This document shows, in pieces, positions 1 to 64,000 of a stretch of 64,000 nucleotides of DNA (the first letter of the stretch is position 1; every line of letters begins with the position of its first letter). The notes beneath the pieces are model-generated. The model did not search any database. It was not told where the DNA came from and worked only from the letters and a program-made list of their open reading frames with translations. The stretch is taken from NCBI GenBank assembly GCA_036675475.1, contig JAKFEY010000027.1:47012-111011 (forward strand). The letters are read 5' to 3'. This DNA comes from Vicinamibacterales bacterium. Lineage in GTDB: Bacteria; Acidobacteriota; Vicinamibacteria; Vicinamibacterales; SCN-69-37. Both the position numbers and the translations under genes were made by a program.

Positions 1-410
1 TTCTTGTCGAACATCCAGCCAACGCTGTTGGCTTCACCGAGGTTGCCGCCGTACTTGCCGAACGTGTGGCGGATTTCGCCGACCGTGCGGTTGCGGTTGT
101 CGGTCAGCGTGTCCACGAGCACAGCGACGCCGCCGGGGCCGTAGCCCTCGTACGTGACCTCGTCGTACTGGACGCCCTCTTCTTCGCCCGTGCCGCGGCG
201 AATCGCGCGCTTGATGTTGTCGGACGGCATGTTCACCGACTTGGCGTCGGCGATGATCGTCCGCAGGCGCGGGTTCTTGTCGGGGTCGCCCCCGCCGTGC
301 CGCGCCGCCACCGTGAGTTCCTTGATGATGCGCGTGAAGACCTTGCCGCGCTTGGCGTCGGCCGCGCCCTTCTTATGCTTGATCGTGTGCCACTTGGAAT
401 GCCCGGACAT
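1..410 (-). CDS. yebC: YebC/PmpR family DNA-binding regulator (N-terminal ~136 aa; C-terminus lies beyond the window edge)
   Basis: Not in the ORF track because no stop lies in-window. Reverse translation from ATG at 408-410 reads [76 protein letters not shown]..., the hallmark YebC/TACO1 N-terminus. Confidence 0.9.
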
Positions 411-432
411 GGGGCGAATTTTATCACCTCCA

Positions 433-1242
433 TTAGATCTTCCGGGCGATCAGAATCCAGACGTCAGCCCGGAGATCCCAGGGGCGGCCGTCGTAGTCGC
501 CGAGGGCCGCGTCCATGCGGAAACCGGCCCGCTCGATGCGGGCGGCCATCTCGGGCACGGGCAGGGTGCGGAAGGTGAGCGAAAACCGGCGGACCTCGCG
601 GGTGCGGCCCCGCCGCTCGGTGAACTCCTGGTCGAAAATCGTGAGCCGCTTGCGGCGATTCTGCCGGACGGACTCCACCAGCGTGACCACGGCGCCGTTG
701 GGCCGCCGGCCCTTCAAGCTCTGGTGGTTCGAGTACTCGGACCAGGCCGGCAGATCGGGCACGAGATCGACGGCGAGCTTGCCGCCCTTCTTCAGCACGC
801 GCGCGGCCTCGGCCAGCGCGGCGTCGAGGTCATCGTCGGAGGTCAGCGACTGAATGATGCCGTATGGCGCCATGACGGCGCCGAACGCGGACGAGCGGTA
901 CGGCAGAGCGCGGATGTCGCCGCGCGCGGCGCGCACCGGGACGCGCGCGCGCCGGAACCGCGCGCGGGCGCGGTCGAGCATGGCCTCGGATAAATCAATG
1001 CCGGCGACGAGGTGGCCGCCGCGGGCGCCGGGCGCGCCGGCCGCGCGCGCGGCCTCGACGTCGCGCGTCAGCGGCAGCAGCACGCGTCCGGTGCCGGTGC
1101 CGAGCTCGAGCGATCGCCCGGGGATGCCTGCGGCAAAGCGGCGCCAGAACGCGATGTCGCGCCGCCCGACGGTGCGTTGATTTTCCCAGTCGTAGAACGC
1201 GGCGTACTCGTCCCAGCCCTTGCTTCCGGTGGATGGCTTCAC
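433..1242 (-). CDS. Class I SAM-dependent methyltransferase (last gene of the lasso operon run)
   Basis: 269-aa ORF with motif [10 protein letters not shown] and post-[10 protein letters not shown]. It starts 17 nt downstream of the kinase gene on the same strand. Confidence 0.8.
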
Positions 1243-1258
1243 GTGTGGTCCCTAGAGT

Positions 1259-2152
1259 TTAAATGCAATCGCGCAGCACGGCGTCGACCGCGGCGTCGAG
1301 AAACGCCAGCCCGTCGGGATAACAGACGCGGCGCGACGGCACGGCGGCGGCCGCGCGGTTGGCGGCGTCGAACAGCCGCGCCGACTCGGCGCGATCACCC
1401 ACGTCCAGCCGAAACACGTGCGACAGCATCTCGATGCGCATGACGGCCGGCGACAGCGGCTGCACGCTGACGGCATCGCCGGTCTCGAGCAGATACAGGC
1501 GCGCGAGAGGCACGCGTCCGGACGCCAGCGCCACCGGCGCGCGCAGTTTGCCCGTCCCGATCGCCGTCAGCGGCGCGCCCGCGGGCGCCGCCTCGCGCAT
1601 GTCGTGCCACAGGCGCACGCCGTCGGCGGTCGGCCACACGGCGGGCGCGGCCTCATGCAGGTCGACGGCGAGCGCATCGTCGGCCACGAGCGCGAAGCCG
1701 CGGCGGCAGCAGGCGGCGGCCAGCGTGCTCTTGCCGGCGCCCGATTCTCCGATGAACGCCACCGCGCCGGCAGGCGTGTCGACGGCGCACGCGTGCAGGA
1801 CGAAGCGGCCGGTGCGGCTCAGCGCCAGCGGCAGCACCTGGTGCAGCAGCAGATGATCGAGCGTGGACGCGTCGAGGGCGGGCGCGGCCTGGAACGTGAC
1901 GGCGCGTCCATCGCGGGCCACGAGAGACGCGAGATCGGGCAGCGTCACGCGAAAGCCGGTGGCGGCGCGGCTGATGGACATCCAGACCGTGTCCGCGTCA
2001 CCCGTCCATTGCTGAATCGGTTCGTCTGACGCGGCCGGCACGTCGCCGCGGCGGATCACGATGTCGGGCGGGCCGGCGGCCGCGGGCAGGTGCGCGAAAT
2101 CGATGTCGCCGCCAACCGTGAGATCGGCGAACCGGCGCGCGCCGCGCATCAC
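1259..2152 (-). CDS. HprK-related (HPr kinase C-terminal domain-like) kinase, putative RiPP tailoring kinase
   Basis: 297 aa with P-loop FIGESGAGKSTLAAACCRRGFALVADD, resembling the HprK C-domain (GxSGxGKS...G..LVADD). Its start overlaps the upstream stop as ATGA (2149-2152). Confidence 0.75.
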   Translation of the reverse strand: MMRGARRFADLTVGGDIDFAHLPAAAGPPDIVIRRGDVPAASDEPIQQWTGDADTVWMSISRAATGFRVTLPDLASLVARDGRAVTFQAAPALDASTLDHLLLHQVLPLALSRTGRFVLHACAVDTPAGAVAFIGESGAGKSTLAAACCRRGFALVADDALAVDLHEAAPAVWPTADGVRLWHDMREAAPAGAPLTAIGTGKLRAPVALASGRVPLARLYLLETGDAVSVQPLSPAVMRIEMLSHVFRLDVGDRAESARLFDAANRAAAAVPSRRVCYPDGLAFLDAAVDAVLRDCI

Positions 2153-3279
2153 GCGCGGCCGTACACGGCCAGCACTTCGGCGACGAGCACCTCGGCGGCC
2201 TGCGCATCAGGAAACAGACCGGGATGCGTCGCGAACACCGCCGTCTCAATCTCGCGGATCGTGCGGCGCCCGTCGCACAGATCGAGCACGGTGCGGCGCG
2301 CCTCGCCGTGAATGGTGAGCGACGGCACGGCGTCCGGCCGCGTGCGCGCGATCGCCTCGCGGGTCGGCAGCATGCCCTTCCAGGTCGAATGCGACATCCG
2401 ATCCGATCCGTCGGCGCGCGCGATGTCCCAGGTGACGATGGAGTCGGCAGGCAGTACGCGGACAGCCACGCGCGCCTGCTCGCCCGGCGCGAGGTCGAGC
2501 GGGCGATCGAACGGCAGAAACGCGGGGCGCCGCTCGATGCGATCGGGCGCGTCCGGCGCGTTGGTCATCCACACGCCCGGCGCGAGTTCCGCATGAAAGA
2601 AGCCGCACAGGCCGTCGGCGCGGCACGCCGCGGTCGCGGTGAGCGTAAACGACGCCGACAACGGCATGCCGTCCCACGACGCGGCGTCGAAGGCGATCGG
2701 CGAGGCCGCGGCGGACAGCAGCGTGATGTGTTCGATGCGCGTCGGATAGCCGGTGTTGATCGCGATGGTTCGCGCCGCCGCGGTGTCGACGCCGCCTGGC
2801 CGCGTGCGCCAGAACTCGACGCGCGCGCGCATGACGGGCGAGGCCATCAGCGCGATATCGAGATGCACGGGACCAGGCACGATGCGCGCGCCCGGCTTGA
2901 GCAGGCGGCGCCGCGCATCGCCCGCGTACTCGAGCAGCCCCGCGTCGAATCCCATCCGGCCTATCTGATCGCACACGAGGACGTCCGCGGGTTCGGGCAG
3001 CTCGGCGCGCGTGGAATGCGCGGCGATGTGGGTGATGCGGTCGGCCGCGCCGGCGGCGCGGGCGATGGCGCGGGCGACTTCGATGATGCCGCCCTCGTCG
3101 ACGGCAAACACGCGCGCGGCGCCGGCGTCGAGCGCCATGAGGCCGAGGATGCCCGTGCCGCAGGCAAGGTCGAGCACGATATCGCCCGGCGCGACGGCGG
3201 CGTGAATGGCGCGGCGGAACGCGTCGAGCCGCGGCTGGTCGCTCAGATATTCACGGTGTTCGTCGAGGACGAGCGACAT
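2149..3279 (-). CDS. Protein arginine N-methyltransferase (PRMT)-fold SAM methyltransferase with a C-terminal PqqD/RRE-like extension
   Basis: 376 aa. The N-terminus HREYLSDQPRLDAFRRAI...VLDLACGTGILGLMALDAGAARVFAVD...ADVLVCDQIG...LLKPGARIVPG...RVEFW is colinear with type I PRMT motifs (Rossmann, THW-like region, beta-barrel). The last ~80 aa (SLTIHGEARRTVLDLCDGRRTIREIETAVFATHPGLFPDAQAAEVLVAEVLAVY) look like a PqqD winged helix. Confidence 0.7.
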   Translation of the reverse strand: MSLVLDEHREYLSDQPRLDAFRRAIHAAVAPGDIVLDLACGTGILGLMALDAGAARVFAVDEGGIIEVARAIARAAGAADRITHIAAHSTRAELPEPADVLVCDQIGRMGFDAGLLEYAGDARRRLLKPGARIVPGPVHLDIALMASPVMRARVEFWRTRPGGVDTAAARTIAINTGYPTRIEHITLLSAAASPIAFDAASWDGMPLSASFTLTATAACRADGLCGFFHAELAPGVWMTNAPDAPDRIERRPAFLPFDRPLDLAPGEQARVAVRVLPADSIVTWDIARADGSDRMSHSTWKGMLPTREAIARTRPDAVPSLTIHGEARRTVLDLCDGRRTIREIETAVFATHPGLFPDAQAAEVLVAEVLAVYGRA

Positions 3280-3297
3280 GAACGCGGCGGCGGGCCC

Positions 3298-3471
3298 TTA
3301 CAGGCACCGCATCTTGCCGCCGGCTTCCGTGATGTTGCCCGACGATCCGCGCGTGAGCTTCGCGAGGTGGCCGTACTCCACCAGCGCGGGCTTCTCCCAG
3401 GCGCGCGCGGGCCTGGCGGTCTCGTCGCGCGGGCGGTCGGCGTCGTCCGGAGTGTGCGCCATGCCCCTCAT
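3298..3471 (-). CDS. Lasso peptide precursor (41-aa leader + 16-aa core GSSGNITEAGGKMRCL)
   Basis: Internal start of track ORF 3298..3522. It reads MRGMAHTPDDADRPRDETARPARAWEKPALVEYGHLAKLTR/GSSGNITEAGGKMRCL. The leader fits aromatic-xx-P-x-L-xxx-G-xxxxx-T-x with Thr at -2, and the core has Gly1 and Glu8. The ATG at 3469-3471 forms ATGA with the cyclase stop. An alternative ATG lies at 3460-3462. Confidence 0.8.
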   Translation of the reverse strand: MRGMAHTPDDADRPRDETARPARAWEKPALVEYGHLAKLTRGSSGNITEAGGKMRCL

Positions 3472-5270
3472 CTTGCCCCAAAGCGCGCGGCCAGCCAAGC
3501 GTCGACGCCGATGATCCGCCACAGCGCGAGCGCCGCCGCGCCGTCCTGTTCCCGGGCGCGGGCGGCAAGGGCGCCGACTTCGGCGGACACGACCCAGCCG
3601 CGCGCCGTCAGCGCCGGCACGGCGAGATGGCGCTGCACGTCCGGCGCGCGAAGCGCCTCCACCAGCAGGCGCGTGAAGTCGTTCTTCGTCACGCGCGCGG
3701 CGGTCTCGGGCGACAGCCGCGGCGCCATGGCCGCGCGCATGGCCGCGCGGTTGTGCGCCGGCGTGAGGTGCGCGTCCTGCGGCGTGGCGAACGCCAGCTC
3801 CACGAGGCGCCGGTCGTAGAACGGATGACGCAGCTCGACGCCCGACGCCACCGCCAGGCGGTCGAGTCGCTCCTTGGCAAACGCTTCTTCACCGCTGTCG
3901 AGACGCCATCGCATGCGGCGCCAGCTTTCGGCCGGCGCGCCGCGCGTGTCGGGGCGCCGGCGCAGCCGATCGCGCAGCTCGACGCGCGCGGCAAACGCCG
4001 GATCGATCCACGCGGGCAGCGGGGCGTGCCTGACGGCGCGCGCCGCGCGCCGCAGCGGCGCGGGCACGAGCGGCAGCAGGCCATCGCGCGCGAAGGATGG
4101 CCAGCTCCATGTCACTTCCTCGCCGGCGGCAGCCCCCGCGCGCTGCCATTGGCGCAGCGCGCCCAGCCGGCCGCGCCGCAGCAGGTCCGCCATGTGCGCC
4201 ATCTCGCCGCTCCACCACTGATCCCCGCCGAACCCCGTCAGCACAACACGGGCGCCCGCGGCCGCGAGCGCGGCATGCAGGCCCGTGAAGAGCGGCCGCC
4301 CCGAAGGCGAATCAGGCAGATCGGCGTCGGTGAGGATCGAGGCGAGATCGTGCGCCGGCGGATCGACAGGCGGCGTCACCGCGATCGGCTCGATCGACCA
4401 CCGGCGCGCCATCGCATCGATCCAGCGCGACTCGTCGGCCTCCGGCCAGGGAAAACGCAGCGCGCCGGCCATCGGCGCCGCCAATCCGTTCGCGCAGATC
4501 GTGCCCAGCACCGACGACGAATCGAGCCCGCCGCTCAGGTGCGTCCCGACCGTGGCACTGCCGGCGCACCGCGCGCGAACCGCCTCGTCGAACACCTCGC
4601 GAAATCGCGAGGCGTGATCGTCGAGCGATCCGCCGTGCATCTCGCGCGGCGGCTCCCAGTACCTCGAAACCGCAACGCCCTGCTCGCTCGCGACGAGCAT
4701 GTGGCCCGCCGGCACGCGGCGCACCGATAGAAACGGCGTGGCTTCCGCGTCGGCAATGTCGCCCCCCAGGGCTTCCGCGAGAAAGCCCTCGTCGGGTGAA
4801 TCGCCGGGCTCCACGAGCGCGCGCAGCTCCGACGCGCATCGCACGTGCGCGGTGCCGGCGCGGTAATAGAGCGGCCGGATGCCGAGCGCGTCGCGAATCG
4901 CCAGCAGGCGGCACGCGCGCGTGTCGAGGATCACGATCGCGAAGTCGCCGGCGAGGCGGGCCGCGAAGCCGTCGCCCCAGCGCGCGAACGCCTCGAGCGC
5001 GATCCCCGCGTCGGTCGCGTCGGCCGGCAGCCCGAGCTCGCGGCGGAGATCGGCCGCGTTGTCGAGCCGCAGATCCGCGGCGAGCAGCCCGCACGACGGA
5101 TGGCTGCCGAATGCGGGCGACGGACCCGCCGCGCCGATCACGCCGCCGGCGCCCGCGACAACCAGGCGATGACCGGCGCCCCGCTCGGGCATGCGCTCGA
5201 GCAGCGCCTTGACGGCAGCCTGCGCGGCGGCCGCATCGGCGGCGCCAAACACCGCGGCGACGGCATTCAT
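3468..5270 (-). CDS. Lasso peptide cyclase (asparagine synthetase-like, LasC type)
   Basis: Real start MNAVAAVFG at 5268-5270 inside track ORF 3468..5735; the upstream 155 aa are Arg-rich read-through over the B2 gene. It has the PP-loop SGGLDSS and lacks the N-terminal catalytic Cys2 of true AsnB. Confidence 0.85.
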   Translation of the reverse strand: MNAVAAVFGAADAAAAQAAVKALLERMPERGAGHRLVVAGAGGVIGAAGPSPAFGSHPSCGLLAADLRLDNAADLRRELGLPADATDAGIALEAFARWGDGFAARLAGDFAIVILDTRACRLLAIRDALGIRPLYYRAGTAHVRCASELRALVEPGDSPDEGFLAEALGGDIADAEATPFLSVRRVPAGHMLVASEQGVAVSRYWEPPREMHGGSLDDHASRFREVFDEAVRARCAGSATVGTHLSGGLDSSSVLGTICANGLAAPMAGALRFPWPEADESRWIDAMARRWSIEPIAVTPPVDPPAHDLASILTDADLPDSPSGRPLFTGLHAALAAAGARVVLTGFGGDQWWSGEMAHMADLLRRGRLGALRQWQRAGAAAGEEVTWSWPSFARDGLLPLVPAPLRRAARAVRHAPLPAWIDPAFAARVELRDRLRRRPDTRGAPAESWRRMRWRLDSGEEAFAKERLDRLAVASGVELRHPFYDRRLVELAFATPQDAHLTPAHNRAAMRAAMAPRLSPETAARVTKNDFTRLLVEALRAPDVQRHLAVPALTARGWVVSAEVGALAARAREQDGAAALALWRIIGVDAWLAARFGAR

Positions 5271-5677
5271 GCGGAGGTAACGAAGACCGGATGCGGCGCC
5301 GCGTCGATCGAACAGAGCGGCGCATAGGGGCGAACGGGATGCTGCCCGCTCAGCGCGAGGCTGCCATGCGCGAGCCAGGCATGGGCCGCGAACGCGCGCG
5401 GGCTTGCGCCGCCCGGCGCGACGCCGATCGTGACGCGCGCGGCCAGCCCTTCGCGCGCCAGCAGGTGCGCGCCGGCCAGCGCGCGCGTAAGACAGGTCGG
5501 CCGCGCGATCCACGCGGCGCGATTGAGCGCGCGCGCGATTTCCGCGGCGCGCGCCGGATCGAGCCGCGCGCCTGCAGGCGCCTGCAGCTGCCGCCCCGCA
5601 AGATCGCGGCACGACACCACGCGCAGCGCCAGCGCCGTCGTTACCAGCACGCGCAGCGCGCGAAAGGTCAGCATCAT
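5267..5677 (-). CDS. Lasso peptide biosynthesis B2 protein (transglutaminase-like leader peptidase)
   Basis: 136 aa with the family motifs PTCLTRALAG (Cys) and FAAHAWLAHG (His). It has 4-nt overlaps with both neighbours. Confidence 0.85.
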   Translation of the reverse strand: MMLTFRALRVLVTTALALRVVSCRDLAGRQLQAPAGARLDPARAAEIARALNRAAWIARPTCLTRALAGAHLLAREGLAARVTIGVAPGGASPRAFAAHAWLAHGSLALSGQHPVRPYAPLCSIDAAPHPVFVTSA

Positions 5678-5946
5678 GGGGCCGGCGCGACGATGAGGCC
5701 GCGCGCCGTGAGGTCGGATACGAAGGCGTCGACATCGGCTTCGATCACCTGACGATCGGCCGCGAACTCGCGCGCGAGCGTGGCGACCACGGCCTCGCGC
5801 GCCTCGCCGGCCTCGATCAACTGCCAGATGCGGGCAGCCGTTCCGGTCATGCCGAAGTACAAACTGCTCCGCAAATCGAGCACGAGCACCTCGCCATCGA
5901 GCTCGCGCGAAAGCGCATCGGGGCTCACCTGGTAGGGTCCGGCCAT
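5674..5946 (-). CDS. PqqD-family RiPP recognition element (lasso B1)
   Basis: 90 aa: LDGEVLVLDLRSSLYFGMTGTAARIWQLIEAGEAREAVVATLAREFAADRQVIEADVDAFVSDLTARGLI, a typical PqqD/RRE pattern. Confidence 0.85.
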   Translation of the reverse strand: MAGPYQVSPDALSRELDGEVLVLDLRSSLYFGMTGTAARIWQLIEAGEAREAVVATLAREFAADRQVIEADVDAFVSDLTARGLIVAPAP

Positions 5947-6110
5947 CGAGGCTATCTTAGGACGCCGGTACGACGGGACGGTAAGCTGTGTAATTACAAG
6001 GACTTACAGACGTGTGCAAAGGCATGCAGAAACGGGTGTCTCAGGCCGAAAAGTTGGGTGTAATGTACCAGGCCGGTACGTGGTATTGTACGTAAAATAA
6101 CCGACGCTAT
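5947..6110. promoter_or_regulatory. Divergent intergenic control region (lasso operon leftwards, EPS plus-strand operon rightwards)
   Basis: This is the only markedly AT-richer stretch in the first 10 kb. It contains TGgTATTGT (extended -10-like, 6081-6089) and TAAAAT (6093-6098) before the 6111 start, two copies of GCCGGTACG, and a weak palindrome ATGTACC-N5-GGTACGT (6063-6081). Confidence 0.3.
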
Positions 6111-6710
6111 ATGACACGAGCTGACATCCGCCTCGTCGCCGTCGTCGCCATGTTCACGCTGGCCGCGCCGTCCCTCGACGCGCAGGTCAGTGTTGCCGGC
6201 CGTGCCGCCGCGCGTACGATTGCCACGCGCACGACGACGTCCGCCGCGCGCGCGGCCAGCGCGCTCAGCTCACTGGGCTCAGGCACGTCCACCACCGCCT
6301 CGCGCCTCACGTCCGTGATGGGATATCTGTGGGCGGGCGAAGGCATGCCGGTATCGAACGCCACCGTGCAGCTGCGCAACATCGTCACGGGCCAGATCGA
6401 ACAGGTGTCGTCGACGCTGCAGAACGGCGCGTTTGCGTTTCAGAACGTGAGCAGCGGCACGTACGCCATCGAGTACGTCACCGAGTCGGCCGGACGCGTG
6501 CTGGCCGTCGGCCAGGCGTTCAGTGTCGCGCCGGGTGAAACGGTCGCCACGTTCGTGCGCCTCGGATCGAAGCTCGCGCTGCTCGTCCCCGACCTGGCGT
6601 CGAATGCGGCCCAGGCCGTCGTCTCCAACGCGGCCCAGGCGGTCGCGTCGGGCATTGTCAGTGTTGCAGGCACCGCTGCCCCGGAACAGCCTGCAAGCCC
6701 GTTGCGCTAA
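6111..6710 (+). CDS. Secreted protein with carboxypeptidase-regulatory-like (CarboxypepD_reg) beta-sandwich
   Basis: Signal peptide MTRADIRLVAVVAMFTLAAPSLDAQ, then GYLWAGEGMPVSNATVQLRNIVTGQ...NGAFAFQNVSSGTYAIEYV, and a tandem SNAAQAV repeat near the C-terminus. Confidence 0.55.
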   Translation: MTRADIRLVAVVAMFTLAAPSLDAQVSVAGRAAARTIATRTTTSAARAASALSSLGSGTSTTASRLTSVMGYLWAGEGMPVSNATVQLRNIVTGQIEQVSSTLQNGAFAFQNVSSGTYAIEYVTESAGRVLAVGQAFSVAPGETVATFVRLGSKLALLVPDLASNAAQAVVSNAAQAVASGIVSVAGTAAPEQPASPLR

Positions 6711-6739
6711 ACGACCGTTTCAGGAAACACGGCGACAGC

Positions 6740-9070
6740 ATGCTTACGTCTCCCCACGAGCCCGCCGGCGACCGCGCGATGCCTCCGATGCCGCCCAGCA
6801 TGCCGATGGGCAGCGGCGACGGCGAGATCCACCTGCTCGATCGCCTCAGCGTCGTTTATCGCTATCGCCGCCTGGTCATTTCGATCGTGGTGCTCATCGT
6901 CGCCGGCAGCGTCGTGCAGACGTTCACGACCGTGCCGCGCTACAAGGCCACGGCGGTTGTGGAAATCGCGGAGGAGCGCCCGCTCTCGTCATCGCTGCGC
7001 GACATCGAGCAGCAGTTCTCGATTCAGGACCCCGAGGTGTACATGACGACGCAGGAGAACGTCCTGCGGAGCCGCGATCTCGCGCGCGTGGTCGTCAAGA
7101 AACTCGATCTGGCGCACCATCCGGAATTCGCGCCGGGCGCCGACGCGCCCTCCGGCCTTGCCGCGGCGTTCGCGTCGGTACGCGGCCGGATCACCCGTCC
7201 CCTGCGTGAACTGTTTCAGAGCAAGCCCCCTGTCTCCGCGACCGTGACCCCGGCGGCGCCATCCGATCGCGCAGGCGCGTCTGAGACGCCCGAAGAGGCG
7301 GCGCTGGTGACCGCGTTTCTCAACCGCCTGGTGATCGAGCGGCGTCCGCTGAGCCGGCATGTCAACGTGCAGTTCGACGCGCGTGACCCTCAGCTTGCCG
7401 CGCGCGCCGCGAACATGCTGGCCGAGGAGTACGTCGACAAGAATCTCGAGCTGAAGCGGACGGCGCTCGACAGCCGCATCAAGCTGTACGAGAGCGAAAT
7501 CCAGAACCAGAAGCTTCTGATCGACGGATATCAGACTGCGCTCTTCGCCTACCGGGCGAAGACCGGCACCGGCGACGTCAACGAGAACGTGCTGGGCACC
7601 ACCATCGCGCAGTTCGCCAGCGAAGAAAACAGGGCGGCCACCCTGGCCGTTCAGCACAAGGCTGTGTACGACCAGCTTCGGCCGGTGCTCGAGAACCCGG
7701 ACTTCGAGGTCACCGATCCCAAAATCATGTCGCTGCCGGCCATCGTGGGCGACGGCACGGTGAGCGCCCTGCAGGGGACCCTGCAGCGGCTGCAGAGCGA
7801 GCTCCAGGCGCAGCGGGTGCAGGGCCGCATGGACAACTACCCCGAGGTGCGCCGGATCAATCAGGACATCGAGCAGAACAAGCTGCAGCTCCGCAACCGC
7901 ATCCGCCTGCTCGCGCAGACGGCGCGCACGCAGTACGAAAGCGCGAACGCCAACGCGCAGAGCTATCGCAAGCTGCTCAACGAGACGCAGGCCAAGGCGG
8001 CGCAGGCGGGCATCGACGCCGTGCAGCCGGGATTCGTCGAGACCAGCCTGCGGGCGGCCCAGACCCTCTTGACGAGCCTGACGGCGGAGTTGCAGCAGAC
8101 CAAGGTCATGTCCAACAGCACGGAAAACAACGTGCGGACGATGGACCGGGCCGAGATACCGCCGGCGCCGTACACGCCGAACGTGCCGAACAATCTGGCG
8201 ATCGGCCTGATTGCGGGCCTCGTGCTCGCCGTGGGCGTGGCGTTCGCCCTCGATTATCTCGACGACACGATCAAGACGCCCGAAGACATCACCCGCAAGC
8301 TGCGCATTCCGTTCCTGGGGCTCGTGCCGGCGGTGCGCGGCGACAAGCAGCCGGTGTTGTCCGGCCCCGTCCCGCATGATTTCGGGGAAGCGTACCGCGC
8401 GCTGCGCACGTCGCTGGTCTTCACCAGCGGCGGCGAGAAGACGCGCGTGATCGCCGTGACGAGCGCGCAGCCGCTCGAAGGCAAGACGACCACCGCGTGC
8501 AACCTCGCGATGGTGCTCGCGTTCGGCGGATCGCGCGTGCTGCTGATGGACGCCGACCTGCGGCGGCCCGGCGTGCACAAGGCGCTGAAGTTGAACAACA
8601 CGGTGGGCCTGTCGCACCTGCTCGTGGGCCAGGCGCGGGTGCGCGAGGCGATTCAGCGCACCTCCGATCCGAACTTCTGCGTGATGACGGCCGGGCGCAC
8701 GCCGCCCAATCCGTCGGAGCTGCTGTCGTCCGAGCGCATGCGCCAGCTGGTAGAGAACCTGTCCGAGGGCCCGTTCGACTGGGTCATCATCGACACGCCT
8801 CCCGTGCTGGCCGTCACCGATGCCGTGGTGATCACGCCGATGGTGTCGGGCACCGTCTTCGTGCTTGGTGCCGAAATGACGCGCCGCCGGCTGGCCGAGC
8901 GCGCGGTACAGATGGTGCTGCAGACACGCCCGCGCGTGGTGGGTGCCGTGCTGAACCGCGTCAACTTCGACCGCAACAAGTATTACTATTCGCGCTACTA
9001 CGGCTATCAGTACAAGAGCTACTACGGGCAGCAGACCCGGGCAACCGAGCAGCCCTCATCCGAGGGCTGA
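6740..9070 (+). CDS. Polysaccharide co-polymerase / BY tyrosine autokinase (Wzc/GumC-like)
   Basis: It has an N-terminal Wzz-type TM plus coiled coil and a C-terminal P-loop with Walker A (LEGKTTTACNLA), A' (LLMDADLRRP) and B (VIIDTPPVLAVTDA). The terminal Tyr cluster is YYYSRYYGYQYKSYY. Confidence 0.85.
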   Translation: MLTSPHEPAGDRAMPPMPPSMPMGSGDGEIHLLDRLSVVYRYRRLVISIVVLIVAGSVVQTFTTVPRYKATAVVEIAEERPLSSSLRDIEQQFSIQDPEVYMTTQENVLRSRDLARVVVKKLDLAHHPEFAPGADAPSGLAAAFASVRGRITRPLRELFQSKPPVSATVTPAAPSDRAGASETPEEAALVTAFLNRLVIERRPLSRHVNVQFDARDPQLAARAANMLAEEYVDKNLELKRTALDSRIKLYESEIQNQKLLIDGYQTALFAYRAKTGTGDVNENVLGTTIAQFASEENRAATLAVQHKAVYDQLRPVLENPDFEVTDPKIMSLPAIVGDGTVSALQGTLQRLQSELQAQRVQGRMDNYPEVRRINQDIEQNKLQLRNRIRLLAQTARTQYESANANAQSYRKLLNETQAKAAQAGIDAVQPGFVETSLRAAQTLLTSLTAELQQTKVMSNSTENNVRTMDRAEIPPAPYTPNVPNNLAIGLIAGLVLAVGVAFALDYLDDTIKTPEDITRKLRIPFLGLVPAVRGDKQPVLSGPVPHDFGEAYRALRTSLVFTSGGEKTRVIAVTSAQPLEGKTTTACNLAMVLAFGGSRVLLMDADLRRPGVHKALKLNNTVGLSHLLVGQARVREAIQRTSDPNFCVMTAGRTPPNPSELLSSERMRQLVENLSEGPFDWVIIDTPPVLAVTDAVVITPMVSGTVFVLGAEMTRRRLAERAVQMVLQTRPRVVGAVLNRVNFDRNKYYYSRYYGYQYKSYYGQQTRATEQPSSEG

Positions 9071-9119
9071 CCGCAGCCGCGCGGCAGCCGCGGCGGCTGT
9101 CGGTGCGGTCGCGTGGGCG

Positions 9120-10388
9120 GTGCTCGCGTTCGGGGCCGTCTATCCCTGGGCCGCGCCCCCGCTGCTCGCGCTTGCGCTCGTCGCGCTGTGGCTCGCGCGC
9201 GCCACGCCGTCGCGGCGCGACCTGCTCGACGTCGCGCCGCTCGCCGCGGTCGCGATCATCGCGTTTCAGCTGATGCCGCTTCCCGTGTCCGTGCTCGACG
9301 TGCTCGCGCCCGAACACCGCGCCTATCGCGCGGCCATGTCGCTCGGCTACGACGCGCGCGCGTGGGCGCCGCTGTCGCTCGATCCGCGGGCCACGCGCAC
9401 GGGACTGATGCTGGCCGCGGCGGCCCTCGCGCTGTTTTCGGCCACGCGGCAGCTTGCGGAACACGAACGGCGGACGGCGGCGCGATGGATTGCCTGGCTC
9501 GCGGCGATCGTGTCACTCCTCGGCCTCGGCTCGGGGATGCTGTTTCCGGGCGGGCGCATTTACGGGTTCTGGCAGCCGCTCGAGCCGAGCGCGCAGCCGT
9601 TTGGCGTCATCATCAACCGCAATCACTTCGCGGCGTGGGCGATGATCGCCGCCGCGCTCGCGGCCGGCGGCCTGGCCACCCATGCGGCGCGCCGGCGCGC
9701 GCACACGCCGGCCGCGCGCGCCCTGGTCGAGGCGCTGAGCGACACACGCGCGCTGTGGCTGCTCTTCCCGGCCGTCGTCGCCATCGCCGCGGCTGTTGCC
9801 ACGGGATCGCGCTCGGCGCTTGCCGGACTGCTTGCGGCAGGGCTCGTCGCGGCGCTGCTGGTCAGAAGGCGCGCCGGACGCGCCGCGCGGCGCGTGGCGA
9901 TTGCCGCGGCGGCCCTGTGCCTGATCGCCGCGTTCAACTGGTCGCGGCCCGACGTCCTCATGTCGCGCCTCGATCGAACGGGCGGCGAGCTCGGGCTGCG
10001 TTCCGCGATCTGGCAGGAGTCGATCGGCATCGCGCAGCGGTACCCGATCACGGGCGTGGGCGCCGGCGCCTTCCCCGCCGCCATGGCGCACTATCAGCGC
10101 GCCACGCGCGACGTGTTCTTCAATCACGCGCACAACCAGTACCTCGAGATCGCCGCCGAAGGCGGCCTGCTGCTGGGCCTGCCGCTGCTGCTGTTTGCGG
10201 GCGCGCTCGCCTGGCGCATCGCGCGCCGGCTGCGGGCGCCCGCCGGCAGCGCCTTCTGGCTCCGCGCCGGCGCCGCGGCGGCGCTCGCCGGCCTGGCCGT
10301 GCTGTGTATCTGGGAATCGCCGTTCCGCACGCCGGCCACGCTCATGCTGGCGGCCGTGGCCGCGGGGCTTGCGGCGGGGCGCGACTGA
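9120..10388 (+). CDS. O-antigen ligase/polymerase family (Wzy_C) membrane protein
   Basis: 422-aa polytopic protein with the family motif FFNHAHNQYLEIAAEGGLLLGLPLLLF. Confidence 0.8.
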   Translation: MLAFGAVYPWAAPPLLALALVALWLARATPSRRDLLDVAPLAAVAIIAFQLMPLPVSVLDVLAPEHRAYRAAMSLGYDARAWAPLSLDPRATRTGLMLAAAALALFSATRQLAEHERRTAARWIAWLAAIVSLLGLGSGMLFPGGRIYGFWQPLEPSAQPFGVIINRNHFAAWAMIAAALAAGGLATHAARRRAHTPAARALVEALSDTRALWLLFPAVVAIAAAVATGSRSALAGLLAAGLVAALLVRRRAGRAARRVAIAAAALCLIAAFNWSRPDVLMSRLDRTGGELGLRSAIWQESIGIAQRYPITGVGAGAFPAAMAHYQRATRDVFFNHAHNQYLEIAAEGGLLLGLPLLLFAGALAWRIARRLRAPAGSAFWLRAGAAAALAGLAVLCIWESPFRTPATLMLAAVAAGLAAGRD

Positions 10389-11131
10389 TGGCGCTGCGGG
10401 TGGCCTTCGATCTCGACGGGGTCATCGCCGACTTCCGCTCGGCGTTCGAGCGCGAGGCGCGCCGTCACGTCGCCGGCGTGCTCGATCCCGACCGCGCCGA
10501 CAGCGACACGTTCTCGAACGCCGAGATGCGGCGCATCTGGGCGCGCATCCAGCGCACGCCGAACTGGTGGACGACGGTGAAGCCGTACGAACCGGCCGAG
10601 ATCGCGCGCCTGTACGAGATCGCGCGGCGCAGGCGCTGGGAAGTCGTCTTCATGACGAAACGGCCGGTCACGGCCGGTGAGCCCGTGCAGTTCCAGACGC
10701 AGCACTGGCTCGAGCAGCACGGCTTTCACTATCCCGCGGTCGTCACCGTTCCAGGCTCACGCGGCGAGCTGGCCAACGCCCTGCGCCTCGACATCGTCGT
10801 CGACGATCAGCTTTATAACTGCCTCGATGTCGTGAGCGGATCGCATGCGAAGGCGCTGCTGCTGGCGCGCGATCGCAGCGACGATGTGGAGCGCCAGGCC
10901 GCGTCGCGCGGGATCGGCGTGGTGCGGACGCTGGCGGAGGCCGTTGACGCGCTAACGGGCCTGGAGACGCACCAGACCGAGCGCCAGGGGCGCCTGCAGC
11001 GATTGAGCGACTGGCTCGTGCCGAAATCCGACGCCGCGCTGCCGTCGCAGCCGGATCCGGGGCGGGTCACGCTCAGCGATCCTGACGGGACGGATCCGGA
11101 TCGGGATCCGCAGGGCGGGACGGGCGTCTGA
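10388..11131 (+). CDS. HAD-superfamily hydrolase, 5'(3')-deoxyribonucleotidase (NT5C)-like
   Basis: Real start MALRVAFDLDGVIADF (DxDGV nucleophile motif) at 10388, which overlaps the upstream stop (TGATG). The 425 aa upstream in track ORF 9113..11131 are an out-of-frame read of the Wzy_C gene. Confidence 0.65.
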   Translation: MALRVAFDLDGVIADFRSAFEREARRHVAGVLDPDRADSDTFSNAEMRRIWARIQRTPNWWTTVKPYEPAEIARLYEIARRRRWEVVFMTKRPVTAGEPVQFQTQHWLEQHGFHYPAVVTVPGSRGELANALRLDIVVDDQLYNCLDVVSGSHAKALLLARDRSDDVERQAASRGIGVVRTLAEAVDALTGLETHQTERQGRLQRLSDWLVPKSDAALPSQPDPGRVTLSDPDGTDPDRDPQGGTGV

Positions 11132-12227
11132 ACCAGCCGGGCGCGCCGCCGGCCAGCCGTCGCAGGTACAGCAGGGGCAACGGCAGGCGCGAGCGTGCGT
11201 CACTCCGCACGAACGCCGCGTCGGGCAGAAAGGTTTCGCGCAGGAGCGCCGCACGATCGCGCCAGCCGAGGGCGCGCCAGTCGAGCGCGAAGTCGTCGCC
11301 ACGGGAGCGATCCTCCCTCGTGAACATCAACAGATCCGACGGCTGCGCGGCCAGACGCGCAACGGCATCGGCGACGCCGGCCGGCAGCGTCTCGCCCGAT
11401 CGCGCCGCGGCGCCGCTCACTTCGTACGCCACCAGCGGTCCCACCCCCCAATGGGCCGCTCGCTCGAGCAGCTGCGGCACGCGCCGTTCGGCATGCGCGG
11501 CCAGACGCAGCATGTCGACGTCCCAGATCAGGCGCCGCTCGCCAGGATGATGCACCAGCCGGTGCACGGCGGCCGTGATGATCGCGTCCACGTCATCGGG
11601 CCCGCGCGCCGCGCGATGCAGGCCCGGGAGCGGCACGCTTCGCGCCGCGACATCCGCGAAGGACATGCGCGAGGCCAGCGCGGGCGCGTTCACGACGCCG
11701 GTGTGGAGATCGACGGTGCATTCGCCGTCGGCCACCGGCCGGCGGTAACTCTGCTGCCGCACGCGCACCCGGCCCGGCTTTTTCACGTCCTTGACGAAGC
11801 CGGCGCCAAGCAGCGCGCGTTCGACGATGCCGGCGTGGCGGTGCTCGACGAGCAGGTCCCAGTCGAGGCGCATGCGATCGGCCGGCGACCCGTACAGGCT
11901 GTACGCGAGCGCCGCGCCTTTGAAGAACAGTACCGGCACGTTCACGTGATCGAGCGCGCCGGCGACGGCGTGACGCTGCAGGGCTTCATACAACGTCCAG
12001 CGGCGCAACGCCCCCTGCATGGCGGCGACGTGCGCTCCAAGTCGAACCTCCGCTACATCCGGCGGCTCGACGCGCAGAAGTCCCCGCAGCGCAAACGGCA
12101 CCACCTGCTGCTCTTCGGCAGCCGTGACGAGATCGCCTGGATCGCAGGGCGCGATCTCCGCGGGGGTGATCTGATGGGGATGAAAGAGAAGGCCGGCGAG
12201 TATGCGCGCGACGGGCATGCCGCCCAC
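11073..12227 (-). CDS. Nucleotidyltransferase family protein (uncharacterised NTP_transf_5-like)
   Basis: 384 aa. VPVLFFKGAALAYSLYGSPADRMRLDWDLLVEHRH resembles the NTP_transf_5 core (K-G..L....Y......R...D.DLLV). Confidence 0.6.
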   Translation of the reverse strand: MGGMPVARILAGLLFHPHQITPAEIAPCDPGDLVTAAEEQQVVPFALRGLLRVEPPDVAEVRLGAHVAAMQGALRRWTLYEALQRHAVAGALDHVNVPVLFFKGAALAYSLYGSPADRMRLDWDLLVEHRHAGIVERALLGAGFVKDVKKPGRVRVRQQSYRRPVADGECTVDLHTGVVNAPALASRMSFADVAARSVPLPGLHRAARGPDDVDAIITAAVHRLVHHPGERRLIWDVDMLRLAAHAERRVPQLLERAAHWGVGPLVAYEVSGAAARSGETLPAGVADAVARLAAQPSDLLMFTREDRSRGDDFALDWRALGWRDRAALLRETFLPDAAFVRSDARSRLPLPLLYLRRLAGGAPGWFRRPSRPADPDPDPSRQDR

Positions 12228-12229
12228 GA

Positions 12230-13399
12230 TCAGCTCCAGATGGAGCTGATGACGGCGCGCCGGAAGGCGGGATGCCGCAGCAGCGCCAGGGCCGCGCGGC
12301 GGTGCCAGTTGAAGTCGGCCGTCTCCTTGAGGAGCGGCACGATGCCGTCGACGCGCGCGAGCTCGACGAGCGCGTCGATGCCGCGGTCGCCAAGCCGGGA
12401 CGCGAGCCTGCGAAAGGCGAGGCCCGCGCGAATGTCGGGCCCGATGCGCTCGCGCCAGCGCGCTTCATACGGGCGCAGGTCGCGCTCGGCGAGGCGGTCG
12501 GCCGCCAGGCACGCGTCGAGCGTCTCGGCGGCGTACACGCCGCTCAGCATGCCGTAGTAGATGCCGCCGCCGGTGGTGGGTTTGACGAGGCCCGCGGCAT
12601 CGCCGACCGCCAGCACGCGATCGGACACGGTCTTGGGCACCGGGCCGAGCGGCAGCATCTTCATCCGCGGCGGGGGCATCGGCGCGGCCGGCATGCCGTG
12701 CTCGCGCGCCAGCTGCGCGGTGAAGGCGTCGAACCGCGCGCGCGCGTCCGTCTCGCACAACAGGCCGAGCCTGGCGTACGGCACGTCGCCGCGGACGAAC
12801 GGCACCGCCCACGCAAACCCGGCCGGCGCGATGGTGCGGCCCATGCGCACGTCGATGTGCGGCAGCGACGCATACGGCATCTCCACCTGCGCGCTCTGCA
12901 CGTAGGCCCGCGGAATGCCGAGGCCGAGCGCGCGATTGAAGCGATAGTTGGCGCCGCAGGCCAGGACCAGCGCGCGCGCGCGAACAGGCGCGCCGCCGCG
13001 CACCGCGGCGGTGACGCCGGCGGCGTCGACCGTGATGCCCTCGACACGGGCGCCGGTGCGCAGCTCCGCGCCGGCATCCGCCGCGCGCGCGGCCAGCGCC
13101 GCGTCGAACCGCGGCCGATCGACGACCGTGGCGATCACGTGATCGCTTTCAATCAGGACGGGCTCACCGTGGCCGGCGCGAAAGCCGGCCGATCGCGTAA
13201 TCGCCAGGATGGTGTCGCGCGGAAGATCGAGCTCGCTGAACGCGTCGTGCCCGAGCACGCCGGTGCAGTGGGCAGGACGGCCGACTTCCGGATGCTCTTC
13301 GAGCACGAGCGTGTCTCGTCCGCGCGCCGCGAGACGCGCGGCAGCCGACAGACCCGCAGGGCCCGCTCCTATGATGAGAACATCACGCACGTCGCGCAC
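12230..13399 (-). CDS. Geranylgeranyl reductase family FAD-dependent oxidoreductase
   Basis: It has the dinucleotide fold VLIIGAGPAGLSAAARLA, HCTGVLG, and the C-terminal GDAAGLVKPTTGGGIYYGM motif typical of the GGR family. Confidence 0.8.
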   Translation of the reverse strand: MRDVRDVLIIGAGPAGLSAAARLAARGRDTLVLEEHPEVGRPAHCTGVLGHDAFSELDLPRDTILAITRSAGFRAGHGEPVLIESDHVIATVVDRPRFDAALAARAADAGAELRTGARVEGITVDAAGVTAAVRGGAPVRARALVLACGANYRFNRALGLGIPRAYVQSAQVEMPYASLPHIDVRMGRTIAPAGFAWAVPFVRGDVPYARLGLLCETDARARFDAFTAQLAREHGMPAAPMPPPRMKMLPLGPVPKTVSDRVLAVGDAAGLVKPTTGGGIYYGMLSGVYAAETLDACLAADRLAERDLRPYEARWRERIGPDIRAGLAFRRLASRLGDRGIDALVELARVDGIVPLLKETADFNWHRRAALALLRHPAFRRAVISSIWS

Positions 13400-13411
13400 T
13401 CTCGCCGGGCC

Positions 13412-14074
13412 TCAGGTGAGTCTGCTGTTCGTGCCGCGCCGCTCCCACGATCCGCGAAGCGTGATGACGAGCGACTGCAGCACCAGGCGCAGGTCAAGCC
13501 AGACGCTCTGCCTGCGAAGGTAGAGCTTATCGTAGCGGAATTTCTGACGGCGGGGTAGGTCGCGCCGCGCGTAGATCTGTGCGATGCCGGTGAGCCCGGG
13601 CCGCACCGCCGACCGCACCGTGAAGCCCGGGACGTCCTCCAGGGCCTGGGCGCCGGCGCCGGCGGCGTGCGTTTCGATCTCTCCTGGCCGCAGGGCGCGC
13701 GGCCCGACCACGCTCATGTCGCCGCGGAGGATGTTCCACAGCTGCGGCAGCTCGTCGAGCGCGGTCGCGCGCAGCACGCGCCCCACGCGCGTCACGCGCG
13801 GATCCCGGGCGACGGCCTGCCGCGGCCCGTCGCGCTCGGCGTCGGCCACCATCGAGCGGAACTTCCACGCCAGGAACGGCCGGCCCCGCAGGCCCGAACG
13901 CGGCTGCGCGTAAAAGACCGGGCCGCGGCTGTCGAGCCGAATGGCCGCGGCGGCCGCAAGGGCAATCGGCAGCGTCAGGATCAGGCCGGCCGACGCAAAC
14001 GCGATGTCGACACTCCGCTTGATCGGGTCGCGCGCAATGGCGGCGCCTCGCGCCAGGAGGCCGGCGTCGGTCAT
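13412..14074 (-). CDS. Polyprenyl-phosphate sugar-phosphate transferase (bacterial sugar transferase, EpsL/WcaJ C-domain type)
   Basis: Real start MTDAGLL at 14072-14074. It has one TM, then PVFYAQPRSGLRGRPFLAWKFRSM...DELPQLWNILRGDMSVVGPRA...RPGLTGIAQI. Confidence 0.85.
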   Translation of the reverse strand: MTDAGLLARGAAIARDPIKRSVDIAFASAGLILTLPIALAAAAAIRLDSRGPVFYAQPRSGLRGRPFLAWKFRSMVADAERDGPRQAVARDPRVTRVGRVLRATALDELPQLWNILRGDMSVVGPRALRPGEIETHAAGAGAQALEDVPGFTVRSAVRPGLTGIAQIYARRDLPRRQKFRYDKLYLRRQSVWLDLRLVLQSLVITLRGSWERRGTNSRLT

Positions 14075-14940
14075 TACTTGACCCGGCGCCCGCCAAGCGC
14101 GTCGTACAGCAGCAGCCACCGGCATCGCGTGAAGATGCCGGCGTACGCGGCTGCATCCTTGAGAGGATTGCGCCGGAAGTGTTTCCGGTAATACCGCCAC
14201 AGACTCTCGTGCCGGGCGCGAATCATCGCCGGTTTCACCGCGCGGGAGCTGGCGCCAATCTCGTGTCGCAGCGTGACCAACGGCAGATAGCGCACCGCGC
14301 GTCCCGCCAGCGTCGCGCGGTAGCAGAAGTCGACATCTTCGCAGTACATGAAGAAGCCCTCGTCGAGCCCGCCCAGGTCGGCGGCCAGCTGCCGGCGGTG
14401 CACGAGTGCCGCGCCCGACACCCAGTCCGCCCTCGTCACGCCATCGCGATCGGCCTCGGTTCGAAGGTACCGCTTCGAGAATGGATTGCCGGGCCAGAGG
14501 CGCGTGAGCAGCGAATAGCGGTGCCCGAGCGCGGAATGGAAACCGGGAAACCCGCGCGCGGAGGGCTCGATGCGGCCCTGCGCGTCGACGAGCTTGAGTC
14601 CGGCAATCGCGGTGCCGGGATGCGCGTCGAGCCACGCGACCACGCCGGCGAAGCGGCCGTCGACGACCTCGGTGTCGGGATTGATCCACGCGACGTACCG
14701 CCCGCGCGCGACGGCAAGCCCGGCATTGATGCCGCCGGCAAAGCCCGCATTCCGGCCGTGCTCGATGACGCGCGCGTGCGGAAATCGCTGCCGCACGAGC
14801 GCGGCGGTCCCGTCGGTCGACGCGTTGTCGACCACGATCACCTCGGCAGCCACGCCGTCGAGCGCGGGCACGAGCGACGCCACACACGCCTCGATGTGCC
14901 GCGCGGAGTGGTAGGTGACGATGATGATCGAGAGATCCAT
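14074..14940 (-). CDS. Glycosyltransferase family 2
   Basis: Real start MDLSIIIVTYHS at 14938-14940, forming ATGA with the AsnB stop. It has the VVDNASTDGT and INPDTEV motifs. Confidence 0.85.
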   Translation of the reverse strand: MDLSIIIVTYHSARHIEACVASLVPALDGVAAEVIVVDNASTDGTAALVRQRFPHARVIEHGRNAGFAGGINAGLAVARGRYVAWINPDTEVVDGRFAGVVAWLDAHPGTAIAGLKLVDAQGRIEPSARGFPGFHSALGHRYSLLTRLWPGNPFSKRYLRTEADRDGVTRADWVSGAALVHRRQLAADLGGLDEGFFMYCEDVDFCYRATLAGRAVRYLPLVTLRHEIGASSRAVKPAMIRARHESLWRYYRKHFRRNPLKDAAAYAGIFTRCRWLLLYDALGGRRVK

Positions 14941-16829
14941 CAGGCCGGCGCGTACTTTCGCGCGAAATGCGTGTGCACGACCAGTGCCCACAGACGCGCG
15001 GCACTGACGGTGCCGGCCGCGAACGCGTCGACGTAGGGCGCGAGCTGAGGGCTCTGCAGCGGCTTCCGCAGCACGCCCAGCATGGAATCGCCGGCGAGCG
15101 CGGCGCGAAGCCACGCGTCCATCGGCAGCACGAACCCGGTTTTACGGCGCGCCAGATGGTCAGCCGGCAGGCTGTCGGGCATCGCGGCAAACAGCGCGGT
15201 CTTGTGCGTGGCGTGCCGCCCGCGGCGCCACCACCCGCCCTCGTGCACGCGCGCCATCAGCATGTGATCGACCAGCGGCACCCGCAGCTCGAGGCCGCGG
15301 CACATCGAGAACGCGTCGGAGTCGCGCAGCAGCTGCGGCAGCATGTACTCCCGCAGCTCGCACAGCATGACGACGTCGAGCATCGCGACGCCGGTATCGG
15401 GCTCCTGATCGTCGGGCGGCGCGTCCGCGCCGGCGAGCCGGCGGACATCCGCGTGCTCGAAGAGCGATCGATACTGGCGCCACAATCCCGCGCGCGTGCG
15501 GGCCGGCGCGCGCGCGATCTCGGCGAGCTTCCCGGGCGCGGCCACCGGCGCGCGCCGCGCGAGCGCGGCCGCGAGGCTTCCGCCCGGCAGGCCCGCGCGA
15601 AACGGCATCGTCGCGTGCCACAGCCGCGGCACGTCCCTGAAGCTCGGATAGCCGCCGAGCATTTCGTCGCCGCCCAGTCCCGACAGGACGACTTTCAGGC
15701 CCGCCCGCGCCACCGCGCGCGACACGATGAAGGTGTTCAGGCCGTCGTGCGTGGGCTCGGGCATCGCGGCAAGCGCCTCTTCGATCCAGCCCCCTACATC
15801 CTCGCGGCGCATCTGCACCTCGGAGTGGGCGGTCCCGTATCGCCGTGCAATGCGCGCGGCCGGCTCCGACTCGTCGATGCCAGCGCCCGGCACCACGATC
15901 GTGAATGTGCGCAGCGCCGGCGCGCCAATGCGGGCGGCCGAGGCGACGATCGCCGCGGAATCAAGCCCACCGCTGAGAAACACGCCCACGGGCACATCAC
16001 TTACCAGATGCGCGCGAACGGAGTCGTCAAGCGCGTGCTGAAACGCCTCCGCCGCCTGTTCCACCGGCTGCGTGCCTCGGCCGATCAACGACTCGGGCGC
16101 GAACCATCGCTCCACGGTCACGTCATGACCGTCGAAGCGCAGACGGCAGCCGGCCGGCAGTGCCTGCACGTGCTCGAAGACCGATTCGCCGTCCGGCACG
16201 TGGCCGCGTCTCAGGAATGCGGCCTGCATGGACGGCCGCAGGGCGCCGCCGAATCCCGCCGCGCGCAGCGATTGCGGCTCCGAGGCAAACGCCAGCAGCC
16301 CGGGCGCCGGCCGGCACCAGTACACCGGCTTGATGCCGAACCGGTCGCGCACCAGATGCAGCGCCTGCTCGCGCTCGCTCCAGTACGCGAACGCAAACAT
16401 GCCGCGAAGCTCGGGCAACCCGTCCATCCCGCGCGCCTCGAGCAGTTCGACGAGCACCCGCGCGTCGGAATTGGACTCGGGGGCGACGCCGAACTCCCGC
16501 TGCAGATCGCGAAAGTTGTAGATTTCGCCGTTGAAGGCCAGCCAGCCGGCGCCGCTGGCCGAGCGCATCGGCTGCGTGCCGGCCTCGGTGAGATCGATCA
16601 CCGCCAGGCGCTGATGCCCGAGCCACGCCGACACCGACCCATGCACCGGGCGCACGGCCGCGGCCCCACCTCTCCCGCCATGCCGAACGGCGTCGGGACC
16701 ATGGATCGCGGCCAATCCCCACGCGTCGGGGCCGCGGTGCGCCAGCGCTTCGCGCATGCGCGTCACCTGACGCGCGCGCGCCGCCGCATCCGATGCGTGC
16801 GCTTCGACGATGCCTGCGATGCCGCACAT
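14940..16829 (-). CDS. asnB: Asparagine synthase (glutamine-hydrolysing) / EPS-associated amidotransferase
   Basis: 629 aa with the MCGIAGI Ntn-Cys2 N-terminus and the PP-loop FLSGGLDSAAI. Confidence 0.9.
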   Translation of the reverse strand: MCGIAGIVEAHASDAAARARQVTRMREALAHRGPDAWGLAAIHGPDAVRHGGRGGAAAVRPVHGSVSAWLGHQRLAVIDLTEAGTQPMRSASGAGWLAFNGEIYNFRDLQREFGVAPESNSDARVLVELLEARGMDGLPELRGMFAFAYWSEREQALHLVRDRFGIKPVYWCRPAPGLLAFASEPQSLRAAGFGGALRPSMQAAFLRRGHVPDGESVFEHVQALPAGCRLRFDGHDVTVERWFAPESLIGRGTQPVEQAAEAFQHALDDSVRAHLVSDVPVGVFLSGGLDSAAIVASAARIGAPALRTFTIVVPGAGIDESEPAARIARRYGTAHSEVQMRREDVGGWIEEALAAMPEPTHDGLNTFIVSRAVARAGLKVVLSGLGGDEMLGGYPSFRDVPRLWHATMPFRAGLPGGSLAAALARRAPVAAPGKLAEIARAPARTRAGLWRQYRSLFEHADVRRLAGADAPPDDQEPDTGVAMLDVVMLCELREYMLPQLLRDSDAFSMCRGLELRVPLVDHMLMARVHEGGWWRRGRHATHKTALFAAMPDSLPADHLARRKTGFVLPMDAWLRAALAGDSMLGVLRKPLQSPQLAPYVDAFAAGTVSAARLWALVVHTHFARKYAPA

Positions 16830-16837
16830 TCAGCCGG

Positions 16838-17998
16838 TCATACCTGGCCGTAGAGTAACTGAAGCTGCTGCAGCGTACGGTCGATCCCGTAGCGCGACAC
16901 CGCGCGATCCCGGCCGGCGCGGCCCATCGCGGCGGCGCGCGCGGGATCGTCTGCCAGATGCACGATGGCGTCCGCGAGGGCGTCCGGATTGCGCGGTTCG
17001 ATCAGCAGGCCGGTTTCACCGTCGGCCACAATCTCGACCGGGCCGCCGTGCGCGGTTGCGATCACCGGCCGGCCCGACGCCATGGCCTCGAGCACGACCA
17101 GGCCGAAGGGCTCGGCCTCGCGCGACGGCAGCACGAACATGTCGAGCGACTGATAAAACGCGGGCATGGCGTCGGGGCCATAGCGCCACCCCGCGAAGTG
17201 CAGCACGCCGTCGAGCCCGCTCGCGCGCGCGCGCGCGCGGAGCGCCGTCTCGTACGGCTCGAGGCCCTCGATCGGCCCGCCCGCCAGGATGAAGCGCACG
17301 TCAGGACGGGTGCCGTGCACGCGCGCGGCGGCGTCGATGAAATCCTCCAGCCCTTTCCACACGTCCATCCGCGCGGCGGCGCCGACAAGCGGCACGCCGG
17401 CGGGGATCTCGAAGTCGCGCCGCACGACGTCCGAGTGGCCGGGAACAAAGCGCGCGGTATCGACGCCATTTGGAATCTTCACGACGCGCGGGGGCAGCTC
17501 GCCGCCGCGCGCGAAGAGACGGCCGACGGCATCGCTCGTGACAATCACGCGCGTGGAAAACTGCAGCGCGAGCGCCCGCTCGAGCCGGCGCAGCGGCGCG
17601 TTCTGCCAGACGATCTCGCGCACATGCCACACATGGCTCCGCCCCGTCATGCGCGCGGCCGCCCAGCCATACAGATTGTGAATCGTGTTGGTGTGCACGA
17701 TGTCGACGCGCTCGCGCCTGATGAGCGACGCCAGCGCCGCGACCGCGAGCGGAAAGTTGGCCGCGAAGGCCACCAGGCCCGCCTTGCCCTTCCGCGACGT
17801 CAGCTTCTTCATGCGCGGCACCACGATGACGCGCGCGCCGGCGTGCTCGAGGCGCGCGACGAGCGGGCCGGGCGACGGCAGCGCCACGATCGCCTCGAAG
17901 CGTCCCCGATCGAGCCGCTCGACGATGTGCGCGAGCGAGACGTCGGATCCGCCGACCTCCGACGTCGTGTGCAGGAACAGAATCCTACGCGCCGCCAC
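16838..17998 (-). CDS. Glycosyltransferase family 4 (GT-B)
   Basis: 386 aa with EPFGLVVLEAMASGRPVIATAHGGPVEIVADGETGLL (EX7E region). Confidence 0.85.
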   Translation of the reverse strand: MAARRILFLHTTSEVGGSDVSLAHIVERLDRGRFEAIVALPSPGPLVARLEHAGARVIVVPRMKKLTSRKGKAGLVAFAANFPLAVAALASLIRRERVDIVHTNTIHNLYGWAAARMTGRSHVWHVREIVWQNAPLRRLERALALQFSTRVIVTSDAVGRLFARGGELPPRVVKIPNGVDTARFVPGHSDVVRRDFEIPAGVPLVGAAARMDVWKGLEDFIDAAARVHGTRPDVRFILAGGPIEGLEPYETALRARARASGLDGVLHFAGWRYGPDAMPAFYQSLDMFVLPSREAEPFGLVVLEAMASGRPVIATAHGGPVEIVADGETGLLIEPRNPDALADAIVHLADDPARAAAMGRAGRDRAVSRYGIDRTLQQLQLLYGQV

Positions 17999-19055
17999 GA
18001 GTGCCTCCGGGCGCGCCGGCGATCACGCGCGCGTAGACGCGCTCGTACGCCTCGGCAACGCGGCGCCAGTCGTACTGCTCGGCGCGCCGCAGCCCGGGTG
18101 CGACGAGCGCCTCGCGCCGCGCCGCATCGGTGAGCAGCGTCACCAGCGTCTCGGCAAGGCGCTCTTCGTGCGCGATCGCGCCGTAGCGTCCGTCCTCGAG
18201 CACGTCGCGCGCCCCGGGATTCGGCGTGGCCGCCACGGCCGTGCCGGCCGCCAGCGCCTCGGCATAGGGCCTGCCGAAGCCTTCGTACGCGCTCGGCAGA
18301 CACATCACCCACGCGCGCCGGTACGCGTCACGCAGCGCCCGATCGCCGAGCGTTCCGAGATTGATGATGCCCGGGCCCTCCGCGCGATCGGGCGACACGA
18401 GCCACAACTCGGCGCCGGGCACGCGCGGGCGCACGCGCGCCAGGAATTCGGATGCGAGCCATCGTCCGCGCTTGCGGCTGTCGAGCTCACCGACAAACAG
18501 AATTGATGGGGCCGGCGACTTCGGCGTGCCGTCGGGCGCGAATGCCGCGGTGTCGATCCCGTTTGGAATGACCTCGGCGCGTCGCGGCAGGTGCCGCACC
18601 GCGGCGCGCGACACGCCGACCACCGCATCGGCGCGCAGGGCCGCCAGCAGCTCGCCGCCGTAGAACCACGTATGCAGGGCCAGATGCTTGAGCGAGCGCG
18701 CCCTCACGCCGTTGGCCGCGGCCTCGTCGAGCGAGCTGCCGTGCAGCGTGCGCACGACCGGCCGGCCGGCGTGACGGACCAGTTGCTCGTCTCCCTGCGC
18801 GTGAATCACGTCGAACGGCCGAAAATCGACGCGCGCGATCTGCATCGGAAATGTGAGCGGCGCGGTGCGCCGCGTCCGGCCGGGCAGCTGCACGACCCGC
18901 CAGGCCGCATCCGCGGGCGCCGGATCCTGGCTGAATACCGTCATGCGATGCCCCCGCGCCGACAGCGCCGCAGCGAGGCCTGCCGCGAAATGCCCCGCGC
19001 CGCCCCGGCTGGCCGGCGGCAGGAACCGCTGAATGAGCGCGACGTTATACGGCAT
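17985..19055 (-). CDS. Glycosyltransferase family 4 (GT-B)
   Basis: Start MPYNVALIQRF at 19053-19055 inside track ORF 17985..19160. It has the YEGFGRPYAEALAAGTAVAAT motif. Confidence 0.75.
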   Translation of the reverse strand: MPYNVALIQRFLPPASRGGAGHFAAGLAAALSARGHRMTVFSQDPAPADAAWRVVQLPGRTRRTAPLTFPMQIARVDFRPFDVIHAQGDEQLVRHAGRPVVRTLHGSSLDEAAANGVRARSLKHLALHTWFYGGELLAALRADAVVGVSRAAVRHLPRRAEVIPNGIDTAAFAPDGTPKSPAPSILFVGELDSRKRGRWLASEFLARVRPRVPGAELWLVSPDRAEGPGIINLGTLGDRALRDAYRRAWVMCLPSAYEGFGRPYAEALAAGTAVAATPNPGARDVLEDGRYGAIAHEERLAETLVTLLTDAARREALVAPGLRRAEQYDWRRVAEAYERVYARVIAGAPGGTRGGA

Positions 19056-20109
19056 CGGCAATGCGCCTGTAGATCGCGAGCGTCGCGGCGGCCGTGTCGC
19101 GCCACGAGAACGCCCGCGCACGGGCGATCCCTTTCTCCACCACCGCCGCGCGATGCGCATCGTCCGTCAACAGCGCGACGAGCGCGCCGGCCGCCGCCTC
19201 GGGATCGCACGGATCGACCGTCGCAGCGGCGCCGGCCGCGATCTCTGCAACCGCGCCCGTGCTCGACGTCACAACCGGAAGGCCCGACGCCATGGCTTCA
19301 ATCACGGGCAGGCCGAATCCCGACACGGAAGGCAGATACACCAGCGCGTCGGCGGCGGCATACCAGGCGGCAAGCTTCTCGTCGCTCACGATGCCAAGCT
19401 CGCGCAAGCGGTCCGGCAATCCGAGCGACGCCGCCAGCGCGCCCTGCTCCAGCGTCAGCGGCGCGCCGATCTTGACGACGTCGAGATCGACCGACGCGCG
19501 CGCGAGCGCGGCGGCCCGCAGTGCCGTCTCCACGTTCATGTAGGCGTGCGTGTGCCCCACGATCAACACGGTGGGACGCGCGAGGGCGCGCTCTTGCCTC
19601 AGGGCCTCGCGCGCGGCCGATGGCCGGAAGCGCTCGTCGACGCCCTGCGCGATCACGGTGATCGCCGTCTCGGGCACCGCGAACAGATCCATGGCATCGC
19701 GCTTCGAGGCCTCGGAGGGCACGATGAACCTTGCGCCGCGCGCGACGGCGGTGCGCATGCCGCTCTCGAGCGCCTTGCGTGCCCAGAACGAGGCCGCCAT
19801 GCGCATCGGCATCGCGTCGTGAAACGTGACGACCGTGCGCCGCGGCGGCAGGGCGCCGGCCAGATGCGCGAAGCCGTGATCGAGAATGTGATGCACGTCG
19901 GCGATCGTCCGCCCGGCAAGCCGCTGATACCTGACGTACTGATCCCAGTAGCGCGCCGGCGGCGACAGGCGCGCGTCCGGCAGCGTCACGGCCGTGATGG
20001 CATCGCCCGGCGCCGCGGACTGCGCCAGATGCGTCTGCAGCTGCGCGGCATACACACGCATGCTCTGCCGCCAGGGATCCTCGAATGGCCGGTACAGCGC
20101 AGCCCGCAT
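19045..20109 (-). CDS. Glycosyltransferase family 4 (GT-B)
   Basis: Preferred start MRAALYRPF at 20107-20109, with a 1-nt overlap on the upstream stop. It has SGFGLPVIEAMASGLPVVTS. Confidence 0.75.
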   Translation of the reverse strand: MRAALYRPFEDPWRQSMRVYAAQLQTHLAQSAAPGDAITAVTLPDARLSPPARYWDQYVRYQRLAGRTIADVHHILDHGFAHLAGALPPRRTVVTFHDAMPMRMAASFWARKALESGMRTAVARGARFIVPSEASKRDAMDLFAVPETAITVIAQGVDERFRPSAAREALRQERALARPTVLIVGHTHAYMNVETALRAAALARASVDLDVVKIGAPLTLEQGALAASLGLPDRLRELGIVSDEKLAAWYAAADALVYLPSVSGFGLPVIEAMASGLPVVTSSTGAVAEIAAGAAATVDPCDPEAAAGALVALLTDDAHRAAVVEKGIARARAFSWRDTAAATLAIYRRIADAV

Positions 20110-21155
20110 CACGTGCTCAGCTGCGCGTATCGCGCGGCGATGCGGGGCCACGACAAGTGCGTCTGGAACAGCGCGCGCGCCGCCTCACCCATCCGCGCGC
20201 GCGCGGCGTCATCGCCAAGCAGGCGCTCGATGGCCGCTTCCGCGGCCGCAGGATCATCGGCCGGCACCAGCGTAAACGCGCCGCTGTCGCGGAGCCGCTG
20301 GTCGGTGGCGCGCCCGTCGGTGCCGACTACCGGCAACCCATGCTGAAGCAGTGCCGCGACGCTCGTCCGCCTCGTCGACGCGCCATCGTCGTTCGGCGCG
20401 AACCCGATGGCGGCGGTCGACAGCGTGCGCGACACCTCGTTGCCATCCAGGCCCGCAACGATCCGGATGGCGTCCGCGGGCACGTCGTGGCGGGCCAGCC
20501 ACGCGCGCGCCTCGTCCTCGCGGCGGCAGATCCAGACGACCTCCACTCCGCCCGCCCGCGCCGCCCTGGCAGCCGCCGCCACGAGCAGCGGCGACATGCC
20601 GGCCGGCTGCCCGAACATCACCACGCCGCGCCGCGCCGATCCGGCGCTGTGCACATGGCCGCCGATGTTCGACCCTACGGGAATCGTGACTACGGGAGCG
20701 CGCGCGTCGAGACGATCTGCCTTTACAAGGCCTGCGACATATCCGTGCGACGTTACGATCGCGTGGGCGCGGGACGCAAAGGCCCGTGCCATCGCGCGGA
20801 ACAGCACGCGCGTGGCGCGCCGCGTCAGCGAGGGCCCAGGATCGAGCTGATACTCGTGAACGATGAAGACGAGGCGCGTGCCGCTGGTGCGCAGCCGGCC
20901 AAGGCGCGACAAGAGGAACGGCAGATCGCGCCGCAGCCACAGCTGCGGCACGTAATTCAGATAGACGGCCTGCGGAGCCTCGCCCGTGACATCGAGCGCG
21001 CGCCATGACGAAAGCGTGGTTGTCCCCGCGGCGGGATCGCGATCGTCGCGAGTCGTGAACGTCCGCACGGGGCCGGCCTCGGCGAGCGCCGCCGCGAGAT
21101 GGCGCGCGAAGTCGCGCACGCCGTCGAAGCGTTCCGGGGACGCCGGCACGATCAT
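20109..21155 (-). CDS. Glycosyltransferase (GT-B-like, divergent)
   Basis: Start MIVPASPERF at 21153-21155 inside track ORF 20109..21815. The C-terminus TSVAALLQHGLPVVGTDG resembles a GT1 nucleotide-sugar pocket. Confidence 0.55.
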   Translation of the reverse strand: MIVPASPERFDGVRDFARHLAAALAEAGPVRTFTTRDDRDPAAGTTTLSSWRALDVTGEAPQAVYLNYVPQLWLRRDLPFLLSRLGRLRTSGTRLVFIVHEYQLDPGPSLTRRATRVLFRAMARAFASRAHAIVTSHGYVAGLVKADRLDARAPVVTIPVGSNIGGHVHSAGSARRGVVMFGQPAGMSPLLVAAAARAARAGGVEVVWICRREDEARAWLARHDVPADAIRIVAGLDGNEVSRTLSTAAIGFAPNDDGASTRRTSVAALLQHGLPVVGTDGRATDQRLRDSGAFTLVPADDPAAAEAAIERLLGDDAARARMGEAARALFQTHLSWPRIAARYAQLST

Positions 21156-21178
21156 CCAGCTGTGCCGCGTGCCGGCGG

Positions 21179-21886
21179 TCACGCGCCCGTCCCGCGCAGG
21201 CGGAGGACGCGCGCGGGATTGCCGGCCGCCACCGCGCCGGCAGGCACGTCGCGGGTCACCACCGATCCGGCGCCGACGACGGCGCCTTTCCCCACCGTGA
21301 CGCCGTCGAGCACGATCGCGCTGTTGCCAATCCACGCGTCGTCTTCGATGACGATGCCTCGACGCGCGACGCCCTGCGCGGCAATCGGCGCCTCGGGATC
21401 CTGAAAGACGTGATCTTCGGCAAGCAGCTGTACGCCGGCGCCGAACAGCACGCGCGATCCGATGCGGATGCCGCCGCCGGCGCCGAGCACGGCGCGCGGC
21501 CCGATGTAGGTGCCGTCGCCGATGCGAAGGCCCACGCCGGGCTCGTCGAGGCGGCTCGTGACCTGTATCCAGGCGTGCTCGCGCACGCTCACGTCGTGGC
21601 CGATGTCGATGCCGTCGCGGCCGAACGCGCTGATGGACGCGTAGTCGCCAATCAACACGTTCCGGCCCACGCGCATACGCTTCGGAAACAGGACGTGCAC
21701 GTGGCGGCCGGCAAACAGACGGCCGCCGCAGGCGCCGAGCCGCAGCGCGAGCAGCAGCCCGCGCGCGCGCGACAGGCCGCCGCGCTGCCACGCATACGCG
21801 GCAAGCTCGGTCCATCGCGCGTCAATGGCGCCGTCGACCGGCGCCCGTCCGCTCAACCCCGCAAGCACGCGCGCCTTCAGGGTCAC
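21179..21886 (-). CDS. Hexapeptide-repeat (LbH) acetyltransferase
   Basis: 235 aa with repeated [LIV]G-x4 hexapeptides (IGDGTYIGPRAVLGAGGGIRIGSRVLFGAGVQL...IGNSAIVLDGVTVGKGAVVGAGSVV). A GTG start overlaps the upstream stop (GTGA). Confidence 0.8.
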   Translation of the reverse strand: MTLKARVLAGLSGRAPVDGAIDARWTELAAYAWQRGGLSRARGLLLALRLGACGGRLFAGRHVHVLFPKRMRVGRNVLIGDYASISAFGRDGIDIGHDVSVREHAWIQVTSRLDEPGVGLRIGDGTYIGPRAVLGAGGGIRIGSRVLFGAGVQLLAEDHVFQDPEAPIAAQGVARRGIVIEDDAWIGNSAIVLDGVTVGKGAVVGAGSVVTRDVPAGAVAAGNPARVLRLRGTGA

Positions 21887-23001
21887 CGGCCGCGGCCTCC
21901 GGCCACTTCTTCGTACGCGAACTGCATGCGGCGGAGCATGGCCTCGACGCCGAAGTGCCGCGCGCGCTGCCGCGCGCCGTCCGCAATGCGCGCGCGGAGC
22001 TCGGGGCGGCGCAGCAGTTCGTCGATCGCTTCGGCCATCGCGTCGGTGTTACCCGGCGCGACGAGCCGGCCGGATCGGCCGCTCTCGATCATTTCCGCTG
22101 GGCCGCCCTCATCGAACGCGACGATGGGCTTCCCTTCCGCGAGCGCCTCGGCGATGACGAGGCCGAACGGCTCGGGACTGATGGACGAATGCACGACGAC
22201 GTCTGCCGCCGCGATGTACGGGCGCGCATCGGGCACGTGCCCGGTGAAGGTCACGGTGCCCGCAAGCGGCGGACGCGACGCCTGCTCGTGCAGTTCTGCG
22301 GCGTACTCGGGTTCCTTGCCGAACAGCGTGCCGCCGACGACCCAGAACCGGGCGTCCGGATGCGACTCGCGGATCTGACGCGCGGCATCGAGAAACACGT
22401 GCGCGCCCTTCCAGCGCTGCAGCCGGCCGCACCAGACGATGTTCGTGCCGGACGGCTCGAACGCCGGCGCCGTCGGCGCCAGCGACACGCCGTTCTGCAC
22501 CACGCGCACGCGATTCCACGGCGCGCCCGACGCAATGAGGCGCGAGCGCGCAGAATGCGAGACGGCGACGACGGCGGCCGCCGGGACGCGCAGCGCGGCA
22601 TGCTGCAGCAGCGCGTCCATCGACCGCGTATCGGCATACAGATCGTGCACGTGATGGATGGCGGGCACGCGGGCGCGCCAGGCCGCCAGGCCGCCCACCA
22701 GATGCGCATACGTGCCGTGGCTGTGCACGATGTCGAACTGTCCTTTGCGGATCTCGGCGGTCAGCTTGTTCAGGACGCCGAACGCGCGGCCGATCTGCCG
22801 CATCCGGCCGAGGCTGCCCGCCTCGACGATGGCGGCGCCCATCTGCCGCAGCTCGTCGGCGAACGGGCCCTTCTGCAGCGCGACGGCCGACGGCTCGATT
22901 CGCGCGCGATCGAGGCCGGCGAGCAGCTGCAGCACAACGGTTTCGGCGCCGCCGCGCTCGGGCGACGCCGTGACGAGAAGCACACGAAGAGGACGGCTCA
23001 T
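21883..23001 (-). CDS. Glycosyltransferase family 4 (GT-B)
   Basis: 372 aa with EPFGLVIAEALAEGKPIVAFDEGGPAEMIESGRSGRL. Confidence 0.85.
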   Translation of the reverse strand: MSRPLRVLLVTASPERGGAETVVLQLLAGLDRARIEPSAVALQKGPFADELRQMGAAIVEAGSLGRMRQIGRAFGVLNKLTAEIRKGQFDIVHSHGTYAHLVGGLAAWRARVPAIHHVHDLYADTRSMDALLQHAALRVPAAAVVAVSHSARSRLIASGAPWNRVRVVQNGVSLAPTAPAFEPSGTNIVWCGRLQRWKGAHVFLDAARQIRESHPDARFWVVGGTLFGKEPEYAAELHEQASRPPLAGTVTFTGHVPDARPYIAAADVVVHSSISPEPFGLVIAEALAEGKPIVAFDEGGPAEMIESGRSGRLVAPGNTDAMAEAIDELLRRPELRARIADGARQRARHFGVEAMLRRMQFAYEEVAGGRGR

Positions 23002-24317
23002 GCGACGGAACCCGGACCTGTGTATTGATACATTACCGGCTCGGCCGGCTCCGCGATTCCCAGAGTCGAGGCCTGCCGCCAGCGCTCGAGATCATAGAAC
23101 CTCGCGGCCATCCCTGCCGCCAGCCAGAAGTAGATGTTGCCGGGGGCCGCGTCGAGCAGCGTACCGACCGGCAGCAGGACCACAGCGGTCATGGTGAACA
23201 GCCCCATCATGTGCCACGGCGCGGCGGTGACGGGTGCGAACCTCATGAGCGGCCGCGCCTTCCACATCATGACGACGACGGCCGCCGTCATCCACAACAC
23301 CGTGAGCAGGCCGAGCAAGCCGGTTTCGATGGCGACGATCCCGAAATAGCTTTCCATCAGGATCACTTCGTTGAATTCCGTGAAATGCCGGGCGCCGATG
23401 GTCGCGGCGCCCAGGCCGACCCCCATGGGCTCCTTCGCCATTTCCGTGAGAAACATCTGGCCGAAATAGGTTTGCCGGAACCGGGATATATGTTCGGTCG
23501 ACGCAATGGAGTCCACGCGATCGGCCACACCCGCGCCGAGCGTCGCAAACCCGACCGCGAACACGGCGTACAAGACGATGCTGATCGAAATCAGCTTGCC
23601 CACGCGCCGCATCGAGATCGCTCCCAGGCCGATGCAGGCCACGGCGAGCACCAGCGGCGTGCGCGAGCCCGACGCCAGCATCGCAACGATCATCACGGCA
23701 ATGGCGGCCCAGATCCAGATCCGCGCCCGGCGGGCCAGCCCGCCGGCGAAAAGCAGGCTCGCCGCCAGCAGCACGTTGAAGGTGAGATAGTGCCCGTACT
23801 GTCCGGGTGAGGTGAACGTGCCGGGCACGCGCCAGACACCGGTCGTCGAATACACCATGGCGGAGTACGTGCCGCCCATCGCGCGCAGCGGCGCCGAGCC
23901 GGCGAAGTACAGATAGATCCCGAACATCGACACGGGTACGGCGGCGGCCACGAGGATATAGACGAGGCGCTTGTAGTCCTCGAACGTGCGGAGATAGCGG
24001 TACGCGAGGTACATCACCGGGATGTACAGCAGCCGCATCTTCCAGCCGACGCTGCGCGCCAGCAGGGGGAGCCCCTCGGGGACGAGCAGGTACAGCGACT
24101 GCACGAGCGCGAACGCAAACAGGGGCGCGCGCAGGCGATCGAGCGACCCAAAACCCTGTCCCTGATTGTTCAGGAAGAGCGAGAGGTACGCCGCCACGAG
24201 CGCTGCATCCTTGACGACAAACCCGAGTTTCGAGGGGAACGTCATGTTGATGACGAGCCCCTCGACGCACGTGTACAACAGCGCGAAGAACAGCAGGCGG
24301 CGGGTGAAAGACGTCAT
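22998..24317 (-). CDS. O-antigen polymerase/ligase-like (Wzy-type) polytopic membrane protein
   Basis: 439 aa with about 10-12 TM segments and locally lower GC, as is common for wzy. SGSRTPLVLAVACIGL resembles the Wzy_C core. Confidence 0.65.
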   Translation of the reverse strand: MTSFTRRLLFFALLYTCVEGLVINMTFPSKLGFVVKDAALVAAYLSLFLNNQGQGFGSLDRLRAPLFAFALVQSLYLLVPEGLPLLARSVGWKMRLLYIPVMYLAYRYLRTFEDYKRLVYILVAAAVPVSMFGIYLYFAGSAPLRAMGGTYSAMVYSTTGVWRVPGTFTSPGQYGHYLTFNVLLAASLLFAGGLARRARIWIWAAIAVMIVAMLASGSRTPLVLAVACIGLGAISMRRVGKLISISIVLYAVFAVGFATLGAGVADRVDSIASTEHISRFRQTYFGQMFLTEMAKEPMGVGLGAATIGARHFTEFNEVILMESYFGIVAIETGLLGLLTVLWMTAAVVVMMWKARPLMRFAPVTAAPWHMMGLFTMTAVVLLPVGTLLDAAPGNIYFWLAAGMAARFYDLERWRQASTLGIAEPAEPVMYQYTGPGSVA

Positions 24318-24323
24318 CGGGGA

Positions 24324-25673
24324 TCAGCGCTGAAGACGGTACCGGTCACGCTCGCGAAGGTCGTCGGCCTCGATCTCGCGCGTCATCGCGCCGCGTCCGG
24401 TGAAGTATCGCATCACGGTCGCGCCGAGACGGGCCGGTACGACCGTGACCTGATTGCGCGCCACCTCGGCGAAGTTCACGGGACCGCGGCTGGGCACGAT
24501 ATTGAGGCCCCATTGGAACACGAACCCGGCGTTCCAGAGGCACAGCACGGCGATGGCCGCCGCCGGCAGCAGGCGCGCGCGGCCGCGCATCCAGTCGAGT
24601 GCCAGCGCCACGCCAGGCACGAACACCGGCACCAGCGACACGAAGAAGCGGTTGCCGAACGACGACTGCCCGTGCCAGTTCTGATAGCTGGCGATCACGT
24701 AGAACAACAGCGCCCAGGCCACCAGGATCACGCGCGCGCGCGCGTCTCCGCGGGCCAGCGCCAGCAGGCCCGCCAGGGCCAGCGCGACGATGGGCGTCCA
24801 CAGCAGCAGGCCATGTTCGGGCGAAAGCGCCGTGGCCAGCAGCCGCGGTGCGGTCCAGAAGAACTCGTCGCGATACCCGGTGCCGAACGATCCGTACACC
24901 GCCCAGCGCGACCAGAGATGCAGCGCGGCCAACGGCAGGGCGCCGGCGCAGAACGCGGCGAGCCGCACCGCCCTCTCCTTCGCGCCGTGGGTCCGCGCGA
25001 CGCGCCAGAGCACCGCAACGAGAAACACCGCGTGCACGAAATACACCGCCACCATCAGGCCGCCGAACGCGCCCCATGCGGCCCACGCCTGCACGACGCT
25101 GCGCTCGTCCTCGTCGACGCGCAGCAGCCCCCACCAGAAGAAGAGGCCGGTCGCAAACGCGGCGAGCGCGTGTACGTGAAACGGCAGCAGGTACATGTAG
25201 ACCGGCAGCGACGAGGCGCCGAGCAGCGCGGCGGCGGCCGGCACCGCCCATCGCCCCACGCGCATGCCGCGCGCGATCGCCACGCCGAGCACGAGCGACA
25301 GGAAGCCGTAGATGGCGGTGCCGAGCGCGGCAGACCACAGATAGATCGGCGAATATCCATCGGCGGGGCCCGCGCCTGCGAGCGCCAGCACGTGCGCCAC
25401 GGCAAAGAACGGCAGCCACAACAGCGCGGGCCCGATGCTCCACTGGTTCGCGGCTCTGCCGGCGGGCGTCGTCATCTCCCGCGCCGGCCGGCCCGCCTCG
25501 TCGATGAAGCCGGCGCGGAACATCGGATCGGCGCGCTGATACTCGTTGGCGAAATCGACGTCGCCGTCGATCAGGGGCGATCGCAGCCACGCGTAGTAGC
25601 CGTTGCCGTCGCCGCGCAGGTACGGATTGACGAACAGCAGTGACAGCGCGAAGAGCGCGGCAAACACCTTCAT
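24324..25673 (-). CDS. GT-C-like (ArnT/PMT-like) polytopic membrane protein
   Basis: Start MKVFAALF at 25671-25673, forming ATGA with the upstream stop. The first loop is GDGNGYYAWLRSPLIDGDVDFANEY, followed by many TM helices. Confidence 0.45.
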   Translation of the reverse strand: MKVFAALFALSLLFVNPYLRGDGNGYYAWLRSPLIDGDVDFANEYQRADPMFRAGFIDEAGRPAREMTTPAGRAANQWSIGPALLWLPFFAVAHVLALAGAGPADGYSPIYLWSAALGTAIYGFLSLVLGVAIARGMRVGRWAVPAAAALLGASSLPVYMYLLPFHVHALAAFATGLFFWWGLLRVDEDERSVVQAWAAWGAFGGLMVAVYFVHAVFLVAVLWRVARTHGAKERAVRLAAFCAGALPLAALHLWSRWAVYGSFGTGYRDEFFWTAPRLLATALSPEHGLLLWTPIVALALAGLLALARGDARARVILVAWALLFYVIASYQNWHGQSSFGNRFFVSLVPVFVPGVALALDWMRGRARLLPAAAIAVLCLWNAGFVFQWGLNIVPSRGPVNFAEVARNQVTVVPARLGATVMRYFTGRGAMTREIEADDLRERDRYRLQR

Positions 25674-26749
25674 GCCGCGTAGGCCTCGAGGCAGCGCTGC
25701 GCGGTGGCCGGCCACGTGAATCGCGCCAGCACCGCCGCACGCGCGCGGCGTCCCATCTCGAGACGGCGCGCCGGATCGGCCGTGAGCGCGGCGATGGCGG
25801 ATCGAATGGCTGCCGGATCGTTCGGTGCCACGACAAACCCCGTGACGCCATCCTCAACCAGTTCCGGCAGCGAGCCGACGCGCGAGACGATCGGCGGCGT
25901 CCCGCACGCCATCGACTCGAGCGCCACGAGTCCGAGCAGCTCCGGCACGTTCGTTTCGCTGCCGCCCCACGCCTTGTACACGGACGGCACGACCGTCGCC
26001 AGCGCCCCGCCATACAACGCCGGCAATTCCTCGTCGCCGACATCGTCACGAAACGCGACGCGCGTGCCGGCCGCCGCGTCGCGCAGCATCCGCGCGTACG
26101 GCGCATCGTACGGCTGCCCGGCAATCAGCAGCGTCATGTCTCCATCCATCGCGGCGATCGCATGCTCGACGCCCTTGTGGCGGACCAGACGTCCAACAAA
26201 GAGCACCCGATGCGGGTCGGGGGCCCCTGTGGGCACGAACGTTTCGGACACGCCGCCGTACACGACCACTGATCGGCGGGGCCGGCGGGCCGGCGGCGCG
26301 GCGTTCCACAGGCGGCGCGAGTACTCGGACAAGAGCAGCATGCCGGTGGCGCGCGGCAGAATCGGCAGGCGCAACGAGAGCGCGCCGGTGTGCCCGCCGC
26401 CGAGATCCGTGACGAAGATGCGCTTGCCCAGGAGGCGCGCCGCCAGAATCGCGGCGCTGGTCGTGGCGGTGTCGGCCTGATGGCAGTGAATGACGTCGGC
26501 GCGCGCGATCTCGCGGTACAGCGCGGGCTGCCAGGGGTTGCCTGCAAGCGGCGCGCGGCCCGCGCCGCGGCGCAGCAGGCGCACGCGCAGCGCCCCGTCC
26601 GCGCGCTCGGCCGGCGCGGCATCGAAACTCAGGAACGTGGTGGGCGTCATGACGGCGCACGCGCGTGCGAGCTCCCAGGCGTACCGCTCACCGCCGCCGA
26701 TCACCGACGTCGATCCGAACCATGTCGGGGAGATGTGCAGCACGTTCAT
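25670..26749 (-). CDS. Glycosyltransferase family 4 (GT-B)
   Basis: Start MNVLHISPTWFG at 26747-26749 (ATGA overlap). The C-terminus LLGLVALESMACGTPPIVSRVGSLPELVEDGVTGF matches the family. Confidence 0.8.
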   Translation of the reverse strand: MNVLHISPTWFGSTSVIGGGERYAWELARACAVMTPTTFLSFDAAPAERADGALRVRLLRRGAGRAPLAGNPWQPALYREIARADVIHCHQADTATTSAAILAARLLGKRIFVTDLGGGHTGALSLRLPILPRATGMLLLSEYSRRLWNAAPPARRPRRSVVVYGGVSETFVPTGAPDPHRVLFVGRLVRHKGVEHAIAAMDGDMTLLIAGQPYDAPYARMLRDAAAGTRVAFRDDVGDEELPALYGGALATVVPSVYKAWGGSETNVPELLGLVALESMACGTPPIVSRVGSLPELVEDGVTGFVVAPNDPAAIRSAIAALTADPARRLEMGRRARAAVLARFTWPATAQRCLEAYAA

Positions 26750-27996
26750 ACGTGCTCCCGTACGGGCGCCCGGAAGTGCCGCTCGACGGCCGCCGCCGTC
26801 ACGATGAGCACGATGAAGAAGCTGGCCACGGTGGCCATCGCGGCGCCTGCGGTTCCGCGCAAGGGAATGAGCACGAGATTCAGCGCGACGTTGGCGGCCG
26901 CGCCGATGCCGAGCGCGATCACGCTGTCGCGCTCGCGCCCGATGCTGATGAGCAGATTGCCGCCGGCGAGCGCCAGATAGAGGCACACGGTGGCCCAGAC
27001 CAGATAGCGCAGCGGCGCGCCGGCCGCGCGGTACGGCTCGCCGAACGCAAGCGCGGTGAGGTGCGGCGCGATCGCCGTGATCACGATCCCGAGCGGCAGC
27101 GCCACGGCCGCAAAATGCGCAACCGTCTTGTAATAGACCTGCCTCAGCCGCGCGCGATCGTCGGTCGCGAGCCGGGACATGATCGGATAGATCGTGGCCA
27201 TCACGAGCAGCGGAAACTTCTCGAGCAGGCTGGTGATGCGATACGCCGCGCCGTACTGCCCCACCGCGTCGAGCGACACCATCCGCTCGAGCATGAGGAA
27301 ATCAATGCGGTTGACCAGCGCGGTGAGCAGCAGCGTGGTACCGATGGGGATGGCGGATCGCAGCAGCAGGCGCCATTCGGCGCGGTCGGCGCGCACGCGC
27401 ACATGCACCAGCCGCCGCGACAGCCCGTACACCATCGCCAGGCCGATGATTTCCGAGACCAGGAGCGCGCCCAGCACGCCCAGCACGCCGCTGCCCGCCG
27501 CCACCATCAGGAGGATCAGCAGCAGGCCGCTCACGCGCCAGACGATGGTGACCGCCGCGGCCAGATCGAAACGCATCGACGTCTGGAAAATCATCGCGGG
27601 GACGTTCAGCGCGCTGAGCGGCAGGATCAGCGCGAAGAGCGCCAGCGGCGGCCGCAGCGACGGGTCCATGGGCCAGAGCCAGATCGCGACCCAGGCCGCG
27701 GCCAGGGCGGCAGCGGAAATCCAGAGACGAAGGCTAATCGCCGCGCCGATGATGGCGCCCGCGCGCGCCGGCGACTGCGACACTTCGCGCACCACGATCG
27801 TGTTGACGCCGAGATCGTTGAGCGCGAGAAAGAGGAACATGAAGGCGAACGCGTAATTGAACGCGCCGAAGCCGGCGACATCGAGATGGCGCGACAGCAC
27901 CATCGTGCTGGCCAGACCGCACGCCATCGCGATGGCCTCGGCGACGGTCTGAAGGCTCAGGTTCCGGATGACGAGCTGCCGCAGTCCCGCCTGCAT
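26746..27996 (-). CDS. wzx: Polysaccharide flippase (Wzx / MOP superfamily)
   Basis: Start MQAGLRQLVIRNL at 27994-27996. The protein is 416 aa with about 12 TM segments and a typical polysaccharide-biosynthesis-protein N-terminus. Confidence 0.8.
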   Translation of the reverse strand: MQAGLRQLVIRNLSLQTVAEAIAMACGLASTMVLSRHLDVAGFGAFNYAFAFMFLFLALNDLGVNTIVVREVSQSPARAGAIIGAAISLRLWISAAALAAAWVAIWLWPMDPSLRPPLALFALILPLSALNVPAMIFQTSMRFDLAAAVTIVWRVSGLLLILLMVAAGSGVLGVLGALLVSEIIGLAMVYGLSRRLVHVRVRADRAEWRLLLRSAIPIGTTLLLTALVNRIDFLMLERMVSLDAVGQYGAAYRITSLLEKFPLLVMATIYPIMSRLATDDRARLRQVYYKTVAHFAAVALPLGIVITAIAPHLTALAFGEPYRAAGAPLRYLVWATVCLYLALAGGNLLISIGRERDSVIALGIGAAANVALNLVLIPLRGTAGAAMATVASFFIVLIVTAAAVERHFRAPVREHV

Positions 27997-29180
27997 CACG
28001 ACGGGCCCGGAAGCGCGCGATACACCTCGTCGAGCGCGGCGAGATGCCGCTCCGGAGAGAACAGGCGCGCGGCGCGCGCGGCGCCGGCGGCGCCCATCGC
28101 GCGGCCGCGCGCGGGATCGTCCAGAACGCGCGTGATGGCGTCCGCGAGGGCAGCCGCGTCGAGAGGCGTCGCCAGCAGTCCGGTCTCGCCATGCGCCAGC
28201 CACTCGGGAATGCCCCCGGTGGCAAACGCCACCACGGGCCGCGCGTGCGCCATGGCCTCGAGGCCGAGAATGCCCGACGGTTCGGGCCAGCGCGACGGCA
28301 TCACCACCACCGACGCGCGGGCGAACAGCGCCGCCATGCCGGCCTCGTCCTGCCAGCCGGCAAACTCGATGTCCCCGCTCAGGCCCAGGCGATCGGCCAG
28401 CGCGCGAGTCGCGGCAGCCTCGATGCCGTCGCCCGCGATAATCGCGCGCCACGGACGCGGCACCTTCGTGAGCGCCGCGAGGAAAAGATCGAGGCCTTTC
28501 TCGCGCACGATCCGGCCGCCCGTCAGAATCACGCGCGGCTCCGGCTCGCTCGCCGCGGGCGCGGGTTCGACGAAATACGGCACCACGTCGACTTGCGCGC
28601 CCGGATAACCGGTTTCACGCGCCTTGCGCGCCACATACTCGGACGCCACGAGAATCTTCGCGTAGTCCGCGTTGTTGCGATTGGCGTCGACCGCGCGCCG
28701 CTGCAGCCGCAGCCACACCGACGGCCGGCGGCTTGTCGTGCACGACAGATAGCCCATGCGCGGCAGGCACAGCGCACTGGTCGGATACACGCACGCGCGG
28801 TCGCGCGCGTGATGAAATTTCGTGTTGCTGGGACAGAAGTCGAAGACGTGCAGCGTCTTGGTGGCGCGATACCGCTCGCGGACGCGCTGTTCGAGCAGAA
28901 AGTTGTTCGAGCTCTGGATGTGGACGACGTCGGGCGCAAACCCGCGGATGACGTCGAGGGCCGCGGCCGCCGCCGCCTCCTGATGCCCGCGCGGCTGGTC
29001 GTACCGGGCGCATCCGGGCACGCAGTCGTCGCGCACGCCGTCGAGCGCCGCGGCGCCCTGGTCGCCGTGCACCACCTGCACGCTGTCGCCGCGTGCCACG
29101 AGCCGGCGGGCCAGACGGTGCACGTACGAGGCGACGCCCCCGTTGCGGCGCCATTCGTCCGAGAGAAAAGTGACCCGCAT
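27996..29180 (-). CDS. Glycosyltransferase family 4 (GT-B)
   Basis: 394 aa with EPSGILGLEAMAHARPVVAFATGGIPEWLAHGETGLL. Confidence 0.8.
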   Translation of the reverse strand: MRVTFLSDEWRRNGGVASYVHRLARRLVARGDSVQVVHGDQGAAALDGVRDDCVPGCARYDQPRGHQEAAAAAALDVIRGFAPDVVHIQSSNNFLLEQRVRERYRATKTLHVFDFCPSNTKFHHARDRACVYPTSALCLPRMGYLSCTTSRRPSVWLRLQRRAVDANRNNADYAKILVASEYVARKARETGYPGAQVDVVPYFVEPAPAASEPEPRVILTGGRIVREKGLDLFLAALTKVPRPWRAIIAGDGIEAAATRALADRLGLSGDIEFAGWQDEAGMAALFARASVVVMPSRWPEPSGILGLEAMAHARPVVAFATGGIPEWLAHGETGLLATPLDAAALADAITRVLDDPARGRAMGAAGAARAARLFSPERHLAALDEVYRALPGPS

Positions 29181-29202
29181 CAGGCCGGAGTGTCAGGCGC
29201 TG

Positions 29203-30087
29203 TCAGAAGCGGCGCTGGGCAACGATGATCTGATCTTCTTCCCGGACGATGGTGTTGACGTCGGCGTCGAAGTCCTTGTACTTGCCGTCGACCAGCCGCC
29301 GGATCTTGAGGCGGCTATACGTGCCGCGCTCGGTGAGGCCGCCCGCCGCGGCAATCGCCTTGCCGACCGTGAGATCGGGCGTCCAGACCTGCGGCCCCGT
29401 CTGCTTCACGTAGCCGTTGAGGAAGAACTGCGGCGCCTTGGGCACGAACACCTGATCGCCGTCCTGCAGCTGCGGGTCGGATCGCAGCGCGTCCAGGTCG
29501 GCGCGCTCCACGCGCTGCGTCATGTAGCTGTCGGGCCCGACTTCTCCGGCTGCCGTGCCCGGCTTCTTTCGCCGAATCTCGACGTACGACCCGGCCAGCG
29601 CCGTGAGCTGGGCCTTCGACAGGGCGCGCGACAGCGTCATCTCAGTACCCTGAAGCGTCAGATCGCCAGGCGAGTTGACCTGCCCCTTCACCTGGATCGT
29701 CTGGCTGCGATACGCGATGACGCCGGCCACCACCTGGGGATTACTCAAGTACTTGCCGTCGACCAGACGCTTGCGAACCTCGGCTTCGATGCCGCGGATC
29801 GACAGGCCGGCCACTTTCAGATCGCCAATAAACGGAAAGTTGATGAGGCCGTCCGGCCCGACCTTGAACTCTTTCGGCAGCTCCGCCTCGCCGTAGATGA
29901 CGATGCTGAGCTCGTCGTCCGGGCCAACCTCGTAGGCTTTGGCGTCGGGCGCCGGGAGTGCGGGCGCCTGGGCGGCGGCCGGCGGCGCGGCCGGCGGCGG
30001 TGGCGGCTGCTGTGCCGACGACTGCGCCGCGGCGGGCGACGCCGCCAGCAGCGCGATGAAGCAGAGCGAAAGCATGCGGGTAGTCAT
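29203..30087 (-). CDS. Polysaccharide export protein (Wza-like, Poly_export + SLBB)
   Basis: It has a signal peptide, then YEVGPDDELSIVIYGEAELPKEFKVGPDGLINFPFIGDLKVAGLSIRGIEAEV (Poly_export motif). The C-terminal DGDQVFVP is SLBB-like. Confidence 0.85.
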   Translation of the reverse strand: MTTRMLSLCFIALLAASPAAAQSSAQQPPPPPAAPPAAAQAPALPAPDAKAYEVGPDDELSIVIYGEAELPKEFKVGPDGLINFPFIGDLKVAGLSIRGIEAEVRKRLVDGKYLSNPQVVAGVIAYRSQTIQVKGQVNSPGDLTLQGTEMTLSRALSKAQLTALAGSYVEIRRKKPGTAAGEVGPDSYMTQRVERADLDALRSDPQLQDGDQVFVPKAPQFFLNGYVKQTGPQVWTPDLTVGKAIAAAGGLTERGTYSRLKIRRLVDGKYKDFDADVNTIVREEDQIIVAQRRF

Positions 30088-30094
30088 GGTTGAC

Positions 30095-30179
30095 GGAAAC
30101 TCACTTGACTGCCGTGGTCTCGGCGCTCCCGCGCCGCTACGAAGCGAACCCGTCTACCACGGCAAGTCAAGTGGTTTCC
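30095..30179. repeat. Long imperfect inverted repeat (23-nt arms, 39-nt spacer) filling the OMP/Wza-like intergenic space
   Basis: The left arm GGAAACTCACTTGACTGCCGTGG (30095-30117) pairs with the right arm CCACGGCAAGTCAAGTGGTTTCC (30157-30179). 22 positions pair, with two 1-nt bulges. The spacer holds a small GGCGC-TCCC-GCGCC hairpin. Confidence 0.7.
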
Positions 30180-30183
30180 GGGG

Positions 30184-31425
30184 CTAAAAGCTGAAGCCGA
30201 CCGTGGTGAAAATGCGCGGCGTATCGTAGCGGCGCCCGGCCAGCACCGACTCGCGGACCGCGCGCTCGGCCGTGAGGCCAAGCCGCGTGCCCGGATATCC
30301 GCGGAGGAAAAACCCGAATCCGCCGCCGTACGCGTAGACGCGGTCGGTCCGAGGGTCGGCCGCCTGCCCGATGGGATCCTCGTAGACGAGGTCATAGTAA
30401 CGCCCCGTCCCGATGATTTCGAACCGGTCGTGCGGCCGCCAGGCGACCGACGTGGTGCCGCCCTGCTGCACGTAGAACGTGTAGGCCTCGTCGCCCGACC
30501 AGGCCAGATCCCGATCGGCGCCGAACGCGATCCGTATCTGATCCCACAGCACGAAGGCGGCGCTCGCGCGCGCCACCGGGCCCGAAAACGACGGCGCGAG
30601 CGGATCGCGCGCCTTGCGCTCGCGCCAGCCGGCCTCGATGTAGCCTTCGATGGCCGCGTCGCGCTTGCCCTCGATGCCCGCGAACACCGCGATGTCGTCG
30701 GCATCGCGAATGGTCGCGACGTCGAACCGCGCGCGGCTCACTTCGCCCGAGAAGCGGAACGACGACAGCGGCGAGATCTCATACAGCAGCTGCAGCGCCA
30801 GGTCCTGATACCGCGCGTCGAGGGCGGCGGCGAGCGACGCGCCCTCGAACATCTCCTCGTCCTGATACTCGATTTCGCGATGCCTGTAGGTCAGGCGCGT
30901 GCCGAGACGGAAGCCGGGCCGGAACTCGAGGCCGGCTTCGTAGGCCGGCATTTCGCGGCCCGCGCGCTCATCGATTTCCAGGCCGGCGCGATCGTGCGAC
31001 TTGCGGCGCTCCATCGCGATCCACGGACGCAGCCGCGGATTGCGCACCTCGAGCTGCGTACGCGTGTTGCCGTCGATCGCGCGCTCCGATCGAAAGTGCG
31101 CGTAATAAATGTAGTTGCTGTCGGTCCGCACGGTGAAGCGCGCCGGGCCGAAGCGCAGCCCGGCGAGCATCCCCATGTTCACCGTCGCCATCCAGTCCGA
31201 CTGCGGGTCGGCAGGGTCGTTGAACACGTTGTTGTCGCGGCCCACGTCGCGCAACCCGAAATTCGGCTGCACGAAGAGCGGCCCCAGGCGGATCTTCGCG
31301 GTCTCCGCGGGGTCCTCGACAGGCCCACTGGGCGGCGGCGGTCCCGTTTGCGCGCGCGCGGCCGCGGGCAGCGCGGCACAGGCCAGCGCCAGGACGAACC
31401 GCAGCGTGAATTGTCGTAGCGTCAC
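30184..31425 (-). CDS. Outer-membrane beta-barrel protein (EPS-locus associated)
   Basis: It has the signal peptide ...AALPAAARAQ, alternating beta-strand pattern throughout, and a C-terminal ...TTVGFSF ending in Phe, which is an OMP signature. Confidence 0.6.
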   Translation of the reverse strand: MTLRQFTLRFVLALACAALPAAARAQTGPPPPSGPVEDPAETAKIRLGPLFVQPNFGLRDVGRDNNVFNDPADPQSDWMATVNMGMLAGLRFGPARFTVRTDSNYIYYAHFRSERAIDGNTRTQLEVRNPRLRPWIAMERRKSHDRAGLEIDERAGREMPAYEAGLEFRPGFRLGTRLTYRHREIEYQDEEMFEGASLAAALDARYQDLALQLLYEISPLSSFRFSGEVSRARFDVATIRDADDIAVFAGIEGKRDAAIEGYIEAGWRERKARDPLAPSFSGPVARASAAFVLWDQIRIAFGADRDLAWSGDEAYTFYVQQGGTTSVAWRPHDRFEIIGTGRYYDLVYEDPIGQAADPRTDRVYAYGGGFGFFLRGYPGTRLGLTAERAVRESVLAGRRYDTPRIFTTVGFSF

Positions 31426-31614
31426 GAGCCCCCAGCCGTTTCCGAGGCGACAGCTCCGCCCCGTCGCTACACGCGTGACGTGCGGGTACGGGAGCCCTCG
31501 TCGAGCCTTCGAGTTGACCTTTGTGTCCTATATCGTCCCATTCGCACGCGTCACTGTCAACGAGCCGGCGGAATCCGCAAGTTCAGCCGCAGCAGTAACT
31601 TCCGGCTATCCGGC

Positions 31615-32739
31615 TCAGCCGTGGGCGTGAAGCGCCAGGTAGGTCTCGAGAACCGGCTGCGCCACCCGGTCCCACGTGAACGAACGCGCGGCGTCGGCGC
31701 GCGCCGCCCCCCCGAGCGCAGCCCGGAGGCCGGCGTCGGCCGCCAGGCGCCCGAGTGCGCCAGCGACGGCCGCCGGGTCACGCATCGGCACCAGCAACCC
31801 ATTGCGCCCATCGTCGATCACGTCTTTCATGCCGCAGGTGCGGGTCGTCACGATCGGCAGGCCACTCGCCATGGCCTCCATGAGCACCAGGGGCGTGCCC
31901 TCGAAAAGGCTCGGCAGGACGAAGAGGCCGGCCGACGCATAGATCCGCGCCGCCTCCTCGTCGGTCGCGGCGGAAACCAGGCGGACGCGCGATGCCGCCG
32001 CACCGAAGGCGTGCAGGACGGCGGCGTCCGGTACGCCCGCGCCGAAAATCGTCAGGGTGAGGTTCGGCCGGTCGCGCCAGAGCAGCTGCATCGCCGGCAC
32101 GAGATCCTCGATGCCCTTGTTCTTCCGCCAGGTCCCGGCGAAGAGCACGCTGCGGCACTCGCCATAGTCGCGCGCGGATGCCGCGGCGGCATACACATCG
32201 GAGGCGCCGGGAAAGATCCGAAGGATCGCCGAGGCGTCGCGGCCCCGCTCCCGCAGCGCCATTGCATCGTCGCTGTTGAGGACGAACACGCGATCGGCCA
32301 GCGCGAGCGCGGTGCGCGCCTGGGTGAGCACGGTAGGCGGATGGAACCAGCGGGCACGGCGCGACGGGCCCTGGCGGCCCAGCTTCGCCTCCTCCACCGC
32401 GAGGGCCCATGCGCGCTGCTCGAGCCCGTGGCTCGTGACCACGAGCGGCGGCAACAGGCCGGCGCGGCGCAGCAAAGCGGCCGGCGCGGCGCTGGGCTCG
32501 TGCACGTTGAGGATGTCGTAGCCGCGTCCGGCGCGCTTCGCGGCAAGCGCCCGCCGCGCGACCAGGGCCGGGAATGCCAGGCGCGCCGCGGCGCCGCCGA
32601 ACCGCGGCGGCAGATCGTCGCTCGTCAGGTAGTCGACGTCATGCCCTGCGCGCGCGACCACGTCATGGATGAATCCCATGATGCGGCTCATGCCGCCCTG
32701 GCGGGCGCGCGGCACGTTATGGGCGACGAGAATCCTCAT
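31615..32739 (-). CDS. Glycosyltransferase family 4 (GT-B)
   Basis: Start MRILVAHNVPRARQGGMSR at 32737-32739 inside track ORF 31615..33423. It has FEGTPLVLMEAMASGLPIVTTRTCGMKDVIDDGRNGLL. Confidence 0.8.
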   Translation of the reverse strand: MRILVAHNVPRARQGGMSRIMGFIHDVVARAGHDVDYLTSDDLPPRFGGAAARLAFPALVARRALAAKRAGRGYDILNVHEPSAAPAALLRRAGLLPPLVVTSHGLEQRAWALAVEEAKLGRQGPSRRARWFHPPTVLTQARTALALADRVFVLNSDDAMALRERGRDASAILRIFPGASDVYAAAASARDYGECRSVLFAGTWRKNKGIEDLVPAMQLLWRDRPNLTLTIFGAGVPDAAVLHAFGAAASRVRLVSAATDEEAARIYASAGLFVLPSLFEGTPLVLMEAMASGLPIVTTRTCGMKDVIDDGRNGLLVPMRDPAAVAGALGRLAADAGLRAALGGAARADAARSFTWDRVAQPVLETYLALHAHG

Positions 32740-32750
32740 CGCCTGCCGGA

Positions 32751-35171
32751 TCAGTACGCCGCGAGCGCGCGGGCCGCGCGCTCGATTTCGGCCTCGCCCG
32801 GCAGGAACGCGTCTTCGAGCGGCGGCGAGTACGGCACCGGGGTGTCGAGGGCGCCGATGATGCGGACGGGCGCATCGAGCCATTCGAACGCCTCTTCCTG
32901 GATCACGGCCGCCACGCTTTCGCCGATGCCGCCGGTGCGCGAGTCCTCGTGCACGATCAGGATCTTGCCGCAATGGCGCGCGACGCGCAGTACGGTTTCG
33001 CGATCGAGCGGCGCAATGGTGCGCAGATCGAGCACCGATGCGTCGATGCCGTCTTTCGCGAGCGCCTCGGCGACACGCAGCGCGACATGGACGTAGGCCC
33101 CATAGGAGATCAGTGCCAGGTCCGAACCGGCGCGGCGCAGCGCGGCGCGGCCGATCGGGATCGGCGCCGGCGCGTCCGATCCAATCGCCTGCTTGATGCG
33201 CGGATCGCGATAGAGCCCGATGTGCTCGTAGTAGAGCACCGGATCCGGATCGGCCACCGCGGCCGCCATCAGCGCGCGCGCGTCGTGCGGCGTCGAGGGC
33301 GTCACGATCTTCAGCCCGGGCGTGCGATAGAACCACGGCTCGGTGTTCTGGCTGTGGTACGGGCCGGCATGGCGCAAGCCGCCCCACGGCATGCGCACCA
33401 CCATGGGTACGTCGCCGCCCCACCGGTATCGAATCTTCGCGGCGTTGTTGACCAGTTGATTGAAGCCCGTGGCCACGAAGTCGTTGAACTGCATTTCGCC
33501 GATCGGGCGCTGGCCGGCCAGGGCCGCGCCGACGCAGACGCCGAGCACGCCCGCCTCGGCAATCGGCGAGTTGATGATGCGGTCGCCGAATTCCTTCAGC
33601 AGCGGGCGCAAGAGCAGAAACGCGTTGCCATAAGCGCCGCCGACGTCCTCGCCGTACACGAACGTGCGCGGGTCGCCGCGCAGCGCATCGCCGACCCCCA
33701 GCATCACCGCTTCGAGAAAGGTGGCGCCCTTGCGATCGAAGGGCGGCGCGGCCTCGACCTCGGGCAGCGTGTCGTCAGGACGCGGCCGCGCGCCGGCGGG
33801 ATCGATCGGATCGACGCGCGTGCGCGGCGCCTCGTCCTTGAAGACGCCGGCGCCGACGCGTGACGCGTCGGGCCACGGCGCCGCAATCACCTGCGCGGCC
33901 GCGTCCTCGACGAGCGTTTCGATTTCCTTCTTCCAGCCCTCGATCTCGCCAGGCGTAACCACGCGCTCGTCGATCAAGCGGGCGGCGTAGGTGTGAATGG
34001 GATCGCGGCCGGCCCAGTAGGCATAGCGCTCGGCATTGGCGTAGCCCTGATCGGTCAGCGGCGGATAGTCCCACGCGCCGGTCGCCGCCTGCGGTTCCTT
34101 GCCGAGATAGAGCATGTCGTCGTGATGCGCGTGCCCGCACATCCGCATGGCCACCAGCTCAATGAGGGCCGGGCCCTTGCCGTCACGCGCGCGCTCGACG
34201 GCCCACGCAAACGCCGCGGCAATGTCATCGGCGTCGGTGCCGTCGATGGTGATGCCGGGCACGCCGTAGCCGGCCGCCTTGTCGGCGAACACGCGCACGG
34301 CGGATTGGTCGGACAGCGGCGTCGACAGCGCCGTTTGATTGTTCTGCAGGCAGAAGACTGCGGGCAGCTTGCGCGCGGCGGCAAGGTTGATGGCTTCGTG
34401 CCACTCGCCAAGCGACGAACCGCCCTCGCCGATGAACGACAACGCCACACGGCCGCGGCCTTCGCGCGCGAAGGCCATCGCCATGCCCGCCGCCGTCAGC
34501 GTGCTGATGGTGAGCGGCGCCGCCGCCGGAAGAATGCCCGCGCCGAGATCGCCGACGTGCAGATCGCGGCCGTCCATGGGCGGCCCGGCCTTCGCCATCT
34601 GCGCCGACAGCACCTGCCGCACAGTCTCGGCGGTGGGCCGCATGGCCAACGCGACGCCGAGGTCGCGAATCAGCGGCGCGACGACATCGCCGTTCCACCC
34701 GGAAGCCTCACGATAGGCGTCGCCGCGGCGAAGGCGAATGCCGGCCGCGTAAATGGCTTCCTGGCCGAGCGATCGGAACCCCTTGCCCTGGAAAGCCGCC
34801 GCGCCGTATTTCACTTCCCCGCTGCCGAAAAACACCTTGAGCCGGTTGTCGGTCGCGCGTGTCAGCAGCATGCCCCGCAGCATCTCGCGCCGCTCGTCGC
34901 GCGTGAGCGACGCCTTGATCGCCTCGCGCCGCAGCAAGCCGTCGCACGCGTCGCCGAGCTCCGCGATCGCCTGCGCGCGCCGCGCCTCAGCCGTCACGCA
35001 CGGCGTGGTGTCGGGCAGCGGCGCCGGCGGCGCCGCGCTGAAGCGGCGTGTCAGCTCGGCTCGAAAGCGCGACGGGTCGCCGCCCGCGGCGTCGAATGAC
35101 GCCAGCACGAGATCGAGCGCGAACGGGAAGCGTTCGGTGACGAATGCACCAAGCTTCGTGGCTACAGACAC
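32751..35171 (-). CDS. Fused 2-oxoacid dehydrogenase E1 component (alpha+beta subunits in one polypeptide, TPP-dependent)
   Basis: 806 aa. The alpha part has the TPP motif FIGEGGSSLGEWHEAINLAAARKLPAVFCLQNNQTA. The beta part has NSPIAEAGVLGVCVGAALAGQRPIGEMQFNDF and a C-terminal transketolase-C region. Confidence 0.85.
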   Translation of the reverse strand: MSVATKLGAFVTERFPFALDLVLASFDAAGGDPSRFRAELTRRFSAAPPAPLPDTTPCVTAEARRAQAIAELGDACDGLLRREAIKASLTRDERREMLRGMLLTRATDNRLKVFFGSGEVKYGAAAFQGKGFRSLGQEAIYAAGIRLRRGDAYREASGWNGDVVAPLIRDLGVALAMRPTAETVRQVLSAQMAKAGPPMDGRDLHVGDLGAGILPAAAPLTISTLTAAGMAMAFAREGRGRVALSFIGEGGSSLGEWHEAINLAAARKLPAVFCLQNNQTALSTPLSDQSAVRVFADKAAGYGVPGITIDGTDADDIAAAFAWAVERARDGKGPALIELVAMRMCGHAHHDDMLYLGKEPQAATGAWDYPPLTDQGYANAERYAYWAGRDPIHTYAARLIDERVVTPGEIEGWKKEIETLVEDAAAQVIAAPWPDASRVGAGVFKDEAPRTRVDPIDPAGARPRPDDTLPEVEAAPPFDRKGATFLEAVMLGVGDALRGDPRTFVYGEDVGGAYGNAFLLLRPLLKEFGDRIINSPIAEAGVLGVCVGAALAGQRPIGEMQFNDFVATGFNQLVNNAAKIRYRWGGDVPMVVRMPWGGLRHAGPYHSQNTEPWFYRTPGLKIVTPSTPHDARALMAAAVADPDPVLYYEHIGLYRDPRIKQAIGSDAPAPIPIGRAALRRAGSDLALISYGAYVHVALRVAEALAKDGIDASVLDLRTIAPLDRETVLRVARHCGKILIVHEDSRTGGIGESVAAVIQEEAFEWLDAPVRIIGALDTPVPYSPPLEDAFLPGEAEIERAARALAAY

Positions 35172-35176
35172 AGGAA

Positions 35177-36355
35177 CTAGATTCTACCGCCTTGCCCTGA
35201 CCGCGGGCCGAAGACCACGACGAGAAAGAGCGCGAGACCCGCCATGCGATAACCGCCGGCGGCGAGCGGATCGAGCATGGACGCGAGCCCACGCGGCTCC
35301 ATCAGGTGGCGCCACACACTCGGTGGGCTGGCGATCATGATGGCCATGGCAAGCACGCCGAGCGCGCGGACCGCACGCGTGGTGTGCGACAGACAAAACG
35401 CGAGCGCGGGAATGGCAAGCAGCAGGTCGTAGCTCAGATGCCGGAACGCGAGGAGTGACAACAGCGATGCCGCCGCAAGAAACCGAAGATCGAAGTCACG
35501 GTCGCGGCGCCGCCGGATCACCAGAAGGCCCGCCGCCAGGAGCAGCGCGACAGTCGCCTGCAGCGTCACCGGCGCCAGACCCGTAAAAGCCAGCAGCGGC
35601 TGCAGGCTGGTTTCGCCCGCCGGTAGATCGGCGCGGTTCTGCGTGCGCACCAGCGCCTGCAGCCATTCGGACACCACCGTCACCGGCGGGCGCATCGCGC
35701 GCGCGATGTACGCCGCACACAACACGGCCGGCGTGGCCAGTGCATACCCGGCGGTTTGCCAGCGCCGCGCGGCGAGGGCCCACAACAGCGCCGGGCCGCC
35801 TATCTGCGGCTTGATCAGCGACAGGCCGATCGACACGCCGGCGAGGCGGGGATAGCGATCGGCCCCGGCGAAGCCGGCCAGCGCCGCCGCGAACGACAGC
35901 ACCGAAAACTGCAGCGGGATCCGGAACGGCGGCATCGCAAGGACCGCCGCGCCAAACAGCAGCGCGTGGGCGCGCGAGCGGACGAACCCGGCCGACAACA
36001 CGGCGATCGCCGCCGACAGCGCGACGTGCAGCCACGACCAGAGCGCGATGGCGTGCGGCAGCGCCAGGAGCGCGAGCGGCGCCAGCAGAACCAGCGCGTT
36101 GGGCGGATAGTCAACGGAGGGCAGCGACGGCGCATAGACATCCGCGCCATCCAGCCACGCCCGGCACCACACGAGCACGACCTCGAAGTCTCCCGTGCTT
36201 TCCGCAGTCCGCCGGAACAGCAGCCCGAAGCCGACATTGGCCGCGGCCAGCATCAGCAGCGCGGCGCCCGCGATCGGCCGCCACGCGCGGCGGCTCAGCG
36301 CGGCCGCGGCTTCGCCCGCGCCGTCGGCGCCGCGGTCAGCGGATCGTCGGGCCAT
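35177..36355 (-). CDS. Polytopic membrane protein, GT87/DUF2029-like glycosyltransferase candidate
   Basis: 392 aa with about 10 TM segments. The loop ADVYAPSLPSVDYPPNALVLLAPLALL resembles the DUF2029 family. The N-terminus overlaps the hrpB 3' end by 61 nt, so the start is uncertain. Confidence 0.45.
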   Translation of the reverse strand: MARRSADRGADGAGEAAAALSRRAWRPIAGAALLMLAAANVGFGLLFRRTAESTGDFEVVLVWCRAWLDGADVYAPSLPSVDYPPNALVLLAPLALLALPHAIALWSWLHVALSAAIAVLSAGFVRSRAHALLFGAAVLAMPPFRIPLQFSVLSFAAALAGFAGADRYPRLAGVSIGLSLIKPQIGGPALLWALAARRWQTAGYALATPAVLCAAYIARAMRPPVTVVSEWLQALVRTQNRADLPAGETSLQPLLAFTGLAPVTLQATVALLLAAGLLVIRRRRDRDFDLRFLAAASLLSLLAFRHLSYDLLLAIPALAFCLSHTTRAVRALGVLAMAIMIASPPSVWRHLMEPRGLASMLDPLAAGGYRMAGLALFLVVVFGPRSGQGGRI

Positions 36356-38595
36356 GGATGGCGAGGATAACGCGCGCGCAGCTCTTTGCGCACTTCGGGA
36401 TACCCGCGGCGCCAGAAGCTGGCGAGGTCCTGCGTGATCTGCACGGGCCGCCCGTTCGGCGCCAGCAGCTCGAAGGTCACCGGCGTGTTCATCACGCGCG
36501 GCGTCTCGGTGAGCCCGAACAACTCCTGCAGCTTCGCGGAGGCGACGATGGCGCCGTCGGCGCGATAGACGAGCGCCGTGCGCCTGCCGCTCGGCAGCGG
36601 CAGCGTGGCCGGCGCGCGCGATTCGAGCATCGTCCTGTCCGCGTACGGGAGGGCGCGCTCGAGATCGATCTCGTCGACGCGCGACGCCGACGCGGCCGCC
36701 AGAAGGGCGAGCGCGCGAAGGTCCGTGGCCAGGCCCGCAAAACGCAGGCGATCCAGCAACGCCTGCGCCTCGGCGTCACGGCCTGCGCGCGCGAGCCACG
36801 CCTCGGCCAGCAGCGGCGCGGCAGAGGCTGGATCAACGGGCACGTGGCGCGCGGCCACCGGCAACGCGTCGACGTAGCTGGTGCGCGTCGCGCGCACGGC
36901 GCCGTCAGGCGTGATCGCATGCTCCAGGGCATGCCGGTTGGGCGTCAGCCACGCGCGATCGACACCGGACGCGAGCCGCACGATCGGGCCACCCGCCGCG
37001 GTGAAGATGTCGAGGCACACGAGGAACTCACTCTCGATGACGCCGCTTTCGGCGGCGAGCGTGGCGCCCGTGCCAGACGCCAGCAGCAGCGAGCGGCTGC
37101 GCGGCTCGCGGCGCCTGGCCAGCCGATCGGCGAAGCCGGTGAACAGCGCGTGGCGAAGCGCCGCCTCGTCGATGCGCGCCCTCGAGCCGCCTGCCGCACG
37201 CGCGTACTCCTCAGCCGCGCGCTGCACCGGCGGCGGCATGCTGCGCCAGGCGTCGATGAGCGGCAGCAGATCGCAGTCGGTCGTCGCGGCCGCCTTCCCG
37301 CGCGCCGGCACCTGTGCCTCCGAGAGAATCGCGCATGCGGCCGCGGCGTCGAACGCGCCGCCCGCATCGATCAGGATTCGCGCGAGCCGCGGATGCAGCG
37401 GCAAGTCGCGCATCCTCAGGCCCAGCGGCGTGATCCGCTCGTCCGCATCGACCGCGCCAAGCCGCTCGAGCAGCGCGAACGCGGCGTCGACCGCCGCCGG
37501 CGGCGGCGCATCGAGCCAGCCGGCCGTCCGCGGATGGCCACCCCACGCGAGCAGCGTCAGCACCGCCGGCGCGAGATCGACGCGCGCCAGCTCGGGTTCG
37601 CGGTGCGCGCGCAGCGTGTCGCGCGCGTCCCAGAGCCGTACGGCGCGGCCGGCCTCGACGCGTCCCGCGCGGCCGGCGCGCTGATCCGCGGCGTCGCGCG
37701 TGATCCGCTCGGTGACGAGCACGTCAAGGCCGCGCGCCGCATCGAACCGCGAGACGCGCTGCAGGCCCGCGTCGATCACGACGGTGACGCCGGGCACGGT
37801 CAGCGATGTTTCCGCGATGTTCGTGGCGGCAATCACGCGCGGGCGCGTCGACGGCGTGATGGCGCGATCCTGCTCGTCGGGCGGCAGCCCGCCGTGCAGC
37901 GGCAGCGCATCGAAACCGTGGGCTCGCGCGTCCCCCTGCAACCCGTCCACAACCGTCCGGATCTCACGCGCGCCGGGAAGGAAACACAACACGCCCCGCG
38001 CGCCGCGCCGAATCTCGCGCGCCGCCACGGCGGCCGCGTCCGCGCCCGGCTCATAACTGATGTCGAGAGGATGCGTGCGCCCTTCGACCGTGATGACGGG
38101 CGCATCGCCGAGAAACGCCGACACGCGCGCCGCGTCGAGCGTGGCGGACATGACCACCAGCGACAGGTCCGGGCGCGCGCGCCAGGCCTCGCGGCTCATC
38201 GCGAGCGCCAGATCGGCGTGGATGGTGCGCTCGTGAAACTCGTCGAGCACGATGACCGCGAAATCCCCGGCGAGCGGATCGCGTTGAAGCCGCGCCGCCA
38301 GGATGCCTTCGGTCATGAAGAGCACGCGCGTGACGGGCCCGAACCGGCGATCGCCGCGCACCTGCCAGCCGACCTCGCCGCCCAGCGTCCAGCCGCGTTC
38401 GGCCGCCACGCGGCGCGCGAGCGATCGCGCTGCGATGCGCCGCGGCTGCAGCACCGCCACCGCGCCGGCGTCAGCCAGCGCCGGCGGCACGCGCGTCGTC
38501 TTGCCCGCGCCCGGCGCGGCCACGATGATGGCGGCGCGGCAGCGGCGGACCGTGTCGACGATCTCCGCCAGCCGCACGTCAATCGGCAGCTGCAC
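36295..38595 (-). CDS. hrpB: ATP-dependent RNA helicase HrpB (DEAH-box)
   Basis: It has AAPGAGKTTRVP (motif I), VLDEFHERTIHADL (DEFH), MSATLD, and a C-terminal HrpB domain. I chose the GTG start at 38593-38595 (VQLPIDVRLAEIV), 11 nt after the msrA stop; the exact start is uncertain. Confidence 0.85.
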   Translation of the reverse strand: MQLPIDVRLAEIVDTVRRCRAAIIVAAPGAGKTTRVPPALADAGAVAVLQPRRIAARSLARRVAAERGWTLGGEVGWQVRGDRRFGPVTRVLFMTEGILAARLQRDPLAGDFAVIVLDEFHERTIHADLALAMSREAWRARPDLSLVVMSATLDAARVSAFLGDAPVITVEGRTHPLDISYEPGADAAAVAAREIRRGARGVLCFLPGAREIRTVVDGLQGDARAHGFDALPLHGGLPPDEQDRAITPSTRPRVIAATNIAETSLTVPGVTVVIDAGLQRVSRFDAARGLDVLVTERITRDAADQRAGRAGRVEAGRAVRLWDARDTLRAHREPELARVDLAPAVLTLLAWGGHPRTAGWLDAPPPAAVDAAFALLERLGAVDADERITPLGLRMRDLPLHPRLARILIDAGGAFDAAAACAILSEAQVPARGKAAATTDCDLLPLIDAWRSMPPPVQRAAEEYARAAGGSRARIDEAALRHALFTGFADRLARRREPRSRSLLLASGTGATLAAESGVIESEFLVCLDIFTAAGGPIVRLASGVDRAWLTPNRHALEHAITPDGAVRATRTSYVDALPVAARHVPVDPASAAPLLAEAWLARAGRDAEAQALLDRLRFAGLATDLRALALLAAASASRVDEIDLERALPYADRTMLESRAPATLPLPSGRRTALVYRADGAIVASAKLQELFGLTETPRVMNTPVTFELLAPNGRPVQITQDLASFWRRGYPEVRKELRARYPRHPWPDDPLTAAPTARAKPRPR

Positions 38596-38606
38596 GCGGT
38601 CGGCGG

Positions 38607-39161
38607 CTATGCGCAGGTGACGCCGGTACCGCCGAGGCCGCAATAGCCATTCGGGTTCCGGGCAAGGTACTGCTGGTGGTACGCCTCGGCGAGGTAGTAC
38701 TCGGGCGCGCGGCGCAGCTCCGTGGTGATGCGGCCGTGGCCGGCCGCGGTGAGGCGCGCCTGAAAATCGGCGAGCGACTGCTCCGCCGCCACGCGCTGCG
38801 CCTCCGTGGTCCAGTAGATCGCCGACCGGTACTGCGTGCCCACGTCGTTGCCCTGGCGATTGCCCTGCGTCGGATCGTGGCTTTCCCAGAAAACGCGCAG
38901 CAGGTCCTCGTAGCGCACTCTCGACGGGTCGTACGCGACGAGCACGACTTCGGCGTGACCCGTGCGTCCGCTGCACACCTGTTCGTACGTGGGGTTGGAC
39001 GTCGTGCCGCCCGCATAGCCGGCCGAGGTGGAGTACACGCCGTCGACCTGCCAGAACTTCCGCTCGGCGCCCCAGAAGCAGCCCATCCCGAACACCGCGG
39101 TTTCCGTACCCTCGGGAAACGGGGGCATCAGCGGCGTGCCCAGGACCAGATGTCTTTCCAT
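38607..39161 (-). CDS. msrA: Peptide-methionine (S)-S-oxide reductase MsrA
   Basis: It has [13 protein letters not shown]...GYAGG...[21 protein letters not shown] (MERHLVLG) at 39159-39161 is preferred over the TTG at 39191 used by the track. Confidence 0.9.
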
Positions 39162-39165
39162 CGTT

Positions 39166-39987
39166 TCATTTTGCCTGTTTCGCGAGCTCAACGATCTCTT
39201 CGACCGGCAGAACGACCGGAAGGATCCCGGCGCCTTCCGAGCCCTGCATCATCGCGAACATGCTCATGCGGCCGGCCGACTGGCTGCGCATCACGATCAG
39301 GCCGAGGAACCGGCCTGCCGTGTCGAACACCGGAGACCCGAGGCCGCCCCCATTCACCGACGGGGCCGCGACGATGTAGAGCGTGCGCGGCTTGTCGACG
39401 ACGGCCTGCACCGAGCCGAATGAGACGCCGGGCTTCCAGCCCGTCATTTCGCCGAAGCGCTGCAGCACGAAGACGAGGTCGGCCGCCTGCGCGATGCCCG
39501 GCGCGGTCATGTCCACCGACACCATCGGCGAGGACGGCGCCTCGGCCGGGCGCAGGAACACGAGATCGAGATCGCGGTCGCGCAGCACGATGCGCGCCGG
39601 CACCTCCTGGCCGCCATCGAGCCGCATGCGGATGTTCGACTGCTCGACCGACAGCTCCATCTGCGGCGCGCCGGGCACGCCGCTCATCACGCGCTTGAAC
39701 ATGTCCGAGGGATCGAGCTGCGACAGCGCCGTTACGGCCAGGCCCGTGCCATCGAGCACCACGGCGTTGGCCGTGACGGTGTCTTCGATTGCGTCGCCGC
39801 CGCCCGGTCCCGGCATGCCGCGCATCTTGATCGTCGCCATGACCGTGACCACCGCGCCGGCACGCTTGGCGAGCAGGGCGCGGGCAGCGCCGCGATCCTC
39901 AGCAGTCTGCGCGGATGTGCCCGTGGCTGACGCGGCGAGCAGCATGAGCGCGGCCGCCGGGATTGCCGATCGTTTCAGAATGTTCAT
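39166..39987 (-). CDS. Secreted trypsin-fold (S1C-like) pseudoprotease, no catalytic His/Ser
   Basis: Start [21 protein letters not shown] (signal peptide) at 39985-39987. The DLDLVFLR (Asp motif) is kept, but GNSGGP is replaced by GGLGSP. The whole 273-aa protein contains no histidine. Confidence 0.6.
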
Positions 39988-39991
39988 GGTG

Positions 39992-41983
39992 TCAATTCCA
40001 GGTGGGCTGCAGCTCGACGAAGCGCGTGCGCACGCCGCGGCGGACGAGCAGGATGACCGACGCGGGCTTGCGCGCGGCAATGGATTTCATGGCCGCCTCG
40101 AGTTCGGCGACCGACGCAACCGGACGGCTGTCGACCGCCACGATGATGTCGCCGGCGTTCAGCTGCGCCAGATCGGCCCAGCCGCCTCGGCTCACGTTCT
40201 CCACCAGGACGCCGCGCGTGGATGCCGGTACTTTTCTGCCGTCGCGATCGCCGGCGGTGAGATCGCGCGCATCGAACTCGAACAGGCTGTCGGCATAACG
40301 CGCCATCTCGCGCGGTTGCTTCGGCGACGCCGCGAGAGTCACGGGCATCGGCAGCTCTGCGCCGCCGCGCACGACCGTCAGCGGCACGCTCGCGCCGATC
40401 CGGTAGCGCCGAATCGCCGCACCGAAGACTTCCTCGTCGCCGGGACTCGTGGCGCGGACGGGCTCCCCGTCGATCGCCACAATCACATCGCCGACCCGAA
40501 GCCCGCTGGCCGGCTCGAGCACGCGCGTGACCAGCACGCCGGTCCGGCCGGTAAGCTGCAGGCGTTCCGCCAGCGGCGGCGTCAGCACCTGCACGGCGAC
40601 CGGCACCCACGCCTTCGCCGCCTCGAGCCCGCCATCGTCCTGCCGGTTCTCGCCCGCCTGCACGACCGTGAGGCGGCGTTCGAGCCCGCGCTCGAACGTC
40701 ACGAGCAGATTCGCGTTCGTCCCGCCCTTGAGGGCCGCCGCCGTCCGCGCCTCGACATCCGCGACCGAAGTGACGGGCGTACCGTCGACTGCCACAACCA
40801 CATCGCCGTCCTGCAGCGGCGGTCTGGCTTCCGACGCCGGGCCGCCTGGCCGCAGGTTGATCACGCGTGCGCCCTCGCGTGAGTCGCGGCCGATCTCGCG
40901 CGCTTCGATCGCTGAGAGATCGGACGCCGTCATGCCCCACGCGCGAAGTTCGGTACGCGCCGAACGCGCGGGGCCGCGCACGTCAGGCGTGATGGTGACG
41001 CTCACGGGCGTACCCGCGCGGCGCAACTCCATTCGAACGGGCTTGCCGATCGGCAGGCCATAAAGCAGCTGGTTGACGGCCGGCAGCTGCTCCGCGAAGC
41101 GCGCCACCACCGCCGCATCCTCGACCATCTCGAGCACGTCGCCGGCAGCGACGCCCGCCCTGGCGGCGGGGGAATCCTCAGCCACCCACGAAATCAGCGC
41201 GCCATCCTTCATGGTGCCAACCAGCGGCTGCACCTCGAAGCCGGTCCAGCTGCGGCGGACGGTGCCGTCCTTGATGAGCGCGCTGACGACACGCTCGGCG
41301 AGGTCGATGGGGATCGCGCCGGCGAGGCCGAAGCTGATCTCATTGATGCCCACGATTTGCCCGTCAAGATTGACGAGCGGTCCGCCCGAGTTGCCGGGAA
41401 AAATCGCCGCGTCGTGGCCGATCCACCGCACGATCGATCCCACGTCTTCGCCGTCGAGCGTCATCTGCGTGCGGAACATACGCGGCATGATGAGCTCGGT
41501 GTTGCTCACCACGCCAAGCGTGACCGACTGCGACACCGACAGCGGGCTGCCCATCGCGAGCACCGGCTGGCCGCGCGTGAGGGCGGACGACGATCCGAAT
41601 GAGGCAGCCGGAAACGTCCGCGGCACCGCCGGCCGAAGCTTCAGCACGGCGATGTCGGAGAGGGGATCGGTCCCAATCAGATCCGCGGGCACTTCTTCGC
41701 GGGTCGGCAGCGTGCAGATGATGCGCCGCGTCCGGCCGGCCACGTGATGGTTGGTGACGACGAAGCCGTCAGGAGTGATGATGGTGCCGCTGCCCGAGGA
41801 CTCGAGTTTGATCTCGCGCCCTTCTTCGTGCTCGATGGCGACCACCGAGATGCGCACGAGGCTGGGATAGACCGCGGCAATGGCGCGATCGATGGCGGCC
41901 CGATCGGCCGTCTGGGAAAACGACGGGCCTGGCATCGCCAGGCCCGACAGCAGCACGACGGCAGCGGCGCGCGTGAAAATCAC
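39992..41983 (-). CDS. HtrA/DegP-family serine protease with four PDZ domains
   Basis: 663 aa with a signal peptide and the triad motifs VTNHHVAG, DIAVLKL and GNSGGPLVN. There are four PDZ cores: AGDVLEMVE, DGDVVVAVDGTPV, VGDVIVAIDGEPV and AGDIIVAVDSRPV. Confidence 0.85.
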   Translation of the reverse strand: MIFTRAAAVVLLSGLAMPGPSFSQTADRAAIDRAIAAVYPSLVRISVVAIEHEEGREIKLESSGSGTIITPDGFVVTNHHVAGRTRRIICTLPTREEVPADLIGTDPLSDIAVLKLRPAVPRTFPAASFGSSSALTRGQPVLAMGSPLSVSQSVTLGVVSNTELIMPRMFRTQMTLDGEDVGSIVRWIGHDAAIFPGNSGGPLVNLDGQIVGINEISFGLAGAIPIDLAERVVSALIKDGTVRRSWTGFEVQPLVGTMKDGALISWVAEDSPAARAGVAAGDVLEMVEDAAVVARFAEQLPAVNQLLYGLPIGKPVRMELRRAGTPVSVTITPDVRGPARSARTELRAWGMTASDLSAIEAREIGRDSREGARVINLRPGGPASEARPPLQDGDVVVAVDGTPVTSVADVEARTAAALKGGTNANLLVTFERGLERRLTVVQAGENRQDDGGLEAAKAWVPVAVQVLTPPLAERLQLTGRTGVLVTRVLEPASGLRVGDVIVAIDGEPVRATSPGDEEVFGAAIRRYRIGASVPLTVVRGGAELPMPVTLAASPKQPREMARYADSLFEFDARDLTAGDRDGRKVPASTRGVLVENVSRGGWADLAQLNAGDIIVAVDSRPVASVAELEAAMKSIAARKPASVILLVRRGVRTRFVELQPTWN

Positions 41984-41992
41984 CCGCGCATC

Positions 41993-42436
41993 TTATCCCG
42001 CCGCCGGCGCATCTTCCTTGTAGATCGCGCAGCCCGCATATCCGCCGGCCAGCGCCGCAGCCAGCCCGCCGAGGGTGACGAGGGCCACGAGAGGGAGGCT
42101 GTACATGTTGAGGAACACGAACGACCCGTAGGCGATGTGCGAGACGCCCCAGACGAGCAGCGCCGCTTTCGCGGCGGTGCCGGCGCCGGGGCCGAAGCGC
42201 GGCCGCATGGCCGCGTACGCCCACACGATCAGGATGCCGTACAGAAAGTCGGTGACGACCCAGCCGATCATCGAGCTGGTGTTGACGGCCGGATCCACGA
42301 GCCGCGGGTTGAGGGCCGTGGCCTCGTCGAGCCATCGCTGGGCCAGCCAGACGCCGTTGACGAGAAAGTCGACGAAGTTCATGACGGCGCCGGCGAGCAG
42401 GCCGCCGCCAAGCACGCGTCCGGTATTGATGGCCAT
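41993..42436 (-). CDS. Small integral membrane protein (4 TM), unknown function
   Basis: The 147-aa ORF is hydrophobic and sits in the same-strand run between the VWFA and HtrA genes. I recognise no family motif. Confidence 0.45.
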   Translation of the reverse strand: MAINTGRVLGGGLLAGAVMNFVDFLVNGVWLAQRWLDEATALNPRLVDPAVNTSSMIGWVVTDFLYGILIVWAYAAMRPRFGPGAGTAAKAALLVWGVSHIAYGSFVFLNMYSLPLVALVTLGGLAAALAGGYAGCAIYKEDAPAAG

Positions 42437-42477
42437 GGTGGCGACAGCATACGCTCGACGCCGCCCGGCGTAAAGCG

Positions 42478-44520
42478 TCAGCGCACGTAGACGGCCAGGC
42501 GCGGAAACGCGAAGCGGCCGGCGTTCTGGTCGATGATGTTCACCTGGCAGGTGTACAGGCCCGGCTTCAGCGCCGATGCCGCAACGTCGAACTGGAAGAC
42601 TGCCGTCCCGCGGCCCCCCTCGGCCAGCCTCGTCTGATCGACCACCGGCGTTTCGAACACCTTCACGCGGCCGCGATAGAACGCGAGGCTCGTGCGCAGG
42701 CTCGGCGCGCCCTGCGCGTCGAGCGCGGGCTCGTAGACCTCGTAATAGAAATACAGACGCTGCTCGCGGTTCACGACATGCGAGAGGCTCGGAATCAGCT
42801 CGACGCCGCCACGGATGAGCGGATTGTCGCTTTGCCGCCGCGGAGGGCTGCGCCTGATCTGCGTGCCCACCACCACTGAACTGACTTTCATCGGGGCCGC
42901 GGTGAGATCGGGCACGACGATGGCCGCCTCGAACGTGCCAATCGTGCCCGTCGCGTTCTCACGCGCGACGACCTTCAGCCAGAACCGGCCGGGCGGCAGC
43001 GTGAAGCCGGTCTGGTACTGCACCTGCTTCTGCGCCAGCGCATCGTCCTTCCCGCTGCCGCGGGCAGGCAGCTGCACCGTGTCGCGAATGCGGCCGATGT
43101 ACCGGCCCTGTTCGTCGCGCACCGACCCGAGCACGTCGAGCGTGGCCTGCGGCGGCCGATCGGCGGGCAGGGCGCTGCCCGGGATGGCCACCGAGACGGG
43201 CACATAAAACTTCTTCTCGTCGATGCGGAACCATGCGGCCGACGCCACGACCGGCAGATCCGTTGACGACACCTCGGAGAAGAGCTGCTCCTGCAGCTGG
43301 CGCTCGCGGTCGTTGCGCGTCAGGTGCGTGAAGTCTTTGGCCGCGTAGTAACCCGCGCGATGCTCGACGCGCAGGCCGGGTGTCTTCACCCGCACCGTAA
43401 TGCGGCGAAAGCGGCCGTCCTGCACGGCGTTCGTGCTGCTGTAGCCGAGCACGTAGTAGGCCGAGGTGTCCTGCTGCACCTGCTCGAACGCCTCGCCGAA
43501 TTCATTCATGTCGAAGAAGGCATCGCCGCCGGTGTCCTTGCCCAGCGTCGTGAGCGTTTCCTGCGACGCGAACATGCGGTCGAACTGGCGGCCCGCGCCC
43601 TGCCCCGAAAAGGCGGCCATGCCGCGTCCGCTCGCGCGGCTGGCGTCGCCGCCGGGCACCACGGCCTGGAGGCCGCGCGTGTCGACCGCGTAAATCGCCG
43701 CGTTGGCGCGCACGGCGGCGTTCACCGTCGCGCGCAGCTCAATCTGGTTGTCGCTGCCGCTGCGCGACATGCCGCTGCTGAAATAGAGGATGGATTTCTT
43801 CTGCTGGACGGGCGCGAGCGCCTCGGCAAGCACCTGCAGCGCGCGCAGCCGGCGATCGTTGTTGAACAGGTTCAGCTCCGACTCGTCGAGCGGCAGGTCC
43901 GCCGGATCGTCGGCGGGATCGGCGGGATCCGCCGGGTCGGTTTCCGGCGTGCCTTCGACGCCGGTAAACCGATCGAGCACGCGATGCAGCGCGTCTTTGT
44001 CGGCGGTGAAATCCTGATCGACCTCGAGCGCCGTGCCGAGCGAGGCAATCGCGATCAGATCGGCCGGCGACATCTGGCCGTCGATGTAGGCGCGCGCCGA
44101 GCCGGCCGCGCGATCGAGGTCTTCTGGCTGCATCGAGCTCAAGTCGAAAAACAGCACGATCAAGCGGCGGCCCGGCAGATCGACGACGTCGCGCACGGGT
44201 GCCGACCCGGCTGCCGCGGGCGCGGGACGGTCGAGCACGGCGGGCGCCGGATCCGCCGAAAGCGCGCCGGCCGGCGCGGTGGCCACTTCTTCGAAATCGA
44301 ACGTCGTGATCGCCTGCGGCTTGTTGTCCTCGGTGATCTGGAAGTCGGCGGCCGTGAGGCCGCGCACGATGTTGCCCTCGCGATCGCGGACGATCACGTC
44401 GACGCGCACCACGTCGACGGCGCCGCGGAAACGCACCTGCTGCGCGGCGGCGGGCGGCGCGATGAAACCGGGCACGGCCAGTGCGAGCGCGGCAAGGATG
44501 ACGGCGGGAATGGCGCGCAT
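42478..44520 (-). CDS. VWA domain-containing protein (acidobacterial VWFA-related type)
   Basis: Start MRAIPAVILAALALAVPG (signal) at 44518-44520 inside track ORF 42478..44973. It has FRGAVDVVRVDVIVRD..G..V.GLTAADF and the VWA core LIVLFFDLSSM. Confidence 0.75.
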   Translation of the reverse strand: MRAIPAVILAALALAVPGFIAPPAAAQQVRFRGAVDVVRVDVIVRDREGNIVRGLTAADFQITEDNKPQAITTFDFEEVATAPAGALSADPAPAVLDRPAPAAAGSAPVRDVVDLPGRRLIVLFFDLSSMQPEDLDRAAGSARAYIDGQMSPADLIAIASLGTALEVDQDFTADKDALHRVLDRFTGVEGTPETDPADPADPADDPADLPLDESELNLFNNDRRLRALQVLAEALAPVQQKKSILYFSSGMSRSGSDNQIELRATVNAAVRANAAIYAVDTRGLQAVVPGGDASRASGRGMAAFSGQGAGRQFDRMFASQETLTTLGKDTGGDAFFDMNEFGEAFEQVQQDTSAYYVLGYSSTNAVQDGRFRRITVRVKTPGLRVEHRAGYYAAKDFTHLTRNDRERQLQEQLFSEVSSTDLPVVASAAWFRIDEKKFYVPVSVAIPGSALPADRPPQATLDVLGSVRDEQGRYIGRIRDTVQLPARGSGKDDALAQKQVQYQTGFTLPPGRFWLKVVARENATGTIGTFEAAIVVPDLTAAPMKVSSVVVGTQIRRSPPRRQSDNPLIRGGVELIPSLSHVVNREQRLYFYYEVYEPALDAQGAPSLRTSLAFYRGRVKVFETPVVDQTRLAEGGRGTAVFQFDVAASALKPGLYTCQVNIIDQNAGRFAFPRLAVYVR

Positions 44521-44524
44521 GCGG

Positions 44525-47500
44525 CTAGAACCGGAACCTGAGGTTGACGCCGACGGTGCGCATCGACCGCACCGACAGCACCTGGCCGAACGTCGGTGAG
44601 TTGACGACCGTATCGATGGTGCCCCAGACGGGGGTGTTGAGCACGTTGCTGGCGTCGACGCGCAGCGTGAGCGCGCGCCTGCCGCCGAGCGGAATGTCGC
44701 GCGAGAGCGCCGCGTTGAGCTGGCGCGACGAGGGGCCGATGATGGTGTTGCGCGCCGCGGTGCCGAACGCGCCGGTCGCGGGAATCCGGAATGCGGCGAC
44801 GTTGAAGTAGCGATCGATCGTCGGGTCGTCGAGGCTGATGTCCTCGCCGGTGTAGTCGGCGCGAAGCGAGCCGTTGGTGCCGCGCGCGATCTCACTGGCG
44901 GCTCCGACCACGCGCGCCGTGTACGGCTGGCCCGAGTCGAACGTGAAATGCGCGTTGAGCGTCCAGTCGCCAAACGCGGCCGCGAGCCATCCGCCTTCCG
45001 ACAGCCACCGCCGATTACGGCCGAACGGCAGGACGATGTTGACGTCGGCCTGCAGCCGGTGCGCGCGCTCGAAACTCGAGCGCCCCCATTCGGCGTCGAG
45101 ATTGCGATCGTCCTGGGCCACCGTGCCGCCGGCGCCGCCGAACGACGACGCGTTGTCGCGCGCGTGCGTCCAGGTATAGGTCGCGCCGCCGCCGATGCCG
45201 CGCGTCATGCGCTTGCGAAGGCGGAGGCTGACGGCGTGCAGCGTGGAGCGGCCTTCCGAGGTCTGCCACAGAAACGGCTGCACGCCCTCGATGCGCAGGC
45301 CGGCGGCGTCGCGGTTGGGCGCGCGCAGCATGTCGAGATGCGAGCCGCGCGTGCCGTTGTAGCTGATGCCGGCGTTGAGCGAGCCGGGAAGGTCGCGCCC
45401 GTAGTCGGCGTTCCACACCTGCGCGATGCCCAGCTCGTAGTCCGTATCGATCCCGTAGTTGTTCGTCGTGGTCGCCGGGCTGACGCGCGCGAACGGATCG
45501 GTGAGGCTGAGCGGCGCGGCGGGTGTGCCGGTGGTCGTATTGGTGACGGCAAACGGCGGCTGCGCGATCAGCTGGCGCGCAATCGACGCGTACGACCCGG
45601 CGTTGTAGGTGATGCCGTAGCCGGCGCGCAGCACGCTGCCGCGCCCGAGGCGCCAGGCGAGGCCCACGCGCGGCGCAAGGTTGTTGGCGTCGCTCCGCAC
45701 CAGCGCGAACGGAAACGCGCCGGAGAAGGGGCCGGTCTGGCCTGACAGCACCGGCACGGCGGCCGAGAAATCATCCGCGACGTCGAGATTCACCATCCGC
45801 CCGCCGGCTTCCTCGAACGGCGCCACGAACTCATACCGGAGCCCGGCATTGAGGGTCACGGTGTTGCTGATGCGCCAGTCGTCCTGCGCGAAGGCGCTGA
45901 ACGTGCGGCCGCGCAGATCGATCAGGCCGGGCCCGAACTGCACCGACGCCTGCTGCGGGAGGCCGAGCAGGAAGTCGGCGAAGTCGAGCGCGGAGCCGCG
46001 GCGCACGCCGGGGCCGCCGGTGTAGAGGCCGCTGAACACGAAGGTGCCGCGCGGATTGGCGTCGCTCTGGCTCTCGGACCAGTCCTGGTGATAGTCGGCG
46101 CCGAGCCGGAACGTGTGGCGGCCGCGCGGCAGCGTCCAGGTGTAGCCGAGATCGAGCCGGCGGTCGTCGCGCCGCGACGGCGCGATGTCGCGAAGCGTGC
46201 TGAACGTCGAGAACGACAGTGACGGCACGCCCCACGCGAACGGATCGGTGGCGACTCCGCGGATGCCGGCCGCGCTCGCCACGTCTTCGACAAAGGCGAA
46301 CTGTCCGCCGGCGCGCGAAGTGGTGCGGCCGAACGTGGCGCGTATGTTGTGCACCGTGCGGCCCGAGCGGATGTTCAGCGCCAGCGGCACGGTGAGGGTG
46401 GTGCCGCGCGTGGCGCCCGACACCGTTGGAAAGGCCGTGAACCGATCCGCCTGGTTGCGCCGGTAGTTGACGGTCGCGTTGAGCACCACGTTGGTGCCCT
46501 GGGCGCCGCGTCCGCCGCGCCCGCCGCGCCCGGCCTGCGCCGGCGGCCCTGTCCTTGTGGCAGGTGCAGGCTGCGCCGTTTGCCCAGGCTGCCGCGGCGC
46601 CTGTCCCGCGCCGCGTCCGCGCTGCGCGGCAGGCGGCGGCGGATTGAAGTTGTGCGTGATGCGCACCATCACGTTGTCGGCGGCATTGGCCGTGGGCGTG
46701 GTGTAGCGGAAGTTGCGCGCGTCGCCCTCGAGATTCGGCAGCGGGATGAAGCCGAGCAGCGCCGCCGCGGCCGGATCGATCCGCGCGGCCGGAATCCGAT
46801 TGTCCGGGAACGGCAGCCCCGTCGCGGGGTCGCGGACGATGATGCCGCGGTCGAGCAGCGACGAGAAGTCGCCGCTGCGGATGGCCGCTGACGGCACGGT
46901 GGAGTACGTGTCGAAGATGTCGTCCGACCGGTTGCCCGTGTAGGAGAAGTTGAACGACGTGCGGCGCGTGCCGTCGTAGACGCCGGGAATCTTCACGGGC
47001 CCGCCGAGCGTCGCGCCGAAGCGCTGGCTCAGATAGTCGTCCTCTTCGCGTTCCTCGCCGCGGAGCGCGAAGGGCGACGCGTTGAGCGGCGAGCCGCCGA
47101 TCGTGTACGTGACCGAGCCCTGCAGCCGCGCCGCGCCGCCAAGCCGGCCGCCAAGCCCGCCGTCGCCGGGACCGAAGCGGCCGAACTGTTCCGCCGTAGC
47201 GTTGGGCGGGCCGCCGCCGGGACCGCCGCCGCGGCCAGGCCGCATGCCGGGCTCGAGATCGGCAAACTCGCCGCGCAGGATGGCGCCCATCCGGTCGTTG
47301 AGCATGCCGCGATCGATCTGCCCCTGATTGCCCGCAAGCGCGACGGCTTCCGAGGGCGCGTCCGTGGAAAAGCCGGGAGGCAGCAGCTGGCGCGCGGCCT
47401 CGGTGGCGTCGGGATCGTCGGGCGGCTCGGCCGTCTGGGCGGCGGCGCCGGGCTCGAGCGTCAGGCTTTCGAAGCGGTTGGGATCGCCGCCGCGGCGACC

Positions 47501-47944
47501 GGCGCCACCCCGTCGTCCTTCCGCCGGTGGTGGCGTGGCGCGAGGCGGCGCGGCCGGCATCCTGCCGCCAAGCGTCAGCGTCAGATCGACGCGCGTATCG
47601 CAGGGTGGCTGCGGCTGCAGGGTGATCGCGCGCTCGACGGGAGCAAAGCCCGTGAGCTCGGCGCGCAGTGTGACGGTCGACCCTGCCGCGGCGCGGACGC
47701 GGAACGCGCCGTCGATGTCGGTTGAGCTCGCCGAGGCGCCGGCTGTCAGGGCGACGCCCGGCAGCGGCGTCCCGCCGCTCGTCACCAGACCCGTAATGAC
47801 GCACGGCTGGGCCGACGGCTGAGCGGGCGCCTGCCCACTGGCGCCCAGTTGCCAGGCCGCCAGCATGGTGGACGCCGCCAGCGTCCCTCGAAGAGAAGGC
47901 ATCGAGCGTTTGACCGCCCGCGCCCCTGAAAGGTTAAGCGCCAC
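44525..47944 (-). CDS. TonB-dependent receptor-like outer membrane protein with N-terminal CarboxypepD_reg domain (Oar-like)
   Basis: 1139 aa. It has CVITGLVTSGGTPLPGVALTA...DIDGAFRV (CarboxypepD_reg), a long barrel, and a terminal VGVNLRFRF. The track start is a GTG; an ATG (MPSLRGTLAAS) lies at 47902. Confidence 0.8.
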   Translation of the reverse strand: MALNLSGARAVKRSMPSLRGTLAASTMLAAWQLGASGQAPAQPSAQPCVITGLVTSGGTPLPGVALTAGASASSTDIDGAFRVRAAAGSTVTLRAELTGFAPVERAITLQPQPPCDTRVDLTLTLGGRMPAAPPRATPPPAEGRRGGAGRRGGDPNRFESLTLEPGAAAQTAEPPDDPDATEAARQLLPPGFSTDAPSEAVALAGNQGQIDRGMLNDRMGAILRGEFADLEPGMRPGRGGGPGGGPPNATAEQFGRFGPGDGGLGGRLGGAARLQGSVTYTIGGSPLNASPFALRGEEREEDDYLSQRFGATLGGPVKIPGVYDGTRRTSFNFSYTGNRSDDIFDTYSTVPSAAIRSGDFSSLLDRGIIVRDPATGLPFPDNRIPAARIDPAAAALLGFIPLPNLEGDARNFRYTTPTANAADNVMVRITHNFNPPPPAAQRGRGAGQAPRQPGQTAQPAPATRTGPPAQAGRGGRGGRGAQGTNVVLNATVNYRRNQADRFTAFPTVSGATRGTTLTVPLALNIRSGRTVHNIRATFGRTTSRAGGQFAFVEDVASAAGIRGVATDPFAWGVPSLSFSTFSTLRDIAPSRRDDRRLDLGYTWTLPRGRHTFRLGADYHQDWSESQSDANPRGTFVFSGLYTGGPGVRRGSALDFADFLLGLPQQASVQFGPGLIDLRGRTFSAFAQDDWRISNTVTLNAGLRYEFVAPFEEAGGRMVNLDVADDFSAAVPVLSGQTGPFSGAFPFALVRSDANNLAPRVGLAWRLGRGSVLRAGYGITYNAGSYASIARQLIAQPPFAVTNTTTGTPAAPLSLTDPFARVSPATTTNNYGIDTDYELGIAQVWNADYGRDLPGSLNAGISYNGTRGSHLDMLRAPNRDAAGLRIEGVQPFLWQTSEGRSTLHAVSLRLRKRMTRGIGGGATYTWTHARDNASSFGGAGGTVAQDDRNLDAEWGRSSFERAHRLQADVNIVLPFGRNRRWLSEGGWLAAAFGDWTLNAHFTFDSGQPYTARVVGAASEIARGTNGSLRADYTGEDISLDDPTIDRYFNVAAFRIPATGAFGTAARNTIIGPSSRQLNAALSRDIPLGGRRALTLRVDASNVLNTPVWGTIDTVVNSPTFGQVLSVRSMRTVGVNLRFRF

Positions 47945-47966
47945 GCGGATCCCATCTTACCGAGCC

Positions 47967-48026
47967 CTCCCCTGTTGACAGCCAACAGGGGAGCGGCTAC
48001 TGTGCTGTTGGTTTCCAACAGAAGGA
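47967..48026 (+). promoter_or_regulatory. padR promoter with two related palindromic operator candidates and an SD
   Basis: IR1 is CTCCCCTGTTG-ACAGC-CAACAGGGGAG (47967-47993), with perfect 11-bp arms. IR2 is CTGTTGG-TTT-CCAACAG (48005-48021). TTGACA (47975-47980) is followed by a 17-nt spacer and TACTGT (47998-48003). GAAGGA (48021-48026) lies 5 nt before the ATG at 48032. Confidence 0.5.
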
Positions 48027-48031
48027 CCCCC

Positions 48032-48382
48032 ATGCCCCCACGCGACAAGACCGATGTCCTTCAGGGCACCCTCGCCCTGATGGTGCTCAAGACCCTCGAC
48101 GCCATGGGCCCGCTGCACGGCTACGGCATCGCCCGCCGCATCGAGCAGATGAGCGGCGACGCGTTGCAGATGAATCAGGGCACGCTCTATCCGGCTCTCG
48201 TGAAGCTCGAGCAGCAGGGATGGATTCGCGCGAAGTGGGGCGTCTCGGAAAACAACCGCAAGGCGAAGTTCTACGCGCTGACGCCGCGCGGCGAGCGTCA
48301 GCTCGCCGCGGAAGCCGACCGCTGGGGCCGCGTCGCCGCCATCGTCGGCCGCTTCCTGAAGCCGGCCGGAGATCCGTCGTGA
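48032..48382 (+). CDS. PadR family transcriptional regulator
   Basis: Start MPPRDKTDVLQGTLALMVLKTL at 48032. It has GYGIARRIEQMSGDALQMNQGTLYPALVKLEQQGWI and KFYALTPRGERQL. Confidence 0.9.
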   Translation: MPPRDKTDVLQGTLALMVLKTLDAMGPLHGYGIARRIEQMSGDALQMNQGTLYPALVKLEQQGWIRAKWGVSENNRKAKFYALTPRGERQLAAEADRWGRVAAIVGRFLKPAGDPS

Positions 48383-51027
48383 GCCGGCTGGCGTCGCTGT
48401 GGGCGCGGCTGCGCGAGCAGCTCACGCGCGGCCGCGCCGATCGCGAGTTCCGCGAGGAGCTCCGCGCGCACGTCGCCGAGCTTCGCGACGAGCACCTGCG
48501 CCGCGGCATGACGCCGGCCGACGCGCATCGCGCGGCCATGCTGGCGATCGGCGGCTTCGAACAGGCGCGGGAGCTTGTCAACGACCGCCGCGGGTTTCTC
48601 GTGCTCGATCATCTGTGGCGTGACGCGCGCCATGCGCTGCGCATGCTGCGCAAGTCTCCGGGCTTCAGCGCCGTGGCGGTGGTCACGCTGGCCCTCGGCA
48701 TCGGCGCGAACGCCGCCATCTTCAGCTTCATCGACGCCGTCATGCTGCGCCCGCTCCCGTATCCCGAGGCGGACCGCCTGATCGCGATCTGGGAAATCGA
48801 GCGCGGCGGCGAGCGCGGCGCGGTGGCGCCGGCCAATCTCGCCGACTACGCGCGTGTGGGCGCCTTCGAGCACGTCGCGGGCTATTCCACGCCGTCGCTC
48901 AGCCTCACCGGAGGGGGCGAGCCCGAAGGGCACATCGGCGAGGCGGTGACGTGGAACTACTTCACGGTGCTGCGCGTGCCGCCGGCGCTCGGACGCGCCT
49001 TCACGCGGGAGGAGGATTCGCCGGCCGGACGGCCGGTGGTCATCATCAGCGACGCCCTCTGGACACGACGCTTCGGCGCCGACCCCGCGATCCTGGGCCG
49101 CGCGGTCGACATCGACGGGGTGCCGCACGACGTGATCGGCGTGATGCCGCCCGGCTTTCGCGGCGTGTCGCAGTTCGGGTCGAGCGTCGAGCGCCATCTG
49201 TGGCTGCCGGCCGCGTTTCCCGCCGAGCTGCTCGCCAACCGCGGGGATCACGAAATCCGCGCGGTCGCGCGTTTGCGCGACGGCGCGACCGTCGAGGGCG
49301 CGCGCGCCGAGCTCACGGCGATCTCCGAAGGGCTCGCGCAGGCGTTTCCCGAGACCAACGCAAAGGTGCTGGCGCAGATGCAGCCGCTGGCCGGCGACGT
49401 CGTGCGCGATGTGCGGCGCTCGCTCATCGTGCTGATGCTCACGGTCGGGCTGATTCTCGCGATCGCCTGCGTCAACGTGGCCAATCTGCTCATCGCGCGC
49501 GGCGTCGGGCGCCGGCGCGAAATCGCCGTGCGCTATGCGCTCGGCGCGACGCGCGCGCGCGTCTATACGGCGCTGCTGACCGAGAGCGCGGTGCTCGCGC
49601 TGCTGGCCGGCGCCGCCGGGCTCTGCCTCGCGCTCTGGATTCAGGGCGTGCTTGTGCGCGTCGCGCCGGCGTCCCTGCCCCGCCTCTCGGAGGTCACCCT
49701 CGACGCGCGCGCCGTGGCCTTCACGTTCGGATTGAGTCTGGCGATCGCGATGATTTTCGGCGGCCTGCCCGCGTGGCAAGCCGGCCAGGCGCGGCCGGTC
49801 GATGCCATGGCCAGCGGCGGCCGCATCGTGGCCGGCAGCAGAGTGATGCGGTGGCGCAACGGGCTGATGATCGGTCAGCTTGCGCTCTCCGCGCTGCTGC
49901 TCGTGGGCGCCGGCCTGATGATCCGGAGCCTCGTCAGGCTGAACAGCGTCGACCTGGGTTTCGACACCGCCGGCGTCCTGACGATGCGCATCGGCCTGCC
50001 GATGGCGAAATATCCAACCGGCGACGCGCGGCTCGCGTTCTTCGAGCAGGTCGAGGCGCGGCTCACTGCCCTGCCGGGCGTGTCCGGTGTCGGCTATGCG
50101 AATGCGTTTCCGCTGCGCGGCGGCTGGAGCAGCGGCTTCGGCATCGACGGCCTTCCGCTGCCGGCCGAGGGTGTCTACGAAGCGGATTTTCAGGCCGTGA
50201 GCCCCGGCTACTTCAAGACACTCGGGATCCCGCTCATCCGAGGGCGTCATCTGACGCCGGCTGACATCAAGACATCCATGGCCGTGGCCGTGGTGAGCGA
50301 GCAGTTCGAGCGCCAGCTGCTCGGCGGCAGGAACGCCGTCGGCACGCGGTTCTCGCGCGTGGGGCCGGACGGCCCGTTCATTACGGTCGTGGGCGTCGTC
50401 CGCGACGTGCGGCGCGACGGCCGCACGGCCACCGTCGAGCCGCAGGTGTATCTGCCGGCGGCGCAGACCGGCATGTATCCCGTGCGGCTGGCCGATCTCG
50501 CCGTGCGAAGCACGGGCGGCAACGCGCACGATCTGATGCCGGCCATCCGCGCGGCCATCTGGAGTGTCGATCGCGACCAGCCGATCACGAACATCCGCAC
50601 GCTCGACGAGATTCTCGCGATCAGCAGTGCGGAGCGGCGTTTCCAGACGCTGCTGTTCGCGATCTTCGCGGGGCTTGCGCTCCTGCTCGCCTCGATCGGC
50701 ACCTACGGCGTCGTGGCCTATCTGGTGTCGCAGCGGACGGCCGAAATCGGCGTGCGGCTGGCGCTCGGTGCGAGCCGTGGACGCATCTATCGCGCGCTGG
50801 TCGCGCCCACGGCCCTGCTGGTCGTCGCGGGAACGCTGGCCGGCGTGGTGGCGGCGCGGTGGCTGGCGGCACTGCTCGACACCATGCTGTTCGAGGTGCC
50901 GCCAGGCGATCCCGCCACCTATGCCGCCGCGGCAGGCACGCTGCTGGCGGTGGCGCTCGTTGCCTGCGTCCTTGCCGTACGCCGCGCGGCCCGCATCGAT
51001 CCGACGACTGCGCTTCGGTACGAGTAG
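48379..51027 (+). CDS. ADOP-family duplicated ABC-type permease (two MacB_PCD/FtsX modules, no ATPase)
   Basis: A GTG start at 48379 overlaps the padR stop (GTGA). An N-terminal prefix helix region is followed by LRMLRKSPGFSAVAVVTLALGIGANAAIFSF and a second FtsX module at the C-terminus, ending RIDPTTALRYE. Confidence 0.85.
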   Translation: MSRLASLWARLREQLTRGRADREFREELRAHVAELRDEHLRRGMTPADAHRAAMLAIGGFEQARELVNDRRGFLVLDHLWRDARHALRMLRKSPGFSAVAVVTLALGIGANAAIFSFIDAVMLRPLPYPEADRLIAIWEIERGGERGAVAPANLADYARVGAFEHVAGYSTPSLSLTGGGEPEGHIGEAVTWNYFTVLRVPPALGRAFTREEDSPAGRPVVIISDALWTRRFGADPAILGRAVDIDGVPHDVIGVMPPGFRGVSQFGSSVERHLWLPAAFPAELLANRGDHEIRAVARLRDGATVEGARAELTAISEGLAQAFPETNAKVLAQMQPLAGDVVRDVRRSLIVLMLTVGLILAIACVNVANLLIARGVGRRREIAVRYALGATRARVYTALLTESAVLALLAGAAGLCLALWIQGVLVRVAPASLPRLSEVTLDARAVAFTFGLSLAIAMIFGGLPAWQAGQARPVDAMASGGRIVAGSRVMRWRNGLMIGQLALSALLLVGAGLMIRSLVRLNSVDLGFDTAGVLTMRIGLPMAKYPTGDARLAFFEQVEARLTALPGVSGVGYANAFPLRGGWSSGFGIDGLPLPAEGVYEADFQAVSPGYFKTLGIPLIRGRHLTPADIKTSMAVAVVSEQFERQLLGGRNAVGTRFSRVGPDGPFITVVGVVRDVRRDGRTATVEPQVYLPAAQTGMYPVRLADLAVRSTGGNAHDLMPAIRAAIWSVDRDQPITNIRTLDEILAISSAERRFQTLLFAIFAGLALLLASIGTYGVVAYLVSQRTAEIGVRLALGASRGRIYRALVAPTALLVVAGTLAGVVAARWLAALLDTMLFEVPPGDPATYAAAAGTLLAVALVACVLAVRRAARIDPTTALRYE

Positions 51028-51042
51028 CCCACGCGCCGCGCG

Positions 51043-52131
51043 TCAGCGCCGCGGCGAGGTCTCGTACGGCCGGAGGTGCCATTCGAAGAACGTCCAGGTG
51101 CGGTTCCACGAGTCGCGCTGATCGGGCGAGTCGTCGCGCTGCAGCGTGTCGGTGTTCACCCGGCGGTTGAACGTGTGCCCGCCGCTCGAGGGGCCTGGCA
51201 CGGGATCGACATACACCTTCGTTTCGGCGAGATCGGGCTTGCGCGACCTGAGCGCGTCGACGATCTGCTGGTCCTCGACGAAATTGACGTCGGTGTCGTT
51301 GGTGGCTACGTGCACGAGCAGCGGCGTCTGCAGCTTGTCCACGTGATAGAGCGGCGATCGCTCGATGTAGAGATCGCGCTTCTCGAACGGCAGGCCCTGG
51401 ATGCGCGACTGCGTGGAGAAGCCGCGCTGATACGACGGCCCCTTGTACGACAGGCGGAACACCAGGTTGGTCACCGGCACCATGGCGGCCGCCGCCTTGA
51501 ACGGCGTCGTGTCGCGGAACACGGAGAACAGCGTGATGTAGCCGCCGTGGCTCCAGCCCATGATGCCGAGCCGCTCCATGTCGACGTGCGGCAGCGTCTT
51601 CAGATACGCGACCGCGCTCATCACATCGTCCACCTCATAGCCGCCGTAGTCGATGGCGTTGTGATGCGCTTCGCCGTAGCCCGTGCTGCCGCGATACTCG
51701 GGCGCGATGATGACGTAGCCGCGCTCGACGGCCTCCTTCACGAACGGGAAGTAATTGATGCCCCAGTTGCCGTGGACGCCGCCGTGCACCCACACCATGG
51801 CCGCGTGGCCGCGCGCGCCGCGGCGCTCGAGCGGCTCGAACAGGTAGGCGGGAATGTCCATGCCGCCGGCGCTCGAGCGATAGCTGATCTTCGTCATGCG
51901 CATGACGCCCTTGCTGGCCTCGGCATACCGCTTCTCGATGGCCAGGCGCGCCTCGACGTCGCGCGCGAAATCACGATTGGGCGCGTGGTCTTTCGGATCC
52001 TTGCTGACATACAGCTGGCGGGCGCGCTCCTGATCGATGGGCGGCGGCTGCCGCTGCTGCTGCGCGTACGCGCTCGAGAACGCCGCGCCCGATGCGAGTG
52101 CGGCCATGACCGCGAGATGTGCTGCCTTCAT
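51043..52131 (-). CDS. Prolyl oligopeptidase (S9) family serine peptidase / alpha-beta hydrolase
   Basis: It has a signal peptide, WVHGGVHG, the nucleophile elbow GIMGWSHGGYIT, and a C-terminal His region. Confidence 0.8.
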   Translation of the reverse strand: MKAAHLAVMAALASGAAFSSAYAQQQRQPPPIDQERARQLYVSKDPKDHAPNRDFARDVEARLAIEKRYAEASKGVMRMTKISYRSSAGGMDIPAYLFEPLERRGARGHAAMVWVHGGVHGNWGINYFPFVKEAVERGYVIIAPEYRGSTGYGEAHHNAIDYGGYEVDDVMSAVAYLKTLPHVDMERLGIMGWSHGGYITLFSVFRDTTPFKAAAAMVPVTNLVFRLSYKGPSYQRGFSTQSRIQGLPFEKRDLYIERSPLYHVDKLQTPLLVHVATNDTDVNFVEDQQIVDALRSRKPDLAETKVYVDPVPGPSSGGHTFNRRVNTDTLQRDDSPDQRDSWNRTWTFFEWHLRPYETSPRR

Positions 52132-53121
52132 TCACTGACCTCCAGTCCTGAAACGAACCACGCCAAGCACGCGGAACGAATATTCGGTGCGCCGATCCAC
52201 GCGGTGCAGGCGCGCGGATGTTTCCACCACGACGCCCTGGCCCGGCCGGAACGTGCGCGTGACGCCCGCCTCGGCGTAGCGCGGCGCCCGGTAATTGGCG
52301 TCGCCCTCGACCTTGATGACGTCTTCGCTGCGCCAGATGATGGCATGCGCGCGCCATCCGCCGCGCGCGGCGGCGGCGCGCGTGAACAGCCCCGAGCCTT
52401 CGACGTAGCGATCGGCCGCGTCGCGGTCGGGCACGAATCGCGTCAGCACACCCAGCGTGTCAAGGCTGAGATCGATTCCGGCCCGGCGCGCCGTGAAGGA
52501 CGTGCCGGCGGCCAGCGCGGTACTGTCGGCCACGGGCCCGGCGTCGAACAGCTGCCCGCCTTCGTGCACGACGTGCGCCTGGACGGGAATCGCGAGCCAG
52601 GGCGTGACGCGGATCTCGGCCGACGCGCCGGCATCGAAGCGCTCGCGATGGGCGGGCGTATTCAGGCGCTGCCAGTTGATCCACATGTCGTGGCGCAGGC
52701 TTGCGCCGGCAAACAGCCACTGGAAGCCGGCCTCATAGGGCCGCTCGAACGCCAGCGTCTCCCGCTGCAGCGGCGGCAGCATGCCGTGCGGTCCTGTGCG
52801 ATCGGGCCCTGGCGGGTCGCCCGCCACGGGCGTGGCGAGCGTGCCCATGAGCACCGTTGAGCGATCGCCCTTGATGCGCAGCGTGAGCACGGGCCGCGCG
52901 AGGTCGAATGCGCGGTCGCTGCCGTAGCGGCGCGTGCCGAACGCGCCCGCCGTGAGCGACGCGCGCTCGCCGAGCGGCATCTCGACCGCGAAGGTCGCGG
53001 CCGCGCCCATCACCGTTTCACCGTCCCGGTACGGATTGCGAAACTCGGTGTTGTCGCCGAAGAACAGCACTTCGGCCACAAAGGTCATCGACCGCAGAAT
53101 GCCGGCGGCGCCCGGTTGCAT
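52132..53121 (-). CDS. Hypothetical beta-strand-rich protein
   Basis: The 329-aa ORF abuts the S9 peptidase start with zero spacing. It has an alternating-residue pattern and ends ...VVRFRTGGQ. I recognise no signal peptide at the annotated start and no family. Confidence 0.35.
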   Translation of the reverse strand: MQPGAAGILRSMTFVAEVLFFGDNTEFRNPYRDGETVMGAAATFAVEMPLGERASLTAGAFGTRRYGSDRAFDLARPVLTLRIKGDRSTVLMGTLATPVAGDPPGPDRTGPHGMLPPLQRETLAFERPYEAGFQWLFAGASLRHDMWINWQRLNTPAHRERFDAGASAEIRVTPWLAIPVQAHVVHEGGQLFDAGPVADSTALAAGTSFTARRAGIDLSLDTLGVLTRFVPDRDAADRYVEGSGLFTRAAAARGGWRAHAIIWRSEDVIKVEGDANYRAPRYAEAGVTRTFRPGQGVVVETSARLHRVDRRTEYSFRVLGVVRFRTGGQ

Positions 53122-53144
53122 GTGCTCTACGATAACGGCAACAC

Positions 53145-53720
53145 GTGCCGGGCGTCAGACTTCTCCTTGCCGCGCTCCTCCTGTCGGCCACGGCCCTGCC
53201 GGCCGCGGCGCAGACCGAGCGGCAGCTCGATGACCCGTTCGCCCGCGGCGCGTGGAATTTTCAGCTCGCGGCGCAGTCCGCCTTCGAGCTGTGGAACTAC
53301 AACGGCAATCACGAAGAGATGTACGGATTCGTCCCCGGCCTGAGCTATGGGCTGAGCGACGCGGTTGCCGCCGTCGTGGCGTTTCCGATGTACTACGTCA
53401 ATCAGGACGGCGTCGATGCCGGCCTGCAGGGCATCACGTTCGGGCTGCGCAGCCGCGTGTACCGGCACAGAAAGGTGTCGATCTTCTTCGACTTCGAGGT
53501 AGGCGTCTCTTATGCCGACACCTATACCCCGCCGCGCGGCACGCGGTTCAACTATCTGGCGCTTGGGGCCGTCGGCACGATCGTGCCGGTGGGCCGCGGC
53601 GTCGACCTCATGACGGCGGTGCGGCTGATTCATGTGTCGAACAACGGCCTCGCCGGCCGCGAACGCAATCCCGACATCGAAGCGCTCGGCCTGCACGTGG
53701 GCGTGCTGCGACGGTTTTAA
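53145..53720 (+). CDS. Acyloxyacyl hydrolase / lipid A 3-O-deacylase (PagL)-like outer membrane protein
   Basis: GTG start with the signal peptide LLLAALLLSATALPAAAQ. The C-terminal RLIHVSNNGLAGRERNPDIEALGLHVGV resembles the PagL H-x-S-N...N-P-G-x-E catalytic region, and the protein ends in Phe. Confidence 0.6.
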   Translation: MPGVRLLLAALLLSATALPAAAQTERQLDDPFARGAWNFQLAAQSAFELWNYNGNHEEMYGFVPGLSYGLSDAVAAVVAFPMYYVNQDGVDAGLQGITFGLRSRVYRHRKVSIFFDFEVGVSYADTYTPPRGTRFNYLALGAVGTIVPVGRGVDLMTAVRLIHVSNNGLAGRERNPDIEALGLHVGVLRRF

Positions 53721-53735
53721 CCGAGCGCAGCGAGA

Positions 53736-54539
53736 ATGCGACGTATGAGCCTCAGAGACCTCCATCGCCGGCCGCTCGGCCGGTGGGCGCGCGGCGTGCT
53801 GCCGGATCGGCTGCGGACGCTGATCTCGGCCATGCGCGCGCGGCGGCACTCGCACAAGTTGAACCGCGAATGGGGCGTATCGCGCCTGAGCGAACGCCTG
53901 CTCGCCGAGCTTGGCCCTGCAGTGCAGGACGGCCCGTTCCGCGGGCTCGTGTTGCCGCGCGAGGCGGCAGCGGAACACCTCGGCCCGTACCTGCTCGGCA
54001 CCTACGAGCGTGAGCTGCACCCGTTCTGGACGTCGCTCACGCCGGGCACCGTCCCGCTGATCGTCAACGTCGGAGGCAAAGTCGGCTATTACGCGGCGGG
54101 ATTGTCGCGCCTGCTGCAGGCGCCCGGCGTGGCCTATGACGCCGACCCGTGGGCGCGCCGTGTGCTGCGGCGGACGATTGCGCTCAACGGCGTGCGCGTG
54201 GACGTGCGCGGCCGATGCACGCGCGCCGATCTCGCGGCACTGCCACGGGGCACGCTCGTGATGATCGACTGCGACGGCTGCGAGGAAGCGCTGCTTCGCG
54301 ATCCGCTCCCTGCCGGCCTGACGCACAGCCGGCTCGTCGTCGAGCTGCACGGCGCGCTGCTCGACGAGGACGCGACGGCCGACCGGCTGCGGCGCACGCA
54401 CGAGGTCACCGGCGTGCCGTCGATCGACGCGCCGCCGCCGCCGGCCTCGCTCGCGTTCCTGGACGAACACGATCGCAGGCTCGCGGTCGAGGAGATCCGC
54501 ACGCCGCAGCGCTGGCTGCTGTGCACGCCGCGCGGCTGA
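53736..54539 (+). CDS. FkbM-family-like methyltransferase (tentative)
   Basis: 267 aa. IVNVGGKVGYYAAGLSRLL resembles the FkbM DVGAN.G.yS motif. The assignment is weak. Confidence 0.35.
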   Translation: MRRMSLRDLHRRPLGRWARGVLPDRLRTLISAMRARRHSHKLNREWGVSRLSERLLAELGPAVQDGPFRGLVLPREAAAEHLGPYLLGTYERELHPFWTSLTPGTVPLIVNVGGKVGYYAAGLSRLLQAPGVAYDADPWARRVLRRTIALNGVRVDVRGRCTRADLAALPRGTLVMIDCDGCEEALLRDPLPAGLTHSRLVVELHGALLDEDATADRLRRTHEVTGVPSIDAPPPPASLAFLDEHDRRLAVEEIRTPQRWLLCTPRG

Positions 54540-54546
54540 CGTGCGG

Positions 54547-55968
54547 CTAGTCGCGGGGCGCGACCGCCGGATCCGACGGCAGGCAATACGCCTTGAAAGG
54601 CGGCGCGGTCACACGCCGCAGCCGCCCGTCCCGGTGCTCGAACAAGGCGTCGCCCGGTTCGGGCGCGTACGGCGGCCCTTCGATCAGATCGATGCAAATC
54701 GTGGCCGCCTCGATGGGCTCCCTCGAGACGAGCCGCAACGCATCACGAAGCCGGATGCCCGGACCAATGAGCCGCGCGAGGCCGCGATTGCGCACGCCGT
54801 TGTCGCTGTCGAAAATCACCACGCGTGCATCGCCGGGGCGGCGCAGCATCTGCCAGTCGGCGAGCACCTGCCTGTTGATGGGGCCCCACCGCAGAATATC
54901 GCGGCGGGCAGCGAACGTCGCAGCGACGGCAAGCACCAGCGCGGCGACGACCGGCAGCGCCAGCGCTGTGATCCGCGATCGCTCGCCCAGAGACGCCCAC
55001 AACCGCCCGGCCGCGAGCGCCGTGCCGAACAGCGCGACATACAGGTGGCCCGGCGACTGCCAGGTCAGCAGCAGCGTCGGAAGCACCGACAACACAGCCC
55101 ACCCTGCGGCAAGCACAATCTCTCGCCGCGCCATCCGAAGAGTCCGCACGCCGCCGGCCATCAGCGGGATCGCCAGCCAGATCGCGGCATGCCCGGCCAG
55201 CACCGCGAGATGCCGCGCCGAGTGCCATCCCACGCTCAGCCGATACCGGCCCGCTTCCGGCAGGAGAGATATGCCTGCGACGATGGCGAGGATGAGAAGT
55301 CCTGCCGCGGCTGTCGCAAACGCGAGGGCCAGCCCGGTCCAGCGGCGGCGATCCACGCGCGTGCCGGCGCCGCCGTAAAGCGCAAGCAGGAGCGCACAGA
55401 GCAGCGGTGTGACAACCGCGATTTCGCGAAGGCACAGCGCGATGAGCGTGCAGGTGCCGCACAGGGCGGCATGCCACCAGCGGCCGCCGCGTACATATCG
55501 GAGCGCCGCCAGCATCGCCGCGAGCATCCATGCCGTGCAGATGACGCTGTACAGCAGCGCAATCGTGACCAGCGTGAACAGGGAAAAATTCAGGCCCGCG
55601 ATCGCCACGAACGCCGTGATGGCCTGGGTGCGCGGTGGTCCGCCAAGTGCGCGCGCGAGGCGCACGGTAAGAAACACATTCAGCGCGTGGCCGGCCAGAA
55701 GCGCGAGATAGAACGGCCAGGCGCGCTCGATGCCGCTGAGCGCGCCGATGGCACGCAGGACGAGCCGCATGCCCGGGTTCCAGCGGCCGTCGGCCGCGTT
55801 CGGCTGGGTCAGCAGATCTCCGAGCGGCAGCACGTTGACGGCCGTGCCATTGAGCTGCCAGAAATCGTCGAACCGGAACCACGCGCCGGGAAGAAACAGC
55901 ACGGCGTACGCGCCGGCCAGCAACGCACCTGCGATCCATACGATCAGCCGGAGCTGCCGAATCTGCAT
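54547..55968 (-). CDS. GT-C-like polytopic membrane protein
   Basis: Start MQIRQLRLIVWIAGALLAG at 55966-55968. It has a first-loop acidic motif (FRFDDFWQL) and about 11 TM helices, followed by a ~130-aa soluble C-terminus. Confidence 0.45.
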   Translation of the reverse strand: MQIRQLRLIVWIAGALLAGAYAVLFLPGAWFRFDDFWQLNGTAVNVLPLGDLLTQPNAADGRWNPGMRLVLRAIGALSGIERAWPFYLALLAGHALNVFLTVRLARALGGPPRTQAITAFVAIAGLNFSLFTLVTIALLYSVICTAWMLAAMLAALRYVRGGRWWHAALCGTCTLIALCLREIAVVTPLLCALLLALYGGAGTRVDRRRWTGLALAFATAAAGLLILAIVAGISLLPEAGRYRLSVGWHSARHLAVLAGHAAIWLAIPLMAGGVRTLRMARREIVLAAGWAVLSVLPTLLLTWQSPGHLYVALFGTALAAGRLWASLGERSRITALALPVVAALVLAVAATFAARRDILRWGPINRQVLADWQMLRRPGDARVVIFDSDNGVRNRGLARLIGPGIRLRDALRLVSREPIEAATICIDLIEGPPYAPEPGDALFEHRDGRLRRVTAPPFKAYCLPSDPAVAPRD

Positions 55969-56030
55969 CGAGCCGGATGTTACCTTGCCCGCTGTCGAAT
56001 ACACGTATGATGCTCGCGCCTGCATCCGTG

Positions 56031-57671
56031 ATGACACCCGTCTTTCGCAGCCGCTACGCGGCCGCCATGTCCTTCGGCACCGTCCTTTTCGCGGCACTTT
56101 ATGGATGGCTCGCGTTGACGTCGCTGCATCTCACGGGCGGCATGCTCGTCTATCCGCTCGATGACACGTACATCCAGATGGCCATGGCGAACACGCTGGC
56201 CTCGTCCGGCACGTACGGGTTCGTGGCGGGCATTCCGGCGTTCAGCTCCACCAGTCCATTGTGGGTGCTGGTGCTTTCTGCCGGCGCGCTCGCGGGCGCG
56301 CTCGAGATCCTGCCGGCGCTGCTGAACGTGTGCGCGGCCCTGCTGGTCCTGCACGTGTCGATTCAGTACCTGATCTCGCGTGGCTGGACTGCGGGATGGC
56401 TGATCGGCGCCACCGCTGCGATCAATCTCGTGCCTCCGCTGGCCGTCGTGGCGGCCATAGGACTCGAGCACGTCTTCCACATCTGGATGTCGGCGCTCTT
56501 CGCGATCGCAATGTCCCGCGCGCTCGTCCCCGGGCCGCGGACGCGGAAGCAGAACGCGGCACTGCTCGTCACCACGCTGTTCCTCGCCGCCTCGCGCTTT
56601 GACGGCTTGATCCTGATTGCGTGCGGCGCCCTCCTGCTGGCCGTCTGGCGTTTCCGGCTCGCCATGGCGGTGGTCGCGGTCGCCTCGGTGCCCGTTGCGG
56701 TCCACGGCGCGTTCGCGATCGCGCAAGGCTGGCATCCGCTGCCAACATCCGTCATCGTCAAAGGCAACTATCCGGCGGCGGCCTCCACCACTGGCGTGGC
56801 ACAGATGGCCACCGCGCGCGCGACGAGGATTTCGGGCCGGCTGCACAACGTCACGCCGGATCACGATCTGTCCGCGCTGGCCATACTCGCGTTCGTCAAC
56901 ATCGGCGGCCTGTTGTGGGGCCTCGGCCGGCGCCAGACAGCGACCATCGAGATGCGCATGTCGATGCTGGCGGTCGGTACGCTCGTGCTGCATGCGCTCG
57001 TGGCCAGGGCGGACCGCGTCTTCGGAAGGTACGAAGCGTACCTGCTCGTGCTCGGCATCCTCGCCGCGGGTCCGTGGCTGCATCGCGCGGCAACACACCT
57101 CCGGGGTTTCTGGCAGAACGGCATCATGGCGCGGATCACCGTCGCCGCGACGTGCGTGCTGGCTGCCGCCAGTCTCGTGCCGATCGGCGCGCGCTCCGTC
57201 GCGCTGGCTGCGAAGATCCCCGCCGGCAGCCACGAAATCTATCTGCAAGCCGTGCAGCTGGCGCGGTTCACCCGCCAGACCCTGCCGGGCGAGCCCGTGG
57301 CGCTCAACGATCTCGGCGTCCTGGCGTACGCCGGCAACATCCGGCCGGTCGATGTCATGGGTCTGGGCACGATCGACGTCGCGCGCGCGCTGAGCCGGCG
57401 CGAGCTGACGCCCGCGCGGCTCGACGCGCTCGTGCGCGAGCAGGGAGCGGTCGCGGCAATCATCCACGTCCCATTCGTGCACTTCATCGTCGGCGGCGTG
57501 CCCGAGTCGTGGATTCCCGTCGCGGACTTTGTGATCCCCGAGGCGCGCGTGGTCGCGGATCGCGTGGTGACGATCTTTGCGCTGGCGCCAGATCAGATTG
57601 ACAGGCTGAAAACGGGATTGACGGCGTTCGCGAAGGACCTGCCGCCCGGCGCAACCGTGGTGCCGCGCTAG
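56031..57671 (+). CDS. GT-C-like polytopic membrane protein with C-terminal soluble domain
   Basis: It has the first-loop motif VYPLDDTYIQMAMANTLASSG and many TM helices, then a ~190-aa periplasmic-type domain. The start is uncertain, with ATG candidates at 55977, 56007 and 56031. Confidence 0.45.
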   Translation: MTPVFRSRYAAAMSFGTVLFAALYGWLALTSLHLTGGMLVYPLDDTYIQMAMANTLASSGTYGFVAGIPAFSSTSPLWVLVLSAGALAGALEILPALLNVCAALLVLHVSIQYLISRGWTAGWLIGATAAINLVPPLAVVAAIGLEHVFHIWMSALFAIAMSRALVPGPRTRKQNAALLVTTLFLAASRFDGLILIACGALLLAVWRFRLAMAVVAVASVPVAVHGAFAIAQGWHPLPTSVIVKGNYPAAASTTGVAQMATARATRISGRLHNVTPDHDLSALAILAFVNIGGLLWGLGRRQTATIEMRMSMLAVGTLVLHALVARADRVFGRYEAYLLVLGILAAGPWLHRAATHLRGFWQNGIMARITVAATCVLAAASLVPIGARSVALAAKIPAGSHEIYLQAVQLARFTRQTLPGEPVALNDLGVLAYAGNIRPVDVMGLGTIDVARALSRRELTPARLDALVREQGAVAAIIHVPFVHFIVGGVPESWIPVADFVIPEARVVADRVVTIFALAPDQIDRLKTGLTAFAKDLPPGATVVPR

Positions 57672-58876
57672 AATCGGTACAGCCCACCGCCGTGCACGAA
57701 GAAGCGCACCGCTGACGTGAGCAGAATCATGACGATGAGCACGGCAATCCCCGCTGTCGTCCTGCCGCCGCGCCACGGCGCGACGAACGAAAAGAGCACG
57801 AGCAGCAGGAACGGCTGGTAGTACCGCTCGTGCATGGCGGCGTTGCTGTTCTGCGCGAGCATCCACAACCCGGCGGTGACTAACACCGTGCGATGGTGCG
57901 GCGTGAGCGTTCTCGCCAGCATCAGCGCGAGCGCCAGCGCGCCCATGATCAGGCCGGCCCAGAAGGTCAGCGGAGTGCCCGCCAGCGTACCCGTGTAGCG
58001 GCCGAGCGCGCGCAGACCTCCGCCCCACGGCGCGGGATGCATGTCATCGAGCGGGACGAAGAACAGGTACACCGCCGCGGCCGAGGCGATGAGAGCAAAC
58101 AACACCGCCGCCCGACGCCCATCCGCCTCCTTGGCAAGTGACGGGAGCAGAGGGATTGCCCAGACACCCAGCGTGCCGATGATCACCATCGCCGGCAGCA
58201 GCCCCACAGGCTCCTGATGCATCGCGAATGACGGCGGAACCGGGCCGCCCCAAATCCAGACCAGGCCGCCCAATGCCGCGGCCGGCAAGAGGAGCCACGC
58301 GAGGGCTCGCGCGCGCCGGCCGTCTCGCCATGCTGCGTACGCACAGAGCGGAATCAGCCAGACATAGAGCTGGCGCGTAAGCACGGCCACGGTGGTAGCG
58401 GCGGCTGACAGGCCGGCGCGTCCCTGGTTCGCCAGCGCCAGCGCGGCCGCCATTGCGCCGAACGCCAGGTTGTCGCTCGAAAGGTAGAGGGCCGGGCCCA
58501 GGAAATACGGCGACAGGCCGATGGCCATGGCAAACATCGCCGCGCGTGATCTGGTCGCGAACCCGGAAAAATACCACCAGAGCGCCGACAGGCTGAGGGC
58601 GCTGATCGCCAGTGACAACAGGCGAAGGGCGGCGATGTTCTCGAGTCCGGCGCGCACCGCGACCGCCATCGAGACGTGATACAGCGGCGCCATCGCGGCG
58701 GAATAATCGCGAATGTCCGGGCGGGGCAGTTCCGACGCAAACTCGCGAATGACGGGCAGGTGATAGAGGCGCTCATCGTGCGCCTCGATAATCAGCGGCT
58801 CACGCGGCAGCAGCAGCGCCCCGGCTGCCAGCAGCAGGAGCGCGGGCCACAAGGGGTGCAGGCGGATACGGGTCAT
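57668..58876 (-). CDS. ArnT/PMT-like GT-C glycosyltransferase (membrane)
   Basis: ATG at 58874-58876 forms ATGA with the upstream stop. EAHDERLYHLPVIREFASE is colinear with the ArnT first-loop motif (D-E-x-R-Y-x-E-I-x-R-E-M), and about 10 TM helices follow. Confidence 0.55.
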   Translation of the reverse strand: MTRIRLHPLWPALLLLAAGALLLPREPLIIEAHDERLYHLPVIREFASELPRPDIRDYSAAMAPLYHVSMAVAVRAGLENIAALRLLSLAISALSLSALWWYFSGFATRSRAAMFAMAIGLSPYFLGPALYLSSDNLAFGAMAAALALANQGRAGLSAAATTVAVLTRQLYVWLIPLCAYAAWRDGRRARALAWLLLPAAALGGLVWIWGGPVPPSFAMHQEPVGLLPAMVIIGTLGVWAIPLLPSLAKEADGRRAAVLFALIASAAAVYLFFVPLDDMHPAPWGGGLRALGRYTGTLAGTPLTFWAGLIMGALALALMLARTLTPHHRTVLVTAGLWMLAQNSNAAMHERYYQPFLLLVLFSFVAPWRGGRTTAGIAVLIVMILLTSAVRFFVHGGGLYRF

Positions 58877-59301
58877 GCGAGCGGCGGCGAGAGGGGGTTG
58901 TAGCACGGCGTCGCCGACGGTTCGTAAAACAGGTGATAGCGCAGGATGCGCGTCTGGTCGGCACCGTGCTGGAAGAAATCGGTCGAGAGCAGGAACCGCA
59001 TGTAGACATCGGTCGTGCCCACCGGGACGATGCCGACGACGCGCTCGAAGTCAGTGACGAACCGATCGATCGTGCCGGGCTCGAACTGGAGATAGGCGAA
59101 GTGGCGGCGGATCCGGCGCGACGGCGGATACACGCCGTTCACCAGGCGCGAGCCGTAGTGACGAACCGGACCGAGTACAGCGAGCCCGTAGTAGCGCCGG
59201 AGGTCGGCATCGCCGAGCCATCGTGTCAGTGCCACGGCCGCCGCGGCCGCCCCGAATCCGTAGAGAAACCGCCGGCGCGTGACGATGGGCTTGCCGCGCA
59301 T
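58873..59301 (-). CDS. TAT-signal small subunit (gluconate 2-dehydrogenase subunit 3-like) for the adjacent GMC oxidoreductase
   Basis: Start MRGKPIVTRRRFLYGFGAAAAAVAL (twin-arginine motif) at 59299-59301, with a 1-nt overlap on the GMC stop. The protein is 142 aa. Confidence 0.6.
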   Translation of the reverse strand: MRGKPIVTRRRFLYGFGAAAAAVALTRWLGDADLRRYYGLAVLGPVRHYGSRLVNGVYPPSRRIRRHFAYLQFEPGTIDRFVTDFERVVGIVPVGTTDVYMRFLLSTDFFQHGADQTRILRYHLFYEPSATPCYNPLSPPLA

Positions 59302-60728
59302 CAGCGTACGAAGAGCCGGTCGGCGGCCCGCAGCGAGAGGGCGGAGATCGTCAATGTGGGATTTGCTGGCGACGTCGTGGGAAACGCGCCGCCGCCCATG
59401 ACAAGCAGGTTCCTGACCTGATGATGCACGAGCGCGCCGTCGACGACGCTGGTGGCGGGATCGACGCCCATCGGATGCGTGCACAGGATGTGCGCTTCGG
59501 TGGCATCGGGCAGCTCGAGATTGTAGCCTTCGTAAGGGATGGCCTCGAGCACGCGCGGCAGATTCGCGTCGAGCGCCTCAACTCCGCGCTCGGTGTAAGC
59601 CGACCGCCGCAAGAATGACACCTGCGGGCGATCGGGATCGTCCTTCTCGAATGTCACGCGATTCTCAGCCTGCGGCAGGTCCTCGAAGATGAACTTCAGC
59701 ATCAGACGCTGGCGCCATTTGCCGCGCTCGTCGCGAAGCCGCGGCACGTTCCAGGTCTCCATCAGCGCGCCCGCGTGCGTTCGCCGGTGCTCCCCTGAAT
59801 AGAGCATGTATCCGAGGCCGGTGATGCTCGTGCTGCCCTGGAAATTGTCCACGCCCTTCAGATCCACGTCGACCGATACGGATCGCTGCTCACAGAGTCC
59901 CCTGCCGACGGGGCCGGCCGTCAGACCCGAGCGGAGCAGGATGTGCGGATTGAAGAGCGCGTTGGCGCCGAGCGCCACGAGATCGGCCCGAGCGCCCTGC
60001 TCAGCGCCGCCCCGGCGATAGCCAACAGCCGTCGCGCGGCCGCCCTGCACATCCACGCTGGTGACGGCTGCGCCAGTCAGGAGCGTGACGCGCGAATCGT
60101 CGTACAGGCCTGGCAGCCCGTTGAGCACCGAAAACTTCGAGTTGATCGGGCACTGATGGCAGATGCCGCTGTTGCAGCACTGCGGACGCCCGCTCGGAAG
60201 CGCGCGCGTGGGCCGCGCGGCGGGCTGGGCGAAGAACTGATTCGGGAAGTGCCGCTTGAAGTACGTGTCCGGATCGGAGAAGCGATGCGGCGGCTGCGGG
60301 TAGGGGCCGCTTCGCGGATAGGGCGAGCCGTCAGCGGGGCCCGCCACCGCCATGAGATCTTCCGCGACCGCGTAGTGCGGCTCGAGATCGTCGTAGGTGA
60401 TCGGCCAGTCCGATCCAACGCCGTAGCGCGACCGCATCTGAAAATCTTCGGGCAGCAAGCGCGGGACGCAGGCCCACCAGCAGTTCGATCCGCCGCCCAC
60501 GGCGAGCTTGAAGACCCACGGCTTTGCCGGCGTGAGATTGTGGATGGAGGCCATCGCCTCGTCACTGAGCTGGCCGCCATGGGCCTGCTGCCAGTGGTGG
60601 GGCCGCAACTCTCCCTTCTCGAGCACGAGCACCCGTGCGCCCGGTCCGCTGCGTTCGAGAAAGCGATGGAGAAAGAACGAGGACGCGAAGCCGGTGCCGG
60701 CCACGATGAGCTCGTACGCATCGTCCAT
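59301..60728 (-). CDS. GMC family FAD-dependent oxidoreductase
   Basis: 475 aa with YELIVAGTGFASSFF (FAD fold) and the C-terminal HPMGV...VRNLLVMGGGAFPTTSPANPTLTISALSLRAA. Confidence 0.85.
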   Translation of the reverse strand: MDDAYELIVAGTGFASSFFLHRFLERSGPGARVLVLEKGELRPHHWQQAHGGQLSDEAMASIHNLTPAKPWVFKLAVGGGSNCWWACVPRLLPEDFQMRSRYGVGSDWPITYDDLEPHYAVAEDLMAVAGPADGSPYPRSGPYPQPPHRFSDPDTYFKRHFPNQFFAQPAARPTRALPSGRPQCCNSGICHQCPINSKFSVLNGLPGLYDDSRVTLLTGAAVTSVDVQGGRATAVGYRRGGAEQGARADLVALGANALFNPHILLRSGLTAGPVGRGLCEQRSVSVDVDLKGVDNFQGSTSITGLGYMLYSGEHRRTHAGALMETWNVPRLRDERGKWRQRLMLKFIFEDLPQAENRVTFEKDDPDRPQVSFLRRSAYTERGVEALDANLPRVLEAIPYEGYNLELPDATEAHILCTHPMGVDPATSVVDGALVHHQVRNLLVMGGGAFPTTSPANPTLTISALSLRAADRLFVR

Positions 60729-60729
60729 G

Positions 60730-62100
60730 CTATTTGTGCCGCGTCCCGCGTTTCACGACGAGGTCGACGTCCTGGAGCAGCGCGATGTACCTCAACACGT
60801 CGCCTTTGACCGCAATGATGTCGGCGTACTTCCCTGGCGTGATGGTGCCCACCTCGCTGTCGACCTTCATCGCCACCGAAGGCCAATACGTGGCGCCGCG
60901 AATGGCGGTCATCGGATCGACGCCGAGGATGTTCACCCACGCGTCGAGCTCGCGCCACGTCGACGAGCTGTGGAACTTCATGGGAATGCCGCTGTCGGTG
61001 CCGACCAGCATCACGACGCCGGCGTCGCGCAGCTGCTGAAACTTTCGCGCGAGCGTGGGCCGGCGAATCGGCGTCAGCTGGAAATAGGGCAGGCGATCGG
61101 GATGCGCGATCGACTGCTTGATGTCACGGATGATCTCCGGCGTGAGGCCCACGTGCCAGTCGTCGGTGTCGAGCTGCTCGGGGTTGTCGCGCAGGTACTC
61201 GTAATTCAGGAGGCCTTCGATGGTCGGCGTCCAGAACAGTGGGCCGCGGCTCATGTTCGCGGTGCGCTCGCGGAGCGCCGCCACGACGTCGGCGGGATAT
61301 TCGGGTGAGCTCGAGAGGCCCGTGTGCTCGAAGTTGTCGACGCCCGCCTCGAGGCCAATCCGGATCTCCTCGGGCCGGTGCGAGTGCCCCACGACCATCA
61401 GCCCGCGCGCGTGCGCCTCGTCGACCACCGCGCGCACCTCGTCGCGCGTCATCTGATCCTGGTCGATCAGCTTGATGCAGTTGACGCCGGCATCCGCGAG
61501 CCGCTTCACTTTCGCGCGGGCATCGGCGGCGCCGGTGACGCCCCAGCGGAACAGCTCGGTGCCGGGATACGGCGCGTGCTGAATGAACGGGCCCGACACG
61601 TACAGCGTCGGCCCGGGAATCGTGCCGGCGTTGATCTTGTTGCGGACGTTGATGCTGGCCTCGAGCGGGCCGCCAAGATCGCGCGCGCTTGTGACGCCCG
61701 CCATCAGCAACTGCTTCGCGCCCGCCGGCATGATCACCGGCTCGAACTGCGCCGGGTACGTCTTGTCCCAGTGCGTGTAGTCCGCATGCCCGTTGATCAT
61801 CAGGTGCACGTGCATGTCCCACAGGCCGGGAAGCACGCTCATGCCTTCGGTGGAGATCACCTCGGCGCCGGCGGGCACCTGCAGCTGCCCCACCTGCCCG
61901 ACAGCCGTGATGCGCTCGCCGTCAATCAGGATGACGCTGTTGCGGATGGGCGGACCGCCAAAGCCGTCGATTAGCGTGCCGCCGACGAGGGCCTTGAGCG
62001 TGGCCGCCGGCCGGCTCTGGCCGGCCTGAATCACCGCGCCCGGTGCGAAGACGATGAGCAAGGCGGCGAGAGAGCCTGCGAAGAATGATGTTCGGCGCAT
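60730..62100 (-). CDS. Amidohydrolase family protein (metal-dependent, secreted)
   Basis: Start MRRTSFFAGSLAALLIVFAPG at 62098-62100 inside track ORF 60730..62229. It has LPGLWDMHVHL (the HxH metal site) and VGTDSG. Confidence 0.8.
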   Translation of the reverse strand: MRRTSFFAGSLAALLIVFAPGAVIQAGQSRPAATLKALVGGTLIDGFGGPPIRNSVILIDGERITAVGQVGQLQVPAGAEVISTEGMSVLPGLWDMHVHLMINGHADYTHWDKTYPAQFEPVIMPAGAKQLLMAGVTSARDLGGPLEASINVRNKINAGTIPGPTLYVSGPFIQHAPYPGTELFRWGVTGAADARAKVKRLADAGVNCIKLIDQDQMTRDEVRAVVDEAHARGLMVVGHSHRPEEIRIGLEAGVDNFEHTGLSSSPEYPADVVAALRERTANMSRGPLFWTPTIEGLLNYEYLRDNPEQLDTDDWHVGLTPEIIRDIKQSIAHPDRLPYFQLTPIRRPTLARKFQQLRDAGVVMLVGTDSGIPMKFHSSSTWRELDAWVNILGVDPMTAIRGATYWPSVAMKVDSEVGTITPGKYADIIAVKGDVLRYIALLQDVDLVVKRGTRHK

Positions 62101-62125
62101 GCCGGATGCTAACACCGCCGTCCGC

Positions 62126-62875
62126 TCAGCGCGCAGGCAGCTCGGTGATTGAAATGTTCCGGAACTGCACGAGGCTCGGCGGACTCGTCCAGACGCCGTC
62201 CTTCTGCGCGCCGTGGTGCTGCAGACCAATCGGGCCCTCGGCAGGAATGCCCGGCAGCTCGGCGTCGCGGATGACGGTCAGACCGTTGAGAACCACCGTC
62301 AGACGCGTGCCGCGCAGCGTGATCTCGAACTGGTTCCACGCGCCGATGTCGCGGTCGGCATTGCGGGACGGCGTCACCGCCGCCCGCACCGCGGCCGGCA
62401 GCGCCTGGTCCATACGGTAGCCGTAGACCTCGCCCGATCCGATCGGCCAGCCCCAGATGTTCACCTGCGCCTTGGTCGAGCCGCGCAGATAGATGCCGGA
62501 GTCGGAATCCGGCACGGGAATCCGGATGTCGCGGCCGCCGGCATCCTTCTTGTGCGTGCCGTCGTGCCGGATGATGAACACGTTCGGATTGACGTACGGC
62601 GTGCTCGTGATGCGCCAGTCCACGCGCAGGACGAAGTCGCGGTAGACGCGATCGGTCCACAGGCTCTTGTCCCCGGGCGCCTCGCTCGCGGCATCGTAGT
62701 CAATGACGCCGTCGATCACCGTCCAGTGGCCGTTGTCGCCCGCCGGCACTTTCCATCCGGCCAGGTCGCGGCCGTTGAAAAGCGAGCGCGCGTTTTGCGC
62801 GCTCTGCGCCGCCGGCGATGCGAGCGCGAGCGCCGCCGCGCCGAGCATCATCACGAATCGAGAGGGGGTGTTCAT
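62126..62875 (-). CDS. DUF1080 (3-keto-disaccharide hydrolase-like) domain protein
   Basis: It has a signal peptide, then LFNGRDLAGWKV...HWTVIDGVIDY...NSGIY-like SGIYLRG...WNQFEITLRGTRLTVVLNG...GPIGLQHHG, the canonical DUF1080 pattern. Confidence 0.8.
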   Translation of the reverse strand: MNTPSRFVMMLGAAALALASPAAQSAQNARSLFNGRDLAGWKVPAGDNGHWTVIDGVIDYDAASEAPGDKSLWTDRVYRDFVLRVDWRITSTPYVNPNVFIIRHDGTHKKDAGGRDIRIPVPDSDSGIYLRGSTKAQVNIWGWPIGSGEVYGYRMDQALPAAVRAAVTPSRNADRDIGAWNQFEITLRGTRLTVVLNGLTVIRDAELPGIPAEGPIGLQHHGAQKDGVWTSPPSLVQFRNISITELPAR

Positions 62876-62899
62876 GGCGGTGCTAGTCTATAGCCCGTC

Positions 62900-64000
62900 A
62901 TGCCGGCTGCGTCTGGAAAGCTTGGCGTGGGAGTGTACGGGATTGGCTGGTGCGCGGCCCAGCACATCGCGGCCTTCCGGAACAATCCCCACGCGCGCGT
63001 GACCTGGCTGTGCGGGCGCGACGAGGCACGCACGCGCGCGAACATCGAGAAATACGCGATTGACGCGCCGGGCGCGCGCCTCACCACCCGCTTTGACGAC
63101 CTCCTCCGCGCCGCCGACGTCGACATCATCGTCATCGCCACGCCGAACCATCTGCACGCCGCGGAAGCCATTGCCGCGGCCAACGCCGGCAAGCACATTG
63201 TGCTCGAGAAACCCACGGGCCTGGACGCGCGGGAGCTGATCGGCATTCGCGATGCCGTGCGGCGATCCGGCGTGCGGACGGTCGTGTCGTTCGAGCTGCG
63301 CTACCATCCGTTCCTGCGGTTCGCGCGATGGATGCGCGAGTCCGGCCGGCTGGGGCGGATCCGGTTCGCGCGCACGCAGTATCTGTCGCGCGTGACGGAT
63401 TGGTACGCCGGGTGGGACTGGGTGCGCACGCGCGAGAGCGGACGCAGCCATCTGCTGGCGGCCGGATGCCATGCCGTCGATGCGCTTCGCTGGTGTGCGG
63501 GGACCGAAGCCGTCGAGGTGTCGGCCTTTCACACACACTTCACCGAAGGGTACGAATGGCCGACGTCCATGGCCGTCAATTTGCGGCTGGAAGGCGGCGC
63601 CATCGGACACGTCACGAGCTCGACGGACTTCATGATGCCGTACGCCTTCGAGGTGGAGCTGATGGGCGATCGCGCGACGCTGCGGCAGGACCTGCTGTTG
63701 TGGAAGGACACGCCGCTCGATCTCGAGGAGATCGCCGCGGCCAATCCCGTCGCCGGCGTGACGCTGGAGCACGCCACGGATATCATCGGCAATCCGGCGA
63801 TCCGCGTGCGCTGTCCGATGCCCGGATCGGCCGACGTCAGCCATCATCCGTTTCAGGCCGAGATCGACGACCTCGTCGCGGCCATCATCGAGGGACGCGA
63901 CAGTTCGATTACGGTGTTCGACGCGCAGAAGACCATGGAAATCTGCCTGGCGGCGGATCGTTCGGCCGAGCGGGGCGGAGCGCCCGTGGCCCTGCCGCTG
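62900..64000 (+). CDS. Gfo/Idh/MocA family oxidoreductase (3' end beyond window)
   Basis: Not in the track because no stop lies in-window. ATG at 62900, then KLGVGVYGIGWCAAQHIAAF...DIIVIATPNHLHAEAA-like ...GKHIVLEKP, open to position 64000. Confidence 0.85.
   Translation, partial: MPAASGKLGVGVYGIGWCAAQHIAAFRNNPHARVTWLCGRDEARTRANIEKYAIDAPGARLTTRFDDLLRAADVDIIVIATPNHLHAAEAIAAANAGKHIVLEKPTGLDARELIGIRDAVRRSGVRTVVSFELRYHPFLRFARWMRESGRLGRIRFARTQYLSRVTDWYAGWDWVRTRESGRSHLLAAGCHAVDALRWCAGTEAVEVSAFHTHFTEGYEWPTSMAVNLRLEGGAIGHVTSSTDFMMPYAFEVELMGDRATLRQDLLLWKDTPLDLEEIAAANPVAGVTLEHATDIIGNPAIRVRCPMPGSADVSHHPFQAEIDDLVAAIIEGRDSSITVFDAQKTMEICLAADRSAERGGAPVALPL

Follow-up and report, generated by a model that had tools for sequence, protein, structure and literature searches.

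Seven consecutive minus-strand genes (positions 433 to 5946) in the 64,000-nucleotide window analysed here, from a Vicinamibacterales bacterium, raise the question of how many of them form one lasso-peptide pathway, and what the enzymes encoded beyond the lasso core do. The first-pass annotation had assigned all seven to a single operon in which a PRMT-fold methyltransferase (MT1), an HprK-like kinase (K) and a second SAM methyltransferase (MT2) modify the peptide. This interpretation is partly supported: the lasso core, MT1 and K stand, and MT2 does not. All seven open reading frames were confirmed at these coordinates, and profile searches agree with the families proposed for them. The region includes a genuine lasso-peptide gene cluster, itself a member of a large, uncharacterised subfamily spread across many uncultured phyla. 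The best overall explanation, towards which we lean somewhat, is a six-gene split-B module at 1259-5946 comprising B1, B2, C, A, MT1 and K; the gene membership itself, with these six in and MT2 out, is held with high confidence.

The lasso core and its precursor

Profile HMMs confirm B1, B2, C and A as the four core families, with E-values that rule out chance. B1 (5674..5946, minus strand, 90 aa) is a PqqD-type RRE and leader-peptide chaperone (Pfam PqqD 1.9e-17) whose best NCBIfam matches are the lasso PqqD chaperone models. It overlaps by 4 nt with B2 (5267..5677, minus strand, 136 aa; Transglut_core3 2.2e-15), a transglutaminase-like leader peptidase that is placed in its lasso family by a score of 56.6 bits against NCBIfam NF033537 lasso_biosyn_B2 (cut-off 33). 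B2 overlaps in turn by 4 nt with C (3468..5270, minus strand, 600 aa; Asn_synthase 2e-33, GATase_7 3e-15), whose start codon, the ATG at 5270, shares the sequence ATGA with the stop of B2. This Asn-synthetase-like lasso cyclase contains the SGGLDSS PP-loop, and its top NCBIfam match is the lasso lactam cyclase (lass_lactam_cya, 1e-73), yet this match lies under the model's strict cut-off.

The precursor A (3298..3471, minus strand; 57 aa, or 54 aa if the start is ATG 3462) scores 26.9 bits against NCBIfam NF033521 lasso_leader_L3 (cut-off 19). Its leader ends in ...WEKPALVEYGHLAKLTR, and the core GSSGNITEAGGKMRCL, encoded at 3348-3301, has a predicted Gly1-Glu8 ring. Homologous precursors adjoin MT1/K in 65 loci. 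The five closest cores read GxSGxxxE with an invariant Ser3, while the position of the ring Ser/Thr is not fixed in the wider family. Met-rich tails occur in the family, and the precursors of 41 out of 60 loci end in Cys-Leu. More distant MT1-linked precursors have other termini, and the C-terminal motif is therefore not a universal recognition element. We found no description of a Cys-Leu-ended, Met-rich-tailed lasso precursor family in the literature searched.

Conservation and active sites of MT1 and K

MT1 (2149..3279, minus strand, 376 aa) lies 18 nt from A and overlaps by 4 nt with K (1259..2152, minus strand, 297 aa), both junctions being as first described. A genome search with MT1 as query returned 80 loci, every one from a MAG and together covering at least seven phyla. 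Lasso genes adjoin MT1 in 72 of the 80, and K is present in 66, mostly directly downstream of MT1; C was found in 66, B1 in 62 and N, a nucleotidyltransferase-like gene, in 42, the usual order being C-A-MT1-K(-N). K is missing from just two of the complete lasso loci, L064 and L065, and the cores there contain neither Ser nor Thr. Judged from these neighbourhoods, MT1 and K are truly linked to the lasso core, as had been suggested for them, and constitute a widespread, uncharacterised putative tailoring pair seen so far only in uncultured bacteria.

The assignment of K as an HprK-like lasso precursor kinase draws on matches to HprK_rel_A (1.5e-8) and Hpr_kinase_C (2e-6). The Hpr_kinase_C score of 27.9 bits is under the Pfam gathering cut-off of 33.3, so that of the profiles named for checking the annotation PqqD, Transglut_core3 and Asn_synthase match and this one falls short; the best PDB match of the K family profile is nevertheless HPr kinase (1.8e-6). 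H120, G138, G140, K141, S142 and D158 are invariant in the family, and G135 and D159 nearly so. The H-G-G-G-K-S-D-D motif typical of lasso precursor kinases is complete in K and is spaced as in BsfK (H148/G163/G166/G168/K169/S170/D186/D187), an enzyme that phosphorylates core Ser3 with the assistance of B1 (PMC10368454).

MT1 is a PRMT-derived SAM methyltransferase. Pfam-level matches to PrmA/Methyltransf_25 are weak; the proposed PRMT fold is borne out by an AlphaFold (AF2) model with a pLDDT of 92, by Foldseek, whose top matches are all type I PRMTs (PRMT6/CARM1/PRMT3, E about 1e-25), and by PDB profile matches to PRMT2/6/3/1 (E 1e-40 to 1e-33). Like the eukaryotic type I PRMTs (PRMT1/2/3/6, CARM1), MT1 combines a Rossmann fold with a beta-barrel (TM-score 0.75-0.81, target-length normalised; profile E 1e-40); it shares SAM-binding motif I, and H8/D14/R17 correspond to PRMT1 H45/D51/R54. 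Unlike them, it carries an additional three-helix domain at the C-terminus (roughly residues 312-376), Y11 in place of PRMT1 M48, and a rewired active site, with D104, Q105, A113, R250 and R251 as its key residues. The double-E loop (PRMT E144/E153) has become D104/A113, and the THW loop reads R-I-x-R-R, ending in R250 and R251. The lasso-linked enzymes have D104/A113/R250, whereas the non-lasso homologues L058, L070, L072 and L073 keep E104/E113/W250. R251 is present in 38 and absent in 3 Cys-Leu-ended loci, compared with 5 and 14 of those with other ends, an association (Fisher p = 3e-7) that is uncorrected for phylogeny and may alternatively stem from shared ancestry.

Genomic context of MT2

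MT2 (433..1242, minus strand, 269 aa) is a class I SAM methyltransferase (Methyltransf_25 8e-18) that begins 16 nt after K on the same strand, rather than the 17 nt given earlier. On its far side lies the 5' part of yebC (TACO1 family; 3..410, minus strand), a housekeeping flank marker that runs off the window and whose translation is nearly identical to the YebC of L081. If MT1, K and MT2 all tailored the peptide, the product would be a phosphorylated, doubly methylated lasso peptide. We consider this quite unlikely, even though MT2 is present in 12 of the 80 lasso loci, shares a 4-nt overlap with K in L163, overlaps ABC genes in L164 and has a RiPP (daptide) methyltransferase as its top NCBIfam match (1.4e-17, under cut-off). 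A reciprocal search with MT2 recovered 80 metagenome loci with homologues of mostly 50-59% identity, none of which carries B1, B2, C, K or an MT1 homologue; the lone weak match to the MT1 query (L097) falls inside the MT2 gene. In 57 of these 80, yebC-ruvC-ruvA-ruvB lies directly downstream of MT2, in a block that continues to fabH, and yebC-ruv likewise accompanies MT2 in every MT2-bearing lasso locus. The cassette is upstream of MT2 in the window and sits between MT2 and yebC in L033, L038, L041 and L052, K and MT2 are parted by an ABC exporter in L164, and the cores of MT2-containing loci share no distinctive residue. Given this lack of co-conservation and the variable placement of the cassette, the tight spacing reflects position and not shared function. 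MT2 is judged to be a resident gene of an MT2-yebC-ruvCAB-fabH block and not a lasso tailoring enzyme, although it is probably co-transcribed with the adjoining cluster.

Proposed pathway and its relation to known systems

In the model we propose, B1 would bind the 54-57 aa precursor through its leader, as its family membership suggests, and K would phosphorylate a serine of the ring portion while the precursor is still linear; the parallel with BsfK makes Ser3 the likeliest acceptor. MT1 would methylate a non-arginine site; its active-site rewiring and the covariation point to the conserved Cys-Leu end, with the Leu alpha-carboxylate or the Cys thiol as the likeliest targets. Following these modifications, B2 would cleave after Thr(-2)-Arg(-1) and C would then close the Gly1-Glu8 macrolactam, giving a 16-residue lasso peptide. 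The specific modification sites are put forward tentatively.

The PRMT ancestry of MT1 had implied arginine methylation, and its strong PRMT homology, together with K12 and R14 in the window core, would suit a genuine protein arginine (or lysine) N-methyltransferase acting on Arg14 or Lys12. Moreover, the outlying lasso loci L068 and L074 keep Glu113 (L068 also E104 and W250) and have cores with Arg near the C-terminus. However, the window's own clade has lost the double-E and THW loops, the core of its closest relative, GASGTAGEAGGMMVACL, has neither Arg nor Lys, and Arg is absent from 25 of the 44 Cys-Leu cores (both residues from 17). With the arginine-binding residues replaced and most substrates devoid of Arg, MT1 is probably not an arginine methyltransferase, and we regard action on Arg14 or Lys12 as improbable. 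A slightly better, though still unlikely, candidate is methylation of the phosphoserine phosphate made by K; in the analogous case of pseudomycoidin, PsmN decorates the phosphate, so that further enzymatic work on a phosphorylated product has been seen before (PMC9266682, PMC8498205). MT1 would then nearly always travel with K, which adjoins it in 66/80 loci, because it acts on the K product, and an active site made cationic by R9, R247, R250 and R251 (replacing E, T, W and K/Q) would suit an anionic substrate. Against this, L064 and L065 keep MT1 with R250 despite having no K and no core Ser/Thr, and residue 251 tracks the C-terminal dipeptide and not K. Nor are we aware of any RiPP with an O-methylated phosphate.

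It is very improbable that K and/or MT1 serve immunity or regulation instead, or that the cluster is decayed and silent. No exporter was found in or beside the window's cluster, B2 is missing from the clusters of the close relatives L163 and L165, so that functionality is not guaranteed, and every member is from a MAG and none has a known product. Conversely, none of the six coupled ORFs is disrupted, the catalytic motifs are kept across phyla, the precursor gene is always beside MT1/K, and core Ser/Thr and Cys-Leu covary with enzyme presence and enzyme residues.

Among the closest known systems, the bsf cluster of Bradymonas sediminis (PMC10368454) shares with this one split B1/B2, C, a core serine at position 3 and an associated PF14907-type nucleotidyltransferase gene, but has no PRMT-like methyltransferase, Ile rather than Thr at leader -2, a core ending in Asp rather than Cys-Leu, and an ABC exporter. 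The HprK-like kinases of paeninodin and pseudomycoidin (PadeK/ThcoK/PsmK) likewise act on the linear precursor before folding (PMC9266682, PMC8498205); unlike K, they need a C-terminal Ser, have no methyltransferase partner and come from Firmicutes. The lassomycin-type C-terminal O-methyltransferases LasF/StspM methylate lasso precursors with SAM, and MT1 possibly also acts at the C-terminus, but StspM was modelled on mitomycin 7-O-methyltransferase, from another family, and has no accompanying kinase (PMC9266682). No PRMT-like enzyme was found described in any lasso pathway in the literature searched, in agreement with the first-pass annotation.

Two genes further upstream may extend the system. 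N (11073..12227, minus strand, 384 aa; NTP_transf_5 3.9e-24), a PF14907 nucleotidyltransferase-like gene, lies 5.1 kb upstream of the cluster in the same orientation, with four EPS genes of the opposite strand in between. Its Pfam family directly follows K in about 40 loci, and the distal placement of N is shared, in synteny, by L081, L163, L164, L004, L027, L043 and L067, which suggests that N may be a detached further member. Directly upstream of N is an FAD-dependent oxidoreductase (12230..13399, minus strand, 389 aa; Pfam Lycopene_cycl/FAD_binding_3) of uncertain membership; in L017 and L046, homologues of it (44-47% identity) immediately precede B1.

The lasso operon and its conserved partners

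Lasso peptides are valued scaffolds, and to our knowledge only a handful of the reactions that tailor them are known. The window cluster belongs to a widespread, uncharacterised lasso subfamily that combines a PRMT-derived methyltransferase (MT1), an HprK-like kinase (K) and Met-rich cores ending in Cys-Leu. All seven ORFs of the operon were confirmed on the minus strand at 433-5946. The RRE protein B1 matched Pfam PqqD (1.9e-17), and profile searches bore out the earlier placement of the leader peptidase B2 and the cyclase C in lasso families. B2 matched Transglut_core3 (2.2e-15) and the NCBIfam model NF033537 (lasso_biosyn_B2), where its 56.6 bits exceed the cut-off of 33. C carries SGGLDSS and matched Pfam Asn_synthase (2e-33) and GATase_7 (3e-15); its top NCBIfam match was the lasso lactam cyclase model (1e-73, 248.9 bits), under that model's 525-bit cut-off. 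The precursor A scored 26.9 bits against NF033521 (lasso_leader_L3; cut-off 19). Of the remaining genes, MT1 (2149-3279) gave generic PrmA/Methyltransf_25 matches in the Pfam and NCBIfam scans, K (1259-2152) matched HprK_rel_A (1.5e-8) and Hpr_kinase_C (2e-6; 27.9 bits, under the 33.3 cut-off), and MT2 (433-1242), a class I SAM methyltransferase, matched Methyltransf_25 (8e-18).

By start-codon analysis, C begins at 5270 with an ATG that overlaps the stop codon of B2, and A begins either with an ATG at 3471 that overlaps the stop codon of C or with one at 3462. The junctions further downstream are an 18-nt gap from A to MT1, a 4-nt overlap from MT1 to K and a gap from K to MT2 of 16 nt; the first two agree with the first-pass annotation, which had given the third as 17 nt. 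A sigma-70 scan of 1-6800 returned no promoters, and a terminator scan of the same interval returned seven weak sites (mean of 2.3 in shuffled sequence), all of them inside genes or off the operon strand.

Lasso precursors were recognised by a YxxPxL...T(-2) leader followed by a core with Gly, Ser, Ala or Cys in first place and Asp or Glu at position 7-9. A has both parts, its leader WEKPALVEYGHLAKLT-R preceding the core GSSGNITE..., and with the boundary between ...WEKPALVEYGHLAKLT-R and GSSGNITEAGGKMRCL a Gly1-Glu8 ring is predicted. Precursor, B1 with B2, and an Asn-synthetase-like cyclase together make a split-B lasso cluster at gene level, with a threaded lariat as the predicted product.

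A search with the MT1 alignment, in which each species was represented by a single genome, yielded 80 loci, all from MAGs, in Acidobacteriota (several orders), Nitrospira, Rokubacteria, Binataceae, Methylomirabilota, Thermoleophilia, Acidimicrobiia, Planctomycetota, Myxococcota and several proteobacterial groups. By tblastn and iterated HMM searches, C and K are each present in 66 of these loci, B1 in 62, B2 in 52 and N, a PF14907 nucleotidyltransferase-like gene, in 42. The commonest order is B1-B2-C-A-MT1-K(-N), and the precursor gene lies beside MT1 or K without exception. MT1 and K are thus co-conserved with the lasso genes, and the earlier proposal that three downstream enzymes tailor the peptide holds for these two as conserved lasso partners and fails for MT2. 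Lasso genes are missing from eight loci, some of which encode canonical-PRMT-type homologues, the remainder being very short contigs. Lasso-linked MT1s occur in Acidobacteriota, Nitrospirota, Rokubacteria, Binatia, Methylomirabilota, Actinomycetota, Planctomycetota and several proteobacterial groups, all uncultured, which is probably why the methyltransferase and kinase pair has so far gone uncharacterised. As a side observation, C directly follows B1 in L163 (7760-9825) and L165 (2345-4422), two close relatives of the window cluster, and also in L004, L017, L027, L043, L046 and L067; no B2 gene was found in the cluster or examined flanks of these eight loci.

A PRMT fold with a rewired active site

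The window locus represents an MT1 family of more than 800 homologues (846 at E <= 1e-5 in a protein search); the best 120 of the 846 are mostly about 376-395 aa long, and many carry precomputed PRMT Pfam domains. An AlphaFold model built from a 23-member alignment reached a mean pLDDT of 92, and all 50 PDB matches listed for it by Foldseek were type I PRMTs, such as PRMT6, CARM1 and PRMT3, at E of about 1e-25 and with TM-scores, normalised by target length, of up to 0.81. The MT1 profile likewise matched PRMT2/6/3/1 over residues 8-277 (E 1.7e-40 to 1e-33), and the type I architecture of a Rossmann SAM domain and a beta-barrel is present together with motif I, VLDLACGTG.

The PRMT double-E loop holds two invariant glutamates that bind the guanidinium group. 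In a by-eye alignment with rat PRMT1, guided by a HMMER alignment, both are absent from MT1, where E144 is replaced by D104, W145 by Q105 and E153 by A113; D104 and A113 are kept in nearly all lasso-linked members. The THW loop is also absent, its place being taken by R247-I248-x and then R250-R251, and there are further changes of M48 to Y11 and E46 to R9. PRMT1 residues H45, D51 and R54 are retained as H8, D14 and R17. Across the MT1 sequences from all loci, D104 and R250 occur in every lasso-linked member except those of L048, L049, L068 and L074, and position 113 is mostly Ala, with Ser, Gly, Pro, Phe, Thr or Tyr in a minority. The canonical PRMT signature (M11, E104, E113, W250) is found in the homologues of L058, L070, L072 and L073, which have no lasso neighbours.

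The cores themselves provide a second line of evidence. Arginine is absent from 25 of the 44 Cys-Leu-type cores of the main MT1 clade, and 17 of the 44 lack both Arg and Lys, as does the core of the closest relative, GASGTAGEAGGMMVACL; the substrate arginine expected of a type I PRMT is therefore missing from many of these peptides. Methylation of Arg14 or Lys12 was rejected as the main reading, these residues being unconserved even in the closest relative. From the replaced double-E and THW residues and the many Arg-free cores, we conclude that MT1 is a PRMT descendant with a switched substrate and not a canonical arginine methyltransferase. The change of its pocket from acidic to basic fits an anionic or thiolate nucleophile, and the rewired site offers a naturally occurring example of a substrate switch in an enzyme fold that has been studied in depth. 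Two lasso-linked outliers keep more of the PRMT signature, with E104, E113 and W250 in the MT1 of L068 (2096-3016) and E113 in that of L074 (7755-8867), and the cores of both loci have Arg near the C-terminus (VRQAC, KTRTG, KSRTV). These homologues may be genuine peptide arginine methyltransferases and may reflect the ancestral state.

Lasso methyltransferases of the lassomycin type (StspM) and the PIMT type belong to the Pfam families Methyltransf_2 and PCMT. MT1 differs from both kinds of enzyme, since neither it nor MT2 gave a Methyltransf_2 or PCMT match at E <= 0.1 in the Pfam scan.

The C-terminal three-helix domain of MT1 (residues 312-376, about 65 aa; window 2149-2343) has no Pfam match. 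It was considered as a possible PqqD-like RRE fused to MT1. Its comparison with the B1 family gave an hhalign probability of 0.3%, and its Foldseek superposition on TbiB1 (5v1u; rmsd 1.5 A over 45 columns, probability 0.69) had a non-significant E of 3.3. A profile search of the PDB with this domain returned nothing but PqqD 5sxy (E 0.44), and a sequence search with residues 194-376 returned no PDB match. In Foldseek the domain resembles the lasso RRE proteins less than it does the C-terminal region of Rv2067c, a methyltransferase of M. tuberculosis (PDB 8hkr; probability 0.97, 31% identity over 45 columns). ORF clustering also suggested a BLAST similarity of B1 to MT1, but this arose from stop-to-stop ORFs and frameshifted fragments and was rejected as an artefact.

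The kinase and the site of methylation

The sequence of K marks it as a probable lasso precursor kinase. A 15-member alignment shows no variation at H120, G138, G140, K141, S142 or D158 and hardly any at G135 and D159, and the top PDB match of the family profile is HPr kinase/phosphorylase (1.8e-6). The catalytic His...GxxGxGKS...DD motif is shared, with identical spacing, with BsfK of the Bradymonas sediminis bsf lasso cluster, in which H148, G163, G166, G168, K169, S170, D186 and D187 are experimentally important (PMC10368454). BsfK phosphorylates core Ser3 on the linear precursor with the help of B1 (PMC10368454), and the five closest cores (those of the window, L081, L163, L164 and L165) all read G-x-S-G-x-x-x-E with an invariant Ser3. 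Among the 80 MT1 loci, L064 and L065 are the only complete lasso loci without K, and their cores contain no Ser or Thr, as expected if K acts on a core hydroxyl.

The precursor tails bear on where MT1 would act. Of 60 loci for which a precursor was identified and MT1 is full-length, 41, drawn from several phyla (among L001-L076; window 3298-3348), encode precursors that end in Cys-Leu, usually preceded by a Met-rich stretch (...MMMMCL, ...GMGMMCL, ...MFMSTACL, MMMMMMMGMMDALDD). In the MT1 loop that stands in place of THW, position 251 carries Arg at 38 of the 41 Cys-Leu loci and at 5 of the 19 others (Fisher p = 3e-7, uncorrected for phylogeny), an association with the Cys-Leu end that is no more than suggestive. 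We tentatively favour a model in which MT1 methylates the C-terminal end of the core, at the Leu carboxylate or the Cys thiol, although we would put this at appreciably less than an even chance. The phosphate of a phosphoserine, or some other site, is a candidate target as well, and phosphoserine would suit a basic pocket in an enzyme encoded beside a kinase. However, R250 is kept whatever the tail sequence, even in the K-less L064 and L065, which speaks for an anionic partner found throughout, for instance the C-terminal carboxylate, and not for phosphoserine.

Taken together, a re-purposed PRMT-fold enzyme in a large cross-phylum lasso subfamily may methylate a non-arginine nucleophile (the thiol or alpha-carboxylate of the C-terminal Cys-Leu, or phosphoserine) alongside a ring-serine kinase, giving phosphorylated and methylated products rich in Met and Cys; we hold this broader proposal to be close to evenly balanced, falling just short. 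If true, it would add new enzyme chemistry to the PRMT fold and a new modification to lasso peptides. For the window product, the calculated monoisotopic masses are 1561.734 Da for the lasso core less H2O, 1575.750 Da with an added CH2, 1641.700 Da with HPO3 and 1655.716 Da with both additions. Conservation of the Cys-Leu and Met-rich tails suggests a C-terminal modification site, or possibly metal (Cu(I)) binding through thioethers and thiols, and such products might bind metals such as Cu(I) in Nitrospira, Methylomirabilota, Rokubacteria and Acidobacteriota. The conserved tails lead to concrete, testable predictions about the modification site and a possible metal-related function.

Lasso modifications described in two reviews include phosphorylation, glycosyl-phosphorylation, acetylation, hydroxylation and citrullination, together with C-terminal O-methylation by an unrelated methyltransferase and PIMT-driven aspartimide formation (PMC9266682, PMC8498205). 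Within incomplete full-text coverage that included PMC9266682, PMC8498205 and PMC10368454, we found no report that connects lasso peptides with an enzyme of the PRMT-like or "L11 methyltransferase" kind.

Cluster boundaries and neighbouring genes

MT2 is a member of the housekeeping flank and a bystander to the lasso cluster, its closeness to K being positional. Its proposed tailoring role was rejected on a reciprocal neighbourhood test, in which a search of metagenome contigs gave 80 MT2 loci, mostly at 50-59% identity. Homologues of B1, B2, C, K and MT1 occur at none of the 80, including about 19 with at least 3.5 kb upstream, and the sole weak match to the MT1 query (L097) falls inside the MT2 gene itself. 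Immediately downstream of MT2 in 57 of the 80 lies yebC, followed where the contig allows by ruvC, ruvA, ruvB and fabH. The yebC-ruv genes are present in all lasso loci with MT2; window bases 1-410 encode the YebC N-terminus, and the syntenic Vicinamibacterales MAG contig L081 reads B1-B2-C-A-MT1-K-MT2-yebC-ruvC-ruvA-ruvB-fabH. The lasso cassette sits between MT2 and yebC in L033, L038, L041 and L052 and upstream of MT2 in the window, and in L164 a two-gene ABC exporter parts K from MT2. Excluding MT2 keeps a wrong cluster boundary out of expression constructs and BGC databases. The L164 exporter is an ABC_tran and ABC2_membrane pair (12034-13517) in a locus whose MT1 is 65% identical to that of the window; no exporter was found within or beside the window cluster.

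Membership of N (11073-12227, minus strand; PF14907, 3.9e-24) and of a FAD-dependent oxidoreductase just upstream of it (12230-13399, minus strand) is uncertain. A gene of the same Pfam family as N directly follows K in about 40 loci, and nucleotidyltransferase-like genes (BsfN/PsmN) occur in kinase-containing lasso clusters (PMC10368454, PMC9266682). N itself lies on the lasso strand 5.1 kb upstream of the cassette, behind four opposite-strand EPS genes (CarboxypepD_reg-like, Wzz, Wzy and a 239-aa ORF), an arrangement repeated in L081, L163, L164, L004, L027, L043 and L067, and homologues of the oxidoreductase adjoin B1 on its upstream side in L017 and L046. EPS genes may have split the lasso cluster. 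Directly upstream of B1 in the Nitrospira-type loci L009, L010, L012, L014-L016, L018 and L037 is a conserved gene of about 370 aa (L010 3822-4937), absent from the window, which by eye looks like a GT-B glycosyltransferase.

A 629-aa Asn-synthetase homologue (14940-16829, minus strand; 5.8e-64 against the cyclase HMM) lies among glycosyltransferase and EPS genes with no PqqD, B2 or precursor gene nearby, and is probably an amidotransferase associated with EPS rather than another lasso cyclase. The EPS block next to the cassette (6111-10388, plus strand), divergent from B1, encodes a CarboxypepD_reg-like secreted protein, a Wzz/tyrosine-kinase-like chain-length regulator and a Wzy-like polymerase; its position upstream of the lasso cassette is conserved in about 11-17 acidobacterial loci.

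Follow-up and report, generated by a model that had tools for sequence, protein, structure and literature searches.

Lasso peptides are valued scaffolds, and new tailoring enzymes extend the chemistry available for their engineering. In protein arginine methyltransferases (PRMTs), a double-E loop carries two invariant glutamates that hold the guanidinium of the substrate, and in RREs the third strand of the beta-sheet pairs with the leader peptide. Among the closest described lasso systems, StspM methylates the C-terminal carboxyl of the linear precursor (PMC8498205), and B1 boosts a tailoring kinase that acts on Ser3 of the BsfA ring (PMC10368454). A search of the literature on lasso and other RiPP peptides, PRMT, arginine methyltransferase, PrmA and Acidobacteria found no description of an enzyme such as the one considered here, in line with the statement of a preliminary description of this DNA that PRMT-type modification is not known in any RiPP.

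The window, i.e. the whole stretch of 64,000 nucleotides that was analysed, carries a split-B lasso cluster, with a YxxPxL...T(-2) leader, a Gly1...Glu8 core, B1, B2 and the cyclase C (Table 1). The same precursor, B1, B2 and C set is found in four related loci (L001-L004), the methyltransferase adjoining the lasso genes. The precursor leader (...WEKPALVEYGHLAKLTR) is followed by the core GSSGNITEAGGKMRCL, encoded at 3301-3348, which does hold the Lys12 and Arg14 pointed out in the preliminary description; the standalone B1 that it placed in the operon is there too. The precursor and cyclase genes overlap at the precursor ATG (3471) and the cyclase stop, a second possible ATG lying at 3462, and the cyclase, the start of which is inferred from L001, also matches the NCBIfam lasso cyclase family (2.8e-73, under the cut-off). 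Translational overlap recurs downstream, where the methyltransferase stop codon and the kinase start (GTG 2152 or ATG 2149) share nucleotides. The second methyltransferase, with daptide_MTase as its best NCBIfam match (1.4e-17, far under the cut-off), is accessory, as it is found in only five of the other loci. Polysaccharide-export genes stand between the nucleotidyltransferase and the lasso genes; to judge from its sequence relatives, this nucleotidyltransferase is probably part of the same lasso pathway.

Table 1. Features of the lasso cluster, in window coordinates.
Feature	Positions	Strand	Evidence
Second, ordinary class I SAM methyltransferase	433..1242	minus	Pfam Methyltransf_25 (8e-18)
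HPr-kinase-like lasso kinase	1259..2152	minus	Pfam Hpr_kinase_C (2e-6) and NCBIfam HprK_rel_A (1.5e-8), both under cut-offs
Methyltransferase gene (376 aa + stop), intact	2149-3279	minus	ORF; start MSLVLDEHREYLSD agrees with family consensus
Family-specific all-helix tail, residues 303-376	2152..2373	minus	Conservation, predicted secondary structure, weak PqqD similarity
PRMT-type core, residues 1-302	2374..3279	minus	PDB sequence and profile searches, AlphaFold model, Foldseek, conservation
Lasso precursor	3298..3471	minus	NCBIfam lasso_leader_L3 (E=5.4e-6), over cut-off
Lasso cyclase C (Asn-synthetase-like, 600 aa)	3468..5270	minus	Pfam Asn_synthase (2.7e-33)
Lasso leader peptidase B2	5267..5677	minus	Pfam Transglut_core3 (2.2e-15); NCBIfam lasso_biosyn_B2 (3.4e-15), over cut-off
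Standalone RRE B1 (PqqD family)	5674..5946	minus	Pfam PqqD (1.9e-17)
NTP_transf_5-type nucleotidyltransferase	11073..12227	minus	phmmer link to PF14907-carrying genes in L003 and L004

The methyltransferase keeps the entire PRMT scaffold, with a Rossmann SAM-binding domain, a helical arm (residues 148-174) and a beta-barrel. It belongs to a family of more than 848 full-length homologues, retrieved in the initial homology search, and its Pfam and NCBIfam matches are of the PrmA and PRMT types only. The preliminary description had read the first ~295 residues as colinear with type I PRMTs, and rightly so: residues ~7-300 align with them at ~22% identity, the top matches of the protein alone among PDB sequences are all PRMT6, PRMT3, PRMT2, CARM1 or PRMT1 (E=2e-19), and the family profile reaches PRMTs at E=5.7e-42. 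An alignment-based AlphaFold model of the full-length protein (pLDDT 94.9, pTM 0.85) is placed by Foldseek in the PRMT fold, with target-normalised TM scores of 0.74-0.81 over ~318 columns against PRMT6, CARM1, PRMT3 and PRMT1. Helices at 148-158 and 167-174, together with strands within 127-298, indicate that the barrel and the inserted helical dimerisation arm are both present in this model. A model built from the single sequence had a pLDDT of 41, and all its matches against the PDB were noise (E>0.1). The SAM-binding motifs I, post-I, II and III align to PRMT6 as VLDLACGTGILG, AVDEGG, ADVLVCDQIG and LKPGARIVP; the motif pairs listed in the preliminary description recur in the PRMT alignments, including VCDQIG against SEWMG and EFW at the F/H-W-W position. 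Asp37, Gly41, Gly43, Gly46 and Arg17 are invariant in 82 sequences. Arg17 stands where PRMTs bind the carboxylate of SAM, and His8, Asp14 and Arg17 align with His45, Asp51 and Arg54 of PRMT1. The N-terminal YFxxY helix, which covers the cofactor in PRMTs, is absent, the protein beginning seven residues ahead of the His8 position, and the bacterial relatives likewise do without it.

It is in the catalytic pocket that the enzyme departs from its relatives. In the profile alignment to PRMT6, the first catalytic Glu of the double-E loop is replaced by Asp104 and the second by Ala113, both invariant, and the THW loop aligns to Arg247-Ile248-Glu249-Arg250-Arg251, where Arg247 and Arg250 pair with Thr and Trp. 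The pocket of the window protein thus reads Asp104-Gln105, Asp112-Ala113 and Arg247-Ile-Glu-Arg250-Arg251; position 112 varies between Glu, Asp and Asn. An acidic residue in the pocket, as with invariant Asp104, would be ill-suited to a carboxylate or a phosphate acceptor and rather suited to an amine. The lasso clade has R-I-x-R-R in place of THW, with an invariant Arg250; that Arg250 and Arg251 line the pocket would follow from their equivalence to the PRMT THW loop. A second lasso-linked subclade has lost the loop arginines and has gained an Arg two residues past the conserved Asp. These changes in the double-E and THW loops are confined to the lasso-linked clade, and tail-less homologues outside lasso clusters retain S-E-[TW]-x-G...[DH]-E and T-[HS]-W.

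The C-terminal tail calls for more caution. The preliminary description saw a PqqD winged helix in the last ~80 residues, and hence a second RRE in the operon. An extra domain is indeed there, and its helices appear to follow the PqqD pattern, with the motif L-x-L-C-D-G-x-R-T-x-x-E-I; the winged helix itself did not stand, as beta-strands are lacking and Pfam thresholds are missed. Four helices (307-312, 323-334, 341-351 and 359-373; pLDDT 80-97) and no beta-strand are predicted in the AlphaFold model, and Pro319, Arg328, Asp336, Glu368, Val369 and Tyr373 are invariant. Pfam PqqD (PF05402) has no match in the window tail at E<=10 and only weak ones in 6 of the 31 family tails (best E=0.011), four of which 31 show weak matches to the PKMT C-terminal winged-helix domain (best E=0.07). 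Searched against PDB sequences, the tail profile retrieved designed helical proteins only (E>0.3). With hhalign, the tail resembles 45 B1 proteins weakly (P=0.004-0.009, about 0.01; probability 4%), at scores (18.5-18.9) above those of all 100 block-shuffled controls (maximum 17.5), and the alignment opens a 16-column gap precisely across PqqD strands 2-3. The resemblance is limited to the helical half, clearest for helices 1-2 and extending at most over helices 1-3. In the reverse direction, the tail HMM did not recover B1 proteins among all ORFs of 84 loci, the best PqqD-like ORF scoring E=0.41 (in L055). Among 1.8 billion representatives the tail profile occurs solely at the C-terminus of this methyltransferase family, or in fragments, with no evidence of a mobile domain; one match, in a eukaryote-like repeat protein (P0193), was put down to chance. 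That the tail is the rest of the PRMT barrel is ruled out: it is helical, Foldseek fits whole PRMT cores inside residues 1-302, and tail-less homologues finish at a Q/H-S-T motif. As modelled, the tail falls short of a full RRE, the leader-binding beta-sheet being missing.

A lasso cyclase is found in the flank of 36 of 42 tail-bearing homologues versus 3 of 26 tail-less ones (Fisher P=1e-9, a value that ignores phylogeny and is inflated by shared ancestry); the tail is nearly confined to RiPP contexts, and this survey upholds the earlier assignment of the enzyme to the lasso cluster. Three tail-bearing homologues near which no cyclase was found (L031, L049, L055) retain the canonical Glu pair. 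At least 36 lasso clusters with the methyltransferase are spread over Acidobacteriota, Nitrospirota, Rokubacteriota, Binatota, Myxococcota, Actinomycetota and Gammaproteobacteria. Homologous precursors were identified in 27 other loci, in 17 loci the methyltransferase start follows the precursor stop at a distance of 4-110 nt, and in most lasso-clade loci the next gene after the methyltransferase is the kinase, which is present in every adequately covered one. Precursor, methyltransferase and kinase thus form a conserved module, and the idea that the methyltransferase is an unrelated neighbour of lasso genes is ruled out by a synteny kept across phyla.

The cognate cores, compared in 28 non-redundant precursors encoded beside methyltransferase homologues, constrain what the enzyme may modify. 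Arg is missing in 18 of them, Lys in 12 and both in 7 (among them L001, beside a 72%-identical enzyme, and L005), which leaves 21 with Arg or Lys. The ring-forming Asp/Glu is the sole conserved core side chain, so that universal acceptors would be limited to the termini, the backbone or groups made by the kinase. All 28 have Ser or Thr within positions 1-7, and 20 end in Cys-Leu (19 of the 24 beside the main enzyme type), a strongly conserved end that might point to a thiol instead. Since the guanidinium-binding residues are lost and most cognate cores lack Arg, the acceptor would not be an Arg or Lys side chain; on these sequence patterns, the methyltransferase almost certainly acts on something other than arginine.

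We consider it very probable that the enzyme is a dedicated lasso tailoring methyltransferase, and not a conserved Arg/Lys methylase. The best explanation overall, to which we give close to an even chance, is that of a tailoring enzyme which descends from PRMT-like proteins and has taken on a new acceptor, perhaps an anionic oxygen. Deduced from conservation patterns and residue changes alone, an acceptor of this anionic kind comes just short of probable; the C-terminal carboxylate would be our first choice, by analogy and quite tentatively, and a phosphate installed by the kinase, the main alternative and second choice, is unlikely. A bacterial PRMT-like ancestor would have been repurposed in the lasso pathway, where its descendant, like other lasso tailoring enzymes, would work on the linear, leader-bearing precursor. 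The leader would probably be held by the standalone B1, the helical tail serving as a docking or substrate-positioning module and not as a self-sufficient RRE. The new pocket arginines would hold the anionic oxygen of the acceptor, and methylation of the C-terminal carboxylate would turn the peptide end, usually -Cys-Leu, into a methyl ester. In the phosphate variant, the translationally coupled kinase would probably phosphorylate ring Ser3 (a ring Ser/Thr in general), and the methyltransferase would then make a methyl phosphodiester, for example capping polyphosphorylation. The overlap of the two genes, the presence of the kinase in every adequately covered lasso-clade locus, a Ser/Thr available in every core and the fit of a phosphate to the pocket arginines all favour it, as does the example of BsfK, which modifies Ser3 in a near-identical ring by phosphorylation and is capable of polyphosphorylating it (PMC10368454). 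However, many clusters have a nucleotidyltransferase, which in pseudomycoidin decorates the same phosphate (PMC8498205), and gene adjacency may merely reflect inheritance as one operon. A further objection is that, to our knowledge, phosphoserine methylation has no precedent in peptides.

The preliminary description had proposed that the fused tail is a leader-binding RRE and that the PRMT domain N-methylates core Arg14 or Lys12. The PRMT fold, both residues in the window core, the retention of Asp104 and of an acidic residue 112, the weak PqqD-like similarity in the expected register and the Arg or Lys of three quarters of the cores (21/28) are as this model expects; yet the enzyme is conserved beside cores with neither residue, as in L001, and 18 of 28 have no Arg, while, solely in lasso-linked clades, the THW loop has been replaced and the second Glu has turned into an invariant Ala. 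With a tail that has no beta-strands and goes unmatched by Pfam PqqD in the window protein, the proposal becomes improbable, and it is abandoned as a conserved function. S-methylation of the penultimate Cys, to which the frequent Cys-Leu end lends some appeal and for which the arginines could bind the adjacent C-terminal carboxylate, is still less convincing, because such a Cys is missing from five cores (L007, L020, L022, L023, L027) whose neighbouring enzymes have unchanged pocket residues. Another peptide position (backbone amide, Ser/Thr hydroxyl, Asn/Gln amide) or a non-peptide target, be it a protein of the pathway or something in the cell that is methylated for self-protection, agrees with cores devoid of a conserved side chain, with the protein methyltransferases that PRMT relatives are and with the three tail-bearing homologues outside lasso clusters. 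It too is unlikely, since the gene directly follows the precursor in 17 loci, as is typical of tailoring enzymes, and since those three homologues, with their canonical Glu pair, make a different functional type. Finally, the loss of both PRMT catalytic signatures might suggest a catalytically dead scaffold linking B1, kinase and precursor; this is hardly credible when the SAM-binding residues are invariant in 82 sequences and the remodelled Asp104, Ala113 and Arg250 are themselves invariant.

Should an anionic acceptor prove true, the enzyme would be the first of PRMT fold not to methylate arginine, evolved in lasso clusters into an O-methyltransferase of anionic groups. Phosphoserine methyl-capping, which would furnish a ribosomal peptide with a methyl phosphodiester while a degenerate PqqD-like tail docks the enzyme on the B1-leader complex, would be more unusual, and we think it unlikely. 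The enzyme also provides a clean natural experiment in the repurposing of the PRMT active site. The methyltransferase family is large and entirely uncharacterised, in a widespread and unstudied type of lasso cluster, marked by a conserved Met-rich, Cys-Leu C-terminus, by the vicinity of exopolysaccharide genes and by its occurrence in uncultivated soil and water bacteria. The database labels 'ribosomal protein L11 methyltransferase' and 'type I PRMT' are probably wrong on substrate.

Set against known systems, the enzyme shares with type I PRMTs (PRMT1, PRMT3, PRMT6, CARM1) the whole-chain fold, from a Rossmann domain that bears motifs I, post-I, II and III to the helical arm and beta-barrel. 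It differs from them by a double-E loop that reads Asp...(Glu/Asp/Asn)-Ala, by Arg-Ile-x-Arg-Arg for THW, by the missing YFxxY helix, by its 74-residue helical tail and by its place in a bacterial RiPP cluster in which most cognate peptides lack Arg. Its nearest sequence relatives outside the clade, tail-less bacterial PRMT-like proteins such as those of Thermoanaerobaculia, Gammaproteobacteria and Myxococcota (L033-L048, L059), share its core up to the Q/H-S-T motif, where they end, but the Glu pair and T-[HS]-W are retained in them, they carry no tail and, in 20 of 26 cases, have no lasso gene nearby. As in PqqD-family RREs (lasso B1 and fused RREs), the three main helices of the tail appear PqqD-like in length and loops and bear the motif L-x-L-x-D-G-x-R/T-T-x-x-E-I; unlike them, the tail has no beta1-beta3 sheet, stays below significance in Pfam and the PDB, and is not mobile. 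The lassomycin/StspM O-methyltransferase and the PIMT-type aspartimide-forming enzymes similarly tailor lasso precursors in a SAM-dependent manner (PMC8498205, PMC13001092), whereas their methyltransferase family is an unrelated one that lacks the PRMT barrel, and the present clusters, found in Acidobacteriota, Nitrospirota and others, are of the kinase/nucleotidyltransferase type; the likeness to StspM-type C-terminal O-methyltransferases is proposed as a functional analogy only. The clusters of phosphorylated lasso peptides (paeninodin, pseudomycoidin and Bradymonas bsf) have no PRMT-fold enzyme and their cores do not end in Cys-Leu, but they share B1, B2, C, the HPr-kinase-like kinase, the nucleotidyltransferase and the YxxPxL leader, and the BsfA ring, GTSGNEVD, resembles the window ring GSSGNITE.

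Within its first 6 kb, the window holds on the minus strand a compact split-B lasso-peptide operon, which abuts an exopolysaccharide neighbourhood (see the list below). In the precursor, a leader ending in ...WEKPALVEYGHLAKLTR, with Thr(-2), is followed by the core GSSGNITEAGGKMRCL (codons 3301-3348), with a Gly1-Glu8 ring; Lys12 and Arg14, which the preliminary description had read in this core, are both found in the translation. The gene of the 376-aa putative methyltransferase (the enzyme) is translationally coupled to that of the HPr-kinase-like protein. As for the second methyltransferase, its top NCBIfam match is a daptide methyltransferase (1.4e-17; 63.9 bits, far under the cut-off of 175), and only five other loci have a counterpart (L001, L006, L020, L044, L051; L numbers denote homologue loci from other genomes).

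Genes of the lasso operon and of the adjoining neighbourhood (window positions)
Feature	Position	Strand	Remark
Second, ordinary class I SAM methyltransferase	433-1242	-	End of operon
HPr-kinase-like gene	1259-2152	-	Start overlaps stop of the 376-aa ORF
Enzyme, 376 aa	2149-3279	-	19 nt beyond precursor
Lasso precursor	3298-3471	-	ATG overlaps cyclase stop
Lasso cyclase C, Asn-synthetase-like	3468-5270	-	
B2, leader peptidase	5267-5677	-	
B1, standalone PqqD-family RRE	5674-5946	-	Pfam E=1.9e-17
CarboxypepD_reg-like gene	6111-6710		Exopolysaccharide neighbourhood
Wzz/GNVR tyrosine-kinase gene	6740-9070		Exopolysaccharide neighbourhood
Wzy_C gene	9120-10388		Exopolysaccharide neighbourhood
NTP_transf_5 gene	11073-12227	-	

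The first homology search returned more than 848 matches, nearly all of about 376-395 aa, from Vicinamibacterales and other Acidobacteriota, Binataceae and others, labelled in databases as 'L11 methyltransferase' or 'type I PRMT'. Loci L001-L004 share a set of PqqD, B2, cyclase, small ORF, enzyme, HPrK/ScmC-like kinase and often NTP_transf_5, adjoined by Wzz/Wzy polysaccharide genes; the exopolysaccharide neighbourhood as found at 6111-12227 also occurs in L001, L003 and L004, which belong to different lineages. The preliminary description had proposed counting how often such enzymes neighbour lasso genes. Among 80 loci from a one-genome-per-species scan, annotated with phmmer, a lasso cyclase flanks 36 of the 42 homologues bearing the C-terminal tail (residues 303-376), and three further ones, on truncated contigs, lie near other lasso genes, while no lasso gene is near 20 of the 26 tail-less ones (Fisher P=1e-9, a statistic that ignores phylogeny). 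In 17 loci, 4-110 nt separate the end of the precursor gene from the enzyme gene; in most loci the kinase gene comes directly after the latter. The enzyme, with its PRMT fold and intact cofactor motifs, is embedded in a precursor-methyltransferase-kinase module; beyond fold and synteny, what it does we infer. Three tail-bearing homologues have no nearby cyclase (L031, L049, L055). In L055 (positions 6800-7105 of the locus) the homologue has the canonical Glu pair and lies 900 nt downstream of a standalone PqqD gene, with a cyclase absent from the surrounding 8 kb. In L045 (positions 488-2125 of the locus) two standalone PqqD genes directly follow the tail-less homologue, several lasso loci also have two (L007, L014, L050, L052, L053), and L021, a Gammaproteobacteria MAG, carries tandem tail-bearing paralogues (761-2041 and 1998-3179).

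Pfam and NCBIfam yield generic matches only (PrmA 1e-6, Methyltransf_25). In PDB sequences, all top matches are protein arginine methyltransferases (PRMT6 at 2e-19, residues 7-171), and with a profile built from 82 homologues the match to PRMT6 extends to residues 7-278, at 5.7e-42. The alignment-based structure model is confident (pLDDT 94.9, pTM 0.85), and its best 50 Foldseek matches in the PDB are all PRMT6, CARM1, PRMT3 or PRMT1, with about 318 aligned columns, target-normalised TM of 0.74-0.81 and identity of 20-22%. By these matches, residues 1-302 contain the whole PRMT core, with its Rossmann domain, its helical arm and its barrel. The PRMT fold first proposed for this part from motif correspondences, visible in the alignments, is thereby upheld.

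The tail is modelled as four helices (307-312, 323-334, 341-351, 359-373) and no strand, which rules it out as part of the barrel. Tail-less bacterial homologues stop exactly at the Q/H-S-T motif preceding its position, and it is strongly conserved, with Pro319, Arg328, Asp336, Glu368, Val369 and Tyr373 invariant in 82 sequences. Among 1.8 billion representative proteins searched with its profile, it turns up solely in gene fragments or at the C-terminal end of proteins about 375-390 aa long. P0193, a eukaryote-like repeat protein of 2076 aa from the representative-protein search, contains fifteen matches to positions 25-52 of the tail profile (RMLLALLDGTKTISQVKETI) and was set aside as a chance or repeat-driven match. 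Judged by sequence, the tail is a family-specific extension and not a mobile RRE. The PqqD/RRE tail of the preliminary description survives as an extra domain with weakly PqqD-like helices, but it matches neither the profile of PqqD nor a winged-helix architecture. The window tail has no match to Pfam PqqD at E<=10, a model matched by 6 of 31 family tails (best E=0.011), while the Pfam PKMT winged-helix model is matched by four of the 31; the tail profile finds nothing in PDB sequences. Against the 45 B1 proteins of related loci, hhalign gives P=0.004-0.009 and a probability of 4%, with a score above all 100 block-shuffled controls; it pairs the tail's VLxLCDGxRTxxEIE with the helix 1-helix 2 region of PqqD (IWxLL...), and the extended alignment is interrupted by a gap of 16 columns that coincides exactly with strands 2-3 of PqqD. 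At most, the tail is a PqqD-like helical subdomain without wing and, wingless as modelled, it would be unable to bind a leader canonically through strand-3 pairing.

Of the two catalytic Glu of PRMT6, the profile alignment puts Asp104 in place of the first and Ala113, which is invariant, in place of the second, position 112 being Glu, Asp or Asn in the family, and pairs Arg247/Arg250 with Thr/Trp of the THW loop. Zhang and Cheng are said to have described in 2003 that Glu144 and Glu153 of PRMT1 hold the substrate guanidinium, the THW loop lining the same pocket. Across all loci aligned with hmmalign, S-E-[TW]-x-G...[DH]-E and T-[HS]-W are retained by those tail-less homologues that lie outside lasso clusters; in the main lasso clade the corresponding motifs read D-Q-I-G...[EDN]-A-G and R-I-x-R-R. 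Another lasso-linked subclade (L044, L050, L051, L053, L062, L065, L066, L068) shows S-D-L-R-G and I-Y-G-Q: the arginines of the loop are gone, and an Arg has appeared two positions beyond the Asp. The precursors of this subclade terminate in ...KTKTA, ...IQKTA or ...GDRT, not Cys-Leu. With the guanidinium clamp lost and pocket arginines gained, the acceptor probably differs from an arginine guanidinium and is plausibly anionic. The invariance of cofactor-binding Asp37, Gly41, Gly43, Gly46 and Arg17 (82 sequences) makes the enzyme probably active, rather than a dead scaffold.

Which atom would receive the methyl group can be weighed against 28 non-redundant precursors that share a conserved leader, P-x-L-x-x-Y-G-x-x-x-x-L-T-x. 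Eighteen cores lack Arg, twelve lack Lys and seven lack both, for example GASGTAGEAGGMMVACL in L001, beside a 72%-identical enzyme, and GGQGTGADSGTTMMMMCL in L005. As far as core sequences go, these counts exclude conserved Arg/Lys N-methylation as the family function, so that the earlier proposal for Arg14/Lys12 is not borne out at that level; a narrower rival would methylate Arg or Lys in the cores that have them. The ring-forming Asp/Glu (position 8 or 9) is the sole conserved core side chain, and Ser or Thr occurs within positions 1-7 in all 28. A Cys thiol is another candidate: 20 of the 28 cores end in Cys-Leu, and five without this end lie beside enzymes whose pocket residues are identical. 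The Cys-Leu cores (that of the window; L001, L003-L006, L008-L014, L016, L018, L019, L025, L032, L036, L056) usually have a Met-rich stretch before it, as in GMRMGMGMRCL or TTMMMMCL; such a C-terminus is not known to us from any lasso class described so far.

We favour a scheme in which the enzyme would tailor the linear precursor, B1 presenting the leader to it and the tail docking or positioning the complex. B1 is known to speed BsfK, a kinase that tailors a lasso peptide by phosphorylating Ser3 in the BsfA ring GTSGNEVD (PMC10368454). The acceptor of first choice would be the C-terminal carboxylate, since it is the sole universal free functional group and has a functional precedent in lassomycin/StspM (PMC8498205). 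A phosphate placed by the coupled kinase comes second: the window ring GSSGNITE closely resembles that of BsfA, which makes Ser3 a likely phosphorylation site by analogy. Against both anionic acceptors, Asp104 stays invariant. Further rivals would have other peptide atoms methylated, or a protein as the substrate.

In role, the enzyme is akin to lasso tailoring methyltransferases; judged by its Pfam and NCBIfam matches, it probably falls outside the PIMT and StspM-type families, the likeness to StspM being functional only. It has the fold features of PRMTs but departs from three that define them (double-E loop, THW loop, YFxxY helix), and its tail differs from the PqqD family in profile and architecture. 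Full-text searches of the open literature turned up no paper that ties a PRMT-type enzyme to lasso peptides or RiPPs, and we rate this one as a putative tailoring methyltransferase for lasso peptides whose fold would be new among RiPP enzymes.

What the first reader, a model, noticed from the sequence alone, without database searches (positions are those of the whole stretch)
3298..3471. Lasso precursor hidden in a longer track ORF, with a textbook leader motif and predicted Gly1-Glu8 ring
Seen: the sequence reads MRGMAHTPDDADRPRDETARPARAWEKPALVEYGHLAKLTR | GSSGNITEAGGKMRCL. Leader residues W25, P28, L30, G34 and T40 match the conserved lasso-leader pattern aromatic-xx-P-x-L-x3-G-x5-T-x, with Thr at position -2. 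The core starts with Gly and has Glu at position 8. Inference: this gives an 8-membered Gly1-Glu8 macrolactam with tail AGGKMRCL, where K12, M13 or R14 could act as plugs, plus a single unpaired Cys15. The 41-aa leader is about twice the usual length, and its N-terminal half is highly charged. That half could be a second docking site for the extra RRE-bearing enzyme.
Basis: partly seen in the sequence, partly recalled or inferred. Interest (0 to 1): 0.8.

Follow-up and report, generated by a model that had tools for sequence, protein, structure and literature searches.

The report
Lasso peptide precursor, Cys-Leu-ended clade
This is a real, conserved gene for a lasso-peptide precursor inside a complete biosynthetic operon of a soil acidobacterium. 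Its core machinery is ordinary, but its clade always ends in Cys-Leu and always travels with an arginine-methyltransferase-like enzyme and a small kinase whose chemistry has not been described.

Summary
On the minus strand, 3471..3298 encodes the quoted 57-aa peptide. Trp, Pro, Leu, Gly and Thr sit at leader positions -17, -14, -12, -8 and -2. The core is GSSGNITEAGGKMRCL, and Glu8 is its only acidic residue.

The peptide passes NCBI's lasso-leader model (NF033521). It is translationally coupled to a B1(PqqD)-B2-C operon and is under purifying selection. It belongs to a clade of at least 154 metagenomic precursors, 146 of which have their only candidate ring acid at position 8. It is a genuine lasso precursor.

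- The about 40-aa leader is the clade norm (median 40). Its N-terminal half keeps its composition but not its sequence.
- The neighbouring methyltransferase has no detectable RRE. Pfam, profile-profile comparison, AlphaFold2 and Foldseek all gave negative results.

The unusual features lie elsewhere:
- 104 of 154 clade members end in exactly Cys-Leu, with a single Cys.
- This ending co-occurs with a 376-aa PRMT-fold methyltransferase whose arginine-binding motifs are altered.
- It also co-occurs with an HprK-like kinase.
- The operon sits beside exopolysaccharide genes.

No paper in the searched library describes this combination. I rate it a new variant of a known kind, of moderate interest.

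The parts
3298..3471 (-). Lasso precursor gene A (57 aa). Leader is codons 1-41 (3349-3471), core is codons 42-57 (3301-3348), stop is 3298-3300. An alternative start is ATG 3462, giving 54 aa.
   Evidence: (NF033521, 26.9 bits > 19)
3352..3399 (-). Leader recognition motif W25-x2-P28-x-L30-x3-G34-x5-T40 (positions -17 to -2). This is the predicted binding site for the PqqD-like B1 protein, with Thr(-2) as the B2 cleavage determinant.
   Evidence: Positions match Tyr(-17), Pro(-14), Leu(-12) in PMC10368454
3301..3348 (-). Core peptide GSSGNITEAGGKMRCL. Predicted Gly1-Glu8 macrolactam with tail AGGKMRCL. Ser3 and the C-terminal Cys15-Leu16 are invariant in the close family.
3468..5270 (-). Lasso cyclase C (600 aa). 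The mechanical 755-aa ORF reaching 5735 is a spurious Arg/Ala-rich N-terminal extension.
   Evidence: NF033535 248.9 bits is the best family; PF00733 116.5 bits
5267..5677 (-). Leader peptidase B2 (136 aa, transglutaminase-like).
   Evidence: PF13471, 57.1 bits; NF033537, 56.6 > 33
5674..5946 (-). B1, the PqqD-like RiPP recognition element (90 aa).
   Evidence: (PF05402, 63.7 bits)
2149..3279 (-). MT1 (376 aa). PRMT-fold SAM methyltransferase with a C-terminal three-helix domain (about 323-373). Its motifs are DQIG[RH]xGF[EDN]AG and R-I-x-R-R in place of the PRMT double-E and THW loops.
1259..2149 (-). HprK/ScmC-like kinase K (296 aa). It has His119, the P-loop G134-ESGAGKS and D157-D158, matching the catalytic motif described for lasso kinases.
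   Evidence: motif from PMC10368454
433..1242 (-). MT2 (269 aa), a class I (UbiE-like) methyltransferase. It is probably part of the cluster, but membership is less certain.
11073..12227 (-). NTP_transf_5 nucleotidyltransferase (384 aa). It recurs next to this type of lasso operon, so it is a possible cluster member.
   Evidence: PF14907, 86 bits
12230..13399 (-). Geranylgeranyl-reductase-family FAD protein (389 aa). It recurs next to this type of lasso operon, so it is a possible cluster member.
   Evidence: TIGR02032, 188.6 > 158.8

Best explanation
The ORF is the precursor (A) gene of a complete, translationally coupled lasso-peptide operon, B1-B2-C-A-MT1-K-MT2, on the minus strand at 433-5946. 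The host is most likely a Vicinamibacteria-type acidobacterium.

Proposed core pathway:
1. The PqqD-like B1 binds the leader through W(-17)xxP(-14)xL(-12)x3G(-8).
2. The transglutaminase-like B2 cuts after Thr(-2)-Arg(-1).
3. The Asn-synthetase-like cyclase C activates the Glu8 side chain and joins it to the Gly1 amine around the tail.
4. The product is a 16-residue lasso with an 8-residue ring. The loop is about A9-G11, Lys12, Met13 or Arg14 act as plugs, and Cys15-Leu16 hangs below the ring.

Shown here: the gene, its motif, its conservation, its selection and the presence of all core enzymes. Inferred by homology: the order of steps and the threaded topology.

Proposed tailoring (inferred, lower confidence):
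- The HprK-like kinase phosphorylates a ring Ser, most likely the invariant Ser3. This probably happens on the linear precursor with help from B1, as shown for BsfK.
- The PRMT-fold methyltransferase MT1 acts on the invariant C-terminal Cys-Leu, methylating either the Cys thiol or the Leu carboxylate rather than an arginine.
- The long, charged N-terminal leader half is a disordered spacer typical of the clade, not a second docking site.

The confidence of 0.85 refers to the core claim (genuine lasso precursor processed by B1/B2/C to a Gly1-Glu8 ring). For the specific tailoring assignments I would give about 0.4 (Ser3 phosphorylation) and about 0.4 (MT1 acting on the Cys-Leu terminus).
For: - Sequence and motif.
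- NF033521 scores above its cutoff.
- B1, B2 and C domain hits.
- The operon has ATGA or 1-nt overlaps, or gaps of 16-18 nt, and identical contigs carry the same gene calls.
- The same gene order is conserved in loci at 50-72% protein identity, including two Acidobacteriota MAGs.
- Purifying selection.
- 146 of 154 clade members have their only candidate ring acid at position 8, and 129 of 154 start with Gly.
- The kinase catalytic motif is intact.
- BsfK gives a precedent for Ser3 phosphorylation with B1 assistance: PMC10368454.
- Ser3 is invariant in the close family.
- 104 of 154 clade members end in CL and none has a second Cys.
- 41 of 46 precursors next to MT1 homologues of at least 42% identity end in CL, against 0 of 8 next to more distant MT1 relatives.
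- Arg is present in only 18 of 41 of those cores.
- MT1 has the PRMT fold (Foldseek E 1e-25; PDB hmmsearch E 4.5e-40), but the second double-E position is E/D/N and the THW loop is replaced by R-I-x-R-R.
Against: - No product has been observed. Topology and every modification are inferred.
- The cyclase scores below the (high) curated cutoffs of both NCBIfam lasso-cyclase models.
- A single unpaired Cys is atypical for lasso cores.
- The tail is short, and its first three residues (Ala-Gly-Gly) are small, so kinetic stability of threading is uncertain.
- The operon in this window contains no exporter, although relatives such as L012 have an ABC transporter.
- Ser/Thr at core position 3 occurs in only 59 of 104 CL-type cores across the wide clade, so Ser3 may not be the universal kinase site.
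- Assigning MT1's target to Cys-Leu rests on co-occurrence and altered active-site motifs, not on a direct test. Three loci with MT1 of at least 42% identity have only non-CL precursors.
Confidence: 0.85

Rival explanations
1. The charged N-terminal half of an unusually long leader is a second docking site for an extra RRE carried by the neighbouring methyltransferase.
For: The N-terminal extension is real and bounded. In L009 an in-frame stop lies three codons upstream of the start Met. An extension of similar length is kept across the clade. MT1 has an extra conserved C-terminal domain that canonical PRMTs lack. A short basic patch before the aromatic residue recurs.
Against: The N-terminal half is not conserved in sequence. 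MT1's extra domain gives no PqqD hit. Its hhalign probability against B1 is 0.6%. It is all-helical with no beta sheet, the element against which leaders pair in known RREs. It has no PqqD-like Foldseek hit.
Confidence: 0.07
2. The precursor is real, but the mature product is not a simple threaded lasso. One option is a branched-cyclic, unthreaded peptide. Another is a peptide whose C-terminal Cys is cross-linked to the ring, for example through a thioether formed after kinase-driven Ser/Thr elimination.
For: The tail is short and Gly-rich. There is a single invariant Cys near the C-terminus, and 40 of 41 CL cores next to MT1 have Ser/Thr within positions 1-6. A kinase is always present. Cross-linking of the C-terminus to the ring is a known lasso modification (PMC13352647).
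Against: The operon contains no lyase or cyclase domain. The characterised HprK-type lasso kinases leave a stable phosphate. The B1/B2/C machinery is canonical.
Confidence: 0.08
3. The small ORF is a chance ORF in high-GC intergenic DNA between the cyclase and methyltransferase genes.
For: High-GC DNA gives many spurious ORFs. Examples here are the antisense 531-aa ORF at 2224-3819 and the 755-aa extended form of the cyclase.
Against: The NCBIfam hit is above cutoff. There are 0 hits in 100 shuffles. Synteny and sequence are conserved over 14 close clusters and 145 profile hits. Synonymous changes outnumber nonsynonymous ones.
Confidence: 0.02

Closest known systems
BsfA/BsfK phosphorylated lasso system of Bradymonas sediminis (PMC10368454)
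   Same: Split B1/B2, cyclase C, an HprK-like kinase with the same H...GxxGxGKS...DD motif, and an associated nucleotidyltransferase. The kinase phosphorylates Ser3 of the core on the linear precursor with help from B1. Ser3 is invariant in the close family here.
   Different: BsfA has Ile at -2 and a C-terminal Asp. Here Thr is at -2 and the terminus is an invariant Cys-Leu. The bsf genes listed in the paper (A, B1, B2, C, D, K, N) include no methyltransferase. The gene order here places A after C.
Paeninodin, ThcoK/SyanK and pseudomycoidin (C-terminal Ser phosphorylation, polyphosphorylation and phosphoglycosylation; PMC8498205, PMC9266682)
   Same: An HPr-kinase homologue, and in pseudomycoidin a nucleotidyltransferase, act as lasso tailoring enzymes on the precursor.
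   Different: Those kinases need a C-terminal Ser. This precursor ends in Leu, so that site does not exist.
Lassomycin and StspM-type C-terminal O-methylated lasso peptides
   Same: A 16-residue core with an 8-residue ring. A SAM methyltransferase is encoded in the cluster. StspM methylates the C-terminal carboxylate of the linear precursor.
   Different: StspM was modelled on mitomycin 7-O-methyltransferase. MT1 here has the type I PRMT fold with an extra helical domain. The C-terminal Cys-Leu signature is specific to this clade.
Microcin J25
   Same: A Gly1-Glu8 eight-residue macrolactam and a long leader (37 aa, from my own knowledge).
   Different: MccJ25 uses a fused B protein, a different leader without the YxxPxL motif and an ABC exporter, and has no tailoring enzymes.
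Type I protein arginine methyltransferases (PRMT6, CARM1, PRMT2)
   Same: MT1 shares the Rossmann plus beta-barrel fold over about 320 residues, at about 20-22% identity.
   Different: The first catalytic Glu is an invariant Asp. The second is E, D or N. The THW loop is R-I-x-R-R. There is an extra C-terminal helical domain. No conserved Arg exists in the presumed substrate.

Membership tests
Lasso peptide precursor (RiPP class) | Leader motif [Y/W]xxPxLx3Gx5Tx with Thr at -2 | tested here: met
   W25, P28, L30, G34, T40. NF033521 scores 26.9 bits against a cutoff of 19. The motif is conserved in 154 relatives.
Lasso peptide precursor (RiPP class) | Core starts with Gly/Ala/Ser/Cys and has Asp/Glu at position 7, 8 or 9 | tested here: met
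   Gly1 and Glu8, with Glu8 the only acidic residue in the core. 146 of 154 relatives have their only acid at position 8.
Lasso peptide precursor (RiPP class) | Encoded next to a lasso cyclase (Asn-synthetase homologue), a PqqD-like RRE and a transglutaminase-like peptidase | tested here: met
   C at 3468-5270, B2 at 5267-5677 and B1 at 5674-5946 are on the same strand and overlap.
Lasso peptide precursor (RiPP class) | Mature product is a threaded macrolactam ([1]rotaxane) | not testable with these tools
   Needs MS/MS, protease or thermal unthreading assays, or NMR.
C-terminally phosphorylated lasso peptides (paeninodin type) | C-terminal Ser as the kinase target | tested here: not met
   The core ends in Cys-Leu. 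The rule is from PMC8498205.
Ser3-phosphorylated lasso peptides (BsfA type) | HprK-like kinase with an intact catalytic motif, plus Ser/Thr at core position 3 | tested here: met
   His119, G134-ESGAGKS and D157-D158. Ser3 is invariant in 15 of 15 close sequences. Actual phosphorylation was not tested.
Type I protein arginine methyltransferase (for MT1) | PRMT fold (Rossmann domain plus beta-barrel) | tested here: met
   AF2 mean pLDDT 91.4. Foldseek hits PRMT6 and CARM1 at E about 1e-25. hmmsearch hits PRMT2 at 4.5e-40.
Type I protein arginine methyltransferase (for MT1) | Invariant double-E loop and THW loop that bind the guanidinium group | tested here: not met
   Asp104 is invariant in place of the first Glu. 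Position 112 is E16/D8/N3 across 27 sequences. THW is replaced by R247-I248-x-R250-R251.
Type I protein arginine methyltransferase (for MT1) | A conserved arginine in the substrate | tested here: not met
   Arg is present in 18 of 41 CL-type cores next to MT1, and Arg or Lys in 29 of 41. Leader position -1 is Arg in only 66 of 154.
RRE (PqqD-like) domain in a tailoring enzyme | Sequence or profile similarity to PqqD, or a winged-helix fold with a three-stranded sheet | tested here: not met
   No PqqD hit. hhalign probability 0.6%. All-helical model with pLDDT 94. No Foldseek hit with E <= 0.001 and no PqqD or RRE structure among the 43 listed hits.

The most novel reading that the evidence does not exclude
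The invariant C-terminal Cys-Leu defines a large, undescribed clade of lasso peptides. In this clade a PRMT-fold enzyme would have been repurposed from arginine to a thiol or carboxylate at the peptide's end. Together with the HprK-like kinase, the NTP_transf_5 nucleotidyltransferase and a geranylgeranyl-reductase-family flavoprotein, it would build a CaaX-like or glycan/lipid-linked terminus. That would tie the peptide functionally to the exopolysaccharide machinery in which the operon is embedded, for example as a surface- or EPS-attached lasso rather than a free antibiotic.
Probability: 0.15. Interest if true: 0.8.

Novelty: new variant of a known kind. Interest (0 to 1): 0.5.

Why it matters
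The precursor itself would be one more lasso peptide. The clade it belongs to is more interesting. Two thirds of at least 154 sequence clusters keep a terminal Cys-Leu. That ending co-occurs with a methyltransferase of the eukaryote-like PRMT fold whose arginine-binding residues have changed, and with a small kinase. This points to tailoring chemistry that is absent from the list of known lasso modifications in a June 2026 review (PMC13352647).

Working it out would add a new enzyme-substrate pair for peptide engineering: a leader-independent or C-terminus-directed methyltransferase. It would also give bacterial PRMT-fold proteins, which are almost entirely uncharacterised, a concrete substrate. 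The conserved placement inside exopolysaccharide loci of Acidobacteriota hints at a physiological role other than antibiosis, in a phylum where RiPP function is essentially unexplored.

Tried and rejected
- RRE in MT1. I tested this with a Pfam scan of the C-terminal domain at E <= 10, profile-profile hhalign against the B1 family, AF2 of the whole protein and of the domain alone and Foldseek against PDB. All were negative, so I rejected it.
- Arg as the MT1 substrate. I rejected this as a general rule because Arg is absent from most cores and leader position -1 alternates between Arg and Gln.
- Upstream GTG 3522 as the true start. I rejected it because the extension overlaps the end of the cyclase gene, gene callers use ATG 3471 or 3462, and in L009 a stop lies three codons upstream of the equivalent Met.
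- The 755-aa form of the cyclase ORF. I rejected it because homology starts at residue about 165, and contigs call a 600-aa product.
- The second Asn-synthase homologue at 14940-16829 as a second cyclase. I rejected it because it is a true glutamine-hydrolysing asparagine synthase type (TIGR01536, 338.7 > 267.1).
- Promoter and terminator scan of 1-6400. It gave nothing informative.
- tRNA scan. None found.
- Eight literature searches for this combination, using terms for PRMT, PrmA, Acidobacteria, Vicinamibacter, StspM, HPr kinase, nucleotidyltransferase plus exopolysaccharide, and tailoring enzymes. They returned no description of it. Subscription-only papers are not covered.
- The genome collection scan found only two MAGs with a close precursor, so no cultured producer was identified.

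Full report
**Observation.** The coordinates are right, but the gene is on the minus strand. Reading 3471 to 3298 gives MRGMAHTPDDADRPRDETARPARAWEKPALVEYGHLAKLTR|GSSGNITEAGGKMRCL followed by a stop. It is the 3' part of a mechanical 74-aa ORF that starts at GTG 3522. The ATG at 3471 overlaps the stop of the upstream gene as ATGA. On six independent metagenome contigs that carry the identical locus, gene callers annotated a 57-aa product, or a 54-aa product from the second ATG. The full lasso-precursor pattern occurs once in the six frames of the window and in none of 100 Markov-shuffled windows.

**The operon.** On the same strand and tightly packed lie:
- B1, a PqqD-like protein, at 5674-5946 (PF05402, 63.7 bits).
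- B2, a transglutaminase-like peptidase, at 5267-5677 (PF13471, 57.1 bits; NF033537, 56.6 bits against a cutoff of 33).
- C, an Asn-synthetase-like cyclase, at 3468-5270. Its best NCBIfam family is the lasso cyclase model at 248.9 bits.
- A, the precursor.
- MT1, a 376-aa methyltransferase, at 2149-3279.
- K, an HprK/ScmC-like kinase, at 1259-2149.
- MT2, a class I methyltransferase, at 433-1242.

The precursor itself passes NCBI's curated lasso-leader model NF033521 (26.9 bits against a cutoff of 19), so a standard annotation pipeline would already name it.

**Conservation.** A search of 5.8 billion proteins found 14 clusters of homologues, all from metagenomes. W25, P28, VEYGHLAKLTR, Gly1, Ser3, Gly4, Glu8 and the terminal Cys-Leu are invariant in them. 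Only two species-representative genomes carry a close relative. Both are Acidobacteriota MAGs, one of them Vicinamibacterales, so the window most likely comes from that lineage. The gene order B1-(B2)-C-A-MT1-K is kept in loci whose proteins are 50-72% identical. Across six loci, codons W25 to G45 show 102 synonymous against 58 nonsynonymous codon differences. The gene is real and under selection.

**The wider clade.** A profile of the 15 sequences, scored against 1.84 billion representatives, gave 145 hits. Parsing those hits together with the close homologues and the window sequence gave these figures:
- 154 sequences carry the leader motif.
- 129 start the core with Gly.
- 146 have their only candidate ring acid at position 8.
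- The median leader is 40 aa, with a median of 23 residues before the aromatic residue.

The window's 41-aa leader is therefore normal for its clade. The N-terminal half is conserved in composition (median 38% charged) but not in sequence. The only recurring element is a pair of basic residues just before the aromatic (130 of 153). This does not fit a sequence-specific second docking site.

**The 'extra RRE'.** None of MT1, K or MT2 hits PqqD. MT1's conserved C-terminal domain gives these results:
- It has no PqqD hit even at E <= 10.
- It aligns with the operon's B1 family over only 8 columns, with probability 0.6%.
- It is predicted with high confidence to be all-helical.
- It has no Foldseek hit with E <= 0.001 in PDB. 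The best hit, at E about 0.9, is a domain of the mycobacterial methyltransferase Rv2067c.

**What is unusual.**
- 104 of the 154 clade members end in exactly Cys-Leu, and none of these has a second Cys.
- In the close family the tail varies in length through insertions, yet CL stays at the very end.
- Eighty metagenome loci were retrieved through MT1 homologues. Almost all with enough flanking sequence have a cyclase upstream and the HprK-like gene downstream.
- 41 of 46 precursors found next to MT1 homologues of at least 42% identity end in CL. None of the 8 next to more distant MT1 relatives does.
- Two non-CL clade members were examined. One has neither MT1 nor K. The other has a shorter 318-aa PrmA-like methyltransferase and no kinase.

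**MT1.** It has the type I PRMT fold (AF2 pLDDT 91; Foldseek hits PRMT6 and CARM1 at E about 1e-25; hmmsearch hits PRMT2 at 4.5e-40). Its active-site motifs differ from those of PRMTs:
- The first Glu of the double-E loop is an invariant Asp.
- The second position is Glu, Asp or Asn.
- The THW loop is replaced by a near-invariant R-I-x-R-R.

Arg occurs in only 18 of 41 associated cores. The simplest reading is that MT1 no longer methylates arginine and instead recognises the anionic C-terminus, methylating the Cys thiol or the Leu carboxylate. This is an inference from co-occurrence and motif changes, not a demonstrated activity.

**The kinase.** K keeps the His, P-loop and Asp-Asp residues shown to be needed in lasso kinases. 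The classical target, a C-terminal Ser, is absent. However, BsfK phosphorylates Ser3 of its core on the linear precursor with help from B1 (PMC10368454), and Ser3 is invariant in the close family. Ser3 is therefore the best candidate site here. Across the wide clade only 59 of 104 CL cores have Ser/Thr at position 3.

**Context.** The operon ends a locus of at least 25 kb for exopolysaccharide synthesis. Its genes are a Wzc-type tyrosine kinase, a Wzy_C protein, a priming sugar transferase, six GT4 glycosyltransferases and a true asparagine synthase. The divergent cassette CarboxypepD_reg-like/Wzc/Wzy/HAD-like recurs beside MT1-type lasso operons whose MT1 is only 43-72% identical. So do an NTP_transf_5 nucleotidyltransferase and a geranylgeranyl-reductase-family flavoprotein. 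In pseudomycoidin, a kinase plus a nucleotidyltransferase produce a phosphoglycosylated lasso, so a related decoration is possible here. The link to EPS is an observation without a tested explanation.

**Comparison and novelty.** The core system is a textbook split-B lasso pathway with a Gly1-Glu8 ring. A June 2026 review lists these lasso modifications: C-terminal methylation, hydroxylation, epimerisation, a second isopeptide bond, citrullination, aromatic cross-links, Trp chlorination and prenylation, Ser glycosylation, phosphorylation, acetylation, aspartimide formation and C-terminus-to-ring cross-linking. It lists nothing matching a PRMT-fold enzyme or a Cys-Leu terminus. Eight full-text searches found no description of one either. 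I therefore rate the finding as a new variant of a known kind. The precursor is ordinary and would be recognised by existing annotation. The clade's conserved terminus and accessory pair are undescribed. Interest is moderate (0.5).

Noticed in passing
window 6150-29180: The lasso operon sits at the end of a locus of at least 25 kb for exopolysaccharide synthesis. A divergent cassette on the + strand holds a CarboxypepD_reg-like gene (6150-6710), Wzc (6740-9070), Wzy_C (9120-10388) and an NT5C/HAD-like gene (10388-11131). On the - strand lie Bac_transf (13412-15190), a true asparagine synthase (14940-16829) and six GT4 glycosyltransferases. The same cassette recurs beside MT1-type lasso operons in L007, L008, L038, L050 and L053 and in part in L012 and L060. 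Wzc, with or without Wzy, lies on the same strand in L015, L022 and L047.
   Followed up: partly
window 12230-13399 (-) and 11073-12227 (-): A geranylgeranyl-reductase-family FAD protein (TIGR02032 above cutoff, with weaker hits to the peptide-modifying flavoenzymes QhpG and LodB) and an NTP_transf_5 nucleotidyltransferase lie upstream. Each recurs directly next to lasso genes in other loci. The FAD protein does so in L013, L017, L018 and L027. NTP_transf_5 does so in L015, L017, L018, L038 and L089. No prenyltransferase was seen.
   Followed up: partly
window 433-1242 (-): MT2 is 79-83% identical across the close loci, noticeably more conserved than C, MT1 and K (50-72%). In L009 and L010 it directly precedes the housekeeping genes YebC-RuvCAB. 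In L012 it follows an ABC transporter with a 4-nt overlap. In L050 it lies upstream of B1. Whether it belongs to the cluster is uncertain.
   Followed up: partly
L012 449-2716; L013 5065-7377; L014: In these related loci no B2 peptidase gene lies between B1 and the cyclase (gaps of only 140-220 nt). The window and L015 have one. B2 may be encoded elsewhere in those genomes.
   Followed up: no
P0162, P0230, P0257, P0275; L059, L061: Sister groups within the same leader clade have other fixed C-termini, such as ...(N/H)(Q/H)HG(Q/E)G after a GTTGS(H/A)xDKG core, and ...RRMGM. This suggests several terminus-specific tailoring subfamilies.
   Followed up: no
L013/L014, L066, L059, L045, L072: Several related loci carry two tandem precursor genes with similar cores.
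   Followed up: no
window 3468-5735 (-), 2224-3819 (+): High-GC artefacts. The cyclase ORF extends 155 codons upstream as an Arg/Ala-rich stretch with no homology. A 531-aa antisense ORF spans MT1, the precursor and the end of the cyclase.
   Followed up: yes
clade-wide; window codons 21-24 (3400-3411): 130 of 153 clade leaders have two or more Lys/Arg in the four residues before the aromatic residue of the YxxP motif. The window, with PARA, has only one. This is the only recurring feature in the N-terminal leader half.
   Followed up: no
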